IMG/VR virus record: IMGVR_UViG_3300018080_000025
Span: 1 to 55,118 of that record
DNA length: 55,118 nucleotides
Origin: a virus
Taxonomy: Duplodnaviria; Caudoviricetes
Reading direction: 5' to 3' (one strand)
The position numbers were made by a program, and so were the translations under genes. Of the stretch, positions 1 to 55,118 are shown in pieces (within the stretch, counting starts at the first letter, position 1; each line of letters begins with the position of its first letter). The notes under the pieces are model-generated. The model ran no database searches and was not told the DNA's origin. It saw only the letters and a program-made list of their open reading frames with translations.

Positions 1-123
1 CGCTGTTCGGAAGTGAAACACATCCCAACAGCGCTGGTTACAAAGCCATCGCGACGGCGCTGGCAACACGAATCCAATCGCTGCAATGAGGTGTTTGTAT
101 GTACCGCTCGGCAGCCCTCATTC
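1..123. repeat. Terminal direct repeat, left copy (circular contig overlap)
   Basis: 1-123 is identical to 54996-55118 and contains the 3' end of the SGNH gene (stop at 87-89). Confidence 0.97.
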
Positions 124-368
124 CTATGTTGTGGTCTCTGATCGCCGCCGAGAGCGCGATTAACGAAGACACGTCGCTGAGTCTGAGTCTTTTCATCGCT
201 GGGGTCGCTTTCACCGGCATGGTCCTCTGGCGGATCGGCAAGGACCGCCAGCAGATGATCGACCGCCTGCAAACTCTGGAGCGCGACATCAAGGACATGA
301 AGGAGCGTTGCGAGCGTCGATACGAATCCCTTTTCAGGTCTCTGAGTGATAAAGGAGCCAAGCAATGA
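99..368 (+). CDS. Small membrane protein (TM helix plus coiled coil), holin-like candidate
   Basis: GAGGTG RBS; hydrophobic segment SLSLSLFIAGVAFTGMVLW then a charged coiled coil; follows the tail genes on the circle. Confidence 0.55.
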   Translation: MYRSAALIPMLWSLIAAESAINEDTSLSLSLFIAGVAFTGMVLWRIGKDRQQMIDRLQTLERDIKDMKERCERRYESLFRSLSDKGAKQ

Positions 369-676
369 AATGGATCATGGCATTGGCCGGGATGCTTGTG
401 TTGGCCGGCTGCGGAAGTCCGCTCTACGAGGCCAGACAGTTTCTCCAGAGCGAAGCGGGCCAGAAGCTCGTGGACAAGATGGAGGTCTCCGGCGAGCTGG
501 AGAACCCCTGCGTCGAGGTATACGGGATCTCGGGATTCGGTATGCGGGCGATCGGCGTGACGACGACGGCCCGGTGGTCGGGGGAAGTGAGCGACGACGA
601 GCGTGGTTTCGGCCCCGCCCTCGCCGATACCCAGCCGGCCAAAGGCGACGATGATGAGCGAGAACCCGGCGGTTGA
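365..676 (+). CDS. Predicted lipoprotein (possible spanin-like lysis component)
   Basis: MKWIMALAGMLVLAGC signal with LAGC lipobox; AAGGAG RBS; ATGA overlap with upstream gene. Confidence 0.65.
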   Translation: MKWIMALAGMLVLAGCGSPLYEARQFLQSEAGQKLVDKMEVSGELENPCVEVYGISGFGMRAIGVTTTARWSGEVSDDERGFGPALADTQPAKGDDDEREPGG

Positions 677-857
677 GACGGTTCGGGAGCACGCGCGCCA
701 CCGATTCGTGCCCGAGGGCTGGACTTTGCTTGACTGGGCACAGGTCCAGTGGACCAGGGCACAAAGCACGCGGATCTCGAATCCCGAACTCGCCGACGCG
801 CTGGAGGAGTACGCCCGATGCCTCGAAGATGTGCGCGATCCAGACGGCGGCGATTGA
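651..857 (+). CDS. Hypothetical protein
   Basis: Short ORF filling the gap between coupled genes. Confidence 0.4.
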   Translation: MMSENPAVETVREHARHRFVPEGWTLLDWAQVQWTRAQSTRISNPELADALEEYARCLEDVRDPDGGD

Positions 858-1285
858 CGGCGTGGCGATTCCTCGGTGCCTTGGCCGCCCTGTTGGGTCT
901 CGGCGGCTGTATCGGCCTGATCCTGGCCGTCGGACCCGGATGCACCGAGGGCGCGGTCCAGCTTGCCGCCGCGGCTCCCGTGATCCCCGCTGAAGCCGTG
1001 AAACTCGAAGTCCAAGCCGGAGCCGTCACCGCCTCCATGCCTGCCATCGAAGTCCCCCCTGAAGTCGTCTCCGTCCGGTTCGAGCCCGGCGCCATCGCCC
1101 TTCAGGTCGATGCGCCGGTCCAGACCGCCGGCATCCCCGAAGCCTCCGCGACCCGGCTCGCCGACTGGATCGGGGCCGGCATCCTCGTCTTCATCGTCGG
1201 TTGGTTCCTGCCCCGGCCGAAAGACCTCCTGGATTGGTGGCGAAGGCGAAATGGGGGCAAGGCCGCCGCTCCAGACGGCCCGTAG
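818..1285 (+). CDS. Membrane protein with N- and C-terminal hydrophobic helices
   Basis: GGAGGAG RBS before ATG 818; TM segments FLGALAALLGLGGCIGLILAV and WIGAGILVFIVGWFL. Confidence 0.6.
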   Translation: MPRRCARSRRRRLTAWRFLGALAALLGLGGCIGLILAVGPGCTEGAVQLAAAAPVIPAEAVKLEVQAGAVTASMPAIEVPPEVVSVRFEPGAIALQVDAPVQTAGIPEASATRLADWIGAGILVFIVGWFLPRPKDLLDWWRRRNGGKAAAPDGP

Positions 1286-1426
1286 ACCCGCCAAAAGGCA
1301 CCTTCGTTCGCGCGCCACGTCCCTGGAGCCGTCCGGACGGCCTCTGGGATGGGCCGAATCGTTCCTGGGTGATTCTGGCGTCCCCTGGGGCCGTATGGGG
1401 TATTCACCCCAAAACGTCGGGGGGGC

Positions 1427-1456
1427 TTGACAGGGGCTTGCGGCGTCGAATATCGT
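1427..1456 (+). promoter_or_regulatory. Sigma70-like promoter
   Basis: TTGACA-18 bp-TATCGT in intergenic DNA. Confidence 0.45.
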
Positions 1457-1556
1457 GCCGGCTATGGCGCCGGGAAAACGGATACATCCTGGAACTAATC
1501 CTCGTCGGGCTCTTTGTCCCGACGCCATTACCCGCCCGGCGAGGCTTGAAAACACC

Positions 1557-1591
1557 GAAGGCCCGAGATCGAAAGGTCCCGGGCCTTCTTT
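1557..1591 (+). terminator. Intrinsic terminator-like hairpin
   Basis: GAAGGCCCG...CGGGCCTTC stem with inner GATC-GAAA-GGTC, followed by TTT. Confidence 0.6.
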
Positions 1592-2078
1592 GTGCGCCAC
1601 GCATTGTGGTGCGCGACATAGCGTCTGCTATGGTTTTGTACCACGTTTCTTACCTGAAAGCAAAAAACGTGGTGGGCCGACTCCTGAAGTACCCAGCCCT
1701 GCGCGGTTGCCGGCGCAGGACATGCACTGGGGGCGCTCGATTTCGGGCGCCTTGGAGCAGGAGCAGTCCGGAGAGGCCCTACAGAACGTGGCACACCCGC
1801 ATGCCTTGACGGCCAATGCCACGAATTTCTGAGACTATCCGGACGGAGCAGGCGCGAACGAGCACGGACCCGACAAGTACAAGGGTCTGCTGTTGATGGG
1901 GTCTTCTCAATCCGCAGAGCCCCCAGATCCATACATGCGGAGTAAAAGAAAAGGTGCGCGAACGTTCGCGCGAGCGCGCGAGCGCTCTTTATTGAGAAGG
2001 GTTTATGATTGCGGATGTTCAGGCGATCGTTCGCGCCCGCCACCCAGAAACCGCCCTTGAGAACCCGGGCTGGACTCG

Positions 2079-2438
2079 TCATTCCCCAATGACTCCATCT
2101 CGCCCGTAATAGACTTGGTTGACAATGGCAGTCATGCAGTTCTGGCAATCGCGTGGGTCCGGAGCAACCCCGCACACTGAAATTGCCTGGCTGAAGGTCT
2201 CCGCCCATGAGTACCCCAGAAGTCGGTTCGCCTCGGCCGCGAGGAGCATCGTCGAGACATCATCTTGGGTCATGTCCAACGGCCTGCAAACCATTCTGAG
2301 ATAGTTGTTTACGACGAGCCGGCGTTCCTGTTCGAGCAGCGGGTCGGAACCCGTTTCGTCCGTCGTACCCGGAAGCGGCGCACAAGTCTGTCCCGAGATT
2401 AGGATGACCAGCAGCGAAAATGGGGCGACCCGTTTCAT
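2079..2438 (-). CDS. Predicted exported protein or lipoprotein (lysogenic conversion or superinfection-exclusion candidate)
   Basis: MKR + hydrophobic core + GQTC; extra Cys residues; same strand as and downstream of the repressor-like gene. Confidence 0.6.
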   Translation of the reverse strand: MKRVAPFSLLVILISGQTCAPLPGTTDETGSDPLLEQERRLVVNNYLRMVCRPLDMTQDDVSTMLLAAEANRLLGYSWAETFSQAISVCGVAPDPRDCQNCMTAIVNQVYYGRDGVIGE

Positions 2439-2612
2439 GGGAATCTCCTTGCCTTTCTTGCCATGATCCCGTCAGATAGCGTAGCGAACGTCACTGTTTT
2501 CAATGGTAGGAGCACGTTGTGAGCCAGTCTGCGGGGCAGGTTGTTTCGGCCCATCCGGTGATTCCGGACGCTACGGCCAAGCGCCAGGCCATCGGCCGGG
2601 TCTGTGCGTATC

Positions 2613-2960
2613 TCAACCGGCAGGACGCCTCGTTTGTCGTCGGCTTCGCCGATGCGCTTCAGCGCCTGCCTTGTGCCGTATCTGAACCTCGTCGCCACCG
2701 ACCTTTTTCCGAGCCTCTGAAAGTCGTTCAAGCTCCTGAAGATCAAACCACGCCTCCGCCTTCATCGCCGCGATCTGATCCCGAATCTCAGCATAGCGGC
2801 GCTCCGTGAACAATTCCCTGGCGTTTGGGCTGAGGATGTAGAAGGCTTCCAGGGCGGCAATAAGGGTGCGATACTGCGTCATGCCTTTCCGCGCGCACCA
2901 CTGCTGAAGCCGCTCCACGTCCTCCTCGGGCAGATCCGATCCAAGTTTCTTTGTCGCCAT
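2613..2960 (-). CDS. Ribbon-helix-helix DNA-binding protein, putative repressor
   Basis: MATKKLGSDLPEEDVERLQQWCARKGMTQYRTLIAALEAF fits an RHH pattern; divergent from a second RHH gene. Confidence 0.55.
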   Translation of the reverse strand: MATKKLGSDLPEEDVERLQQWCARKGMTQYRTLIAALEAFYILSPNARELFTERRYAEIRDQIAAMKAEAWFDLQELERLSEARKKVGGDEVQIRHKAGAEAHRRSRRQTRRPAG

Positions 2961-3065
2961 AAATGCAAACCTAGCATGGACTTCCATTATTGCAACGCAT
3001 GAATCCACAGGTGAACCCGTGTTTTCTGCTTGCACCCTGGGAAAACGTGTGGTATCCTTGCTTCC
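2961..3065. promoter_or_regulatory. Divergent promoter region (lysis/lysogeny switch)
   Basis: Rightward TTGCAC-17-TATCCT (3030-3058) and leftward TTGCAA-16-TAGGTT; each -10 ends 7 nt before an ATG. Confidence 0.55.
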
Positions 3066-3251
3066 ATGAGCGACGAAGCACCGAGAGTGAAGCAGGTCAC
3101 GCTTTCGCCCGAGTCCCACGCAGACCTAGAACGGCTTGCCGTGGAGGACCGGCGAACCCTGCGGGCGGAACTCGAATACCTTATCGACGAAGAAACCGAG
3201 CGCCGGTCCAAGCCCACCGCCGAACCGGCCGTCGAAATCGAATGCTCCTGA
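3066..3251 (+). CDS. Arc/CopG-like ribbon-helix-helix protein (Cro-equivalent)
   Basis: KQVTLSPESHADLERLAVEDRRTLRAELEYLI is a typical RHH pattern. Confidence 0.7.
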   Translation: MSDEAPRVKQVTLSPESHADLERLAVEDRRTLRAELEYLIDEETERRSKPTAEPAVEIECS

Positions 3252-3372
3252 CCCATGGACGATAATCCGTCGCAGGGAGGCGGGACAATGGTTTGGACAC
3301 ACCGAGAAACAACCACCCAGGAACATTTCGCGATTTTCAACCATGGTCGTTGTTTCGGCGGGCGAGGGGTCT

Positions 3373-3630
3373 ATGCGGCGAGGCTGGTCAGACAAGGATG
3401 CGGCCGTCGTGCTGGAGATCCGGCCCTCGAAGGTTTCCCAGTCGCTCGTGCCGGCGATTCGGAAGGTGGCGCGTCTAAGCCGAATCGACCCACTCCGCAC
3501 CCGGCTCATGATCGAAGAGGCCATGGAACAACTCGACCCCATGACAGACGAGGAGCTAGAACTGCTTCGCCGCCTCCAGACTGGCCGGCTGGATCGCGAC
3601 GAGCTTCACCCCAGGCGACGGAAAGCCTGA
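3373..3630 (+). CDS. Putative HTH transcriptional regulator
   Basis: GWSDKDAAVVLEIRPSKVSQ resembles a sigma region-4/HTH motif; GAGGGG RBS. Confidence 0.45.
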   Translation: MRRGWSDKDAAVVLEIRPSKVSQSLVPAIRKVARLSRIDPLRTRLMIEEAMEQLDPMTDEELELLRRLQTGRLDRDELHPRRRKA

Positions 3631-3645
3631 TGCAGGAAGGCAGGG

Positions 3646-4014
3646 ATGCCGGTGCCAGCACAAATTGACCCGATCGACGAGCTGCTAGCCTCCTTCAAGG
3701 ACGACGGGGCCGTCAAAAGGCGGGTCGAGGCGAGCGCCACGGCCCTGGCCGGCATGGACCCGCATCGGAGGCGGCAGATTCGAGCACGCATCGCTGAGAT
3801 GCCTCTTTCGTCGAGGTCGGCCTATCTGCGGGCGGTGGCCAAACAAGCCTCCCCTCGGCTGGCAATCAAGGCACACTGTATGGAGTGTTGCGGGTGGGGG
3901 CGGCGGGCTGTCGCGGAGTGTACCGGCTTCGCCTGCCCGCTCTGGGAGTACCGCCCGTTTCAGAGTTCGGCCGACAGCGAGGGCGACGAGGATGATGCGG
4001 AACACGCTGATTGA
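3646..4014 (+). CDS. Hypothetical phage protein with Cys cluster
   Basis: AIKAHCMECCG...CTGFACPLWEYRP zinc-binding-like motif. Confidence 0.65.
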   Translation: MPVPAQIDPIDELLASFKDDGAVKRRVEASATALAGMDPHRRRQIRARIAEMPLSSRSAYLRAVAKQASPRLAIKAHCMECCGWGRRAVAECTGFACPLWEYRPFQSSADSEGDEDDAEHAD

Positions 4015-4189
4015 CATCTTGCCACCGTCGATTGCCCTGGTCGCCTACCTGTTCGGATTCACGCTCCTGCACGGTGTCAGTGTTGCGATGAATCCTGAGT
4101 TGCAGCGAGTGGACTGGGGCGTGTGGCTGATCGCCGGTCTGCTGGTGATCGTGTTCTGGGGCTGTCTGAGAAGGTCTTGGCATCTCTAA
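3992..4189 (+). CDS. Small two-TM membrane protein
   Basis: Two hydrophobic segments in 65 aa. Confidence 0.55.
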   Translation: MMRNTLIDILPPSIALVAYLFGFTLLHGVSVAMNPELQRVDWGVWLIAGLLVIVFWGCLRRSWHL

Positions 4190-4205
4190 CGATGGAGGAT
4201 GGCTC

Positions 4206-4919
4206 ATGGAACTCTGGCACGGAATGGCTTTGAAACTGCGCTTCACGACGCCCATGTGTGGCGGGCGACCGCGCGACGATGAACTGGTCGAGCGCTGGTG
4301 CGAGCTTCGTAAGCCCAGTGACCCGGCCCATGCCCGGTTGAAAAGCGGGATCGGCCCGGATGGTCGCCGGCCGCGGTCGATGGCTGAGGTGGTCGAGCAG
4401 GTGGCGGCCACGACTGACGTTCTGCCCGACGAGGACCAGGACAGCGAACTGAGGAAAGTATGGGTCGGCTTTTCCAAGGACGACAACGGCCTTTTCGTAC
4501 CTGGCGGAAACCTCCGGGCGCATATCAAGGCGTGCGCGGAAACGCTCGGGCCGATCTTCAAGGCCGGCCATGTGGACGGCATGAAGGCCGTCATGAACTT
4601 CAAGAGCAAGATGACAAAGGTGTGCTACATCCAGGAGGACCGCATCTACCTGCTCAATGGCGATGGCCAACACGTTCAGGAGGCCACGGGCCACCGCGAT
4701 GCGACGATGCAGGTGATGACCGCCCTCGGACCAAGAACGTGCCTGAAGCGCGTGGATTTTGTTAATCCGTGCGCACTGGCGGCTACCGTAATGCTGCTAC
4801 AGGGCGGCGAGATCAACCGCGACCACTTGGTTGCCTGCCTGGAGTACGGCAAGCTCCAGGGTTTCAACCAGGACCGGTCGCTGGGCTTCGGCCGCTACGA
4901 CTACGAGCTGGGCGAATGA
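4206..4919 (+). CDS. Stand-alone RAMP (Cas7/Csm3-like RRM-fold) protein
   Basis: N-terminal strand LRFTTPMCGG, GLFVPGGNLRAHIK (matches the RAMP xIPGSSLKGxxR motif) and C-terminal Gly-rich loop GFNQDRSLGFGRY; GGAGG RBS; no other cas genes in the genome. Confidence 0.8.
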   Translation: MELWHGMALKLRFTTPMCGGRPRDDELVERWCELRKPSDPAHARLKSGIGPDGRRPRSMAEVVEQVAATTDVLPDEDQDSELRKVWVGFSKDDNGLFVPGGNLRAHIKACAETLGPIFKAGHVDGMKAVMNFKSKMTKVCYIQEDRIYLLNGDGQHVQEATGHRDATMQVMTALGPRTCLKRVDFVNPCALAATVMLLQGGEINRDHLVACLEYGKLQGFNQDRSLGFGRYDYELGE

Positions 4920-5071
4920 TCGGCGGATTGGGGTGGAGTGGCATGATCGGCGATGTGGATGGGGGTGCTGAGATGTGATCGGCGTGCTGACTTGTGGTGT
5001 GCTGACTTGTCGTGGTCGGCGACTTGGAATGGGGTGAGTTGGCCGGCGAGTTGGGGTGATATGGCGTGATC
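4917..5071 (+). repeat. 5-nt-periodic array (putative guide RNA locus of the RAMP)
   Basis: 29 pentamers NGNNN (22 begin TG); TGRYCGGCG anchors at 4917, 4944, 4976, 5013, 5040 and a partial TGATCG at 5067; unit lengths 27/32/37/27/27. Confidence 0.85.
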
Positions 5072-5648
5072 GTTCCAATGGTGGAGTGCCACAGATGACA
5101 CCTTGGAGATTGGTGCGAGGTTTGAATGTCCTGTCAACGACACCTACGGCGCACCCCTTCAGCTCTCGGTCGGCGTCGCTTCCGGCCGGGGGCTTGCATC
5201 ATCCTTCTGCGGCGCTTTGTCGCCGGCGAGAGTCGGCGGCAAGGCTTGGCCGGGCGCGCGGATCGGCCGCGCAAGTTGATCCGTGCGTTCCGGCCTCTGT
5301 ATGGGCTAAGCCGTGAGTGCCTGCTGTCCGGGTAGCAGGGCAGCAAAAACCGCGGATGTGATTTCTCCCTTGCTCCCGCGTCGGTGAGACTCCGGCGCGG
5401 GGGAATTGGCGCGGTCTTCCCACACACGCGCGAACTCGCAGCGGATTCGGGAGTGCAGCCCCCATAACCCGGTTGCAATGGGGGCCGTAGCCAGGAGCCA
5501 GCCTAGAGGCGCTGAAGACCGGGATGAAGCTGCGGGGCTGTCGGCGTAGGGCTCATGCGACTGTGATCGCGGCCTGACGATCGTCGGCAGTGAGTAGGAC
5601 CAGCGCCGGGTGATCTGGCAGCCCGGCGCCACTTTTGACAACCGAATT

Positions 5649-5761
5649 GCGACGGTGTGTGCACCGGACGGTGCATGCGGTGCTGCGCTGCCGGCGAGAT
5701 AGGACCGTAAAAGGTGGCCGGCCGGTGGTGGGGACCCGGGTGGGGAATCCGGGACCGTCGC
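5649..5761 (+). ncRNA. Candidate tRNA-like structured RNA
   Basis: GCGACGGT/ACCGTCGC closing stem, GCACC-GGAC-GGTGC 5' hairpin, T-arm-like CCCGGG-TGGGGAA-TCCGGG directly before the 3' strand. Confidence 0.4.
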
Positions 5762-5939
5762 GAGTTTTGTGGTGTGGACGCAAGCACTGATTCTCTCCCC
5801 CTCCCGTGGGCGCGGTGCATTCCAGTCGGTTCAGCCCGCGCCGCGCCCCGGAAAGTGACGCCCGCGGTGGACCGCGGAGCTTGAGCCCGGCGCCGGGCAT
5901 GATGCCGCAAGGCGCCGGGCCGGTTTGGAGCAAGTCGGA

Positions 5940-6809
5940 ATGCCGATCACCCCATGGCAACGCAAAAAGCGAAAGGAATCACTCGGCGGGTCCGACATGG
6001 CGGCATTGTTCGGATGTGATCCCTGGAAGACTGAGTATGACGTGTGGCTGGACAAGACCTTTCGCGTCGAGGACACACCTACTACGAAAGCCATGGAGGA
6101 AGGCAGTCTGTTTGAGCCTGTTGTCCTGGACTACGCCGAACGGCTGCATGGCCCCCTACTGCGGAATCAGCGACGCTCGGCCCCGAACCTCCCACTAGCC
6201 TCGAACATTGACGCCATCGTGCGGTCAGACGGTCTTCCGGTTGAAGCAAAGACCGTGCATTTCCAGTCTCCTGTTTTCGCCGAATATGGCGACGAAGGAA
6301 CCCACCAGGTTCCCGAGCACGTCGCGGTGCAGGCTCATGCCCATATGCTCTGCCTGCGTCTTAAGGTCGAACTCTGCCTGGTTCCGGTGCTGCTGGGTGG
6401 AACGCTGCGAGAGTACACGGTGCTCCTGAATCGCGAGCTGGCCGACATGATCGCCGACAAGGCCGACCGCTGGTGGCATGACCATGTGGTGTTGGATCAG
6501 GCGCCGGATGGAGTGCCCACGCTCGGGGTTATCCGCCGATTGAAACGCATCCAGGGCAAGCTCGCCGACATACCCGCCGAAGTCGTCGCGAAGTGGCAGA
6601 AGGCCAAAGAGGCCCGGAAACAGGCCGAAGAAACTGAGGAGCAATATGAGGCCGAGATGCTGGCCGCGCTCGGGGATGCCACGGTCGGCGACTACGGCGA
6701 CCCTGAGCGGCTGCTGGTGCTCCAGAGCGTTGATATGCCCGAAGGAACAAAGAAGGCCCACACACAAATCCGGAAATACCTGAAGAAGCGAGAAGGAGCC
6801 GAACTATGA
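5940..6809 (+). CDS. YqaJ-like viral recombinase (lambda-exonuclease family)
   Basis: RKESLGGSD, EGSLFEP, ASNIDA, VEAKT and QAHAHM motifs. Confidence 0.9.
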   Translation: MPITPWQRKKRKESLGGSDMAALFGCDPWKTEYDVWLDKTFRVEDTPTTKAMEEGSLFEPVVLDYAERLHGPLLRNQRRSAPNLPLASNIDAIVRSDGLPVEAKTVHFQSPVFAEYGDEGTHQVPEHVAVQAHAHMLCLRLKVELCLVPVLLGGTLREYTVLLNRELADMIADKADRWWHDHVVLDQAPDGVPTLGVIRRLKRIQGKLADIPAEVVAKWQKAKEARKQAEETEEQYEAEMLAALGDATVGDYGDPERLLVLQSVDMPEGTKKAHTQIRKYLKKREGAEL

Positions 6810-8101
6810 GCGACCAGACGGCGTTGGCAAAAAGGGGGCCGGGTGACAGTCCCCTCGTGCAGCGGGCAGAAGGCAGTGCGGGGCAGATCGAAGTTGCGAT
6901 GACGCGGGCTGCGCAGGAAGTCCAGGCAGCGATGGTCATGGCGCGCAGGTTCCCGCGGGATGAACGGGCAGCCTATGCGAGGATCATCAACGCCTGCAAA
7001 CGCAAATCGCTTGCCGAGCAGTCTCAGTATGCCTACCCGCGTGGCAGCTCCAAAGTTGAAGGCCCAACTATCCGGCTCGCCGAAGCGATCGCACAGAATT
7101 GGGGCAACCTGGACTCCGGCATCATCGAACTCGAGCAGCGGAACGGCGAAAGCACGATGATGGCCTACTGCTGGGACTTGGAAACGAACAATCGCCAGAC
7201 GAAGGTCTTTAATGTGCCCCATTTGCGGCGGAAAGGCGATCAGAACGTCAGGCTGCATGACCCCCGCGACATCTACGAAATGATGGCCAATCAGGGTGCC
7301 CGTCGCCTGCGGTCGTGCATCCTGGCCTGCATCCCGGGGGACATCACAGAAGCGGCCATCAATCAGTGCAACAAGACGCTGGCGGAAGGCAGCAAGGAGC
7401 CGTTGGGTGATCGCGTTCGGTCCATGGTCGCGGCCTTCGGTGAGTACAACGTCAAGCCTGGCATGATTGAGGGACGGCTGGGGCATTCACTGGATTCGGT
7501 CAGTGAGACCGAACTGATAGCCCTCCGAAAGATATACACCAGCCTCAAGGACAACATGGCTGGCGTCGGGGACTTTTTTGAGCAATCACGGGATGCGAGC
7601 AAGTCGCCAGCCCAGAACATCGTTGCCAGGGAACGAGGGAAGGGCAAGGCGGGCCAGCTACCCGAAGAATCCAAACAGCCGGAGACTGAAACACCGCAAG
7701 GCGATTTCACACCATTCCCCGAGCCCGAGGACCCGCCTGAGGCTCAACCGGCGACCGGTTCCAAGGCCGAGCCGGAGCCAGAGCCCGAGCCGGAGCCAGC
7801 CGACGAGAGCGTGCCCAACATCTCGTTCGACCAGATCGGCACCGTAGCCGTGGGATCGAAATTCGCCACGATGGCGCAAGTGGACAAGGTTGAAGAGCGG
7901 GCGATGCAGGGCAGCAACAAGGTGTACCACTGGGTCTGGCTCTTCGGCGGGGCGGCCGACAAGATCCGGGCGACCTACTGGGGATCCCTCCCTGGATGGG
8001 TGAAGCGCAACGCGACTGCCGAAATCGTCGCCAAGCGCGACAAGGACTACGGCAAGTCCATGCGCATCACCATCCTCGAATGGAACGAGGTGCAGCAATG
8101 A
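6806..8101 (+). CDS. Putative single-strand annealing (RecT-role) protein with acidic linker and C-terminal domain
   Basis: Coupled to YqaJ; ARRFPRDE...YAYPRG...EGPTIRLAEAIAQNWGN motif typical of phage recombination partners. Confidence 0.65.
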   Translation: MSDQTALAKRGPGDSPLVQRAEGSAGQIEVAMTRAAQEVQAAMVMARRFPRDERAAYARIINACKRKSLAEQSQYAYPRGSSKVEGPTIRLAEAIAQNWGNLDSGIIELEQRNGESTMMAYCWDLETNNRQTKVFNVPHLRRKGDQNVRLHDPRDIYEMMANQGARRLRSCILACIPGDITEAAINQCNKTLAEGSKEPLGDRVRSMVAAFGEYNVKPGMIEGRLGHSLDSVSETELIALRKIYTSLKDNMAGVGDFFEQSRDASKSPAQNIVARERGKGKAGQLPEESKQPETETPQGDFTPFPEPEDPPEAQPATGSKAEPEPEPEPEPADESVPNISFDQIGTVAVGSKFATMAQVDKVEERAMQGSNKVYHWVWLFGGAADKIRATYWGSLPGWVKRNATAEIVAKRDKDYGKSMRITILEWNEVQQ

Positions 8102-8355
8102 TCTGCCCGAATTGCTACCACGACGGCGACGATTACCCGTCCATCCCCGGCGTCGATGGCTCAGCCCGGCCACAGCTCACGGCCTGCCCCGAATGTGGTT
8201 CGGCAATCGTGATCGACGAATGGGACAACGCCTGCCGCCTCAGCGCCAACGCCTACATGGAACTCCCCCACTGGCTCCAGGCCGAGTTGCGGTCGATGCG
8301 GAGGTGCGGGGTGAGCAAGCTTCACAGGGAGCTTCGCGTACCCACAGGGACGTAG
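8098..8355 (+). CDS. Zinc-ribbon hypothetical protein
   Basis: CPNC...CPEC; ATGA overlap. Confidence 0.55.
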   Translation: MICPNCYHDGDDYPSIPGVDGSARPQLTACPECGSAIVIDEWDNACRLSANAYMELPHWLQAELRSMRRCGVSKLHRELRVPTGT

Positions 8356-8370
8356 TGGGAAGGGGCTCGG

Positions 8371-9117
8371 ATGCCCAAGGACTCGATTAACATGCCTCGT
8401 GCGATCCTCGCGGCCCCCGACCTTACGCCCATGGCCAAAATCGTCTACGCACTCATGGCCGACGGGAGCACTTCGAGGGGCCTTTGTAGGCTCAGTTTGC
8501 GTTCTTTGGCAGCCCAGATAAGTGTCGACAAGGCCACAATCGCGCGCGCGCTCGCCGACCTTAGAAACGTCGGCCTCATTACAGCGCAACTCCATGGCAG
8601 AGGCAAACTTACGGAACATGTCGTCCGCCGCCCAACTGTCCGCAAAGCGCGGTCACCGCAAAGCGCGTACACTTCCAAACTGTCCGCAAAGCGCATACAG
8701 TCGGGAGATGTAAGTCCTGCCCCCGAAAGCACTTGCGCCGAGGAGCCCCATAGTGTCCGCAAAGCGCGTACAGTTGAGCAGCCACCCGAAGACGTTCCAG
8801 ACCAGATCATCGACCTTGCCCGGCAGTTTTTCGGCCAGCCGGCCATTGGCAGTTATCCCCTCGGGCTTTTGGGTGAGCGCATCAGCACTTACGGGGCCAA
8901 TGTCGTCGAAGTCGGCTTGAAGATCGCCATCGAGGGCAACCCCTCCCGCCGCTCCTGGGCCTATCTCGACAGCATCCTCAAAAGCGGGGCTCAGCGATTC
9001 AGGGACGAACAGGGCAAGCATCGGCCCCGCCGGCGGCCCAAGCCGAAGGCCCTTCTGGACGCCGAGGAGGAGGCCGAAGCCAAGGAATCCAGGCGGCAAC
9101 TGGAGGAGCTGTTCTGA
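8371..9117 (+). CDS. Replication initiator (N-terminal winged HTH, DnaD-like C-terminus)
   Basis: LTPMAKIVY...SLRSLAAQISVDKATIARALADLRNVGLI; C-terminal WAYLDSILK; internal iterons. Confidence 0.75.
   Translation: MPKDSINMPRAILAAPDLTPMAKIVYALMADGSTSRGLCRLSLRSLAAQISVDKATIARALADLRNVGLITAQLHGRGKLTEHVVRRPTVRKARSPQSAYTSKLSAKRIQSGDVSPAPESTCAEEPHSVRKARTVEQPPEDVPDQIIDLARQFFGQPAIGSYPLGLLGERISTYGANVVEVGLKIAIEGNPSRRSWAYLDSILKSGAQRFRDEQGKHRPRRRPKPKALLDAEEEAEAKESRRQLEELF
8637..8772 (+). repeat. Iterons, putative replication origin
   Basis: Four copies of CCGCAAAGCGC (consensus TGTCCGCAAAGCGCGTACA) at about 8637, 8656, 8681 and 8754. Confidence 0.8.
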
Positions 9118-9617
9118 TGCCGGCGATGACGTGGGACCAATATGCCGAGCAAGTCGAGCCGGTGCTTCGCGATCTGTGGCCCAAATGGGACTACAACGAC
9201 GAAATCGCGACCATCGTACATCGGAAAGTCAGCGGATACTTTCCTGAAACGGTCGTGAAAGCAATGCGTCGGCACCGGGAGGAATCGTTCGACGGATCGG
9301 CCCGGGTGCATCCGCGGCCCAACATCGGGACCGTCACGGAACTCTGTCGCAAAGCCGTCGAGGGCGAACGAAAGACATCGTGGCTGGATCGCCAGGTGCG
9401 TGAGCATCAGGAGCACTACTCCTGGTGGGCTCACAAGGGCTGGGAGTGCCCACCGGAACACGAGTTGCGGGCCATGATTCAAGAAGGCAGACAGACGCCG
9501 CTCCAACTCCACTGCCGGAAAGAAGTCGGCAAGATCGGGCGGATGCTGTTTCACCCGGGTTACAAGACGCGGCGGGACCTAGGCGCCGCTGAGGCGGAAA
9601 GCGAGGCAGCGGAATGA
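9117..9617 (+). CDS. Hypothetical protein, possible helicase loader or inhibitor
   Basis: Coupled directly after the initiator; PNIGTVTELC-type motif; assignment mainly positional. Confidence 0.45.
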   Translation: MPAMTWDQYAEQVEPVLRDLWPKWDYNDEIATIVHRKVSGYFPETVVKAMRRHREESFDGSARVHPRPNIGTVTELCRKAVEGERKTSWLDRQVREHQEHYSWWAHKGWECPPEHELRAMIQEGRQTPLQLHCRKEVGKIGRMLFHPGYKTRRDLGAAEAESEAAE

Positions 9618-10159
9618 TCGTCATCGGTATCGACCCGGGGCTGACCGGCGCCTTGGTTGCAATGGGGAGATTCGAGCCGATTGCCATCTCGATGCCCGTA
9701 ATAGGCACAGGTAAACGCGGCCGGAGGCAGGTCGATGCAAAAGGTTTGAAGGAATGGCTGGATCGTGTCGCCGTTTTCGACGACGAACCCCCGCACGTCT
9801 TCATTGAGAAGGTCTTCGCCATGGGCCGGCATTTAGACAAAAGAACGGGGCGGATGGTCGGCCAGAGCACCATGACGGCGTTCACGTTCGGCATGGGATA
9901 TGGAATAATCTTGGGCGTTGTCGAATCGCTTGGTTTCCCACACACACTCGTTTCGCCGAAGACGTGGCAAAAGGCCATGCTGCGCGATCTGGCGCACGAG
10001 GATACGAAGAAGGCATCGGTCTGGCGAGCAAACCAATTGTTTCCGCATGTGCAACTAAAACGCACGTCGCGCTCCCGCATCGACGATCACGGCATGGCGG
10101 ACGCCTTATTGATCGCTGAGTACGGCAGTCGGCAACTGAGAGGCGAGAGGGTCTTTTGA
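9614..10159 (+). CDS. ruvC: RuvC-like Holliday junction resolvase
   Basis: IGIDPGLTGA, VFIEKV, PKTWQK, ADALLIA. Confidence 0.88.
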   Translation: MIVIGIDPGLTGALVAMGRFEPIAISMPVIGTGKRGRRQVDAKGLKEWLDRVAVFDDEPPHVFIEKVFAMGRHLDKRTGRMVGQSTMTAFTFGMGYGIILGVVESLGFPHTLVSPKTWQKAMLRDLAHEDTKKASVWRANQLFPHVQLKRTSRSRIDDHGMADALLIAEYGSRQLRGERVF

Positions 10160-10160
10160 T

Positions 10161-10394
10161 ATGCGGCGAGGCCCTCTGAATACCTGGCAGCTCGCCGAAG
10201 CCTGGGAGGCTGAGCATGGCGAATTACGCTGTGTGCTGTGCGGCGAGCTTCTGAAGTTGCGCGACGCCGACACGACGTGGTACAAAGGCCAACCGTTCTG
10301 CTCGGATCACGACGCCCTGCTGATTCAAGGCATGCAGGAAGCCGAAGAGGAACGCAAGCGGCAACGGCTGCCCGATCCATACTACGCGAGGTGA
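10161..10394 (+). CDS. Zinc-binding hypothetical protein
   Basis: CVLC...CSDH. Confidence 0.55.
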   Translation: MRRGPLNTWQLAEAWEAEHGELRCVLCGELLKLRDADTTWYKGQPFCSDHDALLIQGMQEAEEERKRQRLPDPYYAR

Positions 10395-10489
10395 GTGATG
10401 ATGGCCGATTGGCTTCTGTTTCTGTGGATATACGCAATGGCTTGGCTCGATCTGTTGCTCTGGCCAGTGGCGCTGATGGGAGGTGCGAC

Positions 10490-10933
10490 GTGAATGTGTA
10501 TGTAGCATCATCTTGGCGGAATGAACGACAACCTGCAATTGTCGCCGCACTGCGATCCGCAGGATACGAAGTCTATGACTTTCGTAATCCACAGGAGGAT
10601 GATAGGGGGTTCCACTGGTCTCAAATAGATGAAGGTTGGCGGTCATGGACAGTAAGTCAGTTCTGCGAAGGCTTATTGCACCCCTTGGCGGACGCAGGCT
10701 ACGACAAGGATATTGCCGCCCTCGAGGCCGCAGACGTTTGTGTGCTCGTTCTCCCGGCCGGGGCATCGGCGCACCTAGAAGCAGGATACCACGCCGGGCA
10801 AGGCAAGCCACTGATGATTCTCGCGACCAACGGAGAGCCAGAACTCATGTATAAGATGGCGAGTCATATCTGCGAGACGATCGACCAAATGCTTTCAGCA
10901 TTGGAAATCTGGGCCGTCGATGGGACAGTGTGA
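10490..10933 (+). CDS. Nucleoside 2-deoxyribosyltransferase-like protein
   Basis: VYVASSWRN, ADVCVLVLPAGASAHLEAGY; GGAGGT RBS and GTG start. Confidence 0.75.
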   Translation: MNVYVASSWRNERQPAIVAALRSAGYEVYDFRNPQEDDRGFHWSQIDEGWRSWTVSQFCEGLLHPLADAGYDKDIAALEAADVCVLVLPAGASAHLEAGYHAGQGKPLMILATNGEPELMYKMASHICETIDQMLSALEIWAVDGTV

Positions 10934-10934
10934 C

Positions 10935-11228
10935 ATGAAATGCCAACGGTGCGGAGCTTGTTGCCGCACGCTACTCGTCGAGTGCGATTACGATGACTGC
11001 GTCCGTGAGCCGAGGCTGCTTAAGCCATCCACCAATCCGCACGGCCTATCGCTGGCGGATTTAGAAGGCGGCGAGAAGTGCATCAAGCTCTGGCGCTGTC
11101 GTTTTCTTGGCCCAGACAACCTGTGCACGATCTACGCAACGCGACCGCAGGAATGCCGCGATTTTGAGCCTGGCAACCCGAAATGCCTAGAAGCCCGCGA
11201 AGAATGCCACACGGGAGATATGCCATGA
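10935..11228 (+). CDS. YkgJ-family Zn/Fe-chelating cysteine-cluster protein
   Basis: CQRCGACC...CRFL...[14 protein letters not shown]. Confidence 0.85.
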
Positions 11229-11809
11229 CACCCGACGAACTAAAAACCGTGCTCGCAGAACATGGAAAGTGGCTGCGCGGTGATGGTGGAAAACAGGCGG
11301 ATCTCCGCAGGGCGTATCTCCACGGGGCGGATCTCAGCGGGGCGAATCTCCGCGGGGCGAATCTCATCGAGGCGTATCTCAGCGGGGCGGATCTCATCGA
11401 GGCGAATCTCATCGGGGCGAATCTCAGCGGGGCGAATCTCAGCGGGGCGAATCTCAGCGGGGCGGATCTCCGCGGGGCGAATCTCAGCGGGGCGAATCTC
11501 AGCGGGGCGGATCTCCGCGGGGCGGATCTCAGCGGGGCGTATCTCAGCAGGGCGGATCTCAGCAGGGCCACGCTTAACTGGGACTCCCACGATCTGCTGG
11601 CTGAGATACTGCGACAGGCGGCCGGCGACGATATAGCCAAGCGCAAGCTGGCCGGACTCGTGCTGGTGGGTCGCGATTGGTGCTGGGACGATTTTCTCGC
11701 GTTAGATGATCCGCTGCGTGATTGGGCGCTTGATACGCTGGCGGTATACGCGACACCTGATGACGACGCGCCGGACGAAATACAGAAGCGAGCGGGAGGT
11801 GCGACGTGA
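11225..11809 (+). CDS. Pentapeptide-repeat protein
   Basis: About 19 A(D/N/Y)LxG repeats after LAEHGKWL; 15-bp DNA tandem repeats. Confidence 0.92.
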
Positions 11810-12108
11810 GCGACATAGCCAATGAACTGCGGCGCGCAGCGCAACCTCTACATGCGCCGACGACCGAATTGATCAAAGACGCGGCCGCCGAGCTGGAGCG
11901 GCTGGAGCGGGATAATGAGAATTTGCGTAGCTTGGTAGGTGAATTGGCGACCTGGCTCAAAGACCCGCCACCACCAGCGCCGCCGGAGCACATCTGCGGC
12001 CCGGATGCCAACTGCGACTTCGATTGTATGCTCCGTGCCAGGATGTACGAGACGTTAGATAATGCCCGCGCCGCCATCCGCGCCGCAGAGGAGGTCGAAG
12101 ATGAGTAA
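11806..12108 (+). CDS. Hypothetical protein
   Basis: GGAGGT RBS, GTGA overlap, coiled coil. Confidence 0.6.
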
Positions 12109-12460
12109 ACCAGACAAGCGATTTGTACTGCGGACCAAGGCGAATCAACTGATCGGCGGACCTGATTGCTCGCTGCTCGATCCGCTCTCGCCCGACGAAG
12201 CCGATGCGCTCCGCACGCATGACTCGCAGGTGGTATGCGAGGTGATAAGCGCAACAGACATGGAGACGCTCAGATCGTCGCACCGGCAGTTGTTGAGCCT
12301 CGCCCGGTCGCTGTGCTATGTCATTGCGTCGAGAAATGGTCGGCTCGAAAGGGAGCTACGCGAATTGGTTGATGCTACACGCAAGGCGTCGTTTGCGATG
12401 ACAATTCGCGAGGCGGACGCCATGATAAATGCCGCCGAGGTTATCGAGGAGGAGCAGTGA
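12101..12460 (+). CDS. Hypothetical protein
   Basis: GGAGG RBS; coupled ORF. Confidence 0.55.
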   Translation: MSKPDKRFVLRTKANQLIGGPDCSLLDPLSPDEADALRTHDSQVVCEVISATDMETLRSSHRQLLSLARSLCYVIASRNGRLERELRELVDATRKASFAMTIREADAMINAAEVIEEEQ

Positions 12461-13158
12461 TGAAAGCCTACGGCGCCATCTTCCGCGGCTGGGAAGTGCG
12501 AGCGTTCCTCGATGGAACGAAGACGCGGTACACGGTGCCGATGAAGACGCAACCGCCGGCCAGCACCAGGCGCATGGTTCCATCTCAATCCACGCGACAT
12601 TGGTTGCCCGTTGTTCCTCAGGTGCGCGGCCCCCTCGGCTGTCTGGGGCGGGGGCCGCTGGATATCCAGGGTTGCGGCCAACCAATCTGCGTCAATGGGC
12701 CAATTGTCGGCGACCGCGTGTGGGTGAAGGAAACGTGGGAACTCATCCAGATCATCGAAGACACTTACTGCGGCGGATGGGATGGCGATACATGGAAGGG
12801 CTCAATTCCAAAGTACAGGCCGAACCGCTGCGCTATTCGCTATCGGGCTACAGATGATGACCCATCTGAAGGCTCATGGCGCCCATCTATCAGTCTGCCT
12901 CGTTGGGCTTCACGCTTGACGCTGGAGGTGGCGGAACTGCGGATGCGGCGAGTGCAGGACATGGGGCCGGACGACGCGAACGCAGAGGGGTGCCCGGATG
13001 AACTTGGGGGCGAATACTGCGTCGACGGAATGGACGCGAGCGTTGTCTGGTTCATGGATCACTGGGACAGACGCTACCTGCGGAAAGGTCTGGGTTGGGA
13101 CCGCAACCCTTGGGTTATCGTCCGCGACGTGCGGCGAGTGGAGGAATCCGAACCATGA
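12457..13158 (+). CDS. ASCH/PUA-like phage protein
   Basis: VRAFLDGTKT, GDRVWVKETW, WRPSISLPRWASRLTLEV, AEG, WDRNPWV. Confidence 0.75.
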   Translation: MMKAYGAIFRGWEVRAFLDGTKTRYTVPMKTQPPASTRRMVPSQSTRHWLPVVPQVRGPLGCLGRGPLDIQGCGQPICVNGPIVGDRVWVKETWELIQIIEDTYCGGWDGDTWKGSIPKYRPNRCAIRYRATDDDPSEGSWRPSISLPRWASRLTLEVAELRMRRVQDMGPDDANAEGCPDELGGEYCVDGMDASVVWFMDHWDRRYLRKGLGWDRNPWVIVRDVRRVEESEP

Positions 13159-13427
13159 GCGAACAACGCATTCCGGAGCGTAGGCGCTGCCCCGTATGTG
13201 GCAATGAAGGCTATATGTTAGACGAGCCGACAGTTGACAATCGTATTCGCCAACTTGAGGCAGAGAATGCCCGCCTGCGCAGACAAGTCGAGGCGTGGGA
13301 ACAGGCCGTCAATGCGTGCGAGCAAGCCATGGATGTGGACAGCCCAACGGCCTTTGGAGCCAACGCGCTCGCCCATATGTCTATTATCCGTCACCATGTG
13401 CGACTGCTTTTGGAGCGCAAACTATGA
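13155..13427 (+). CDS. Hypothetical protein
   Basis: CPVC plus coiled coil; coupled ORF. Confidence 0.55.
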   Translation: MSEQRIPERRRCPVCGNEGYMLDEPTVDNRIRQLEAENARLRRQVEAWEQAVNACEQAMDVDSPTAFGANALAHMSIIRHHVRLLLERKL

Positions 13428-13942
13428 GAACGCTACAGGACATCGCGCGCGGCCTGCGTGAGCTGTCGATGAACACGGGCCGTGCCGACGTAAGCTTCTG
13501 GCTATGTGAATACGCGGGCGAACTCGACAAACACGTCGCCGAGAATGTTTGCCACGGAACCATGGGTGATAATCCGCAAAACACGCCGCGCGTGCCACCG
13601 CCGGAAGATGGTTTATACCTCGTTACGGCACAGGGCAACGTCACAATGTTTGAATGGTTTGGCCCGCCATCCGATGCCGAGGCGCTGCAGAAGTTGCCGA
13701 AAACGCAAGATGGTGTGCGCCTTGCGCCGGGCGACAGCGCATGGCACGCGCACGATCTACATGGCCGACCATGCGAACCCGTTGAAGGGAAAGTGGAATG
13801 GCATGGTGATCCGTATGCGTTTTTAACACGGCTGAGGCTCCCCGCAGGCAAGAACCTGATGGATGTTCTGTGTTATCATCCCATAGAAGAATGCTATTCC
13901 ACCCGCGAGGCCGCAGAGGCGGCGGAGGATCACGATGAATGA
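13424..13942 (+). CDS. Paralog 1 of the LPKTxDG...CYSTREAAEAAE family
   Basis: C-terminal domain shared with the next two genes. Confidence 0.7.
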   Translation: MRTLQDIARGLRELSMNTGRADVSFWLCEYAGELDKHVAENVCHGTMGDNPQNTPRVPPPEDGLYLVTAQGNVTMFEWFGPPSDAEALQKLPKTQDGVRLAPGDSAWHAHDLHGRPCEPVEGKVEWHGDPYAFLTRLRLPAGKNLMDVLCYHPIEECYSTREAAEAAEDHDE

Positions 13943-14309
13943 TAACATGATCGGCTGTACGTGCATGGAACCCGGATGTCTTGCCTGTAAATTGACGCTT
14001 GCCAGAGCTACGATAGCCGACTTGCGTGGCAAGGCCGAGGGGCTTGAAGCCATTGTCTCCCGCCTGCCGAAGACGGCGGACGGGGCGCGCGTCGTGCCGC
14101 TCGATAGCGCGTGGGCCATCGTCGATTTCTACGGGCGCCCATGCGATCCGGTCGAGGGTACGGTCTGTCTCGACGAGGACTGGAAAGGCTTCGCGGTGCA
14201 GCTACTCTTACCCGGCAACAACCCGGCAATGCGAACGATGAAGTACCTTCCGGTCGGCGACTGCTACTCCACCCGCGAGGCCGCAGAAGCAGCGGAGGAA
14301 CAACCATGA
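13935..14309 (+). CDS. Paralog 2 of the LPKTxDG...CYSTREAAEAAE family
   Basis: LPKTADG, GRPCDPVEG, CYSTREAAEAAE. Confidence 0.7.
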   Translation: MNDNMIGCTCMEPGCLACKLTLARATIADLRGKAEGLEAIVSRLPKTADGARVVPLDSAWAIVDFYGRPCDPVEGTVCLDEDWKGFAVQLLLPGNNPAMRTMKYLPVGDCYSTREAAEAAEEQP

Positions 14310-14908
14310 ACGGCGATCTGCGGGAAGATTTGCGAGCATTGAAAGCGGAAAACAGCCGCCTCGAATCGCAACTGTCCGACGCCCAGCGCCAGATTGCCGT
14401 GCTGACTTCGTGGGTCGATAGTGCTATCGCCGCCCTCGAACCCGTGCTCGCCGAGTATGACGCCGATGGTGAGTGCGCGCTGCCCGAGATCGTAAGCGGC
14501 GTGGTGGCGGATCTGTTGCGCCTCCGCGACGAGAACAAACAGTTGCGCCAAGCAAACGAGGAATACCGCGGCTGGGAAAACTGGCGGCATGGCCTCTGGC
14601 TTATTGGTGAGGGGGAAATCGGGCCAAGCGCCGAGTACATCGGCTCCGTTGCCGACGCCGAGGCGCTGAAGAAGCTGCCGAGGACACGGGACGGAAAGCT
14701 CGTCGTGCCGGGGATGACGCTCTATGTTTTGAAATATGGGCGCCACGCATTCTCCGCAGAAAACTTCCATTGGAAAATCGACAGTTATCCAGACCAGGCG
14801 TTTGTCCGCGGATATTGGGGCACGAGTGGCTACGACAGTGATTTTAGGTGGTCCAACTGCTATTCCACCCGCGAGGCCGCAGAAGCAGCGGAGAACAGCG
14901 ATGCCTAA
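14306..14908 (+). CDS. Paralog 3 of the LPxTxDG...CYSTREAAEAAE family
   Basis: DAEALKKLPRTRDG, CYSTREAAEAAE. Confidence 0.7.
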   Translation: MNGDLREDLRALKAENSRLESQLSDAQRQIAVLTSWVDSAIAALEPVLAEYDADGECALPEIVSGVVADLLRLRDENKQLRQANEEYRGWENWRHGLWLIGEGEIGPSAEYIGSVADAEALKKLPRTRDGKLVVPGMTLYVLKYGRHAFSAENFHWKIDSYPDQAFVRGYWGTSGYDSDFRWSNCYSTREAAEAAENSDA

Positions 14909-15095
14909 GTACCGATGCTTTACGTGCGGACGCGTGCTCGATGTCAGCAGATGCCTAGAGCCTGGGCCTGTGGCGTATGACGTGCACCCATGCCTGCGAT
15001 GCCAAGAAGCAGCCCATGCACGAGGCTACCATGTTGCTATGCGTGAGAACCGAGCAGCCGAACAGGGGCAATACGATGGCCAAGAAGAAGCGTAA
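14901..15095 (+). CDS. Small zinc-binding hypothetical protein
   Basis: CFTC...CLRC. Confidence 0.5.
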   Translation: MPKYRCFTCGRVLDVSRCLEPGPVAYDVHPCLRCQEAAHARGYHVAMRENRAAEQGQYDGQEEA

Positions 15096-15246
15096 GCGAC
15101 TCAGGCAGGGCCGCGACTGGCACGGATGGGCGTGGAAGACGAGAAGCGGGAAGTTCTTCTTCTTCGCTGAGCCCAGAATGCCGAAAATCCCTGCCGATCT
15201 TGGGAATGGCCAGTGGGTCCGCGTGAAGTTCGTTGAGGTGCAATAA
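15076..15246 (+). CDS. Small basic hypothetical protein
   Basis: MAKKKRKR...WVRVKFVEV; overlaps the upstream stop. Confidence 0.5.
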   Translation: MAKKKRKRLRQGRDWHGWAWKTRSGKFFFFAEPRMPKIPADLGNGQWVRVKFVEVQ

Positions 15247-15248
15247 CA

Positions 15249-15464
15249 GTGCGGTGGTCGGCGTGGATGGTGACACGCTCTGCGGTGAAGCGGTCCGGCG
15301 AGATACCACGGGAAGTGTGCGGTGTTCGATTACTCATTATGGGTTCGGGCCGGCATGCCCGTGGAACGGACTGGGATACTGCGACACAGGCAGGATGCAC
15401 GTAGCTGGTCCCTGGAGCGTAAACCGGACGAATGCAACCCGGGTCAGAACCGGGACTACCGCAC
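15249..15464 (+). ncRNA. Candidate tRNA-like RNA with a long insert
   Basis: GTGCGGTGGT/ACTACCGCAC closing stem, D-like arm GCGTG-GATGGTGA-CACGC, T-like arm CCCGG-GTCAGAA-CCGGG. Confidence 0.5.
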
Positions 15465-15662
15465 ACAAATTCTTTCGTAGCGAACTGGGCCGTGAATGGC
15501 AGAACCGAAGTACAAGGTTCCGATCGCAGGCGAAGGGCGCGCCTGGCCAAGTCCAGAGCCCTGCTATTGTAAAACCGCGGCGAGGCCCTCGGGCGGCATG
15601 GGGAGCTTGCCATGGGCTGACGCTCCATAAGCCCACCACGCCGCTTTTCAAGGAGACAAACG

Positions 15663-15905
15663 ATGTCAGTAGGCAACAAGGCCGCGTTCCCGATGAATCT
15701 CGGGCTCGACCAGGACGGCCAGCAGCAACATGTGCGCGGAATGACATACGGCGAGTGGTTGTTTGGCCAATGCCTGCGCAGTTGCTTGGAGCACCGAGGC
15801 GGCGCAAAGACGGTGGAGGAGTTAGTTGATATTGCTCTCGCCGCGACAAACGACGCAATCGCCAAGCTCGATGCCGAGCCTGCCGGAAGGCGAGGTGAAA
15901 CATGA
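15663..15905 (+). CDS. Hypothetical phage protein
   Basis: AAGGAG RBS; AAFP...GMTYGEWLFGQ motif common in small phage proteins. Confidence 0.65.
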   Translation: MSVGNKAAFPMNLGLDQDGQQQHVRGMTYGEWLFGQCLRSCLEHRGGAKTVEELVDIALAATNDAIAKLDAEPAGRRGET

Positions 15906-16096
15906 TCGTGCATTGGTACTCGGGGCTCAGGCAAGGCACGATCTTCGGGCCGAACGACTTCGGTTCCGTCGCGCGCCTTGATGCGTGCCACTCGATAGAC
16001 AACGCCGACGAACGCCTTGCAATGCTCGGCTGGCGTCGGCGCGAAGCATGGCGCAAAACCGAGTGGGGCTACGAAGCCAAGCTGCGGAGGCGATGA
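15902..16096 (+). CDS. Hypothetical protein
   Basis: GAGGTG RBS, ATGA overlap. Confidence 0.55.
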   Translation: MIVHWYSGLRQGTIFGPNDFGSVARLDACHSIDNADERLAMLGWRRREAWRKTEWGYEAKLRRR

Positions 16097-16479
16097 TGGA
16101 CCGTTACGTGCTGCTCGACGAAAACGGCAACATCTGCCCCTATCTCGGCGCGCCTACATGCACCTGGGAGCAGGCACGGCACTATCTGCCCAGCGGTGAT
16201 CGCGCCAGCGCCGGTCTCCAGGTGTACCGCCTGGAACCAGCACAGTCGCCCGATGACGCGAAACGCATTCTGCACAGCCGCCTTGAGGGCTTAAGGATCA
16301 TCCGTGGCGCCCCCACGGCTATCTACTGGGAAACGTGCGCCGACGGCATGGACCGGGTGAGGCTCGGCGAGCCGATGGATGATGTCCGCGGCACTGCACT
16401 GTGCGACATGTTCTGTGTCGCATTTCGTGCCTATTGGCAGGCCGAGTGCCAGAGGGTTGGGATAACGCAGGAGTTGTAG
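16093..16479 (+). CDS. Hypothetical protein
   Basis: GGAGG RBS, ATGA overlap. Confidence 0.55.
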   Translation: MMDRYVLLDENGNICPYLGAPTCTWEQARHYLPSGDRASAGLQVYRLEPAQSPDDAKRILHSRLEGLRIIRGAPTAIYWETCADGMDRVRLGEPMDDVRGTALCDMFCVAFRAYWQAECQRVGITQEL

Positions 16480-16485
16480 GTGGGT

Positions 16486-16770
16486 ATGCCGACTGATCTG
16501 ATCCAGATCGAGGAGCGCATGTACTCCGCCCCCGAGGTCGCGCGCCTTGTGCATCGGAGTCCAGGCTACGTGCAACTCCTGTTGGATCGCGGCCAGCTTG
16601 AGGGCGTCCGTTCGCGAAGCCCGAGCGGCCGACCCGGACAGTGGCGCATCTACCCTAATAGCTTGCGTAAATGGCTCGGTGTGGATGCCAAGCCGGCGCG
16701 GGGGCCTTCCCGGCGCGAGGTGGAAGCAGAGATTGAACGGTATGAGCGAAAACGCAAAGGCGATGGGTAA
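16486..16770 (+). CDS. Excisionase-like HTH (MerR/Xis) protein
   Basis: MYSAPEVARLVHRSPGYVQLLLDRGQLEG...QWRIYPNSLRKWL; close to the integrase. Confidence 0.75.
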   Translation: MPTDLIQIEERMYSAPEVARLVHRSPGYVQLLLDRGQLEGVRSRSPSGRPGQWRIYPNSLRKWLGVDAKPARGPSRREVEAEIERYERKRKGDG

Positions 16771-17044
16771 ACCGGTGGGACAACTTCGCGGCAGGGTCAT
16801 CGCGCCCACCTGCGTTCAGGTGCGCGACCAGAACGGCGTAGTGGCCGGCGTCCACCTATACCCTGGGCACACGGCAGAGCAAGTGCTATGCGCCCTGAAA
16901 ACGCTGAACGCCTGCACATACAGGGAGGCTGCCGCTTCCGCCGATGCCCTTGACCTCCTCGACGAGATTTCGGTGGACTCCGATTGTAAATACCGCGACC
17001 AGGCTCGGCGCATCATGGCGAAAGCGGGGTATGATAGCGAATGA
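16763..17044 (+). CDS. Hypothetical protein
   Basis: Coupled ORF. Confidence 0.45.
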   Translation: MGKPVGQLRGRVIAPTCVQVRDQNGVVAGVHLYPGHTAEQVLCALKTLNACTYREAAASADALDLLDEISVDSDCKYRDQARRIMAKAGYDSE

Positions 17045-17099
17045 GATGACAGGCCGTAGTTGATGCGCCGTTGTTCGTGGCCCTTTAAGAGGAAGAACC

Positions 17100-17363
17100 A
17101 TGACGAATGGCCCTGAGGACGAGGAACTTTTCGCCGTCGAAACCCAGCGGTTGCTCGACGAGATTGAGCGGCGCTATCCAATGGGGGTACTCATGCTTCA
17201 GCGAGAAGGCCGGAATGAAGGTAGTACCATGTACCTCATGCGAAGATGGGGTAATACGCTATGGAATGTTGGGGCCGCCGATAAGCTGAGGCGGGAGGCG
17301 AGAGCTGAGCACGATGGACTATGGGTTGTGCCGCCAGACCCAGAAGAAGAGGAGAACCCATGA
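17100..17363 (+). CDS. Hypothetical protein
   Basis: GAGGA RBS; ATGA-coupled to the next gene. Confidence 0.55.
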   Translation: MTNGPEDEELFAVETQRLLDEIERRYPMGVLMLQREGRNEGSTMYLMRRWGNTLWNVGAADKLRREARAEHDGLWVVPPDPEEEENP

Positions 17364-17575
17364 CTTACGACGAAGCCAAAGACGTAACGATGCCGTTCGG
17401 AAAGTACAAGGGGAAGACGTTGGCCGAAATCGCCGAGGCCGACGTGATGTACCTGGATTGGTTGAACGACGGGAAGCTCTACGGGAAGCTGAAGCCCGCG
17501 GTTGAAGCGGCCTGCGAGCAATTCGCCCACGAGATCGAGGCGAAGATGGCGGAGCGGGAAGGGGATCATAGCTAA
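17360..17575 (+). CDS. Small MPFGKYKG-motif protein (DUF3820/ExoX C-terminal-like)
   Basis: MPFGKYKGKTLAEI...YLDWL. Confidence 0.75.
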   Translation: MTYDEAKDVTMPFGKYKGKTLAEIAEADVMYLDWLNDGKLYGKLKPAVEAACEQFAHEIEAKMAEREGDHS

Positions 17576-18552
17576 CCGACCGCTGGCCCCTTCAATTTCC
17601 TGGCCGCCTCCTTGGCCCGCCTGGATCGGATCTGGGCGTATATCTGGGTTGTGGTGATGCGGGAATGGCCCAAAAGCTCCTGAAGCACCTCCAGCGATCC
17701 TGGCTTTCCGTCGTCGCCGTGGTCCAAGTAGTGCTGCGCAAACGTATGTCTGAGCGAGTAGACAGACCTAAGCCCGGCCCGGTAGCAGATCGCGTGCAGG
17801 CCATCCTTGCTATAGGGTTTGCCCAAGCGGCTGGGGAATACCCACTTGCCGCCTCGTTTCCGGCGTTGTCCGCGAAGGATCTCAGCAGCGTCTGGCGGGA
17901 GGTAGATCGTGCGGGATTTTCCATGGGCGGATGTCTTGTGCTTCTGCTTTGTGATGATGCCGGCCCGCAGATCCACTTCCGACCATTCCAGAAGCCGCGC
18001 CTCCGACGGCCGGCACCCCGTAGCCAGGATGAAGCGCAACAGCGGCTTGGCGCGTCCACGAATCCGTGAAAAGGCGGCCCGGATTTTGCTCAGCGATTCG
18101 TCCCGCCGCCCGGCCGTGGGCGGCGCGGACTTGATTCGTCGAGGCAACTGCCGGATCCAACCTTGCTCGTGCCCCCACCTCCAAGCGCGAGCCGCCGCCC
18201 CGACATACCGACGTACCGTCCACGGGCTCAGTCCTGCCGCCTCGAGTCTTTCGGCAAGCCCTTGGAGGTCGGCCGGAGCCAATTCGGAAAGCAAGCGCGG
18301 ACCAGACGCCGAAACCCAGTGGTGCAGATTCCCCAAATCGGACGGATGGAGATCGGTCCAGGCGTTAACAAGCCCAGCCACAGAAATTGGTTTCGGCCGC
18401 TGCCTCCCGCCGGCTTCCAACAACTCGTCGGCCCGGCGGTAAGCTTCGGCCGCATCCGTACCAAGATAGTGCTGTTTGCGGTTCAGCTTCAGCGTGTACC
18501 ACGGTTTCCGCCCGCGGCGCCGATGACGCTGTACCGAAGGATGCCAGCCCAT
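17572..18552 (-). CDS. int: Tyrosine recombinase (phage integrase)
   Basis: TGCRPSE, HKT, YSLRHTFA, LLGHSRITTTQIY; N-terminal arm-binding region; adjacent to attP. Confidence 0.95.
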   Translation of the reverse strand: MGWHPSVQRHRRRGRKPWYTLKLNRKQHYLGTDAAEAYRRADELLEAGGRQRPKPISVAGLVNAWTDLHPSDLGNLHHWVSASGPRLLSELAPADLQGLAERLEAAGLSPWTVRRYVGAAARAWRWGHEQGWIRQLPRRIKSAPPTAGRRDESLSKIRAAFSRIRGRAKPLLRFILATGCRPSEARLLEWSEVDLRAGIITKQKHKTSAHGKSRTIYLPPDAAEILRGQRRKRGGKWVFPSRLGKPYSKDGLHAICYRAGLRSVYSLRHTFAQHYLDHGDDGKPGSLEVLQELLGHSRITTTQIYAQIRSRRAKEAARKLKGPAVG

Positions 18553-18564
18553 GTGTAAATCGCC

Positions 18565-18823
18565 CAAGGGGGAGCGCGAATGCTCAAGGGGGAGCGCTTG
18601 GACGCCCCCGCCTGTTGGCATCATGCCCGGAAGTCGCGTGATTTCAAGCCCTTAGCGACTGGGCGATGACGGGCTCGAACCGCCGACCTCCTCCTTGTAA
18701 GGGAGGAATCCTTGCCTTGGCGCAAAAGCAACCGGGCATTGACGAAACAAAGACTGGATGCGCTCCCCCTTGCCCCTCAAACGACACCGAAAAACATTGG
18801 GGTTTTGACCCAAGGGGGAGCGC
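18565..18823. repeat. Four integrase arm-type sites CAAGGGGGAGCGC
   Basis: Direct copies at 18565, 18585 and 18811; inverted copy at 18760-18772; they flank the tRNA-derived core. Confidence 0.8.
18660..18706 (-). other. attP core: 3' part of tRNA-Val(TAC)
   Basis: Minus strand CCTCCCTTACAAGGAGGAGGTCGGCGGTTCGAGCCCGTCATCGCCCA has an anticodon arm (TAC), T arm and 3' acceptor strand; the 5' half is absent. Confidence 0.9.
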
Positions 18824-19650
18824 TAGAGCCGTGCGAGGATATCCTGCCAGTGCTGGCGGACGTAGGAGGCGCCACCTAGGTCGCGTAGCCTGCGCCGAAC
18901 CGTCGAACGATCCACGCCGGCAGCACGGGCGGCCTCTATCACACCGAGGTCATGCTGGCCGACGAGACGCACGAGCTTGGCTAGCGAGACTTTGTAGTGG
19001 CCGCTGCCCCGACCTCCCCAGCCGCAAGGCGGGTCGGGCGGTTCCTCTCCGTTTTTCTCGGCCTTGGCCACACGCTTCTTGTGCAAGGTCAGGGTCCGCC
19101 GGACGTAGGATTCGCTCGTGTTCATTAGGGTTGCCAGGGCGGATATGCTTTCACCTTGTTCCCGTCTCCTGATGATTTCCTTAGCCTTTGCTTTGGCCGC
19201 TTCGATACCGGCCTGCTGGGCGGACAGTATACGTTCCCGATGCGCCTCTGCAAAAGCCAAGTGCATCGCGACCATCACCTTGAGAATGGCTTGCCCCATC
19301 CAATTGTGGGGATTGACCTCAAGGGTGTTGTCTACAAAGATCATCTTCACCCCGGCCCGCTGCCATTTGTCGATGGCCACAAGCCCGTCAATCATGGTGC
19401 GGGCAAACCGATCGACCGAGTACATCACCACGGTATGTATCTCGCCGTGGAAGATGGCCTTTTCCAATTGGTAGATCCCAGGCCGCTGCATTTCCGATCC
19501 GGTTTCTCCCTCGTCGATGTACCAGTAATCGAGCGGGATGGTCATCCCATGACCACGTAGATACCGTTTGATCGATTCCTGTTGTGCCTTGACGTTTTGG
19601 TCGTCGGTGCTCACACGCATGTAGACGGCCGCGTGGTTATCATTTGTCAT
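18823..19650 (-). CDS. Serine recombinase (resolvase/invertase family) with C-terminal HTH
   Basis: YMRVSTDDQ, DEGETGSEMQRPG, VDRFAR; C-terminal AARAAGVDRSTVRR. Confidence 0.92.
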   Translation of the reverse strand: MTNDNHAAVYMRVSTDDQNVKAQQESIKRYLRGHGMTIPLDYWYIDEGETGSEMQRPGIYQLEKAIFHGEIHTVVMYSVDRFARTMIDGLVAIDKWQRAGVKMIFVDNTLEVNPHNWMGQAILKVMVAMHLAFAEAHRERILSAQQAGIEAAKAKAKEIIRRREQGESISALATLMNTSESYVRRTLTLHKKRVAKAEKNGEEPPDPPCGWGGRGSGHYKVSLAKLVRLVGQHDLGVIEAARAAGVDRSTVRRRLRDLGGASYVRQHWQDILARL

Positions 19651-19847
19651 GGTTCTGTCAGCTCCAGCATGGCCGCCAACGAGGTGCGCAGCTTGTCCTC
19701 AGCCCAGTGCACGTTCAGGCTTTGGGCGATAATCTCCGCCAGCGCGATCTTTTCACCGCGATCCATATCATCGGCTTCGACTGTGGCCACGATGTTGTCA
19801 TTGTGATCCAGGACGTGAAAACCCGAGTTATGAAAAGGCGGCTTCAT
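19647..19847 (-). CDS. Hypothetical protein
   Basis: AAGGAG RBS; coupled to the serine recombinase. Confidence 0.55.
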   Translation of the reverse strand: MKPPFHNSGFHVLDHNDNIVATVEADDMDRGEKIALAEIIAQSLNVHWAEDKLRTSLAAMLELTEP

Positions 19848-19887
19848 AGTTGGTCTCCTTCTTTCGCATCCCGCAGGACGCCATCCA

Positions 19888-20235
19888 TTACCGCCGCATA
19901 GGTCTGAACGGCTCTGAATGAAGCTCGAACAACTGCGCCCTGTAGGTTTCGGCAAGCCATATCCGTCCAGGGGCACAGCTCAAATGAGTTCGCGATCCAT
20001 CGCCCGTAAATGTAAAGGCTCGCGGATTGTGTGGTCGCCTCTCGGTTGGCATGGCACTTTGGATGCTGCAATGCTCGTGCATCTCACTCGTTACGATCTT
20101 ATGACATTCCGGGCAGTATGCGTTGTTCTGGTATTTCTTGGGCTTGCGCTTATGGCAACGGGCGCAGTGCTCCAACAACCAAGGTGCGCTCTTTGCCACG
20201 TCTTCAATCTGTCGCAATGTCTCGGGCAAGTCCAT
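19888..20235 (-). CDS. Zinc-finger hypothetical protein
   Basis: CARC...CPEC; 3' extent uncertain because of the overlapping ORF 19844-20071. Confidence 0.4.
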   Translation of the reverse strand: MDLPETLRQIEDVAKSAPWLLEHCARCHKRKPKKYQNNAYCPECHKIVTSEMHEHCSIQSAMPTERRPHNPRAFTFTGDGSRTHLSCAPGRIWLAETYRAQLFELHSEPFRPMRR

Positions 20236-20563
20236 TAAACACCGCTTCGCACTGCCCCTCAGTCATATCGCCCTGCGCGCCTCTCTCCAGGTCAGGCCGC
20301 AGGCGACCGCAGCGCGGGCACTTGATTGTTGCGCCCCGATCATTCGTCCGCCCGCAGTAGCATTGCCAGGTGGATAGATTCGGATCGCATCGCCAGCAAA
20401 TGACGCGCCTGTGCTCATCGTCGATCAGGTCCCACGGCTTGCGCGAGAGCGCAACCGCATTGTTATGTGACCAGCCAAGTTGCCATAGCAGCCTGCGCCT
20501 CTCCGCCCTGCCAAGCCGCGCCCATTTGTCCGCCGTCATTGGTGATACAGCTTCCAATCGCAT
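20204..20563 (-). CDS. Zinc-ribbon hypothetical protein
   Basis: WQCYC...CPRC. Confidence 0.5.
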   Translation of the reverse strand: MRLEAVSPMTADKWARLGRAERRRLLWQLGWSHNNAVALSRKPWDLIDDEHRRVICWRCDPNLSTWQCYCGRTNDRGATIKCPRCGRLRPDLERGAQGDMTEGQCEAVFNGLARDIATD

Positions 20564-20732
20564 CTTGCACCGCCTTTCCGGTGCGACTAACCTCAATGCG
20601 CCGTCGGGACACGCGCCCGCCGGCCAGCCCCCCGGCCAGTCGCATGGCGCGGGGGGCAAGTTGTCTTCACGCCTCAAAAGCGCCCGCCCGGGGTGCCGGG
20701 GTGCAGGGCAGAGCCCCGGCCGGCAGGAGAGA

Positions 20733-21284
20733 TTACTGCTTCACACGCGCGGCGATTATCGCCAGGTCTTCGCCCGGAACATTCGGTTTCCGGCCCTGAA
20801 CAAACTTCACGAGATTGCCGACGTGATTCTTTCCGACGCCGAGCCTATCGGCAAGCCGGTCAGCACCCAGCTCCGCCAGCATCGGCGCCAGCGTGTCCCG
20901 CAAGGCAGCCCGATCAACCGCCGCTTGGCCGCGGCGGTCCGCGTGTTCCTGCGCGAGCCGTCGCGCTTTGGCCTCGTCGCGCAGGTAGCCTTCTCGCTCC
21001 AGCGTCGCCAGCGCTGCGGCCATGGCTTCGGCCCCTGATTCGTATACCACGCTATGCGGGCCTACGTCCCCATGGCCCGGTACGCGAGTGATCCTCGCGA
21101 TCCACCCGGATTCCCATTCCGCGTCAGCGGGCGGATTCTCGCCGATCCCGGCGTAGTAGTCCGCCACACTCTCGGGGTCTTGCTGCTCGATTCGGACGGT
21201 CGCGGTCTCGACCGCAGGGATATAGCGCGGTGCGCGGCTCCCCTGATTCCGGACCGAGTTTGGTCGCCAAAGGTTCGCCCGCAT
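20733..21284 (-). CDS. Hypothetical protein, possible C-terminal HTH
   Basis: AAAGGAGAG RBS; GADRLADRLGVGKNHVGNL. Confidence 0.6.
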   Translation of the reverse strand: MRANLWRPNSVRNQGSRAPRYIPAVETATVRIEQQDPESVADYYAGIGENPPADAEWESGWIARITRVPGHGDVGPHSVVYESGAEAMAAALATLEREGYLRDEAKARRLAQEHADRRGQAAVDRAALRDTLAPMLAELGADRLADRLGVGKNHVGNLVKFVQGRKPNVPGEDLAIIAARVKQ

Positions 21285-21373
21285 GATTCTCTCCTTTCGC
21301 CCCGGCGTGCCGCCGGAAGGCCCTGCGCCGCATGGCCCAGGCCCCGGGGCTCCGTGGAGCCCGGGGGTGAGGG

Positions 21374-21760
21374 TCAGGCTGTCGCCTCGTGTTCGGCCAG
21401 CAGCGCCGCGCAGATGGCCCGCCCGATCTCATCGCACAGCTCCGGCCAAGCCGATCGCACCGCAGAGCCGCGCGTGTCGCCCTCATCGGGCAGGCCGAGC
21501 ACGGCCTCGATGATTCGCGCGCCTTCGTTCGCCGCGCACCACTCAGCGTGATCATTTGTCGTGCCGTCTGCCCAGCAGCCTACCCGCCATTCGGCGTGCT
21601 CCTCGGACATGTGGCCGGCGAGGCGCCAGGAAATATGAGCCACACCCGACAGCCAGTCGCACGCCTCCTCGCGATTTGCGCGGACATCGGTGATGGCGCA
21701 GACTTCGATCGGGATCGCCCCTAGCTCACCCTGCCATACGTTTTCGTCGCACATGATCAT
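21374..21760 (-). CDS. Hypothetical protein
   Basis: AAAGGAGAG RBS. Confidence 0.55.
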   Translation of the reverse strand: MIMCDENVWQGELGAIPIEVCAITDVRANREEACDWLSGVAHISWRLAGHMSEEHAEWRVGCWADGTTNDHAEWCAANEGARIIEAVLGLPDEGDTRGSAVRSAWPELCDEIGRAICAALLAEHEATA

Positions 21761-21796
21761 CTCTCCTTTCGCCCCGGCGATGCCGGGAAAATGGGG

Positions 21797-22432
21797 CTAT
21801 GCCGCCTGTAGCTCCATGCTCAGCAGACGGGCCGGGAGTTGGTTCAACTGGTCGCGGATGTTCAACCCGAAATACTTGACGAGCTTGTCGGCCCACTTGG
21901 GATCATCGGGTATCGGCAAGCCTTCGGCCTCGGCGATGCGCTCCAGGTAGCGCGCCACGTCACCCGATCGCACCTTCTGCAGCTCAAAGCGTGTCCACCG
22001 GGACAAGAGGATGCCGTCCGTCCAGTCGGTTTCGGTCGTGGTCCCCACGATCAGCACGTGGGCGGGGAGCGCTTCGAGCAGCGAAAGCAGATGGTCGGCC
22101 GCTCGCCCGGTGACCGTGTGTATCTCGTCAATGACGTAGAGCTTGCGGCCGTGCCCGCCACACCCGTAGATCATCATGTCGTTGGCGAGTTGACGGAGCC
22201 GACCCACGTCGCATTCGGCCGATTCGATCTTGTGCATGTCCCAATCGGACACGCCCCATTTGCGAGCAGCGCACTCGGCAAGCGTCGTCTTGCCGCTGCC
22301 CGAGGGACCGGTCAACAGAAACGCCAGACCCGAATCGTGCGCCTCTCCGAGATACCATTCCATGGCCCGGATCACGCGCTCCTGTCCGATCACGTCATCA
22401 AACGTCCGCGGTCTGTATTTCTCGGCTAACAT
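21797..22432 (-). CDS. Clamp-loader-clade AAA+ ATPase (DnaX/RFC/RarA-like), short form
   Basis: LAEKYRPRTFDDVIGQ, GPSGSGKTT, VIDEIH, LLSRW. Confidence 0.88.
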   Translation of the reverse strand: MLAEKYRPRTFDDVIGQERVIRAMEWYLGEAHDSGLAFLLTGPSGSGKTTLAECAARKWGVSDWDMHKIESAECDVGRLRQLANDMMIYGCGGHGRKLYVIDEIHTVTGRAADHLLSLLEALPAHVLIVGTTTETDWTDGILLSRWTRFELQKVRSGDVARYLERIAEAEGLPIPDDPKWADKLVKYFGLNIRDQLNQLPARLLSMELQAA

Positions 22433-22722
22433 GCGTCACCGCCTTCCCACGCCGGCCATAGGTGCCGGCACTGACTCGGCAGGTGGTCCGCGACGATGGC
22501 GGCAAGCTCCGGCGCCGGGCATGCCGCGCGGTGGTCGTCAATCATGAGGCTTGCCAAGCCGTTGCGATCCACGCCGACGTGTACGCGGTGACCAGCGAGT
22601 GCGGCATACGGCCACTGGCTGTTGGGCCTGTCAGCCCAAGCGCGGGTATCGCGCCGGCTCAGGAGCATCGTGTAGCCGCATATTGCTCCGGAGGGTTCGG
22701 TTCGCGGATTTACGTACATCAT
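22426..22722 (-). CDS. Hypothetical protein
   Basis: Coupled ORF. Confidence 0.5.
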   Translation of the reverse strand: MMYVNPRTEPSGAICGYTMLLSRRDTRAWADRPNSQWPYAALAGHRVHVGVDRNGLASLMIDDHRAACPAPELAAIVADHLPSQCRHLWPAWEGGDAC

Positions 22723-22991
22723 GCACCCCCTGCCGGCTTGGTAATGTCCACCAGTCGCCAACCAAAATGCGGCGCGAGGAAGTCCGCATCGGTGACGACG
22801 AAAAGTCGGCCAGCATTGGTAATCCACCATACGTACATCAGTTGCCGGGTCTCACACGCCATCGCGCAGGCGCACTGGTAAGCGTGGGCCTGGCTGGCGT
22901 AATGAGTCCGGCATGTCTCGCCCGTGCGCCTCTCTTGCGCCCGGGCTTCACTCAGGGCGGCTTCCATTTGCAGTCGGTCGGTCGTGTTCAT
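22719..22991 (-). CDS. Hypothetical protein
   Basis: GAGG RBS; ATGA overlap with the next gene. Confidence 0.5.
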   Translation of the reverse strand: MNTTDRLQMEAALSEARAQERRTGETCRTHYASQAHAYQCACAMACETRQLMYVWWITNAGRLFVVTDADFLAPHFGWRLVDITKPAGGA

Positions 22992-23055
22992 CGTGCGCCT
23001 CTCTGTTCCTGCGAAATAGACGGGACTACCCCGCCTAGCGGGCAGGGCGCCCCGA

Positions 23056-24261
23056 TCATCCCATCGTCAACACTTCGCCCCACGGCGCGGAGCGCCGGGC
23101 GGGCTCCGGTGTCACCCACAGGACCGGATAGTCGGGCTCCGCGTCCGGGTATTCCGAGCACTCCAGATCGGTGAAGTAAACAAGCGCGGCGGGTTCGATT
23201 CCCTGCCGGTCAATCCAATCGAACACCGGGCGGAATGAGGTCCCGCCTCCGCCGCGCGGGTCAACGTCGATGGGCAAGTCCGCGGTCGAATACTCCGCCG
23301 TCGATTGAATCGCGGTATCGCAACAGACGACATGGGCCGTAGTCGGGTACGCGCCGAGCGCGTCCGATAGTGCCGCGCAGAACCGGGACAGGGCGGGCTT
23401 GTCAATAGACCCGGAGGTATCGACCGCCAGAACCACGCACGGCAATTCATCGGACCGGAGGGACGGCAAGGCGAAACCGCTCTGCAGATACCTCCGCGAC
23501 GGGCGAGCCCAATCGTAATCATTCCGGGCGCAGCGCTGCACGAAATCCGCAAGCACTACGCGCCAATCCAAGGACCGGTCCGTCAGCTTGTCCACAAGGC
23601 GGGCAATCGCGCCGGGCAAGTCCCCGGCCGCCCGTGCGGACTTGGCCGCCTGCACCGTCGCAACCTGCCAATCCGCCTCCGATGGGCAATCGGCATCGGC
23701 CGAATCCCCATCGACTATCGCACCGCACCGGCCGGGATCGGGCGCCCCGCCAGGCTGCGGAGCGCCCGTCCCGTCGGCACCGTCTGAAGCTTGTCCTGCG
23801 CCGGTATCCTCCGATGGGCCGGGCAAGCCGGAGGGACCCGGCTCCCCGGCTTGGCCCGCCTGCGGGTCAACGGCCATGGCGCCGTATATCTGCTCGGCGG
23901 ATTGCCCGTCGAATCGCGGAGCCCGGAGCGCCCCGGCCGGGAGCTGAAAGCCGGATTCGGCCAGAATCGCGTTTATCGCGTAGTCGGCCGACACGTTCCA
24001 TCGCTTCAAGTCCCGGCCGTCCCGGCGCCATTGGTGTCCGTGGGCGCAGTGCAGGACCTCATGCGCCAGAAGCCCGCGGACCTCCGGCGCGGTCAATCCG
24101 TCGATAAATCCCGGATTGAATCGGACGGACTTCCCATCGGTTGCCGCGGTATCAACTCCGGGATCGGCCACAAGCCGGAGGCGCAATGCCAGGGACCCGT
24201 AGAACGGGAAGTCCAGTACCAGCGCGGTCCGGGCTTTCGTCAGCTTGTCAACGGCGGTCAC
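23056..24261 (-). CDS. Metallopeptidase-like + vWA domain protein (DUF2201-like)
   Basis: TAATDG, LAHEVLH (HExxH), low-complexity linker, DTSGS MIDAS, GGGTSF, FTDLE. Confidence 0.88.
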   Translation of the reverse strand: MTAVDKLTKARTALVLDFPFYGSLALRLRLVADPGVDTAATDGKSVRFNPGFIDGLTAPEVRGLLAHEVLHCAHGHQWRRDGRDLKRWNVSADYAINAILAESGFQLPAGALRAPRFDGQSAEQIYGAMAVDPQAGQAGEPGPSGLPGPSEDTGAGQASDGADGTGAPQPGGAPDPGRCGAIVDGDSADADCPSEADWQVATVQAAKSARAAGDLPGAIARLVDKLTDRSLDWRVVLADFVQRCARNDYDWARPSRRYLQSGFALPSLRSDELPCVVLAVDTSGSIDKPALSRFCAALSDALGAYPTTAHVVCCDTAIQSTAEYSTADLPIDVDPRGGGGTSFRPVFDWIDRQGIEPAALVYFTDLECSEYPDAEPDYPVLWVTPEPARRSAPWGEVLTMG

Positions 24262-25121
24262 GAGACACCTCCGCCCATGTAGGCGGCCATGGCCGATTGA
24301 ATCTGCCGGGCTTGGTCCGCGACCTCCGCCCGGTGCCGCTTGTCGTCCCGGAGGTCCTGCGGATTCAGACCGGCCAGACGGCGCTCGACGTCCTGCCGGG
24401 CCGCTTCCAGATTGGCGTCCCCGGTCAGATTCAGCTTGGGAAGCAAACCGCACAAGTCCCGCACGTTGCCGATCAGGGAATCGCGGAAAACCGCGTCCGA
24501 ATCGGACAGACGGGACACGATATGCGAGACCGCATCGTACAAGCGCTGCCATGCGTCGCGCATCGCTTCCGAGACCGCGGATTCGGTCCGCGCCCCGATC
24601 TCACGGCGAATCCGGTCAACCTCCGCGTCTGAAAGCTGCACCCGGAAGTCATCGGCGGCCGGGATCGGGTCAACGGACATATCCCACGTATAGCGTGACC
24701 GGATTTGATCGGCCGGAGGATAATCCTCCGGTCTGAACATGCCATTGAGGCGGAGTTGCGCCTGTTGCACGAGCGCCGGATACGCGCCGACAAGGGCGTT
24801 GACCGCTTGCCAGAAGTGGTCCTGCGCTTCCCGCATGTCCTTTGAGTAGTCAAACCACGCGGCCGACGGCAAGATCCGGGCTCCGTCGTCGCGCCACGGC
24901 AGAGTGTACTTGTAGTGCGTCAACCGGGCGGCCGATGCCGCGGATTGAACCGCCTTGATCGATTCGGCCGCCACCAGCAGCTTGTTGTAGCGCCCCGCGT
25001 CGGCGGATGCTTGGTGGGTCCGGCAGACTTCCGCCGTGATTTCCTTGTCGTGCTTACGGGCGCTCCACTGCGTGATTGACAGACGGGCCAGCATGGCCCG
25101 GCTTGTAATGTCAGTGTTCAT
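24258..25121 (-). CDS. Helical protein, middle gene of the AAA-vWA module
   Basis: GGAGG RBS; lies between the ATPase and vWA genes; HYKYTLPW motif. Confidence 0.75.
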   Translation of the reverse strand: MNTDITSRAMLARLSITQWSARKHDKEITAEVCRTHQASADAGRYNKLLVAAESIKAVQSAASAARLTHYKYTLPWRDDGARILPSAAWFDYSKDMREAQDHFWQAVNALVGAYPALVQQAQLRLNGMFRPEDYPPADQIRSRYTWDMSVDPIPAADDFRVQLSDAEVDRIRREIGARTESAVSEAMRDAWQRLYDAVSHIVSRLSDSDAVFRDSLIGNVRDLCGLLPKLNLTGDANLEAARQDVERRLAGLNPQDLRDDKRHRAEVADQARQIQSAMAAYMGGGVS

Positions 25122-25162
25122 CGTCGATACCTCCGGATAACGGGCGGAATCCGCCCGGATTG

Positions 25163-26149
25163 TCACTTGAAGACGTTCGGATTCGCCGTTGCCCATCGTG
25201 CGAACGATGGGGCGTTAGCGATAACCGAATCCCTCCGATGCGCGTCCCGCACGAGCAGCGCGGAGAACTCAGACGGCAAGCGCAGCGCGTACCGCAGGAT
25301 CCGCTCGCCCGTCTGATCGGAGCACTTACCCGCCAGCGCGACACACAAGGTTCGCAGGGTGTCCGGGTCCTGCGGTATGTCGCCCACGTCCGGATTCAAC
25401 AGAATCCCGTCCGGGCTCGGCAACTGACGCCACACCCGGAGAAACGCCAGAAATTCCGTTGCCGCACCTTGCCCGACCGCGCCGGCCAGAACCTCCGGAC
25501 CGTCGAATCCGAGACCGATCAGCCGGGACAAGGCCGCCCACGTCCGGGGACAGGGGGAATTCACAAGGTCCGCGGTCGGCTGAAAATCGTGCAATAGCTC
25601 CGGCTTGAAGCGCAGGAACGCGACCAGCTCCGGCGCGACACCGGCGCGGAAAGCCCACGAGCACCAGTCGTCAAGGTCGGGCTCCAGTTGCAGGATTGCG
25701 GCGAATCGGGACTTGACGGGCTCCAGAATCCCCGTCACGCCGGCCTTGTCCTGCCGACGATTCGACGCAGCCACGAACACGACGGCATCGGATACCGCAT
25801 GGCCGTTGACGCGCCGGGCCAATAGCAGTTGCATAGCGGCCGCCTGCACGGCCGGGGGCGCTTGCCCGAGGTCGTCCAGAAGACAGACGGTCAATTCCGT
25901 CGCCTGGCACAACTGCCGGAGGTCCCCAAACGGCAGAAACTCCGCCCGGCCGTCAACGATCCCCGGCAAGCCCTTGTAGTCGGTCGGGTCCGACACGACA
26001 GGATGGGACACGAGCAGTTGCGCCCCGGCCGCCTCCGCGGCTTGTGAGACGAGGTCCGTCTTGCCGATCCCCGGCGCGCCGGCCAGCAACACCGGCAGGC
26101 GCGCAGGAATGGTCCGGGACAGGACCTCCGAGACTTCAGACGGTCTCAT
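25163..26149 (-). CDS. MoxR-like AAA+ ATPase
   Basis: GAPGIGKT, LLDDLGQAPPAVQAAAMQL, AASN, VKSRF, PRTW. Confidence 0.9.
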   Translation of the reverse strand: MRPSEVSEVLSRTIPARLPVLLAGAPGIGKTDLVSQAAEAAGAQLLVSHPVVSDPTDYKGLPGIVDGRAEFLPFGDLRQLCQATELTVCLLDDLGQAPPAVQAAAMQLLLARRVNGHAVSDAVVFVAASNRRQDKAGVTGILEPVKSRFAAILQLEPDLDDWCSWAFRAGVAPELVAFLRFKPELLHDFQPTADLVNSPCPRTWAALSRLIGLGFDGPEVLAGAVGQGAATEFLAFLRVWRQLPSPDGILLNPDVGDIPQDPDTLRTLCVALAGKCSDQTGERILRYALRLPSEFSALLVRDAHRRDSVIANAPSFARWATANPNVFK

Positions 26150-26445
26150 TGGATTGTGCTCCCGAAACGGGATAGGATGGTAGCGTCGATGGGTCACACC
26201 CCATCGGCCGCGCCCCGCGGCAACCCGCATTGCCGGCGGGGTTTTTTCGCCAGTGATACCCTACCACAGAATCGCCGATGGGGCAAGTACGTTCCCCCGG
26301 ATTCGGGCGGAAAAATACGTAACCTGCTGTGACACAACACGTTAGGCGCGCAAGAAAATCTACTTTTTTTTGGGGCGATACCGATCCGAGGTACATGCGC
26401 ACTTGCCCCGCGTTCCCGCCTATGCGCGCGCAGCCTACCCTAATT

Positions 26446-26870
26446 TGGGTAATAGTACCCACTGGGTAATAGTACCCAGAATTGGGTAATGGGTAATTTG
26501 GCAGAGTCTTGCCGATATTGTCGAGATCCTGACAACGGGTTCGGCGCGTCCGTCGATGCCATTTACGATTATGCGGTCTGGGTAAGATAGGTAAGATTCG
26601 GGCTGGCGGGTGGAATTGGGGTGGAATTGGGGCGGAATTACGGAATTGGCGCGAGACTTGGGGGCGGATGGGGCGTTTGGTGTCCCTCGTGGCCGGCGGT
26701 GCTGGCGGGGGCGCCAGAGGGGATCGGGGCAAGTCGGGGGCGGGGCATGTGGAGTACACTCCAAAAGCCCCCTTCGGGTCGGTCGCCAGGAGCGAGCGCG
26801 CCCGCCTGGGATGGGGAGATTGGCTATCGAGGCGGATTCCGGGCGGATTCCGGGCGGTTTCCGGCCGCTG
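26446..26870. repeat. Cluster of short repeats in a large intergenic region
   Basis: TGGGTAATAGTACCCA x2, GGAATT x4, GGCGG(A/T)TTCCG x3. Confidence 0.75.
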
Positions 26871-27394
26871 CCGGCCGGCGGTTGCGGCCGCTCGGACGGC
26901 TAGGCCGGCGGTGTCACGGGTTGCCGCGGGAGGCGCATAATGCCCGCGGCGGCCGGGGGCCACGGACCCCGGCGATTCTCCTGAAAATCAGGAATCCTAC
27001 CCCCTTTTGAAATTGTTCATTCTGCGCTTCGGCTGGTTTTTCGGACGTATGGTGTGCGTCGGTGGGGCAATAGTGTAGTGAAAGTGCGCACTTTCAATCG
27101 GCGGCCAGGAATTCCGCCAGCTCTCGCCCATTTGTCGGTCAACCGCACGCAACCTTCCCCCCTCTCATACTCTCCCCCCTTCTTGGGTGGGTGCGCAGAA
27201 ACCACGCTTCGTTCGCCCGAGACTGATTTCGGGGGTATCTTGGGTCGGCCCAGGTGATTTGAGGGCCGTGGCGCGCGGAGGAGGCATGGTTTTGGTGGGG
27301 TCTACGGATTTCCTCGGGCTGTCGGGATGTTTCCAAACTCGGTTTCCGGGCGCATAGTCGTACCGATTTGGTGCTGTTTCGGTTTTGCGACGTG

Positions 27395-27410
27395 TGTTTC
27401 ACGTGAAACG
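27395..27410. promoter_or_regulatory. parS-like palindrome
   Basis: TGTTTCACGTGAAACG, 15/16 match to the bacterial parS consensus TGTTTCACGTGAAACA. Confidence 0.7.
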
Positions 27411-27478
27411 CAGGTCTTGTGTCTGTGGCGTCGGTGGCCTAGGATGTTGTGGGTGGGGGTCTGTGGTGGAGGACGACC

Positions 27479-27730
27479 ATGGCTGAGCCGGTTGCGGGCG
27501 ATCACGTCGGGATTTTGCCAGTTCTGGTAGAGGGTTGGGCGTTGGGTGGTGTTCCGATCTACATCTGGCCGAGCGGGGATCACGGTCACGACGAGGACAA
27601 TCTGGACCGGGTTGTGGGCGTATTGGCCGAGATGCGTGCCGCCCAGTCCCGGGAGCGGGTTCGGGCGGAGGCTGGGGCTTCCGCGTTATGGCCGGACGGT
27701 AGCGTCTTGAAGGGAAAGTTCTATGCCTGA
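27479..27730 (+). CDS. Hypothetical protein
   Basis: GGAGG RBS; first gene of the rightward block. Confidence 0.55.
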   Translation: MAEPVAGDHVGILPVLVEGWALGGVPIYIWPSGDHGHDEDNLDRVVGVLAEMRAAQSRERVRAEAGASALWPDGSVLKGKFYA

Positions 27731-28322
27731 CGGTGGTGTGGACGTGGCATCGGGTTCTGGGCGTTCTCAGGGCGGGCAGAGGCGGCGTGGCGGCGGTGGT
27801 TGGCCGGCACGGATGCGGCGGTTGGAGGCTGAGAACCGCGGGATGGCTCGCCAGATCGAGGCGTTGAAGGCGGCATTGCGGAAGGCTGGGGCCGACGCTG
27901 ACGTGAAGGCGGAGGGCGGCGAGCCTGTGCTGGGCCAGTCGGAGCGGCTGGATCTGGCGTTGAGTCGGGCTCCCCGGGCGAAGATTCAGGGGGACGCGGC
28001 GTACTACCGGGCAGACGGGGTATCGAATGTGAAGCGGGTCGTGTGGGACACGGTTCAGGGTTTGTGTACTTCGTTGCGTCTGACGCCGACGTTGCTGGGT
28101 CGGGCGCCCCAGGCGTTTTTGGAGGAGCGGGTGAAGTCGATTTGGCCGGTTCTGGCCCATTCGGGTCTGGGCCGATTCGTGGCGAAGTTCGAGCGGCCGG
28201 GCGTTTTGGACCTGCACCGGGTTCACATTGCGCAGGTGGTTCAGATGTGCGACACCTTGGATGCGGTGATGCGTCCGCTGCCGAAGGACATTCGCGGGGT
28301 GTTGGGCATCGAGCAGGAGTAA
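27723..28322 (+). CDS. Hypothetical protein (terminase small subunit possible by position only)
   Basis: 199 aa coupled ORF with coiled coil. Confidence 0.5.
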   Translation: MPDGGVDVASGSGRSQGGQRRRGGGGWPARMRRLEAENRGMARQIEALKAALRKAGADADVKAEGGEPVLGQSERLDLALSRAPRAKIQGDAAYYRADGVSNVKRVVWDTVQGLCTSLRLTPTLLGRAPQAFLEERVKSIWPVLAHSGLGRFVAKFERPGVLDLHRVHIAQVVQMCDTLDAVMRPLPKDIRGVLGIEQE

Positions 28323-28328
28323 CGGATC

Positions 28329-28481
28329 ATGCCGGCGGGATACGAGAAGATGCGGGATTCGTTCATTCGGGATGGGATGTCGAAGAAGGCGGCTCAGGCG
28401 AAGGCGGCGCGGATCTGGAATGCGAAGCATCCGAAGAACCCGGTGGGCCGGAAACATCGCAGGAAGGGTAAGGGCGGCTGA
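28329..28481 (+). CDS. Small basic protein (50 aa, not in the ORF track)
   Basis: AGGAG RBS; MPAGYEKMRDSFIRDGMSKKAAQAKAARIWNAKHPKNPVGRKHRRKGKGG; TGATG coupling to the next gene. Confidence 0.7.
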   Translation: MPAGYEKMRDSFIRDGMSKKAAQAKAARIWNAKHPKNPVGRKHRRKGKGG

Positions 28482-28771
28482 TGGCGGATCATGGGTTGGT
28501 GCGGCAATTCCAGGAGGACCTGGAGGAGCTTGAGCGCAAATATGGGGTGTTCCGGCTGACGACGGGATTCCCGGAAGCGATTCTGCTTATCGGTGCGCTT
28601 CAGCTTTCGTTGCGTCACCCGGGGATGCGGGGTGAGACGGCCGAGGCACTCCGCCGATTAACGAAGGCGTTGGTTGCGTCGGTTGGCGAGACGGAGACAT
28701 TGCGGGAGGTTCTCGAAAGGGGCTGGCACGAGGAGTTTGACGAATGCATCGGCGTCCCGGCGGACAACTAA
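28481..28771 (+). CDS. Hypothetical protein
   Basis: Coupled ORF; LIGALQLSLRHP. Confidence 0.6.
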   Translation: MADHGLVRQFQEDLEELERKYGVFRLTTGFPEAILLIGALQLSLRHPGMRGETAEALRRLTKALVASVGETETLREVLERGWHEEFDECIGVPADN

Positions 28772-29042
28772 CGGGGAATGAGGGCGACTTGCAGCCTGTC
28801 CGGTCGATCCATTCAGCGAAGACGGAATTGGTGGCTGACTGCCGGAGCCGGGGCCATGACGTGAAGAAGGTCCGGAGGTACGTGGGTCGGGGAGCCGGGA
28901 CGTTCCGGGGGCGGTGCGAGCGATGTCAAGGGATCGTGTGGATGAAACGGATTCGGGGCCGGTGGACAAGGCTGGGTCTCGGATATCCGTGCGACTGGAT
29001 GCTGATGAAGCGCGCGGAGGCGCGGAAGCGCAGGAGTAGTCC

Positions 29043-29384
29043 GTGCTGAGACTGTTCAAGAAATGGTTTGAGCATCGTCGTGTTCGGCGTGCCTTCGGTC
29101 TTACGTCTGCATCGCAAGGCCAACACCATCAGTCGTTACGGGGGCACTATGTCGGGCGATGTGAATGCGGGCGCATCTGGTCATCGGCGCTGAGGGATTC
29201 GGGGCCGACAGTGTGGACGATGCTCCAATGTCGCGCGTGTGGCCGCCAGATTCGTGCATTCAAGGTCCCTGGAAAGATGGTTAAAGGCTACGGTGTTGAC
29301 GCAGTAGAAGTGCCTGCTTGTGACATCCCGAAGCGCATCGTAACGAAGGGCATGACGGTCACGTGTTATCGTGAGGCTCCATGA
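29043..29384 (+). CDS. Zinc-binding hypothetical protein
   Basis: AGGAG RBS; CEC...CRAC. Confidence 0.5.
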   Translation: MLRLFKKWFEHRRVRRAFGLTSASQGQHHQSLRGHYVGRCECGRIWSSALRDSGPTVWTMLQCRACGRQIRAFKVPGKMVKGYGVDAVEVPACDIPKRIVTKGMTVTCYREAP

Positions 29385-29438
29385 GTGGGCCGTACGGCAG
29401 CGGGCGGAATCCCGAAAGCGGAAGCCGAGGTTTTCTGC

Positions 29439-29783
29439 ATGATGTTGCGTCGCGAGTTGATGAAGGTGTTGACTGGCGCGGTCGGGACGTTGACGTTCTG
29501 GCGAACGGCGAAGGCGAACAGTAAGCAGAAGCCGCTCGTCCATTCTCCGTTGAGGTCGATTCATTGGAAATGCCCATACTGCCGGGCCGGATGCCATGCG
29601 CGCACACTCGCCATCAACGCAGACCTTTGGCGGGTTTGTTGCACCTGTGGTTGTTCCGGACCTTGTTTCATGGCTGGCGAGCCAGCCGTTGCCGACCATT
29701 GTGTTTTTCTGGAGGCGACACAAGAGGGAGCCGCGAGATTTGAGCGGTCTCTGAGGGTGTTGTGGAATGTGCCATGGCGTTGA
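29439..29783 (+). CDS. Cys-rich protein with twin-arginine-like N-terminus
   Basis: MLRRELMKVLTGAVGTL; CPYC...CCTCGC. Confidence 0.45.
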   Translation: MMLRRELMKVLTGAVGTLTFWRTAKANSKQKPLVHSPLRSIHWKCPYCRAGCHARTLAINADLWRVCCTCGCSGPCFMAGEPAVADHCVFLEATQEGAARFERSLRVLWNVPWR

Positions 29784-29829
29784 CGGCCTTATAAACCGTC
29801 AATGCCTCCATCAACAGCCAGAAGATACG

Positions 29830-29868
29830 GCCGGGCGGGGCCGCCCCCTCGCTCGGCCGTTTTCTTTT
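29830..29868 (+). terminator. Intrinsic terminator-like hairpin
   Basis: GGCCGGGCG...CGCTCGGCC followed by GTTTTCTTTT. Confidence 0.5.
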
Positions 29869-29884
29869 GGCTTGACGGACGTGA

Positions 29885-31915
29885 ATGATGCTGAGCCGAC
29901 GACAGAGCGCCGACCTCGACCTGCCGCACCTGGCGGCGTGGCTTCCGGAGGAATACTTCGATATGCCGGAAGATCAGCGGCGCATTGCCGAGCGCGCAGC
30001 CACGCTTCAGGCGGCCCACCTGCCCCCCGATTACGACGGCCTGGATGAAGAGGCCCGGCTCGAGGCCCGAAAGTCGGTCCTGTCGTCATGGTTCGACCCG
30101 GATCGGATTAACGTCCTCTGCACGGACGTAGAGAATCTGATTGCGGCGCACTTCCTTTGGGTCGAGTTCTACCTGAAGCCGGACGCCTACAGCGGGGGTG
30201 ACTATTTCTTCCGGGACCCGATCACGAAGTACGACCTTGTTCGGGCGGCGATGTCGCCACCGAAACTGGAGGGTCATCCCGCAAAGACGGTCATCCACTG
30301 CCCAAGGCACACAACCAAGACGAAGACCCTCATTCACGAAATGTGTTCGATGATGGTCGTGATGCGCCCGCACACCAAGATCCTCGTGAGCGAGGTGAAC
30401 AAGGATCGGAGCACGGAGGAGCTTCAGGCAATCCGCTTCACGCTCCAGAACAATGAACTGATCGCCCGCGACTTCGGCGGACTCGGGACACTTTACTGCA
30501 CGAGCTACAAATCCGGGATGAAGTGGAACGATTCGCGCCTGGACATCGCCCTCCATCCCCACACGTCGATCATGGCATTCAGCACGAAATCGAAGCAGCG
30601 TGGGCGTCACCCCATTCTGGGCATCATCGACGACCCGGAGGATGACGAGACCGCGCAGGATCAGACCTTCAGGCGGAAGTTCTTCACCAACCTGTTCCGC
30701 CGCTACATGGGCATGTTCTACCCAGGCGCCCACATCATCTGGATCGGGACGGTGATGCGGGCATCCTGTCTGCAAATCGCCCTGGCCGACCTGATCGACG
30801 TGGACCCCGACAGCCGCAGCGACGTGGAAGAGTACGACGCGCGTTTCAAGGACTGGAACAAGGTCCACTTCCCCATGATCGAGCGCGACCCGGCGACGGG
30901 CGAGCGTTACAGCATCATGCAGGACCAGACCTCGGTACGAGCCTATGACGAGAAGCACGAGACGATGGGCGCGGCGGTCGTCGCCTCGGAGCTGGACGGC
31001 AAGCCGGTTGCCGAGGGCCAATTCGCACTTGTCCGTGATCCGGTTTGGCACGGCTACATGCACTGCCGGCGCATGGATAATGCGCCCGGTCTGCCGGAAG
31101 AATACCTGCTGGATCTCTGCAACGGGCAGATCATGGAATGGCGACAGTGGTTGACGACGGTGCAGGTCGTTGCAGGTTGCGACATCGCGGATTCGACGGC
31201 CATTGACGCTGATTTCGGCGCCAACGCGCTGGTGGGAATCGACCCTTACGGGACGGTCTTCGTCCTCGACATCTACGTCAAGCGCATGATCGCCGACGAT
31301 TGGCCGGAGAAAGCGCTGGGCATGGCATTCGAGTGGGGCGCGGTCCGCCAGGCATTCGATACCGCGGCCATGCAAAAGGTCGTGTTCCGTATGGCCGAAC
31401 GGCTTCGGATGTTGGCAGAGGAACGCGGCCATTCGCCACCAACACTCGTCGCCCTCGGGAACACGGCCCAGCGCAACAAGCATTTGAAGATTTTGAGTTC
31501 ACTCCGGCCACTCCACCGCAAGGAATTGATCCGCTATCCCTTCTTCAAGTCGATTCGCACGGATGATGGAAGGACGCACCATCCCTTCCCGCATTCCCAC
31601 GAGGGCAGTTTCCGGGAACTGTACCGGGAGATCGACACGTATACGGACGAGGGGGCCAGCGGACACGACGACGCGATCGACGCGCTCCAGATGGCGATCC
31701 ATATCGGGGCGAGGCTGAGGGGCGAGCCCCTGAAAGAGTACGACGAGAACGAGGCGGAACTGAAGAAGTGGGAAGAGGCCGGCGTGGACTGGCGCGCGCG
31801 GCGCCATCTGATCCCCTATGAGGCGTGGACGGACGATATGAAAGCTGACGCGGATTCGGATGATCCGGAGCTGGTCGGCGTTGCCGACGAGGTGGACCCG
31901 TATGCCTTTTGCTGA
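29885..31915 (+). CDS. terL: Terminase large subunit
   Basis: PRHTTKT Walker A variant, RGRHP...IIDDPED, WIGT, nuclease GCDIA and HDDAIDAL. Confidence 0.88.
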   Translation: MMLSRRQSADLDLPHLAAWLPEEYFDMPEDQRRIAERAATLQAAHLPPDYDGLDEEARLEARKSVLSSWFDPDRINVLCTDVENLIAAHFLWVEFYLKPDAYSGGDYFFRDPITKYDLVRAAMSPPKLEGHPAKTVIHCPRHTTKTKTLIHEMCSMMVVMRPHTKILVSEVNKDRSTEELQAIRFTLQNNELIARDFGGLGTLYCTSYKSGMKWNDSRLDIALHPHTSIMAFSTKSKQRGRHPILGIIDDPEDDETAQDQTFRRKFFTNLFRRYMGMFYPGAHIIWIGTVMRASCLQIALADLIDVDPDSRSDVEEYDARFKDWNKVHFPMIERDPATGERYSIMQDQTSVRAYDEKHETMGAAVVASELDGKPVAEGQFALVRDPVWHGYMHCRRMDNAPGLPEEYLLDLCNGQIMEWRQWLTTVQVVAGCDIADSTAIDADFGANALVGIDPYGTVFVLDIYVKRMIADDWPEKALGMAFEWGAVRQAFDTAAMQKVVFRMAERLRMLAEERGHSPPTLVALGNTAQRNKHLKILSSLRPLHRKELIRYPFFKSIRTDDGRTHHPFPHSHEGSFRELYREIDTYTDEGASGHDDAIDALQMAIHIGARLRGEPLKEYDENEAELKKWEEAGVDWRARRHLIPYEAWTDDMKADADSDDPELVGVADEVDPYAFC

Positions 31916-31923
31916 GGTGGCCG

Positions 31924-32310
31924 ATGTCTGAACTGTTGATTGTCGCAATCGTGTTCGCCGCCGCCGGGGTTTGTGTCTGGCTGCCGACATGCTGGCTTCT
32001 GGCCAGATTGGCGAACCACATTCTCGGCATGACCGGCGTGACGCTGCGCGAGCGCGCCCGGGACCGGCGGGACGCGATGGGATTCGTGCAGCAGACTGCG
32101 GAACTTGTGACGGGCGAACTGAAAAACGTGATCGAACAGCACGCCAGGGAGCGACACGCGCAGCGCCAACTCGACGCCAGTGTGGACATGCAGGAGATCC
32201 GGGCCAAGCAGCCGCCTCCAGAACCCCAACTCGATCAACCCCAGTATCCCGACGGTCAACCGTCGGAATCACTGATGGAGCACATGAGCCATGATACGGG
32301 ACCGACTTGA
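31924..32310 (+). CDS. Membrane-anchored hypothetical protein
   Basis: GAGGTG RBS; N-terminal TM helix; between terL and portal. Confidence 0.6.
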   Translation: MSELLIVAIVFAAAGVCVWLPTCWLLARLANHILGMTGVTLRERARDRRDAMGFVQQTAELVTGELKNVIEQHARERHAQRQLDASVDMQEIRAKQPPPEPQLDQPQYPDGQPSESLMEHMSHDTGPT

Positions 32311-34390
32311 TTATCTGCTGAACCGTCTGAAGCGCCCCCCGAACAAGCAGGGGAGGCTTCCGAATACCGATCTCGTCGCCGGGCTGAACAAGGAGGACCG
32401 CAAGAGTGCGTCCAACATCGCCAAGCGACTCCGCGAACAATTCGACCGCGGCCTGGACCGGCGTCTGATCCACGCGATCAAATGGACGCAGGTACTCAGT
32501 GTCCTGAACGGGATCCACTACTTCAAGATCGATAAGTACGGGCGTTGGTCGCCGGTCAACCCGCGCGAGCCGAACCAGGTCCGCGCCGTCGTGCCCGTCC
32601 TGGAGCCGTTCTATCGCTGGGAACATGGGCGCCTGTCCTCGAACCAGCTCGGTGTGGTGGCCCGGCCTTCCACGGGCCACGGTGATTCCGCCTATTTCGA
32701 GGCGCAACTGGCCCAGGACGCGATGAATTACTGGGTCGAGGAGACCGATATTGCCTCAGTTGATGACGAGGCGAACCAACACCTACTCGTGTACGGCGGG
32801 TGCGCGTTTTTCAGTGAAAAGGTCGCCTGGCGGAATCAAGTCTTTCTTCGGGCCTTCCCATTCTGCGAGTTGTTCCCCATCCCCTACGATTCGCGCAACT
32901 GGGTCGAGATGGACGGGGTGGCCCGCATCATCACCGTCTCAAAAGATTGGCTGGAGATGCAGGACGAAGCGTACCGCCGGCGTACCGGTCACGAGCCGTC
33001 CCGGCGCATGACCGATCTCGCGGGAACGCAGACAGCCGACATGCACGCCAACTTCACCGGCTTCACGTCGAGCATCCAATACAAGAGCAAGTTCGACGGC
33101 GCCACCTGCATGTGGATCTGGATGAAGCCGACCGAGCTGAACCCGTTCGGCGAGCACCTGTTCATGGTCGAGGACGAGCTGTTCGGCTACGTTTCGGGCG
33201 TCGATCAGGAAGGGCGCAAGATCGCGCTGGTGGGTGATGAGCTTCCGCTGTTCCCGGTCCACTACAACAAAAAGCCGCACGATTGGTGGCCTTACGGGTT
33301 CTGCGAAACACTCGTCCCGATGCAGCTCGAACACAATCGCCAGATGTCCAACCTGGTCGAGTCGGCGAACCGCAACAAGGGCGTGACGGCATACAACAGC
33401 GCGTGCATCAATGCGAACGATGTGCAAAACGCGCACTCCGGATTTATCCCCTTCCGGGCGCCGGGGCCGGATGAGCGCATCGCCCCGCTGCTTCATTTCC
33501 CGCCGACAAACGTCGGCCGCGACGTTGGCGCCGTACTCCAGGTCTGCGACCAGTTTGCCAAGCAGGGGGCCGGCTATCAGAGCGATATTCTCTTCGGACA
33601 ACAGGAGGGCCGAACAGAAAGCGGTCCCGCAACGCAGATTCTCAACACCAACGCGCAGATGCCCATGCAGGTCGTGCTCGACCGCAAATGGCGGGCGCTG
33701 CGCAAAGCCTACCGCGCCATCTATGAGGACATCCGCCAGGTCTGGCCACCGGAGAAGCATATCCGACTGGAAGGCGCCGACGGGCTGGCACGCGAAGCCG
33801 TCATTCAACGGGAGAAGCTGCCCGCCTTGAATGAAATCGAGCTGTCCCCGATGCCGCTCGTCGTCAATGGCCGCGTGGGCATGATTAACATGCTGTTCAA
33901 CCTGCGCGGCATGAAGGGTGACGATCAGCAAGCACCAATTGTCAGCGAGACGGAGTTCAGGCGCTCACTGCAAATGCTTGGCATGGCGCCTCCGGGCATG
34001 GTGTTGTATGACCAGATCGAACAGCGCATCCGCTGGCGGATCAGTCAGCTTATTGGAGACGGCAAGTCCCCGACCATTCCCGTCGTAGACCAGGATCCCG
34101 TGGCGCGGCGGTGGCAACGTATGGAGCACCACATTCTTGCCATCCGCATTCTCAAGGAAAAGATCCTCGATCCGGCCTTCCGCACGTACTCGCCCGAGGT
34201 TCGGCAGGCGCTCGAGCTCGAACTGAAATATCACCACAGCAGCATTCAAACTTCGCCTCAGCCCGACCTGTTCGACGATCAGGCCGATCGCCATGAGGCC
34301 ATGCAGATGGAAGCGTATTTGGAAGCGGCGGAGAACAACCCGGAGGACTTCTCGTCCGTGTTCGCGCCGTCCGCAGTCACGATGGCATAG
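32291..34390 (+). CDS. Portal protein
   Basis: 699 aa after terL; WPYGFCETLVPMQLEHNR and ESGPATQIL resemble P22-like portals. Confidence 0.8.
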   Translation: MIRDRLDYLLNRLKRPPNKQGRLPNTDLVAGLNKEDRKSASNIAKRLREQFDRGLDRRLIHAIKWTQVLSVLNGIHYFKIDKYGRWSPVNPREPNQVRAVVPVLEPFYRWEHGRLSSNQLGVVARPSTGHGDSAYFEAQLAQDAMNYWVEETDIASVDDEANQHLLVYGGCAFFSEKVAWRNQVFLRAFPFCELFPIPYDSRNWVEMDGVARIITVSKDWLEMQDEAYRRRTGHEPSRRMTDLAGTQTADMHANFTGFTSSIQYKSKFDGATCMWIWMKPTELNPFGEHLFMVEDELFGYVSGVDQEGRKIALVGDELPLFPVHYNKKPHDWWPYGFCETLVPMQLEHNRQMSNLVESANRNKGVTAYNSACINANDVQNAHSGFIPFRAPGPDERIAPLLHFPPTNVGRDVGAVLQVCDQFAKQGAGYQSDILFGQQEGRTESGPATQILNTNAQMPMQVVLDRKWRALRKAYRAIYEDIRQVWPPEKHIRLEGADGLAREAVIQREKLPALNEIELSPMPLVVNGRVGMINMLFNLRGMKGDDQQAPIVSETEFRRSLQMLGMAPPGMVLYDQIEQRIRWRISQLIGDGKSPTIPVVDQDPVARRWQRMEHHILAIRILKEKILDPAFRTYSPEVRQALELELKYHHSSIQTSPQPDLFDDQADRHEAMQMEAYLEAAENNPEDFSSVFAPSAVTMA

Positions 34391-34405
34391 CCAAGGAGGC
34401 ATTCG

Positions 34406-35434
34406 ATGCCAGAGCCGAACCAACCGAACACGGAACCAGCCGTGAGCCCGGCCACTCCCGCACCGACGGTGGCCAGGCCGAATCCGAAACCGGCAGAGCC
34501 GGCCCCGGCGCCGCCGCCGGCTGCCCCGGAGGCCGAATCTCCACAACTCACGATGAACACGCCGTTCAAGATCCCCGGGCCGGACGGTCGGGAGCAGATC
34601 GTCACGCTCGGCCAGCTCATCAACAAGGCGAGCGAAGCCGAGAAGAACGCTCTCAGCCCCGAAGATCGCGCCGAATGGGACCGGTGGAAGAAGGTCCAGT
34701 CCGGCGACCCCCAGGCGATCCTCGAAATGTTCGGTAAGCCCGCCGAACCGGAGGATCCCACGCCGACGGATTCCGATAGCCGGCTGAAGTCTCTCCAGGA
34801 CAAACTGACGGAAGCCGAGTCGCGCATTCAGGCGATGGAGGGTTTCCATCGGAGCTTGGGGGAGGTTCAGCAATGCGCCAGTCTGCGGTCTTTGATTCAG
34901 AACCACGCCCCAAAGCTCCCGCATCTCGCCAAGGCGGCTGAGGCGAATCAGAACGTCGTCCGCCAGATCAACGCCCAGATGCGCCAGAGCGAAGAACAAC
35001 TCAAGCAGGCTGGGCTGGACTTGAATCAGGTGCCGCAGGACGAACGATCGAAATTCGTCGCCAAGGCACTCGTCGCCTGGGAGGAGCACTTCCAGGAGCT
35101 TGCCAAGGCATTCGGAGCCCAGTTGCCGCAGACCCCGGCGCCCGGGCAATCACCCAGCATGGTCGATGACCAGACGCGGGATCAGAAAGCCGGCGCCGGC
35201 CTTCCGCCTCGATTCCGCGTCGTGAACGGGCAGGTGGTCGATCAGAACGGCCAGCCGGTCAGCCTCACGCCTGCCGGACAGATGACTGTGCCGAACTTCA
35301 TCCCTAGCCCCGCAACGAGCGGCACGCCGGCCGGTAATGTGGTTGGCACCCAGGCAGACCAGCCTTTCGGCGTGGATGAACTTCGCCAGCGGATGCGGGC
35401 CAGCGCCCAGACCATGGGCGCCCAGCAGCAGTAA
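34406..35434 (+). CDS. Capsid scaffolding protein
   Basis: Pro/Ala-rich N-terminus, helical body, between portal and capsid; AAGGAGG RBS. Confidence 0.65.
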   Translation: MPEPNQPNTEPAVSPATPAPTVARPNPKPAEPAPAPPPAAPEAESPQLTMNTPFKIPGPDGREQIVTLGQLINKASEAEKNALSPEDRAEWDRWKKVQSGDPQAILEMFGKPAEPEDPTPTDSDSRLKSLQDKLTEAESRIQAMEGFHRSLGEVQQCASLRSLIQNHAPKLPHLAKAAEANQNVVRQINAQMRQSEEQLKQAGLDLNQVPQDERSKFVAKALVAWEEHFQELAKAFGAQLPQTPAPGQSPSMVDDQTRDQKAGAGLPPRFRVVNGQVVDQNGQPVSLTPAGQMTVPNFIPSPATSGTPAGNVVGTQADQPFGVDELRQRMRASAQTMGAQQQ

Positions 35435-35444
35435 GGAGCCCTGA

Positions 35445-35774
35445 ATGATTGAAGAACAACTGACAATCGGCGGCTTTGTTCCGTTTCCGAGTCACGTTCT
35501 TGTGGAACCTCTGCCGCCTGACCAGAAGGTCGGCACAATGAAGCTGATCGAGGTGCCGCAGGCCCACCAAGAGAAAAAGGCCCTCGGCTGGGTGCGGAGG
35601 CTGAATCCCAATGACGACGGTAAAGTCTTTACTGTGGGTGACTTAGTGCTCTTTGCGGATTCAGCAGGCCATGACGTCCGGCTCGAAGGCCGCGATCTGA
35701 AGATTCTTCAGTACGTCGGTCTCGAAGACAGCGAAATCCTCGGTTGGTGGCCGGTGGGAACCGTGTCGATTTGA
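35445..35774 (+). CDS. groES: GroES-like co-chaperonin
   Basis: PFPSHVLVEP, IEVPQAHQEK, VGDLVLF...GHDVRLEGRDLKIL...EILG. Confidence 0.8.
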   Translation: MIEEQLTIGGFVPFPSHVLVEPLPPDQKVGTMKLIEVPQAHQEKKALGWVRRLNPNDDGKVFTVGDLVLFADSAGHDVRLEGRDLKILQYVGLEDSEILGWWPVGTVSI

Positions 35775-35799
35775 CGCAACACAAGATGTGGTGTACACT
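35771..35799 (+). promoter_or_regulatory. Sigma70-like promoter upstream of the capsid gene
   Basis: TTGACG-17 bp-TACACT. Confidence 0.65.
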
Positions 35800-36022
35800 T
35801 TGAACGACAACTCAACATGCCGGGCCAAGCTGCCCAGCGGAGCCGTGGCGCTCCCCAGCCTGTGATGGCGACATCCCATATCGGACTGTGATGCCCGGGG
35901 GACCCTCCTGTTCCCGGCCTCTGTCTCACCCGACACCGCCAGAGCCGTGGCGCTCGTGGAGAAAGCACGGAATCGGCGCGTAGCCGTTCCAACGAAACCT
36001 GCTTTCCACGCGAGGCACTACC

Positions 36023-37519
36023 ATGGCTGTTGGAGATGCTTTCAACCAATTCGAGACCCTGCTTCGCGAGCATCTTGAGAGTTCCGTCCTGAAACTGATT
36101 GTCGAGGCGGACGACCCGATCTGGTCGTTCCTCCAGACGGTCACGAACACGCGGAAGATGGGCCGCATCACCGGCGCCGGCTCGAAAACGGCCGGCGATC
36201 CGGGCTATGAGGCCCGCTGGGAAGTCCTCTTCCAGCGCGGCGGCCGGGTCACAGGGGCGCACTTCGGAGATACCGAAGCGACGCTTATGGGACCGGGCAA
36301 CGCCCTGGTGATGGGACTCGGGACCGGGGGCCAGTACCCCGACCCGACCATGACGCCCCAGCGGTCCTATCTGGAGCTGGTGAGCTTTCTGAAGAAGGCT
36401 CGCGGCTCGATCGTCATCTCCCGCGATCAGATCGAAGCCAAGCTGCTCGGAAGCCCGGTCGAGGACGTGGCTGCCGGTCACGTCGAAGACGGGACGTATC
36501 AGGTTCGGGCGCTCATCAGCGCATTATCCTGGAGCCAGGGCGATGGCGCATTGGCCCAACTGAACGACGCCGGCGGCGCTGTGATTGCCGAGGCGAACCC
36601 CACCTGGATCGACATCGACGCCGGAACCTGCCATCGGTTCGTGAAAGGGCAGACCTACGTCGCGGCCACGACCAACGTGAACAAATTCGACACGCCGCGG
36701 GCTGGGGTTCTTCACAACCCCGGCCACATGCACTGTGTCAGCGTTGACCGCGACAATCGGCGGATCGCGCTCCAGGCCGACCCGGGCGAGGGTGACATCA
36801 CCCTCACCGACGACGACTGGATCATTTACCAGAGTATGTGGGACTTCACCACGGCGGCTACCGGGGCGACGGACAATACGCCGTCCCTGTCACCGAACGG
36901 TGTCGAGAACCTGCTTATCAACACCGGCGCTTTCCCCGATTCCGACATCGCGGACGTGACCAACTATCCCGAACTGTGGGCCTTCATTGACGGCACCTAC
37001 GGTGATCCGGGGACGATGGACTTGCCGGAGCCCGAGATCATCGACGAGATCCTGGACAAGATGATCGAGTCGGGCAGCCCGTCGTCCACGACCCCACCGA
37101 TGCTGCTGGCGGAGCCGAGCGTCTGGACGCTCTACAACCACCTGGAGCGCCGGGCGTTCATGGTCTCGCCGGCCACGGGAACATTCATGTCGGCGGGCGG
37201 GGTCAGCGGTCCCGTCTACACCTACGGCAACAAACAATTCGTCCGCCTGAACAGTTCGATGTGCAGGCCGAACACGATCTACGGTCTGGACCCGGATTCG
37301 TTCAAGCGGTTTTTCCCGAACGATCTGACGCTGCGCTGGGCCATGTCCCAGGGCGGTGTCGCCGGCATCGGCAGCATCTTCCGGCCCGTGACGAGCGGCC
37401 GGAACCTGACCGACCTGTCGGCCGCTGAGTTTGATTGCTGGTGGCAGCTCGCCCAGACGCGGCCGAACGCCAACTTCATCCGGAGAGGCGTTGAGTCGCG
37501 GCGGACGTATGCGGCCTGA
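36023..37519 (+). CDS. Major capsid protein
   Basis: 498 aa after scaffold and GroES, own promoter, strong downstream hairpin; synteny. Confidence 0.72.
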   Translation: MAVGDAFNQFETLLREHLESSVLKLIVEADDPIWSFLQTVTNTRKMGRITGAGSKTAGDPGYEARWEVLFQRGGRVTGAHFGDTEATLMGPGNALVMGLGTGGQYPDPTMTPQRSYLELVSFLKKARGSIVISRDQIEAKLLGSPVEDVAAGHVEDGTYQVRALISALSWSQGDGALAQLNDAGGAVIAEANPTWIDIDAGTCHRFVKGQTYVAATTNVNKFDTPRAGVLHNPGHMHCVSVDRDNRRIALQADPGEGDITLTDDDWIIYQSMWDFTTAATGATDNTPSLSPNGVENLLINTGAFPDSDIADVTNYPELWAFIDGTYGDPGTMDLPEPEIIDEILDKMIESGSPSSTTPPMLLAEPSVWTLYNHLERRAFMVSPATGTFMSAGGVSGPVYTYGNKQFVRLNSSMCRPNTIYGLDPDSFKRFFPNDLTLRWAMSQGGVAGIGSIFRPVTSGRNLTDLSAAEFDCWWQLAQTRPNANFIRRGVESRRTYAA

Positions 37520-37529
37520 TGAACAGAAC

Positions 37530-37570
37530 CCGCTGCCGGGCCCGGCTTCGGCCGGGTCCGGCGGCCGGTC
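37530..37570 (+). terminator. Strong hairpin after the capsid gene
   Basis: GCTGCCGGGCCCGGC-TTCG-GCCGGGTCCGGCGGC. Confidence 0.6.
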
Positions 37571-37592
37571 TTCAACCAAGTGAGGCAGAACA

Positions 37593-38009
37593 ATGGCTGG
37601 AGCAGACATTCTTCCACAGTCTCCGTATCCGGATGGGCCGGTCGTCATCAAGCTTGGTGGGTACGTTCCGAACGGCAAGACTGGGGCTGTCATCGACATG
37701 TTTTATGTGCCGTGGAACTGTTACGTGAAGCGCGTGTTCTACATGTACACGGGTTTCACAGCCGATCTCGACGCGATCACGCTTGTCACTGTGGACGACA
37801 CAACCGCAATTGTTGACGCGGCTGACATGGGTGAAGATTTGGCCATGACCCAGCAAACGCTCGCCGACGCGATTATCGGAACAGAGATCCAGGCCGGCGA
37901 CAAAATCAAGTTGTCCGCAGACAGCACGGATGCAAACGAAGAAGGCTACTTCTGGGCACAGATCGAATTGGAGCCCAGTTACAGCCGACCTCGTGCAACC
38001 GAGCACTGA
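37593..38009 (+). CDS. Putative virion structural (decoration) protein
   Basis: Beta-rich 138 aa right after the capsid gene. Confidence 0.55.
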   Translation: MAGADILPQSPYPDGPVVIKLGGYVPNGKTGAVIDMFYVPWNCYVKRVFYMYTGFTADLDAITLVTVDDTTAIVDAADMGEDLAMTQQTLADAIIGTEIQAGDKIKLSADSTDANEEGYFWAQIELEPSYSRPRATEH

Positions 38010-38048
38010 TCGCCGAGAGCGGCGCTTCATTGATACAGGAGGTGCCTC

Positions 38049-39608
38049 GTGCATCCAACGCATTCTGATCCGATGCGCCAGAAGAAGTGCATCGGAGTCC
38101 AGGAAATGAGCCTCGTGCCGCTTGCTGAAGGCGGCCAACTGCAATTCTCGATCAGTCACGATGACAGTGCTGCCACGAATGGAACGGTGCTGTACCTGGG
38201 TCAAAAGCGAGGCGTTACACAAGAAGGCATTCTTATTTCCGAAATGGAAAATGCGGGGACGGTCTATCACCGGGATTCGGGTAACGCTTATAGCATTCCG
38301 ATCGTCTATCATCCGGTTGAAGACTTGACTTTCACAGTCAAACACGACGCCGACCCAGCATCGAACCAGGGAGCCAACGAGGTTTACGCCGTGCCCACCG
38401 GGACGGTGAATGAGTGGGGCGTGCAGGAGGCTGTTCTTTACGGCGTCAATGTTCAGAACGCCGATGCCGACCTCGAAGACGACGACAGCACGGACGCCTG
38501 GGTGATCCACGACAATGACAACACCGCAACGATGGAACTACAGGGCACGGCGATGAAGGTCTATTTCGACGACGATGGGGACCCATCGACGAGTCGGCTG
38601 TTGGTTGATAATCCGACCGGCGCCGATCTTTATGTGGCCAGCAAGACGGGAAGGCCCCTGAAGATCACCCATTCATCGTCTGCTGATTCCGAGCCGCCGT
38701 TGTTTTTTGATGACGGTGGGTCGGCCGGGTCGTTTCTGTACTTTGTTGATCCCGGCACCTCGAATAGTGATTTCACGAGTGGCACCCAACTTGGCTGGTG
38801 GCATCTGCATGGGTGGTGGCTTGGCCAGGTCTACGTCAACCCGGACGCCGATGCCCACGAGCGGTTCCTGGTGAACATACCGGCTGGTCAAGATTCCCGC
38901 ATCAACCTTATGCACGGCAATCGGGCGATCGAGATGCACCATGACGCCAGCGCCAGCTCGAATGGAATCGCCGTGTATGTGGATGACGACGGCGAAGGCG
39001 GCGGTGCCTATGCCCAGTTCTTGTACGTCGATGACGACGGCTCGGCAGACACCTACGTCGAGACTTCGCCGCTCTATATGCCGACAGGTGCGACGCTGGT
39101 ATCGGCCGGGACGAATAACGCGCCGCTTGTTGAAATCGGGACCACGGGGATCGCCGCGCTTCAGATGGAGCAGACGGACGATGTCCGCCGCCTGATGTGC
39201 ATCCCATCTGATTGGGACCGGGACTGGCCGATCTATGTCCGGATCATCTGGGCGAGCGAACAGGACAGTTACACGAACCAGAGCATCACCTGGAAGGTCA
39301 TGTACGATGCACTGGTGCCTGGGACGGATGCGGTCGGCAACTTCTCGACGGCACTGGACACGGCCCTGGTGCTCGATCCCTGTTGTGGAACCGCGAAATC
39401 GCCGCAGAAGTCAGCCACGGCGGGCAAGATCGACGGCAAGACCATCGCCAACGCGGAGACGATGATCGAGTTCTTCATCGAGCTGGAGACGGCGACCAAC
39501 ATTGTTCCCGCGACGACGAACATCTACCTGATCGGGATCGAATTCGAGTACACGCCCAAGACTTCCTACCTGACGAATCACCGGGAAGCCTGGGACTGGA
39601 GAGCGTGA
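38049..39608 (+). CDS. Putative virion structural protein, acidic with internal repeats
   Basis: AGGAGG RBS and GTG start; repeated VYFDDDG / LFFDDGG / VYVDDDG segments. Confidence 0.6.
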   Translation: MHPTHSDPMRQKKCIGVQEMSLVPLAEGGQLQFSISHDDSAATNGTVLYLGQKRGVTQEGILISEMENAGTVYHRDSGNAYSIPIVYHPVEDLTFTVKHDADPASNQGANEVYAVPTGTVNEWGVQEAVLYGVNVQNADADLEDDDSTDAWVIHDNDNTATMELQGTAMKVYFDDDGDPSTSRLLVDNPTGADLYVASKTGRPLKITHSSSADSEPPLFFDDGGSAGSFLYFVDPGTSNSDFTSGTQLGWWHLHGWWLGQVYVNPDADAHERFLVNIPAGQDSRINLMHGNRAIEMHHDASASSNGIAVYVDDDGEGGGAYAQFLYVDDDGSADTYVETSPLYMPTGATLVSAGTNNAPLVEIGTTGIAALQMEQTDDVRRLMCIPSDWDRDWPIYVRIIWASEQDSYTNQSITWKVMYDALVPGTDAVGNFSTALDTALVLDPCCGTAKSPQKSATAGKIDGKTIANAETMIEFFIELETATNIVPATTNIYLIGIEFEYTPKTSYLTNHREAWDWRA

Positions 39609-40177
39609 TGATGGCAGGCCCGAACGGGCAGGCATTGCGAGCCCGGCGGCCGACGGCAGCGCAAGCGATTCACCGGGACTTCCGGCGCTACTACATGGTG
39701 CGGCGCCCGGACTGGAACAAGATGGGGCGGCGCCTGCCTCTGTGGTTTCGGCGTCGCCTCCGTCGTATCGACCCTTTGCTGACGCTGCAATTCGTGCCGC
39801 CGGATACGAAGGACCCCGAGGGCGTGCCTGCGGTTCGATTTCCCGAGGGCGTGTGGTACATCTGTGCCCGAGTGCCCAGGGCGCGGCGGTGGCTGGCCAA
39901 GCGAGTGATTTTCCCGATGGCCCTGCCCGGCGGACAGCAGATTCTACCGAGCTATGAGTTGCTGCGGACACTGCGAACCGGCCGGCTCGACCGCAAGAAG
40001 CGCGGTATCAACCGCCTTGAAAAGCGTTTCCAGGAACAGATGGCGGAGTTCACGCGGGAAAAGGAAAAGGCGTCCCGAGAGGAATTGCTGGAGCGTATCG
40101 CGGGCACGATGCGACGGCTGAACATGAGTTCCTATGCTCAGCCGCGCGTTTTCATCCCCGCCAAGCCGGGGAGTTGA
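39608..40177 (+). CDS. Basic hypothetical protein
   Basis: TGATG coupling; Arg-rich. Confidence 0.6.
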   Translation: MMAGPNGQALRARRPTAAQAIHRDFRRYYMVRRPDWNKMGRRLPLWFRRRLRRIDPLLTLQFVPPDTKDPEGVPAVRFPEGVWYICARVPRARRWLAKRVIFPMALPGGQQILPSYELLRTLRTGRLDRKKRGINRLEKRFQEQMAEFTREKEKASREELLERIAGTMRRLNMSSYAQPRVFIPAKPGS

Positions 40178-40189
40178 GCGAGCGATGAC

Positions 40190-41362
40190 ATGGACCCATT
40201 CCTGGATCGGTTCTATGACGAGGTGGACGACAACCTCGCTGACCCGCACAGCCAGCGACGCTTGACGAATGCGCAGCGGTATCGGGATCTTCACACCGTC
40301 CAGGTCGATCTGTTCGAGCGGCTGCTGAACGCCACGGGGCAAGAATCGCTCGTGGGCCGCACCCAGGCCACAATCACCCTCGTCAGTGGGCAGGACTATT
40401 ACGAGCTTCCGCCTGGATTCAGGCACTTTGTGTCCCTTCAGAAGCTCGTCAACAATGATCCGGATTACGTCGAAGACGAGCTGAATACGATCCCCACCTA
40501 TGCAAGCCGGCGGGGAATCCAGATCTTCACGCAGCAGCGGGGATTCAAGGTCCACCCCGTGCCGACCAGCCAGAGCGCGGGTGATTGGGTAATGACGTAC
40601 CTGAAGGGACCCGTGCTACTGCACTACGCCACGACTACGCGGACCACCAACCCGCCGGATGCGTGGGTTATCAACGCGCTGACCTACGCCTTGAGCGTGC
40701 CCGTGGCGGGGACGCACCGTATCACACGCGCGGGGTTCTTCACCGCCGCTTTGGAGGGCGAGACGATCGAGTTCGCTTCGCCGATCAATGGTACGGCGAC
40801 GGTGGAGGGGGCCTCCAGGACGATCACGGCGGCGAATGCCGATTACATCGAGTTCGATACCGTGACCGGGCTCGCCGATCTCGACACGTTCACTGTGGAT
40901 GTGGACTGGTGTTGGCTTATTACGGGAACGCCGGCGACGGATGCCGGGGAGAAGGTGTTCCTCCCGGATTATTACAACGGCTCGCTGCTTCGCATCTATG
41001 ATGCCGCCGACGACGAGGGTGTGCGGCAGACGAAGGAAATCCTGGACTACTACAAAGACGCCGACGACGAATGGCATGTTATTCTCCGGCATCCGTGGAC
41101 GCTGGAGCCCACGACGGCCAAGTATGAAATCTGCCCGGAGCTTCCTGAAGCGTATGATTCGATCTACGCGATGGACGTGGCGATCCGGAATACCGGCCGG
41201 CGAACCCACCTGAGGCGCCGGGCAGGATTGCTTGAGGATCGGAGGAACCTCTGGAACGCCTGCCTCAACTGGGCGATTCAGAACACGATGGATCGGGCGC
41301 CGGAACGCACGATCCCGGAAAACTGGGACCAGGTGGACCCCTACTCGATCGGGATTGCCTGA
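40190..41362 (+). CDS. Putative head-tail adaptor / tail tubular protein A-like
   Basis: ITLVSGQDYYELPPGF, PVPT and ELPEAYD motifs; position. Confidence 0.6.
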   Translation: MDPFLDRFYDEVDDNLADPHSQRRLTNAQRYRDLHTVQVDLFERLLNATGQESLVGRTQATITLVSGQDYYELPPGFRHFVSLQKLVNNDPDYVEDELNTIPTYASRRGIQIFTQQRGFKVHPVPTSQSAGDWVMTYLKGPVLLHYATTTRTTNPPDAWVINALTYALSVPVAGTHRITRAGFFTAALEGETIEFASPINGTATVEGASRTITAANADYIEFDTVTGLADLDTFTVDVDWCWLITGTPATDAGEKVFLPDYYNGSLLRIYDAADDEGVRQTKEILDYYKDADDEWHVILRHPWTLEPTTAKYEICPELPEAYDSIYAMDVAIRNTGRRTHLRRRAGLLEDRRNLWNACLNWAIQNTMDRAPERTIPENWDQVDPYSIGIA

Positions 41363-44280
41363 TGCGCCTGACGCAGATCAAATCTGACACGGGCTCGGAT
41401 GAAGTCCTCATCCATGCCGACATGAGCGATCCGAACGTGGACATGGACCTCACGTCGGACCCGTGGAACATTCCGCCGGAGCTTGCTTCCGAAATTCTCG
41501 GCCGGGATGTGCTGCGCCGTGGCCGGATCGCGCCGGACGGGGGGCGCCGCCCGCTCGGCGTCACCAACCCTGACAGCGACGATCTCGTCGATGCGTGGGG
41601 AATCGACTTCAAGGGTTTGAGCGGCGTCCGGTACTCGGATGTCTACCTGGCCGCCCGGTACACGGCGGCCGTGGGTAGCCTCCAGAAACTCACGAGCCCC
41701 TACGCTTGGCCGGAAGCCATGATCGGAGGCTACATCTACCGCTCGTCGGATGGCCGGGTGTCCGCAGCCGAGACGGCCCGGAAGATCACCGGAATCAGCA
41801 CGACGGCCGAGACGGATGACACTCTGGAATGGGCTCCCGATATGTCCGGGGCGTGGGTCGGGTTCGACAAATTCAACATCCTCTATAACAGCGAGTACGA
41901 CAAGCGCGGCATCTGGGTGACAAACGGGAGGAAATTCTGGCTTCTGCATGACGCCACCTGGGGGCTTTACCTGGATCTCGGGAGTGATGATTATCTCGGG
42001 GAGCGATGGGATTGCTGCCGGATCAGCACGAATCTCGTTATGTTCGTCAGCGAGAAGTATCCCTCCCGCATCGTGCACCTCAGCGATGGGACGATCAGTG
42101 GCGCGTCGGGCAATGAGTCGCTTGCAGGGCTCATCACACCCAAGAAGCCGGAAGAGATCGAGACGGCCGGCGACGATGACGGGAACACGGAAAAAAGTTG
42201 GATCATGACCGCCGTGGCGGGCGGGAGCCTGAGTGCGGGAGATTACCGCGTGCTGCTGCGGGCCGTCAACCTGGACGACAGTGCCGAATCACGGTTTGTG
42301 CCGGCTTATGATGCGGGCGACCTCGATGATCGCGACATTACAGCGGCCTTGAATAATCTGCTCAAGGTCAATACGCCCTTGCGCCAAACACACTATCCTC
42401 CTCCGCTCCATGAGCGATGGACGCATCTTGAAGTCTGGCGGACCCAGGCGGGCGGCGCTGCGTACTTCCTGGAGCGCCGTATCGAAATCGCCGACCTCGA
42501 TAACGAAAGCGCTGGCGGCGCCGTCCTGGATTGTCTGGTGGAGCAAAGCCCGCCCGCCCAGAACGCCTGCACCATGAGCGACGCGAATCTGGCGGGTCAG
42601 ACGCAGGCGTCAGCCACGGATCTTCTGGCCGGCTATCCCCCACCGATCTGTCGCAAGGTGGAGACGCTGGGCGATGTGACGATTTGTGCAGGCAAAGCGA
42701 ACGCCAGTCGAACCAATCCGATAGCGTACAACCGCATGTACTACATCGACCCGGCGGATGCGGCGACATACACGCACCTGACCCGCAAATTGGCGGACGC
42801 CACGAATCCCTGGACAAATTACACCTGGCAGGACGGCGACGAGTTCTACATCATCAGTTGCGATCAGGCGGTCACAGGGGCCTATCCGATTTCGGCACGC
42901 GACAACGCCGGCCAGCTTGAGCTTGAAGCGCCCGGGCCAGGCGAGAATCTGACGGCCGTCTATGGCTACATCCAGCGCCCCTATGAACTGGATTGGCCAT
43001 TCATTGAAAGCGACGAGCATATTCATTACAGCAGAACGGACACGTTTGCCCCCGAATCGTTCCTGACGCGGACACTCACGATCAGTAACACGGGAGACAA
43101 GCTCCGCGATATCGTGCGTGTCGGCCCCTACGTTGCGGTCATCATGTCCGAAGGGATTCATCTGCTTTACGTGGATAGCGGCGAATTGCTCTGTGATACC
43201 GTCAGCGCGGCGGGCGATGGAACGCCCTGGGAGCACAGTGTCGTCGTCTTTGAGAACAACGTCGTGTGGGCCACGCCGACTGGCCCGAGGTTGATGGTTG
43301 TCTCGAACGCGGCGGATGATCGGGGCCACCGCGGCGTAATCGGCCAGCTCGACCAAGATGGACGGATGCGGCAATGGTTCGAGGCTGCCTATGCGGCCGG
43401 CGAGACGATTGACGTGGGACTCGACACGCTGAATGGGGCGATCCGTTTTCGGAGAACCATCGACGCGAACACGTTCCAGGTGCTCCAATATTCGTACCGC
43501 ACGAACCACTGGACGAAACTCGACGACGACAACGGCGTCGCCTATGCACGCTCGTCCTATGCGGGCGACGACGAAGAAGAAGCAGCCGTGATCTATTCCG
43601 TGACAGCCGAAGGCAACGTCTTCGAGGTCAACTACCAGGGCATCGAGCACCCGTATGACGACTACAATGTGGAGGATACGACACTAGGAGGCGGATGGAC
43701 CTCGACGACGACCAAAATAGAGAAACTCGCACAGTTCCATGCGTCCATGATCGGCGACATGGTTCGGTTCACATCGGTTGCCAATGAGGCGGTCGATGGA
43801 GCTGGTCGTGTCATTCGCAACGCAGACAATGATAAGATTGAATTTGATGCACTACCAGCGGCGGCATCGGGCTTCATCATCGGCGCGACGCGATTCAGAA
43901 TGCGTTTTGCGCCATATCAAGGTGCGTTTCGGGAGAACGTGAAGACGATCGAGGCGGTGGGTGTCAGGGCCTTACCGGGGCCTCGGAACACAGAGAACGA
44001 GGACTGGCCCGACCCGCCGGAGGGTGCCTTGACCGTCCGTGCTTATCGCAATCACGACGACGAGGCGGCTAGCGAAGATGAAGACGGCATCGCGATCTGG
44101 GATGACGACGACGTGGCCTACACGTCCAAGGATGCGGCATCTAATGTGGAATGCCAGGGGCAGGCGATCACCCTTGAGATCGAGTGTCTTCATGCCCGAA
44201 CGGATTTCAGGTTGAAGGGCGTCGAGATGCGGATTCGCGAATCAGGCCACAACGCCGAGGACGTTTCGACGGACGAATAG
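41362..44280 (+). CDS. Putative tail nozzle / stabilization protein (tubular protein B-like)
   Basis: 972 aa beta-rich; IHYSRTDTFAPESF propeller-like region; follows the adaptor. Confidence 0.6.
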   Translation: MRLTQIKSDTGSDEVLIHADMSDPNVDMDLTSDPWNIPPELASEILGRDVLRRGRIAPDGGRRPLGVTNPDSDDLVDAWGIDFKGLSGVRYSDVYLAARYTAAVGSLQKLTSPYAWPEAMIGGYIYRSSDGRVSAAETARKITGISTTAETDDTLEWAPDMSGAWVGFDKFNILYNSEYDKRGIWVTNGRKFWLLHDATWGLYLDLGSDDYLGERWDCCRISTNLVMFVSEKYPSRIVHLSDGTISGASGNESLAGLITPKKPEEIETAGDDDGNTEKSWIMTAVAGGSLSAGDYRVLLRAVNLDDSAESRFVPAYDAGDLDDRDITAALNNLLKVNTPLRQTHYPPPLHERWTHLEVWRTQAGGAAYFLERRIEIADLDNESAGGAVLDCLVEQSPPAQNACTMSDANLAGQTQASATDLLAGYPPPICRKVETLGDVTICAGKANASRTNPIAYNRMYYIDPADAATYTHLTRKLADATNPWTNYTWQDGDEFYIISCDQAVTGAYPISARDNAGQLELEAPGPGENLTAVYGYIQRPYELDWPFIESDEHIHYSRTDTFAPESFLTRTLTISNTGDKLRDIVRVGPYVAVIMSEGIHLLYVDSGELLCDTVSAAGDGTPWEHSVVVFENNVVWATPTGPRLMVVSNAADDRGHRGVIGQLDQDGRMRQWFEAAYAAGETIDVGLDTLNGAIRFRRTIDANTFQVLQYSYRTNHWTKLDDDNGVAYARSSYAGDDEEEAAVIYSVTAEGNVFEVNYQGIEHPYDDYNVEDTTLGGGWTSTTTKIEKLAQFHASMIGDMVRFTSVANEAVDGAGRVIRNADNDKIEFDALPAAASGFIIGATRFRMRFAPYQGAFRENVKTIEAVGVRALPGPRNTENEDWPDPPEGALTVRAYRNHDDEAASEDEDGIAIWDDDDVAYTSKDAASNVECQGQAITLEIECLHARTDFRLKGVEMRIRESGHNAEDVSTDE

Positions 44281-44291
44281 GAGCGAGCAGC

Positions 44292-46502
44292 ATGAATCCC
44301 ATGATGGCTGGTGCCATGGCGATCGCCCCCATGTTCGACACGCTGCTGAACTTCTTCCTCAGCGAGCGGGCCGGAGCGAGGGCCGAACGCCTCGGGCGTG
44401 AAGCGGCTGGCTACGCATCCGGGCAGATGCCGCCCACTCGGACGGCCGCAGAGTACCGGGAAGCGATCGGCTTCCCAGGCGTCACGACTGGCGGCTATCG
44501 CTATGCCCCGGAAGGCTCCGCAGGGGTTCTTAATCTCGACCAGATGCTCGGCACGGAAGGGTCTGTAGCCAGGGCCTTGGCCGGCGCTTACGGCGGAGGC
44601 GTAGATTTCGGGCGTGTGTTGACGGACGTGCAGCGGGATCTCGATCGGGGGGATGTGGAACCTGCCGCTTTCGCCGAGCAGGTCGGCGGATACTTCCCGG
44701 AAGCCGAGATGGATGCCTGGCTGGCCAAAACGCGGGAAGACGTAGCGGAAACCTCCCGGTCCAGGGAGGCGTCGAACCGGGAGGCCATGCTGTCCGCGGC
44801 CCTGGGACGAGGGAAGGGGCTTCAGGAAATGGAGGGCATCAGCGACGCCCTCGACCTCTCGGAAACCCAGTGGAGGGCAAGCGAATCACTCGGGGCGGAA
44901 GCCGCCGCCGAGGCTGAACGGAACAAGATGCGGATGGCGCGCGGCGAGGCCCAGACCGCCGCCGCGACCGCCGCACAGAACCTTCGGAGCCAGATCGCCC
45001 AGACCCGCGGTGCCTTGACGTCACAGGTCGGCCAGGCCGCCGCCAACCAGATGCTCGCCGCCGCATCCATGTTGGCCGAGGCCGTCGAATCCGATCGGTC
45101 AGCCGACTGGCAATCCAAGGTCGCCAAGTATGGGGCGATCCAGGACGCCCTGTCCCGCCAAATGGAGGCGATGGGATTGGAACAGGCCGACACCAGCCGC
45201 CACTTGCAGCAGCTTCTCACCGAGGCCGGGTTCATCGCAGGTATCCCGGTGCCCATGCTCCAGGCGAATCCGATGCAGCAGGGTGTGAACAACCTGCTGC
45301 AATGGATGGCGACAAGTGGCGGGGCGAAATCCGGAGGCGGGGCGAGCGGTAGCTTCGTGGGAACCGGTGCCGGTTTCTCTAAGAGTTGCGTCGGCGCCGA
45401 TGCCATGGTCGTCCGCAAGGACGGCCTCTGCCCGCTTGGAATGGTGGACGAGGGCGACGAGGTGTTGGGCGAAGATGCCCACTTCCACGTCGTCGAGGCG
45501 GCGGACTTCGGTCTGGATGTCCAGGAATACCGGGAGGATCTTGTAACGATCGCGGTCGGCGGCGGCGTCGCCGAGATCAGCCTGACGCCGGAGCACGCTA
45601 TCCAGGGCAAAGCAGCCTCCGAGTGGAAAGTTGGAGACGTATTGAATGTGTTTGGCAGGCCGGAATACGTGACACACATCCGGATGTCTCCCTACCGGCC
45701 GGTCGCCGATCTGATGCTGGCCGGCAACGTGAACTACTTGGCGAACGGTTTCGGCATCGAATCGGCCATCGGCAAGATGGGTCTCGGGAACTTCCGGGAG
45801 CTTCAATCCCGCAACACCGTGTTTTCCACGCCGCCCATGAGCGTTGTGCAGCGGGTGGGCAATCTTGATCACCTGAAACAGCGGTGGATGGATTTCCAGA
45901 ACGGTGTGGCGGACGAGGAATTAACCTCGATCACCGAGCCGAGCGATGCCCTCAGTTTTGAAGAGTGCAGGGAAGTCGCCGGCGAGGCGCTGTCGAGAAT
46001 GGGGCGCCCTGACGCCAAGCCGGTGTTCCTCAAAGAGGGCCATACCAGTGCGGTGTTCACGACCGAGAATCGTGACATCGTTGTGAACGTGGCCCGGGAC
46101 CTCGATTCAGCGGCCGAGGACCTGAAGCATTCAGTGAGGAAACTGACGACATGCTCGCCCCAGGAAGGGCTCGTGTCGTCGTCTGGTGTCTTCATGGTCC
46201 CGCTCGGCAACCGGTTGGTGCCCACTGCCTCTTCAGAGTACGTCGATGGAATCGAGGTGACGTATGACGCCAGCCGCGACGTATACGGGCTGGTGGAACG
46301 CATGAATCGGCGCGGCGGAGGCCGCATCACCTGGCTCAATGGCGAAAGCCGATACAACCGCCTGTTGTCGCGCCGGATTCGGGACCGACATGAGTCGAGC
46401 CCGGTTCCATTGACCCTGACGCACGGCGACCTGGTGGCCAACCCCGAGACGGGTGAAGTGTGGATTGTGGCCTGCGACGGAATCGAGATGCGCAAGGAGT
46501 AG
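44292..46502 (+). CDS. Putative ejection protein with Hint domain and kinase-like C-terminus
   Basis: Helical Ala-rich N-half; CVGADAMV...LTPEH...YLANGF (Hint); LKEGHTSAVF...HGDLVANP. Confidence 0.65.
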   Translation: MNPMMAGAMAIAPMFDTLLNFFLSERAGARAERLGREAAGYASGQMPPTRTAAEYREAIGFPGVTTGGYRYAPEGSAGVLNLDQMLGTEGSVARALAGAYGGGVDFGRVLTDVQRDLDRGDVEPAAFAEQVGGYFPEAEMDAWLAKTREDVAETSRSREASNREAMLSAALGRGKGLQEMEGISDALDLSETQWRASESLGAEAAAEAERNKMRMARGEAQTAAATAAQNLRSQIAQTRGALTSQVGQAAANQMLAAASMLAEAVESDRSADWQSKVAKYGAIQDALSRQMEAMGLEQADTSRHLQQLLTEAGFIAGIPVPMLQANPMQQGVNNLLQWMATSGGAKSGGGASGSFVGTGAGFSKSCVGADAMVVRKDGLCPLGMVDEGDEVLGEDAHFHVVEAADFGLDVQEYREDLVTIAVGGGVAEISLTPEHAIQGKAASEWKVGDVLNVFGRPEYVTHIRMSPYRPVADLMLAGNVNYLANGFGIESAIGKMGLGNFRELQSRNTVFSTPPMSVVQRVGNLDHLKQRWMDFQNGVADEELTSITEPSDALSFEECREVAGEALSRMGRPDAKPVFLKEGHTSAVFTTENRDIVVNVARDLDSAAEDLKHSVRKLTTCSPQEGLVSSSGVFMVPLGNRLVPTASSEYVDGIEVTYDASRDVYGLVERMNRRGGGRITWLNGESRYNRLLSRRIRDRHESSPVPLTLTHGDLVANPETGEVWIVACDGIEMRKE

Positions 46503-46506
46503 GATC

Positions 46507-47016
46507 ATGTCTTCGCTCGGAACAAGTCTCGCGAATATTATGAACGACCCGGCTTTGCTATCCGGGCCGCACATGGAAACACCGGCGACGCCGGGCGGGG
46601 CGGGTGTACCTGTGGCCACACCAGGCTTCTTTGATACGGGCGGAATGCTCGATCAGCTCGCCAGCGCATCGAATCCGATGCTGGCCGGCTTGGATATCCC
46701 ACCCATCCTCAAGGCGCTTTCCACGATGAAGGTGGGCGTGCAATCGGGCGGCAGCTCGTTCGCTTTCGGCGGTGCGGGCGGTGGTTCCGGCCCCTGGATC
46801 GCCAACGCCTTGAAGGATTTCATGGCCCAGCGCAAACCGGCGGCTGAGCAGACGAATGCCGCGATCCTGACGCCGACGCAAACGAGCCAGCCGGCGACCC
46901 CCAGCGTTCCGGGCGGTTACGGCGTTGACCCGGCCCAGATGGCTTACGAGTTTCAATCGAGCCTGCCGAGTGTTACGAGCCTGGGTCTGCCCCTCGGTGG
47001 AATGAGGAGGTTCTGA
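46507..47016 (+). CDS. Putative internal virion protein
   Basis: Gly/Pro/Ala-rich; AAGGAG RBS. Confidence 0.55.
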   Translation: MSSLGTSLANIMNDPALLSGPHMETPATPGGAGVPVATPGFFDTGGMLDQLASASNPMLAGLDIPPILKALSTMKVGVQSGGSSFAFGGAGGGSGPWIANALKDFMAQRKPAAEQTNAAILTPTQTSQPATPSVPGGYGVDPAQMAYEFQSSLPSVTSLGLPLGGMRRF

Positions 47017-47019
47017 GCC

Positions 47020-48219
47020 ATGCCAATCGTACCCGTAAGCGTGGCCGCCGCGCCAATGGATGTGCGGCCCTATCTGATGGCCAAGCAGGCGCGCGCCCGG
47101 CAACCGGACAATTCGTTTCTCGCCGAGATCCTGCGCGACAAGGATGATGATCCGATGCTGATGGCGATGCTACAGCTTCTCATCGCCCAGATGAATCAGC
47201 AGGGCAACTACGATCTGGCGATGGCCCTGGAGAAGTCTCGGACCAAAGAGTCGGAGCTGGATCGGGCGCTGCGACGGGAAGAGAACCTGGCCACGAGGGA
47301 GACGATCAAAGACCAGCTTGCCAATGCGCTTGAAACCGTTCGGATGCAGGTTGAACCTCAGAACCGACAGATCGACTTATTGACCGCACAAATCAACGAA
47401 CTCCAGACAGAACGCGATCGAATGCGCCGAGAACAAGCTACCATCGACGCCCTGACCGGGCGCGAGCGTGACGTGACCGCAGAGGCGACACAAGAGGCGG
47501 AGCGGGCGACCCAGAAAGAGGAAATCGAGGCGACCAAAGCGGCGAGTGTCGCAGCCAGAACCATTGTTCCCAAGTTCCAAGAATTGGTAAACCTGATCTC
47601 TCCAGAGAACATAAAGAATGAGGCGACGATACCGTCGGATCGCACTCGGAAGCTGCTCGAAAAGGCGCCAGAGGCAATCAGGGCGTACAACGAGGCGATC
47701 CTGGATGCGACACCAGATGAGCGGCATTACCTTTCGCAGACACTTCGGCCGTATGTTGAGCGGGTCGCCAATGGGCTGTCCTCTAAAAACATTACCGCAA
47801 TCACGAATCTGGAGTCTGGGAGCGCAAGAGCAATGGCGGACTGGTTCAAATCGGCCTGGACCGGTGAGCCACCCTACGAAGATCTGAAAGGCACTGTGCT
47901 CGGCCAGTTCAACCAAACATTGTCAACAATGGACCGCCTGATCCAGCCGGCGCGCGGGCAAGAGAAAGCCTTGGAGCTTCAACAGGAAATGCAACAGCGG
48001 GTTGAACCGCTCATCAAGATGCGTCGCGGCGTGCAAGAGGAGTGGTATCGCGATTTGCTTGATCCTGAAATCTTCAAGATGGTGTATCCTAGCGCCGGCG
48101 CAGGGCCGGCGACGCGCCCGGCAAGTCAGCCCGTAACCGTCGATGGCGTCCAGAGCCAGGCTGTAGACGAGGATCAGCTGAACGCTGAACTGGAAATGCT
48201 GTTGGGAAGGGGCTGGTGA
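47020..48219 (+). CDS. Putative internal virion / ejection protein
   Basis: Coiled-coil 399 aa; GAGGAGG RBS. Confidence 0.6.
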   Translation: MPIVPVSVAAAPMDVRPYLMAKQARARQPDNSFLAEILRDKDDDPMLMAMLQLLIAQMNQQGNYDLAMALEKSRTKESELDRALRREENLATRETIKDQLANALETVRMQVEPQNRQIDLLTAQINELQTERDRMRREQATIDALTGRERDVTAEATQEAERATQKEEIEATKAASVAARTIVPKFQELVNLISPENIKNEATIPSDRTRKLLEKAPEAIRAYNEAILDATPDERHYLSQTLRPYVERVANGLSSKNITAITNLESGSARAMADWFKSAWTGEPPYEDLKGTVLGQFNQTLSTMDRLIQPARGQEKALELQQEMQQRVEPLIKMRRGVQEEWYRDLLDPEIFKMVYPSAGAGPATRPASQPVTVDGVQSQAVDEDQLNAELEMLLGRGW

Positions 48220-48220
48220 G

Positions 48221-48709
48221 ATGCCCATTGCAATCGGAAAGCTGATTCTGGAGCTGCTGGCCGGTCAACTGGCTGCGACGGCCGGCACGAAGGTTGTCAC
48301 CCGTTTAGTCGGGCCGGCATTCGCTCGCCAGGCCGCAACGAAAGCGGCGTCAACGGGTGTCGGCAAAGCCCTGAATCGCCTTCTCAGCTCGGCCCGGCAC
48401 GGCGCTGCGCCAACGGCACTCCAGAAGTACATTCCGTCAGCCCGTGGCCTGTTTCAGGGGGCTTTGGGTACTGCCGGGTCGCTTGGGCACATGGGCGCCA
48501 TGATAGGCGGGATGGAACTGGCCCGCGGCGCCCTCGAAGGTGAACAGCACCCCGAAGCAAATATCTGGGATTGGACGGCGCTGCACGGGCTTCCGACAGA
48601 CATGATCGACCAGCGGGCACAGATGCAGGACTACATCGACGAGCGGGCGGTCGCCAAGGCCCTTGAATCCCTGCTCCAGTCACAGCAGCCGGCGAGGAGG
48701 ATCATTTGA
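48221..48709 (+). CDS. Putative internal virion protein
   Basis: Ala/Gly-rich helical; ends ARRII, similar to VRRMI of 49289-50266. Confidence 0.55.
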   Translation: MPIAIGKLILELLAGQLAATAGTKVVTRLVGPAFARQAATKAASTGVGKALNRLLSSARHGAAPTALQKYIPSARGLFQGALGTAGSLGHMGAMIGGMELARGALEGEQHPEANIWDWTALHGLPTDMIDQRAQMQDYIDERAVAKALESLLQSQQPARRII

Positions 48710-49284
48710 TGGCCCTGAGCATCGGAAAAGATACGCTCTATGGCGTGAATACAGGAAAGACGCCCTGGGACGAAGATGACCAGGCGATATCGGATCTCCT
48801 TGGCGCCCTGGGAACAGTCCAGAATCAGTGGCTTGGGCGAAAAGATCCGACTCGCAAAGAGCCCAAAGAGGCCACCGGGTACGACATCTATCCCAATGCC
48901 GACCCGAACGCGGCGCCGATCGGAATCTGGTATCCCAATCCGAACGCAATGCAGGATGAACAGTCGATCTTCCTTGGGACTGGATACCGTTGGGCCGAGC
49001 CGGCGCAGGCTGGTTCGGCCGGCGGGTACGGCGCGGGCACGGCAGCCACGCCAACGGCGAGTACCGGAGCCGGAGAAGCCGACATCCAGCGGATCGTCGA
49101 ACAAGTGCTGGAAGGCATGGGATACGGCCCTGGCGGCGGGTACGACTACAGCTATTTGGGCGGGACTGATCTGTTCGGCGCCCTGATGCAGATGTTTGCA
49201 CAGAACAACATGCTGGACTGGCTCGGTCTGGCGGGAAATCAGTGGCCCCTGGGCGCCTATTACGGCAACGCCGCTTTGAGGTGA
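48709..49284 (+). CDS. Hypothetical virion-associated protein
   Basis: GAGGAGG RBS; coupled. Confidence 0.55.
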   Translation: MALSIGKDTLYGVNTGKTPWDEDDQAISDLLGALGTVQNQWLGRKDPTRKEPKEATGYDIYPNADPNAAPIGIWYPNPNAMQDEQSIFLGTGYRWAEPAQAGSAGGYGAGTAATPTASTGAGEADIQRIVEQVLEGMGYGPGGGYDYSYLGGTDLFGALMQMFAQNNMLDWLGLAGNQWPLGAYYGNAALR

Positions 49285-49288
49285 CATC

Positions 49289-50266
49289 ATGGCTCAATCC
49301 ATCGAAGAGGTCCTTGCGGCGATCCGGGCACTATCTGGAACGAGCGCCGAGGTCGAGATGCCGGCTCAGCTCATGCGGGCCGCCGGCGAAGCGGCGATCA
49401 TGGATGCCCGGCTGGCCCGCGACCGCGCCCAGGCGATGCAGAGGCTTCAACTGGAGGCCGCCCGCCGGCGCATGCTGGAGGAACAGGCCAAACGCCTCGT
49501 CGGAACCGGCATGAGGGAAGGTCGCCTGAACTCCGTCACACAAGCCATCCTCAATCGCCTGGAGGATAAGGAGTTTGAGCCCGTTTCGGGCAAGGCCAGG
49601 GCGGCGGCACTTCGGCAGCGCCTCGAAGCGGCGGCGGAAACTGCGGCCGTGGCAACCCTGGCCCGCGAACAGCCGAGATGGCGTTCGGCCGGGATCAAGA
49701 TGCCGGAAAACATGCTCGACGAACTGAAGCAGCGCTACCATGAGGGCGGCAACATCGAGCAATGGGCCTCGAACCGCAGAGCCGAAGCGTATCAGCGGCA
49801 GCGGCAGGCCGCCAAGCTCGGAAAGGCGGCCAGACGCCTGGAAACACGGTATGGGGCGACTCCCATGGAAGCGGCCGGGATGGCCAAGCAGGTCGAGGCG
49901 GGCGAGCCGATGGGCTCCGCCTTCCAGCGCGTGCTCAAGGGCGTGGAAGAACGCAAGGCGGGCGAGGCGGCAGCCAAATCGGCCGCTTCTCGATCCAAGC
50001 TGAAATGGGGCGGTATCGGAGGCGTGGCGCTGGCCGCCCTGCTTCTGCCGAAAATCCTCGGCGGCAAAAAACAGGAAACCGCGGTTCCGCCGGAATACCA
50101 GATGATGATGCTCCAGCAGATGATGGGACGCGGCACGAAACCACAGGACGCATCCATCGGAACCGGCCGGGAGCTTCTGAATATGAGCCGGGCGCTGGGC
50201 ATCATCAAGATGCTCCAGGACCTCCAGCAGACCCAGGCTCAGCCTGATGTGCGGAGAATGATCTAG
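49289..50266 (+). CDS. Putative ejection protein with a hydrophobic segment
   Basis: Helical; WGGIGGVALAALLLPKIL. Confidence 0.6.
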   Translation: MAQSIEEVLAAIRALSGTSAEVEMPAQLMRAAGEAAIMDARLARDRAQAMQRLQLEAARRRMLEEQAKRLVGTGMREGRLNSVTQAILNRLEDKEFEPVSGKARAAALRQRLEAAAETAAVATLAREQPRWRSAGIKMPENMLDELKQRYHEGGNIEQWASNRRAEAYQRQRQAAKLGKAARRLETRYGATPMEAAGMAKQVEAGEPMGSAFQRVLKGVEERKAGEAAAKSAASRSKLKWGGIGGVALAALLLPKILGGKKQETAVPPEYQMMMLQQMMGRGTKPQDASIGTGRELLNMSRALGIIKMLQDLQQTQAQPDVRRMI

Positions 50267-53218
50267 GTGCCAACGCTCGAACAACAGTTTCACGATTCCA
50301 TGGCAGCCATCGGGACGGCCGATGTGGACCTGCTCTCGAAGGTGCTGACCGATCCAGCCGCGGTCACGGTCGAGGAACAAAGCTCGGCTGCCGACAAACT
50401 CGGCCTGAAGAATCCGTTCGCCCGCTTCGTGGTCAACACCGTAACCGATCCGGTTGTCTGGATCGCGATGCTGATGGACAAGAGATTCCCGCCGATCACT
50501 TGGCTGCGCGGACAGATCCCCAAGCGATTCGTTGCTGATGCGAACGAATGGACCGGTGTTGGCTTTTTCACACGCCCGGTCGAGACGTATTTCCGCGGCA
50601 CGCCGATTCCTCGCCTGGTCGCGATCCAACAGATGCGGGAGGCCAAGGTTCGGGAAATCGGAAGCAAGATGCTGGAGGTCATGCGCCGGCCGAAATGGGC
50701 GGAAGAGATGCCGATCGTTTCGATGCTCATGGAGGGCGAGATGGTCGCCGGAGCCACACCGGAGCTTCACGTCGTGGCCAAACAGCTCCGGGGCAATATG
50801 GATGACATCTGGAATCTGCTCAAAAACACGCGGAAGATCCGGGGCGGGTTTGATGGGACCGAAATCACGGAAGCGCGGCTCGAACCCTGGGGCCGGCAGG
50901 AAGCACCGAAATATCTGCGGGACTACCTTCCCCATATCCCGCTCCTGGGCGACGAAAGCATTGTCCGCATGGACCCAGAGGAAGCCATCGGGCGCATGGG
51001 TCTCGGGCGGGTTCGCCAAGTGCTTGAAGCGGCCGGCGAGAATCCCGGCCACGTCTGGACTGTGGACGCCGCTAATCGCCTGTCCAGTAACTATGCCCGA
51101 TACCAGAGCTTCCTCAACCGAACGCAAGGGCAAATCTTCAACCAGCACCTCTTCCGTCGGCAGCGGTTCGGTATTCCATTGCATTCGCTCCAGGGCCAGG
51201 AACTCTGGATCACGGATCTCAATGTCGCCCTCCAGAAGTACGTCCAGTCGGCGGCCCGCACCTATGCCTTGAACACGCCGTTGACCGCCCACGAGCGGGC
51301 ACTGGCCACTGTCTACCGCCCCGACGGTCCGCCCATTGTGCCGACGGATGAGCCGATCATCGTGCAGGTGATGAACCAAGGGCTCCGGGCGATTGGCGGA
51401 AAGGTCTCAGAACGGCCCGTAGCCGGCACGAACATCATCGAGCGGCGATTGGTCCCGAACAGCGCGAACCCCTTCGGGCTGACCGCCCTGCGCAACCTCG
51501 TCCGCAACATGCGGGGCGATATGGATACCGGCGAAATCCTCGTCAACAACCTCTTTTCGGCGGTCGGCGCGAAGTTTGACGCTGCCACCGCGAACGTGCG
51601 CGGACGGGACAAGGCAGCGGTCGATTACGCCCTGAACACGATGCGGCGGGATCGGCAGTGGCGAAGCATCATCAACGGCACGACGAGTTACTTCTATGCC
51701 TCGACACTCGGGCTCAATCCATGGTCGGCAATCCAGAACGTGCTCCAGCCGGCTTTGACAACCGCGCCGGCCCTCGGGGTCGGGCCGACGCTGGCCGGCG
51801 CCAGGGAGATGCTGAGCCGGATGCCGCGGTATAGCCGGGAAGTCGGAAACCAATATCGCCTCCTGTCGGGATCCGCCATCGGCGAGCGCTTGACCCGCCC
51901 GGAGCGATTCTTTCACAATATGAACGAGGCCGCCCAGCGGGCCTTCAACACGACATTCCCCGAACTCGCGGAGTCGGGCCTGAAACTCGATCCCCGGCTG
52001 TTTGACATCAACCCGAATACCACGATGGCATGGGGACCACGGGCAACCCGGGGATTCCGGAGCTATGACGACTTCGCCCGGTGGTTGCTCCAGCCGTTCA
52101 CGCACGCCGAGTTGGCCAACCAAGCCACGACTTTCTTCGCCAGCCGCCATGCCCTCAAGAATGCCATGCGCCGGGGCGAGTACCAGGTCCCGCTCAGCGT
52201 CGAGGGCAGACCCCTTGTCGGCCAAGAGCTTGAGGAATGGCTAAACTTTGAATCGAGCCGCATCGTCAATGCGACGCAATTCCGGCCTGGCCCGGGCGCC
52301 CGGTCGAGTTTCCAGAGCGTACTACCCGCGCCCTTGCGGATGTTCACGAGTTTCCCGACCCGGGCCCTGTCATTCATGGCCGAAAGCACTGTTCGTGGCG
52401 CCATGACGCAGGAACAACTTGCCGGCGCAAACATCCTCGAGCGCATGACGGGCGGCCGGAACTGGGGCACCGTGGCCCGGATGATCCTATACGGGAAACT
52501 ATTGACCAATGGGGCCAAGGAGGCTCTCGGGCTGGATCTCGGCCATGCGGTCGGTTTGACCGCTCCTTTCACATTCACGCCGCAGGGACAGTACCTTTCG
52601 CCCCTTCCGGTCAGCCCCGTCGCCGGGGCGGTCATCGGAAGCATCTCCGCCGCCGCCAGCCGCGATATCAAGACGATGAAGCCCATGTACCTGCCCGGCG
52701 TCGGGGCGATTCCCATCCCGAAGACGTTGCTGCCCGGAGGTGTCGCCATCACGCGGGCAGTGAAGGCGGTCCAACAGTGGCGGCCGGATGTGGGCGGCTT
52801 CGTCGATGACGACGAACGCCTCATGTACCGGGGCAACTCGACCGACCTGATTCTCGCCATGCTCGGGATCCCGACGGAGAAATCCAGGAGGACCCGCGAA
52901 TACATGGAGCGCATCCATGACGTTCGGATGCGGGTCCGCGATTTTCGCCGCCGCTATGCGCAGGCATACACGAATTTGGACTTCGAGACGATGGGCTCGC
53001 TCAGGTCGAAATGGAAAGAGTCGTTCCCGGATTGGCCGGCGCTGAGCGTTTCTCCACAGGATGTCAGGCGATACCAGCGTGCTGGAAGAATCCCCATGAT
53101 CCAGCGTATGCTGAAAACGATGGGCGACTCAGGTCGTTATCTGGAAAGCGAAATCTATGAGGCCGATCCGGAGATTCTGGCCCCCCAGATGCCGGTCGGG
53201 TTTTTGCAGGCAGGGTAA
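50267..53218 (+). CDS. Large putative DNA ejection / internal core protein
   Basis: 983 aa helical; STLGLNPWSAIQNVLQ and RMFTSFP segments typical of podophage large internal proteins. Confidence 0.6.
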   Translation: MPTLEQQFHDSMAAIGTADVDLLSKVLTDPAAVTVEEQSSAADKLGLKNPFARFVVNTVTDPVVWIAMLMDKRFPPITWLRGQIPKRFVADANEWTGVGFFTRPVETYFRGTPIPRLVAIQQMREAKVREIGSKMLEVMRRPKWAEEMPIVSMLMEGEMVAGATPELHVVAKQLRGNMDDIWNLLKNTRKIRGGFDGTEITEARLEPWGRQEAPKYLRDYLPHIPLLGDESIVRMDPEEAIGRMGLGRVRQVLEAAGENPGHVWTVDAANRLSSNYARYQSFLNRTQGQIFNQHLFRRQRFGIPLHSLQGQELWITDLNVALQKYVQSAARTYALNTPLTAHERALATVYRPDGPPIVPTDEPIIVQVMNQGLRAIGGKVSERPVAGTNIIERRLVPNSANPFGLTALRNLVRNMRGDMDTGEILVNNLFSAVGAKFDAATANVRGRDKAAVDYALNTMRRDRQWRSIINGTTSYFYASTLGLNPWSAIQNVLQPALTTAPALGVGPTLAGAREMLSRMPRYSREVGNQYRLLSGSAIGERLTRPERFFHNMNEAAQRAFNTTFPELAESGLKLDPRLFDINPNTTMAWGPRATRGFRSYDDFARWLLQPFTHAELANQATTFFASRHALKNAMRRGEYQVPLSVEGRPLVGQELEEWLNFESSRIVNATQFRPGPGARSSFQSVLPAPLRMFTSFPTRALSFMAESTVRGAMTQEQLAGANILERMTGGRNWGTVARMILYGKLLTNGAKEALGLDLGHAVGLTAPFTFTPQGQYLSPLPVSPVAGAVIGSISAAASRDIKTMKPMYLPGVGAIPIPKTLLPGGVAITRAVKAVQQWRPDVGGFVDDDERLMYRGNSTDLILAMLGIPTEKSRRTREYMERIHDVRMRVRDFRRRYAQAYTNLDFETMGSLRSKWKESFPDWPALSVSPQDVRRYQRAGRIPMIQRMLKTMGDSGRYLESEIYEADPEILAPQMPVGFLQAG

Positions 53219-53221
53219 AGC

Positions 53222-53521
53222 ATGACGCGCCAGATCATTCAATTGCGGGAGCACCAGCCGGTCGTGCTGGAGACGCCGGAGGGCATGGTTCTGGTCCGCC
53301 TGGATCGGCGCCGGCGTATCGTCATGGAATTGCCCGGCAAGATGCAGGCACACCGGAGCATGGAGCGGGCCATCAAGAGCGCCCGATTTGTGGATGAGGG
53401 TGGTTGCCCGACTTACGAAGTTCTCGTTCCGACGACGGACGACCAAGGCAGATTACAGGGCGTCGAGACCCCGACGCCGCTGACGGTCACTGGCGAAGGA
53501 GACAGCGGACATGGCGACTGA
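53222..53521 (+). CDS. Hypothetical protein
   Basis: Coupled ORF. Confidence 0.5.
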   Translation: MTRQIIQLREHQPVVLETPEGMVLVRLDRRRRIVMELPGKMQAHRSMERAIKSARFVDEGGCPTYEVLVPTTDDQGRLQGVETPTPLTVTGEGDSGHGD

Positions 53522-53852
53522 CATCAGCCAAAGCAGCGAAGCCGCGATCATCGAGGCTGACACCACACAGGATTCGGTCACGCTGCACAAGGATCGGACC
53601 TACACGATTGTTCATACGGGACTGAACGCCAGTGGCGGGGCCGACGCCAACACGATCTGGTTCGCCCAGGGCGACGTGACGGCAAGTTGGGCGGTCGGGA
53701 CAGATAAACTGCCGGTGCAGGACGGACAAAGTGTCGTCGTCGGCCCTGCGTTGGCGACTCTCAACTTCAAGACGGCAGCCGGTTCGCCGGTTTTCAGCAT
53801 CATTCCTGGCGTCTATGAGCGCGGGGCCGGCTACGGGACGCGCGAACCGTAA
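53511..53852 (+). CDS. Putative small structural protein
   Basis: AAGGAG RBS; beta-rich. Confidence 0.55.
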   Translation: MATDISQSSEAAIIEADTTQDSVTLHKDRTYTIVHTGLNASGGADANTIWFAQGDVTASWAVGTDKLPVQDGQSVVVGPALATLNFKTAAGSPVFSIIPGVYERGAGYGTREP

Positions 53853-53863
53853 GGAGCTACACC

Positions 53864-55084
53864 ATGGGTATCTTGCGCTCAAGTGAAATCGTAGACCGGA
53901 TTCCCGTGAATCCCGGGGACCGCTTGATCAGTATGCCCGCGTCGTCCAAGGGGAACACGGTGGCAGTGTCGAGCTATGACACCGGCGATGTGGGCCAGCT
54001 CTTTTCGCGGAATGGTGTGCGCACATTTCTCTTTGGTGGCCACACGCAACGCCTGAGGGCGTCCGGTTCGATCACCTCAATCACGATCTGGACGAACACG
54101 CTGACAAACATCACCTCGGTTGTCCTGCGTGTAATGAGGCGGAACACGGTAGATGATAATTGGGATCAGGTCCCAGTTGATTCAGCGAACATCCTCGGCT
54201 CGTTGACCGGTGGCGGCGCATGGGACACGATCCCCGTCGGCACGCTTTGGCCAGGCGGGAGTCCGGCTTGCCGGGCGGGGGATTGCATCGCGGTTGCCAT
54301 CACAGCCACCGACGCGGACGCCTGGATGAACTGCGCGCAGAATCTCGACGCCGAAGACCGCGACGTCCTGTACCACAACGGCGATATTGCCGGGGCCGAC
54401 CAGACATTCGGACTCCAAATGGGGACAGGAGGGTATAGCGCCTATTGCTACGTGAACATGGATTCTCCGATCCTGATGTTCGGAGGCGACAGTTTTATGG
54501 CCGGGGCGGCGGACTGCACCAGCCCGATCGAGGCGCTGGGGGACGGGCTGGACTGGAAGGATGTGGAGTTCGATGTGCCGACGTCGTATCACCTATCGCA
54601 GATTGATTCGACACTGTTCGGCAGTTACATGAACCACGCCGTTCGCGGTTCCACATCGACGACCTGGGCCAATGCGGCGAATTTCGCAACTTACGTCAGT
54701 GACTACACGCCCCGGGCTTGTGTGTTCTCGCTCGGCTACAACGATGTCATGGATAGTGCCTCATGGGCCACGTTCATCGGTAACATCGCGACGATCGTTC
54801 AGCGCTGTGCTCTGAATGAAATCGTGCCGATCTTCATAACCATCCTCCAGGCCCAATCGGGCACGGCCGCCCAACAGGCGACCATCGCCGAATGGAACCG
54901 TGGCCTGACAAGGTGGTGCGCCGAGCGCGGAATCCTGTGCCTGGACGCCTATTCAATCCTGGCACTCCAGGGCGCACCGGCAGGAAGAAACACGACGCTG
55001 TTCGGAAGTGAAACACATCCCAACAGCGCTGGTTACAAAGCCATCGCGACGGCGCTGGCAACACGAATCCAATCGCTGCAATGA
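53864..55084 (+). CDS. SGNH/GDSL hydrolase domain protein (tail-associated esterase candidate)
   Basis: GGDSF block I, AVRG, LGYND block III, ETHPN block V; N-terminal beta domain. Confidence 0.85.
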   Translation: MGILRSSEIVDRIPVNPGDRLISMPASSKGNTVAVSSYDTGDVGQLFSRNGVRTFLFGGHTQRLRASGSITSITIWTNTLTNITSVVLRVMRRNTVDDNWDQVPVDSANILGSLTGGGAWDTIPVGTLWPGGSPACRAGDCIAVAITATDADAWMNCAQNLDAEDRDVLYHNGDIAGADQTFGLQMGTGGYSAYCYVNMDSPILMFGGDSFMAGAADCTSPIEALGDGLDWKDVEFDVPTSYHLSQIDSTLFGSYMNHAVRGSTSTTWANAANFATYVSDYTPRACVFSLGYNDVMDSASWATFIGNIATIVQRCALNEIVPIFITILQAQSGTAAQQATIAEWNRGLTRWCAERGILCLDAYSILALQGAPAGRNTTLFGSETHPNSAGYKAIATALATRIQSLQ

Positions 55085-55118
55085 GGTGTTTGTATGTACC
55101 GCTCGGCAGCCCTCATTC
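54996..55118. repeat. Terminal direct repeat, right copy
   Basis: Identical to 1-123. Confidence 0.97.

Follow-up and report, generated by a model that had tools for sequence, protein, structure and literature searches.

The window analyzed here is the whole 55,118-bp stretch of a phage genome in which terminase, portal, and integrase genes are annotated, and the element hosting the gene described below is a temperate phage. The 237-amino-acid (aa) open reading frame (ORF) that the initial annotation had picked out was present on the plus strand with the three motifs quoted for it, and its TGA stop codon forms the first three bases of a repeat region, as had also been described (Table 1). The initial annotation had recognized neither cas genes nor a CRISPR array. 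In line with this, the PADLOC cas models gave 0 matches in the 62 crude ORFs scanned (74 were called), and Tandem Repeats Finder detected no CRISPR-like array and no 24- to 40-nt repeats in the 55,118-bp genome. No promoter-like or terminator-like sites were found near the array.

Table 1. Features of the phage locus, with positions given in the window
Feature	Positions	Strand	Remarks
Cassette (vipr-like gene and array)	4162..5118	+	Missing from near-identical phage
Vipr-like minimal RAMP, 237 aa	4206..4919	+	ORF; GGAGGA ribosome-binding site at 4194-4199
Codons of C-terminal glycine-rich loop, G219-Y231, GFNQDRSLGFGRY	4866..4898	+	Aligns with the SUSP1 Vipr G-loop
vrRNA-like array, five punctuated units	4917..5072	+	Opens with stop TGA (4917-4919); ends in partial punctuation ATCG
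Unit 1	4919..4945	+	ATCGGCG + 4 pentamers
Unit 2	4946..4977	+	ATCGGCG + 5 pentamers, two without terminal TG
Unit 3	4978..5014	+	ATCGGCG + 6 pentamers; internal 15-nt duplication
Unit 4	5015..5041	+	GTCGGCG + 4 pentamers
Unit 5	5042..5068	+	GCCGGCG + 4 pentamers
Weak inverted repeat (the 'hairpin' of the initial annotation)	5075..5106	+	-7.0 kcal/mol, z -0.9; inside cassette

The fold of the protein had been set beforehand as a test of the original proposal, and in the predicted structure (pLDDT 88.4) the 237-aa protein has a RAMP fold. A Foldseek search of the PDB with this model returned 49 matches at an E value of <= 0.001 (best, 3.9e-6), and among the matches listed, all came from CRISPR effector-complex entries. 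By structure comparison of the model, the closest solved folds are those of type VII Cas7, Csm3, and Cas7-11, while the best match in BFVD was a viral stand-alone 'RAMP superfamily protein' (E value, 1.7e-11; TM, 0.58/0.69). Sequence searches with the protein found 0 families in Pfam and NCBIfam even at E values up to 10 and 0 Cas-model families in PADLOC, and a sequence search of the PDB gave chance-level matches alone.

VIPR systems, reported in 2026, are presented as a minimal, PAM-free, and reprogrammable means of reading DNA through a gapped RNA code, and it is suggested that CRISPR may descend from them; their mechanism is set out in the Results of 10.64898/2026.04.26.720920 and in sections 5-6 of 10.64898/2026.04.26.720927. 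The characterized Vipr proteins are described there as binding double-stranded DNA (dsDNA), which is recognized with a 1-nt skip (10.64898/2026.04.26.720920, 10.64898/2026.04.26.720927), and cryo-EM of SUSP1 Vipr, as given in the 2026 preprints, places one subunit on each pentamer, with D177, W178, and R179 reading the GGY bases. The phage protein is laid out like a Vipr: it is a small RAMP that stands alone, built of an RRM core with a thumb, a glycine-rich loop, and a helical bundle, and it lacks a second RRM.

The link to VIPR, which the initial annotation had suggested, concerns systems that are in print (2026 preprints), and a profile-profile match to the clade of SUSP1 Vipr lends it support. 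Using hhalign, the family alignment (A1; 44 sequences) was matched to an alignment of 41 SUSP1-Vipr homologues (A2) at 92.1% (E value, 6.2e-7; 156 columns), spanning residues 53 to 237 of the phage protein and 26 to 195 of SUSP1 Vipr. BLASTP of the phage protein against SUSP1 Vipr gave no match, and the alignment of a relative clade (A4), which matches A1 at 100% (E value, 1.4e-60), matched A2 weakly (35%; E value, 4e-4). The sequence link to Vipr therefore rests on one low-Neff profile comparison, and support for homology to the characterized Vipr proteins is moderate. The same method placed the G219-Y231 loop opposite G174-F185 of SUSP1 Vipr, with D177/W178 aligned to Q222/D223 of the phage protein. 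There are 27 invariant columns in the 44-sequence family alignment, and the loop residues Q222, D223, R224, G229, and Y231 are invariant in it. The substitutions in the G-loop (D177/W178 to Q222/D223) provide a concrete, testable handle on the reading of the constant bases.

A search with the family profile retrieved 1248 cluster representatives at an E value of <= 1e-3. Viral members make up 93-100% of the nearest Atlas clusters, and the A1 profile found no relative among viral_contigs. VIPR-type systems are placed by the present locus in phages of sediment metagenomes, and one provirus copy is carried by a Phycisphaerales genome.

The repeat region had been described initially as an array of pentamers punctuated by GG, each with two variable positions, and closed by a hairpin. 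The periodicity of TG in this description is real. TG followed by TG at 5 bases occurs 16 times within 4917-5071, compared with 5.14 +/- 1.94 times in dinucleotide shuffles (0/5000 reach 16), and no other 155-nt stretch of the window, on either strand, rises above 4. Lag-5 identity was 0.407, whereas shuffles gave 0.321 +/- 0.037 (87/5000 reached the array value). For the array as a whole, Fourier power at period 5 did not exceed that of shuffles (0.59 versus 0.64 +/- 0.41; 909/2000 reach the array value) because every 7-nt punctuation displaces the frame of the pentamers by 2, and phase-free tests were therefore used in its place.

The array is, however, not a plain 5-nt repeat, since a 7-mer interrupts it every four to six pentamers. 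Each unit opens with a conserved punctuation of 7 nt (ATCGGCG), after which come four to six NNNTG pentamers with TG constant and NNN hypervariable. What was taken for GG punctuation is in fact this 7-mer (ATCGGCG, GTCGGCG, or GCCGGCG), and the variable positions number three per pentamer instead of two. TG ends 21 of the 23 pentamers of the phage array, the composition of which is A20 C21 G72 T42, and the array RNA is predicted to be unstructured (z +0.86). The closing hairpin was not borne out: the inverted repeat is no more stable than shuffles (35/200 fold as well), it has no T-run, and no shared counterpart was seen by eye in the sequences trailing the arrays of homologues.

A minus-strand ORF across the array (4901-5143) matches other arrays through the repeats alone, and the unit lengths of 27, 32, and 37 nt break the reading frame, so that coding was rejected. 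Two sub-threshold C/D-box matches in the array, returned by Rfam at an E value of <= 1, were taken as chance.

Arrays of the same kind accompany the homologues, as the original proposal had anticipated, in a second clade and in 10 of 13 related loci, where they adjoin the gene and lie on its strand in 10/10 cases (7 downstream, 3 upstream). The stop TGA opens the array in 7/8 loci with a downstream array, the window included. Across the family arrays, the spacing between punctuations is 7+5n in 78/83 instances, and short gaps between NNNTG runs measure 7 nt in 78/84. Among first and middle pentamers, T occupies position 4 in 345/378 (91%) and G occupies position 5 in 377/378 (99.7%), whereas positions 1 to 3 of middle pentamers carry 0.03-0.08 bits. 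Units contain 2-8 pentamers among the 99 analyzed, with one 14-pentamer parse set aside; 97/99 units are distinct, and 63/64 triplets are used. The largest array among the related loci holds 26 units. Near-duplicate units occur within arrays, which suggests that arrays grow by duplication and drift and not by acquisition. In the second clade (A4, from IMG/VR), which yielded 94 putative guides, NNNTG runs are separated by an 8-nt punctuation, with 43/48 gaps of 8 nt and 94/107 spacings of 8+5n. In the one cellular genome, the array motif clusters at the vipr locus alone. The array co-occurs strictly, and in the same orientation, with the gene family.

The gene and the array are also present or absent together. 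Contigs from four other metagenome runs (X2-X5) of three studies represent a phage near-identical to the window but without the cassette: position 4161 is joined to 5119, so that 957 bases are skipped and 56 other letters stand instead, and the flanks differ from the window at 9/255 and 4/216 positions. As the swap covers exactly the gene and the array (4162-5118), both travel as one cassette.

Building on the fold, remote homology, array anatomy, co-occurrence and co-orientation, and cassette presence or absence, all of which are shown here, the locus has the appearance of a divergent version of VIPR, the RNA-guided silencing systems described recently. We estimate at roughly 0.8 the probability that it encodes a VIPR-superfamily RNA-guided DNA-binding system with a noncanonical TG/NNN code and punctuated mini-guides, and the interpretation offered in the initial annotation is supported. 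Because gene and array lie on a common strand with no gap and no terminator-like site between them, they would be transcribed as one RNA from the early (+)-strand operon of the phage. By homology to the SUSP1 Vipr cryo-EM structure, RAMP protomers would load onto the G/U-rich, unstructured array RNA, one per pentamer, and would hold the constant U-G while displaying the variable bases. The 7-nt AUCGGCG(R) elements would then break the filament register every four to six protomers, yielding five mini-guides that may be cut apart or remain strung on one RNA. Each mini-guide would read a short gapped word in the dsDNA of a competing mobile element, amounting to 12-18 programmable bases should all three N take part in pairing, and its binding would block transcription; since no nuclease or helicase partner is conserved, the complex probably binds its target and does not cut it.

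With four to six pentamers, a two-base code would specify 8-12 bases, a very small number that counts against the VIPR reading. Targets were sought twice with 97 guides, each time in a database much too small for a verdict. The first search applied 10 pairing rules (NNN or NN, skip 0-3) to about 230 kb (window and family loci, arrays masked, both strands); the guides matched no better than shuffled guides did, and the lone perfect 12/12 matches equaled chance expectation. Under seven rules, matches in about 190 kb, comprising both strands of five related phage loci chosen via a RecT-like neighbour, were likewise no better than those of shuffled guides.

The same parts could instead act on RNA, with the filament pairing with competitor or host transcripts and blocking or cutting them in the manner of type III Csm3/Cmr4 and Cas7-11. 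The closest solved folds (type VII Cas7, Csm3, and Cas7-11) belong to RNA-targeting Cas7 proteins, and no DNA-handling accessory gene is conserved. However, the nearest characterized relatives by profile are Vipr proteins, which are dsDNA binders. The catalytic Asp of Csm3 sits in the loop after strand 1, whereas D25, the sole acidic residue near the presumed counterpart of that loop in the phage protein, lies outside the invariant and >=90% columns. We therefore regard RNA targeting as unlikely.

That the repeat region works as DNA, in the form of iterons or of protein sites for an origin, partition, or packaging, with the RAMP merely adjacent or itself DNA binding, seems very improbable. The ATCGGCG words do recur at 27-37 bp, similar to iteron spacing, and the array region lies upstream of recombination and replication genes in the phage genome. 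Nevertheless, G far outnumbers C (G72/C21), a strong strand bias, gene and array invariably share one orientation, the spacing obeys 7+5n and not the helical repeat, and the stretches separating the words keep the TG phasing despite being hypervariable. Furthermore, the protein has the fold of an RNA binder, and array and gene form a cassette that is missing from a near-identical phage, so the array is not essential for replication. A decayed class 1 CRISPR-Cas remnant, consisting of a lone cas7 and a degenerate array with no present function, would fit the Cas7-like fold but is hardly credible for a well-conserved family (27 invariant columns) in a superfamily of 1248 cluster representatives that matches no Pfam, NCBIfam, or PADLOC Cas model, keeps its array design across two clades, and lacks 24- to 40-nt repeats.

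Within the favored reading as an RNA-guided DNA-binding system of the VIPR superfamily, we raise, as a tentative and rather doubtful suggestion, that the VIPR code and the logic of the array may be different in this clade: each protomer would sequester U-G only and leave three bases programmable, the guides would be one-turn mini-filaments of four to six protomers, 7- to 8-nt elements would delimit them as tags, and as many as 26 guides would follow one another head to tail in an array. If this is true, the VIPR code is not fixed at GGY/NN, and three free bases per protomer would offer denser information for engineering. It would also mean that VIPR includes a repeat-spacer organization that couples a short constant tag to a guide both variable and phased. 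Such a natural miniature layout, which could plausibly stand, in structural terms, between VIPR vrRNAs and CRISPR arrays and would be produced by unit duplication and not by Cas1-mediated acquisition, would bear on the origin of CRISPR arrays.

Seven VIPR types are distinguished in 10.64898/2026.04.26.720920, and type II is exemplified by Escherichia phage SUSP1 and a P. fulva prophage (10.64898/2026.04.26.720920, 10.64898/2026.04.26.720927). A direct check of the SUSP1 locus showed GGTNN repeats flanking the 195-aa gene. As type II is portrayed in the main texts of these preprints, the locus described here resembles it in being phage borne, in encoding a single small RAMP that stands alone and contains a G-loop and a helical insertion, in the adjoining noncoding array of pentanucleotides, which combines constant with hypervariable positions and lies on the strand of the gene, and in lacking cas genes and a CRISPR array. 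It differs in several respects. The canonical GGY/NN (YNNGG) repeat unit was not found in the phage array, the unit of which is NNNTG, a departure from GGY/NN that the initial annotation had already noted; in place of GGY and two variable bases, TG is constant and three bases vary. Runs comprise four to six pentamers instead of 9-16 uninterrupted repeats, and they are parted by a 7-nt word instead of each ending in a structured, pseudoknot-containing tail of ~40-60 nt. No significant structure was found in the array region, and no common trailing sequence was seen by eye among the loci. A vap accessory gene, described in the preprints as typical of VIPR but not universal, is absent from the phage locus, and none is conserved in comparisons of the window with 13 related loci or of 11 loci among themselves; more generally, no neighbouring gene is common to the window and the 13 loci or, except in the close pair L005/L006, to the 11 loci. 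Pairwise identity to SUSP1 Vipr is undetectable by BLASTP.

The Methods of 10.64898/2026.04.26.720920 allow noncanonical pentamers (NNNGG, YNNNG, and NNNNG) as a 'related consensus', and NNNTG therefore excludes the canonical type and not the superfamily. TGH/NN, WGT/NN, and GAC/NN clusters are reported in 10.64898/2026.10.21.760802. With noncanonical arrays as presented in these sources, the phage array shares the 5-base period, a constant part other than GGY, and a Vipr-like fold, and one reported motif is TG led. In contrast to TGH/NN, the base after TG is unconstrained in the phage family; it is G in 100/279 middle pentamers, and the position is thus not 'H'. The text passages of the VIPR preprints used for this comparison make no mention of 7- to 8-nt punctuation or of runs of four to six units, although the 'staggered arrays' of Fig. 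S18 in 10.64898/2026.04.26.720920 may represent the same layout. A literature search gave nothing relevant on NNNTG/TGNNN repeats with a stand-alone RAMP.

With the class 1 Cas7 backbones (type III Csm3/Cmr4, type VII Cas7, type IV Csf2, and Cas7-11), the phage protein has the RAMP fold in common. Unlike them, it matches no sequence model, has no partner cas genes or CRISPR repeats, belongs to a viral, single-gene system, and by analogy would cover a footprint of 5 nt, compared with 6 nt. The array, for its part, differs from CRISPR arrays in that no cas1 or cas2 is present at the locus, the 'repeat' is just 7-8 nt, and the 'spacers' are TG phased every 5 nt, with lengths in steps of 5. Like CRISPR repeat-spacer arrays, however, it alternates a short conserved word with variable stretches of similar length.

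The open reading frame at 4206-4919 (the vipr-like gene) encodes 237 amino acids, and its translation contains the RAMP motifs that the initial annotation had quoted. Searches of the protein against Pfam, PHROG, NCBIfam, and PADLOC models returned zero matches. A word-indexed search, covering 5.8 billion proteins, recovered a family of 44 members of 217 to 273 aa, the query included; its 43 relatives are 43 to 57% identical to it, and none has an informative name. The family alignment of these 44 sequences has 27 invariant columns, among them R104-A105-H106, K108, G175-P176-R177, Q222-D223-R224, G229, and Y231. An AlphaFold model computed from this alignment was confident (pLDDT 88.4; pTM 0.83). 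Foldseek matched it to 49 PDB structures at E <= 0.001, and all entries among the matches listed were CRISPR effector complexes (type VII, Csm, Cmr, type IV Csf, and Cas7-11). Among predicted viral structures, a phage protein of 194 aa named 'RAMP superfamily protein' matched best (E 1.7e-11; TM 0.58/0.69). Because the model is confident and has these matches, the modeled structure confirms a RAMP fold, in line with the proposed Cas7-like assignment.

A resemblance to VIPR systems had also been proposed, and such systems are indeed described in 2026 preprints. According to the available text of these sources, VIPR pairs a minimal RAMP of phages (Vipr) with vrRNAs that carry 9 to 16 YNNGG repeats and a structured tail; each repeat is bound by one Vipr protomer, which sequesters GGY and displays NN; dsDNA is recognized with one base skipped, and rival mobile elements are transcriptionally silenced (10.64898/2026.04.26.720920; 10.64898/2026.04.26.720927). 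The same text distinguishes seven types, some with other repeat consensuses, and reports that D177 and W178 of SUSP1 Vipr read the two guanines (10.64898/2026.04.26.720920; 10.64898/2026.04.26.720927). On inspection of the SUSP1 locus, GGTNN repeat tracts were found to flank two genes, of 195 and 146 aa. BLASTP gave no match between the 237-aa protein and the SUSP1 protein. Profile-profile comparison of our family with 41 SUSP1-Vipr homologues gave a match of 156 columns (probability 92.1%, E 6.2e-7) that reaches the C-terminus of both. In this alignment, the SUSP1 G-loop residues D177 and W178 lie opposite the invariant Q222 and D223, and R179 lies opposite R224. At E cutoffs of 1e-3, 1e-10, and 1e-30, a full HMM scan with the family profile retrieved 1248, 505, and 43 cluster representatives, respectively, which makes the family a small twig within a large superfamily.

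By comparison with homologues, the array was parsed into five units. Each begins with a word of 7 nt, which reads ATCGGCG in units 1 to 3, GTCGGCG in unit 4, and GCCGGCG in unit 5; after it come 4, 5, 6, 4, and 4 NNNTG pentamers, respectively, of which 21 of 23 end in TG. As claimed initially, the array opens with the TGA stop codon of the gene, at 4917; it ends with a partial word, ATCG, at 5069-5072. The proposed 5-nt periodicity was borne out in that TG recurred at +5 far more often than in shuffles (16 versus 5.14 +/- 1.94; 0/5000 reached 16), but it is not uniform, as the 7-nt words interrupt the pentamer runs. In any other 155-nt window of the genome, this count was at most 4. Lag-5 identity was 0.407, versus 0.321 +/- 0.037 in shuffles (87/5000 reached 0.407). 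Period-5 Fourier power across the whole array was unremarkable, because the pentamer frame moves by two bases at every 7-nt word. The array strand is G/T-rich (A20 C21 G72 T42), and its predicted RNA folding is no stronger than that of shuffles and, if anything, weaker (z +0.86). A hairpin said to close the array (5075-5106) was indistinguishable from chance, and no terminator-like site was found at the array. The strongest period-5 Fourier signal of the genome lies elsewhere, at 11296-11568, where 18 copies of a 15-nt tandem repeat encode the pentapeptide repeats of a protein at 11183-11809 (+; Pfam PF00805, E 1e-37); it is coding and has no relation to the vipr array.

When homologues were collected and the neighboring DNA was tested, an array of the same design was found on the strand of the gene in 10 of 13 related loci (one Phycisphaerales MAG chromosome and twelve metagenome contigs). 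It lies downstream of the gene in seven (L001, L002, L003, L007, L008, L012, and L013) and upstream in three (L004, L005, and L006); no array was present in L009, a contig of 1.1 kb, or in L010 and L011, whose contigs stop at the gene. Word-to-word spacings equaled 7+5n in 78 of 83 cases, and short gaps between NNNTG runs, a test independent of the word motif, were exactly 7 nt in 78 of 84. The 99 units hold mostly four (39), five (38), or six (16) pentamers. In first and middle pentamers, position 4 was T in 345/378 and position 5 was G in 377/378; final pentamers were excluded, since parsing forced TG on them. Positions 1 to 3 of middle pentamers carried 0.03 to 0.08 bits, 63 of 64 triplets were used, and 97 of the 99 units were distinct. 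The base directly after the word was a purine in 92/99 units. The stop codon TGA gives the TG-A opening the first word in 7/8 downstream cases, the window included. At the exception, L012, the array begins ~30 nt past a TAA stop, and a C7...G7 inverted repeat lies ahead of it (4738-4768). The upstream arrays of L004 (26 units at 154-900) and L006 (18 units at 3399-3990) are long. Both contain near-duplicate units, several differing at one or two variable positions, which suggests that arrays grow as units duplicate and then drift. Within the MAG genome, the array motif clustered at the vipr locus alone (six matches), with two lone one-mismatch matches elsewhere and zero matches for a reversed-motif control; among 401 sampled genomes from the MAG's phylum, the protein family occurred in one, the MAG itself.

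The HMM scan also yielded eleven more distant proteins (the A4 clade), which match our family at 100% probability (E 1.4e-60). They led to 16 IMG/VR loci, of which 13 were analyzed; L023 and L030 were left out as duplicates of L022 and L029, and L026 because it showed no array. These loci carry NNNTG runs as in our family and an 8-nt word ending in CGAG. Gaps were 8 nt in 43/48 cases, spacings equaled 8+5n in 94/107, and units mostly held 5 to 7 pentamers, with T at position 4 in 476/574 and G at position 5 in 538/574. Because the A4 loci repeat the design with an 8-nt word, the punctuated TG/NNN layout is, judging from these sequences, a clade-wide architecture and not peculiar to the window phage.

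In four further metagenome runs, which belong to three studies and do not include the window's likely source sample, contigs have flanks ~96 to 98% identical to the window, with 4161 joined to 5119 and 957 bases replaced by 56 others; these cassette-less contigs are of low depth, and the exact junction is provisional. Because this junction omits both gene and array, the two are gained or lost together as an accessory module.

At 55,118 bp and 61.6% GC, the window is a complete virus record and represents a temperate, tailed phage. The gene and array lie among closely packed (+)-strand ORFs, directly upstream of the exonuclease-to-resolvase block, and their position makes placement in the early operon a reasonable inference.

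Coordinates of the vipr-like gene, its array, and annotated phage genes in the window
Feature	Coordinates	Strand	Remark
vipr-like gene	4206-4919	+	
Array	4917-5072	+	
RecE/YqaJ-like exonuclease	5925-6809	+	(+)-strand block
phrog_3657 protein	6806-8101	+	(+)-strand block
Replication initiator	8371-9117	+	(+)-strand block
RuvC-like resolvase	9614-10159	+	(+)-strand block
Integrase (tyrosine)	17572-18624	-	beside serine invertase/recombinase
Serine invertase/recombinase	18823-19650	-	beside tyrosine integrase
Large terminase subunit	29885-31915		
Portal gene	32291-34390		

As noted initially, neither a cas gene nor a CRISPR array was found in the window, and an Rfam search gave nothing above threshold. 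No neighbor gene common to the window and the related loci was found, none was common among the related loci except in one close pair, and no vap-like partner gene was evident beside the window gene or the related loci. The 122-aa ORF at 3646-4014 (+), which lies outside the cassette and just upstream of it, may encode a zinc ribbon, to judge from its clustered cysteines (CMECCGW...C...C); it matched no family and is not kept beside homologues. The ~800 bp that separate cassette and exonuclease gene (5119-5924) hold no convincing ORF, only scattered short GC-rich inverted repeats without an Rfam match, and at least 5119-5400 is retained in the relative phage without the cassette. A ~1.2-kb gap in the crude gene calls (26230-27449), save for a 51-aa call at 26997-27152 (-), contains two short tandem repeats, at 26446 (17 nt x 1.9) and 26831 (11 nt x 3.1), and could be an origin or packaging region.

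For the window system, the analysis establishes a RAMP fold (as modeled), remote homology to Vipr, the anatomy of the array, its linkage to the gene on a shared strand, and the modular behavior of the pair. By analogy with the SUSP1 work, gene and array would be co-transcribed, and one protomer would occupy each pentamer, sequestering U-G and displaying the variable bases; dsDNA would be bound and rival elements silenced. The 7-nt word may serve for processing or as a linker. A three-base code is favored over a two-base code by argument rather than by result, because 4 to 6 pentamers with a two-base code would give only 8 to 12 bases of specificity.

A literature search for NNNTG, TGNNN, and stand-alone RAMP gave nothing relevant. 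Alternative repeats (NNNGG, YNNNG, and NNNNG) and 'staggered arrays' are mentioned in the Methods of one preprint (10.64898/2026.04.26.720920), and non-canonical cores, 'TGH/NN' among them, are listed in the available text of a preprint from October 2026 (10.64898/2026.10.21.760802). The 7- to 8-nt punctuation and guides of 4 to 6 units are undescribed in the available text of the preprints, whose figures or supplements may already show the layout. Canonical VIPR and the window system are alike in that a phage RAMP is accompanied by an array with a pentameric code, whereas the GGY/NN motif, the 9 to 16 uninterrupted repeats, and the structured tail of canonical VIPR are absent from the window system. 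The window system is thus of the same kind as VIPR and a variant in motif and array layout.

Follow-up and report, generated by a model that had tools for sequence, protein, structure and literature searches.

VIPR, first described in 2026, is a CRISPR-related, RNA-guided DNA silencer that is mostly phage-borne and consists of a small single-RRM RAMP protein with a glycine-rich loop and a thumb (Vipr) and its vrRNAs (10.64898/2026.04.26.720920). The discovery preprint describes a vrRNA as a run of 9–16 YNNGG pentamers with a conserved tail, GGY being constant and NN hypervariable; pairing with double-stranded DNA is through the NN bases and skips every third target base, and the natural targets are competing phages and prophages. 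The system of Escherichia phage SUSP1 targets DNA via these variable bases (10.64898/2026.04.26.720920). Seven VIPR types are given in the same source, one of them characterized and some with `a related consensus'; alternative repeats are named (NNNGG, YNNNG and NNNNG), `staggered' arrays are mentioned in which the end of one vrRNA is the start of the next, and the locus is said to comprise `typically' two genes, with an accessory gene, vap (10.64898/2026.04.26.720920). Cryo-EM reveals a helical filament with one protomer per pentamer, in which the anchor guanines are held by H17, D177, R138 and W178 of SUSP1 Vipr, D177 and W178 contacting the two anchor guanines, and a pyrimidine pocket is formed with R179 (10.64898/2026.04.26.720927).

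The DNA analysed here, referred to as the window, is a complete virus record of 55,118 bp with 61.6% G+C. The fold and homology of a 237-residue protein, the location of its gene and the logic of the array that adjoins it point to a VIPR locus: the array at 4917–5071 is very probably the guide-RNA (vrRNA) array of a phage VIPR system and, taken jointly with this reading, its carrier a temperate high-GC phage. As in VIPR type II (SUSP1), a lone small RAMP is phage-borne, arrays of 5-nt repeats with a fixed anchor and hypervariable bases adjoin the gene on its own strand, and there is no CRISPR-like array and no cas gene among the genes scanned. The differences are equally clear. The canonical GGY/NN motif (YNNGG) is not found in the window family, which is built on TG + NNN, so that the anchor is U-G with three variable bases rather than the G-G-Y with two of SUSP1; the units hold 3–7 pentamers rather than 9–16 and carry an unstructured junction of 8–9 nt rather than a pseudoknotted 3' tail; the protein has 237 residues rather than 195; and the cassette is without a vap gene.

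The VIPR variants named in the discovery preprint resemble the window in having at least three variable positions per pentamer and densely abutting units with nothing between them (10.64898/2026.04.26.720920). NNNTG or NNNYG has 0 occurrences in the text of that preprint, its Fig. S17/S18 and data S4 aside. A member of the family of the 237-residue protein is present in NCBI nr (P0018) and the supplement types six other classes; thus, the UG-anchored clade may already be typed. Read in this way, the window and about 55 related loci document a broad VIPR branch anchored on UG, with three bases free at each step and units that are short and punctuated.

The RAMP gene and its protein

The vipr-like gene is a 237-codon open reading frame on the plus strand (4206–4919; GC3 0.79), and its TGA stop codon (4917–4919) is at the same time the first three bases of the array and of the first TGATCGGCG word. 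Pfam and PHROG searches with the 237-residue protein produced no match, nor did tblastn against GenBank phages; Pfam searches with all 44 family members gave nothing below an E-value of 0.008, and a sequence profile searched against PDB sequences gave nothing meaningful (best E-value 0.14). A search of 5.8 billion proteins returned 44 relatives including the protein itself (43–100% identity), none with a Pfam domain, and a profile search of 1.84 billion representatives returned 1,248 proteins at E ≤ 1e-3 (505 at E ≤ 1e-10), a set that may reach beyond the UG-anchored branch. The ESM Atlas clusters closest to the protein consist almost entirely of viral sequences.

An AF2 model built from the 44-sequence alignment (pLDDT 88.4, pTM 0.83) was compared with the PDB using Foldseek, which produced 49 matches at E ≤ 1e-3, the best being 8z4l_F (E-value 3.9e-6, TM-score 0.40/0.48). 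The 40 of these 49 matches listed are all chains of type III, IV, VII or III-E CRISPR effector complexes, including type VII Cas7, Csm3, Cmr, Cas7-11 and Csf2, with modest TM-scores to Cas7 chains of 0.27–0.46. The top match in the viral structure library BFVD is annotated as a `Cas system-associated RAMP superfamily protein' (E-value 1.7e-11, TM-score 0.58/0.69). The protein is predicted on the basis of this model to fold as a Cas7-like RAMP, and fold and profile homology together assign it as a single-RRM member.

A model of three copies of the protein in complex scored 0.42 against 0.13 for the best of three controls, with contacts agreeing to at least 23% among three runs, a partner pLDDT of at least 68 and a head-to-tail interface. 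When this procedure was calibrated, 20 of 30 proteins with structures solved as pairs passed the mark, as did 1 of 23 solved as single chains; these counts are only rough for the present protein given that three copies and a custom alignment were used. The modelled complex lends support to self-association, and the predictor's memory of solved Cas7 filaments may account for its pass.

The SUSP1 locus was located in KT454805 as two minus-strand genes with GGY-phased arrays on the flanks, and its 195-residue Vipr protein has 529 relatives at E ≤ 1e-3, of which 40 were aligned. Comparison of the 44-sequence family with these 40 relatives using hhalign gave Prob 91.8% and an E-value of 7.5e-7 over 157 columns; the family profile against the single SUSP1 sequence aligned the C-terminal 40 columns only (Prob 4%). 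Judged by the profile-to-profile comparison, the 237-residue protein appears to be a distant homologue of SUSP1 Vipr. In that comparison the C-terminal G-rich motif GFNQDRSLGFGRY is matched with the G-loop of SUSP1, which sets D177-W178-R179 of SUSP1 opposite Q222-D223-R224, three residues that are invariant in the family of the 237-residue protein. The arginine is conserved, and the two residues that in SUSP1 contact the anchor guanines differ; in this alignment the changed G-loop residues would fit a change of the anchor from GG to UG.

The array in the window and in its relatives

The array (4917–5071, plus strand) comprises five units, each consisting of a TGRYCGGCG junction, RNN and then three to five TGNNN pentamers. 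The junction word is TGATCGGCG at 4917–4925, where it overlaps the stop codon, at 4944–4952 and at 4976–4984, TGGTCGGCG at 5013–5021 and TGGCCGGCG at 5040–5048, and a partial closing junction, TGATCG, lies at 5067–5072, all on the plus strand. The parse and coordinates of 4917–5071 put forward in the earlier note proved exact: the junction starts (4917, 4944, 4976, 5013 and 5040) reproduce its unit lengths of 27, 32, 37, 27 and 27 nt, and removal of the GG behind each TGRYC anchor leaves the 29 pentamers that it counted, with G at position 2 in all 29 and T at position 1 in 22. Its list of dinucleotides at positions 4–5 likewise agrees with the re-parsed array. The purine bias at position 3 that it described is present here (24 of 29 pentamers) but is local to the window array, as position 3 pooled over seven related arrays reads G 70, T 71, A 45 and C 32 (n = 218); similarly, positions 4–5 vary as it held, but family-wide three positions per pentamer vary and not two.

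The five-base pattern of the array exceeds chance. It contains 16 pairs of TG exactly 5 nt apart, whereas 5000 dinucleotide-preserving shuffles averaged 5.1 such pairs and never exceeded 12, so that none reached 16. Runs of at least four in-phase TG number four on the plus strand of the 55-kb genome, all at 4929–5068, and one on the minus strand, against a mean of 1.24 for both strands together in block-shuffled genomes. Runs phased on G alone are unspecific in a genome this rich in GC (36 and 23 on the two strands), and the TG-phase statistic was therefore used instead. The array RNA has no significant predicted structure (z = −0.47), as expected for a single strand held by protein.

Close relatives of the locus number 14, namely the window, a homologue 53% identical in protein that lies in a Phycisphaerales MAG chromosome (L126) and 12 metagenome contigs (L127–L138). 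An array on the strand of the gene is found in ten of the 14, downstream of it in eight and upstream in two, with the grammar TGATCGGCG + (NNNTG)k. This grammar stands directly 3' of the gene on the same strand in L126, L127, L129, L132, L133 and L135; in L138 an array with a variant junction word holds that position, and in L130 and L131 the array is directly upstream. The four loci without a readable array are two contigs that end at the gene (L128 and L136), one that begins inside it (L137) and one of 1.1 kb (L134). The stop codon overlaps the first junction in six loci (L126, L127, L129, L132, L133 and the window). Behind the array of L126 there is a run of N (4924–5042).

The seven downstream arrays that were pooled contain 63 junctions, and 53 of 56 units have lengths of 2 mod 5 (mostly 27, 32 and 37 nt), with 3–7 pentamers and 22–47 nt per unit. 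Pentamers start with TG in 184 of 218 cases; position 1 is a pyrimidine in 209 (T 186, C 23) and position 2 is G in 212, and positions 3–5 are near-uniform, with 61 of the 64 triplets used. Different loci have no units in common beyond chance (eight pairs with two consecutive triplets, against 14.4 in shuffles), and the variable bases are fully turned over between relatives whose proteins are 43–57% identical. Within the array of L131 there are duplicated units, three pairs having 3–5 consecutive triplets in common against 0.05 expected. The selection on register claimed in the earlier note is thus borne out by the conservation of the junction word and TG phase at this level of protein identity and by the constancy of unit length. 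The comparison of arrays across relatives that it proposed as a check yielded arrays neither identical nor decayed, with anchor and phase conserved while the content turns over, which is the opposite of a decaying microsatellite.

A junction precedes the first pentamer tract in nine of nine arrays, and the last tract has no junction after it in L127, L130 and L131; it is therefore simpler to regard the junction as a 5' element of the unit. No neighbouring ORF is common to the close loci at E < 1e-6. In L129 (2902–5010) and L135 (from about 5200) an ORF that is terminase-large-like by eye stands immediately after the array, and the terminase large subunit of the window (29885–31915) is 25 kb from its array, so that the cassette occurs in different genome neighbourhoods.

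An alignment of the distant family led to 43 IMG/VR loci with 23–34% identity, 35 of which have at least three TG-phase runs on the strand of the gene; summed over these loci, such runs number 267 on the gene strand and six on the other. In L151, L159 and L164 the same (NNNTG)k units are discernible by eye, with junction words that end in CGAG (e.g. TAGCCGAG and GTCGCCGAG). About 320–400 nt separate the RAMP gene from the array in L163, L166, L167, L169, L170 and L177, which is room enough for a small accessory gene.

Other routes to related loci were less productive. Searches of IMG/VR proteins with the single protein or the close-family alignment confirmed no related locus, the neighbouring YqaJ gene led to nothing, and the neighbouring phrog_3657 gene led to five loci, one of which (L002) is low in GC and has no similar intergenic sequence. 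A blastn search of 4901–5950 against the loci gathered at that stage gave no match. Scanning the collection for two TGATCGGCG words 15–40 nt apart returned 119 stretches; the clusters of at least three junction words that were inspected are glycine- or pentapeptide-type coding repeats or are without pentamer phase.

The gene and the array form one insertion/deletion cassette (4162–5118, comprising the gene, the array and 47 nt), since a near-identical phage is without exactly this segment and has 56 other bases in its place. The metagenome runs X2 and X3 each contain one 528-nt contig that covers 3907–4161 and 5119–5334 and skips 957 nt, with nine other letters in the first part and four other letters and one gap in the second (about 96–98% identity to the window); being of the same length, the two contigs may represent a single observation. 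A 155-nt contig identical to 4476–4630 indicates that the gene-bearing form is also present in those metagenomes. The cassette holds one gene only, and its presence or absence between near-identical phages is as expected of an inter-phage weapon.

Proposed function and alternative readings

Since the first junction is formed by the gene's own stop codon, the layout suggests that the array is co-transcribed with the vipr-like gene. The transcript would be punctuated by the 8–9-nt word GAUCGGCG into five short units of 27–37 nt, of each of which, to judge from the anatomy of the array, this word is most likely the 5' element. By homology with SUSP1, protomers of the 237-residue RAMP would line up head to tail on the RNA, one per pentamer, holding the conserved U-G of each pentamer and displaying its variable bases, which could then pair non-contiguously with the double-stranded DNA of a rival phage or prophage and so recognize and silence it. 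The short guides already suggested in the earlier note fit both the Vipr-type RAMP neighbour and the published pentamer-repeat guides; their processing at the junctions into five separate RNAs stands as a prediction.

Targets were sought under rules of contiguous pairing and of 1-, 2- and 3-nt skips on triplets or dinucleotides. For 50 units under eight rules in 1.29 Mb the best-hit distributions equal those of shuffled guides, and 181 guides under six rules in 1.50 Mb showed no enrichment over shuffled guides, both in a database too small for the result to count against targeting. Perfect 15/15 matches under the 2-skip rule number three, against one in controls, in the 1.29–1.50 Mb searched.

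The absence of a target under any rule in these 1.3–1.5 Mb could also indicate that the RAMP protein coats the array RNA as a decoy, sponge or scaffold and not as a DNA-targeting guide, for instance to titrate a host RNA-binding defence or to regulate the phage's own genes, with the variable bases free because they are not read. The shortness of the units, with only 12–18 variable bases each, and the lack of an accessory gene accord with such a role. However, the searched sequence is far too small for targets to be expected, bases that are not read should drift in length too, whereas 53 of 56 units keep both the 5-nt register and their length, and the homologous SUSP1 system targets DNA through its variable bases (10.64898/2026.04.26.720920); a decoy therefore appears improbable. 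It is less probable still that the array acts as double-stranded DNA, with TGATCGGCG serving as an iteron or being bound by a replication, partition or packaging protein and the TG phase shaping DNA flexibility. The words are 27–37 bp apart, as iterons might be, the array heads a 1-kb non-coding gap before recombination and replication genes, and the arrays of L129 and L135 abut the terminase-large-like ORF recognized by eye. Nevertheless, a near-identical phage does without the whole cassette, which can thus be no essential origin or packaging site, and the genomic context varies between loci with the RAMP gene alone constant. The spacings also step by 5 bp and not by helical turns, the pentamer phase persists across clades that differ in their junction word, and strand asymmetry is strict, the array being co-oriented with the RAMP gene in all ten close arrays and in 267 against six of the distant runs.

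That the array is functionless, being a decayed microsatellite, a compositional accident or part of a coding frame, is scarcely credible. A minus-strand ORF of 80 residues does span it (4901–5143) and TRF detects only weak periods of 15 and 19 nt, but this ORF owes its openness to the scarcity of A and C on the plus strand, no reading frame survives unit lengths of 27, 32 and 37 nt, shuffles never match the observed phase, and the register is conserved at about 50% protein identity with the variable bases completely turned over. Further candidates were dropped as leaving the link with the RAMP gene and the conserved phase unexplained, namely a Rho-loading site on the minus strand, Chi-like or telomere-like GT repeats, a type III antitoxin RNA and a P1-type pac site with TGATCR hexamers. 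The vrRNA array of a VIPR system accordingly remains the preferred reading.

The crRNAs of type III CRISPR systems have an 8-nt repeat-derived 5' tag and lengths that differ in 6-nt steps. The window system resembles class 1 CRISPR, in which Cas7 proteins (Csm3, Cmr4 and Csf2) assemble on crRNA, in the predicted fold of its protein, in what would be one protomer per fixed RNA step, and in a short conserved word at the unit boundary with unit lengths differing by whole steps. Unlike class 1 CRISPR, its step is 5 nt and not 6, its repeat is 9 nt and not 23 nt or more, and its array units are constrained by the TG-phased anchor, some being duplicated within an array. The class 1 CRISPR–Cas combination of repeats of about 23–50 nt, unconstrained spacers and adaptation genes is not found at the window, and no cas1, cas2, cas5, cas6 or cas10 is present among the genes scanned.

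A more speculative extension of the vrRNA reading, which we consider rather unlikely, is that the UG branch reads DNA by another code, in which all three variable bases pair, as contiguous triplets or with a different skip, and in which each short unit has a linear 5' handle of 8 nt and the protomer count fixes its length in 5-nt steps. If this were true, the UG branch would stand structurally between VIPR guides and the crRNAs of class 1 CRISPR with their tag-plus-ruler design, and a different decoding rule would amount to a second code for programmable DNA recognition.

Surroundings of the cassette and other features of the window

Scanning 20 of about 68 ORFs of the window against protein families identified an integrase, a serine recombinase, a terminase large subunit and a portal protein, and no cas gene among these 20. 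TRF found no CRISPR-like repeat in the window, no tRNA was found and Rfam gave 0 matches at gathering thresholds. DNA similarity searches of 4200–6200 against GenBank phages gave no match. A scan of 3000–6200 produced 0 promoter-like sites and three terminator-like sites, against 2.3 expected, none of which flanks the array and none of which is convincing around the module.

A non-coding gap extends 3' of the array to 5924, beyond which lie a YqaJ-type exonuclease, a phrog_3657 protein, an O-like replication initiator and a RuvC-like resolvase. The remainder of this gap behind the cassette (5119–5924), in which Rfam found nothing, is conserved in the cassette-less phage, the contigs of which cover 5119–5779; it therefore belongs to the downstream recombination/replication region and not to the VIPR module. 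Two genes upstream of the RAMP gene, a 122-residue ORF (3646–4014) shows a weak match with a small-terminase PHROG (E-value 0.0019), far from the terminase large subunit, and is kept in the cassette-less variant.

Elsewhere in the window, TRF detects 18 copies of a 15-nt unit (11296–11568) inside a 208-residue ORF (11183–11809) that translates to a pentapeptide-repeat protein; a phage-borne protein of this kind might mimic DNA. A non-coding gap of 1.2 kb (26230–27449), with a minus-strand ATPase gene on one side and plus-strand genes on the other, contains two copies of the 17-nt word TGGGTAATAGTACCCAC, with an inverted repeat inside, as well as three copies each of GGGTGGAATTG and GGCGGATTCCG; with a second G+T-rich patch near 27361–27470, it looks like a regulatory or origin region.
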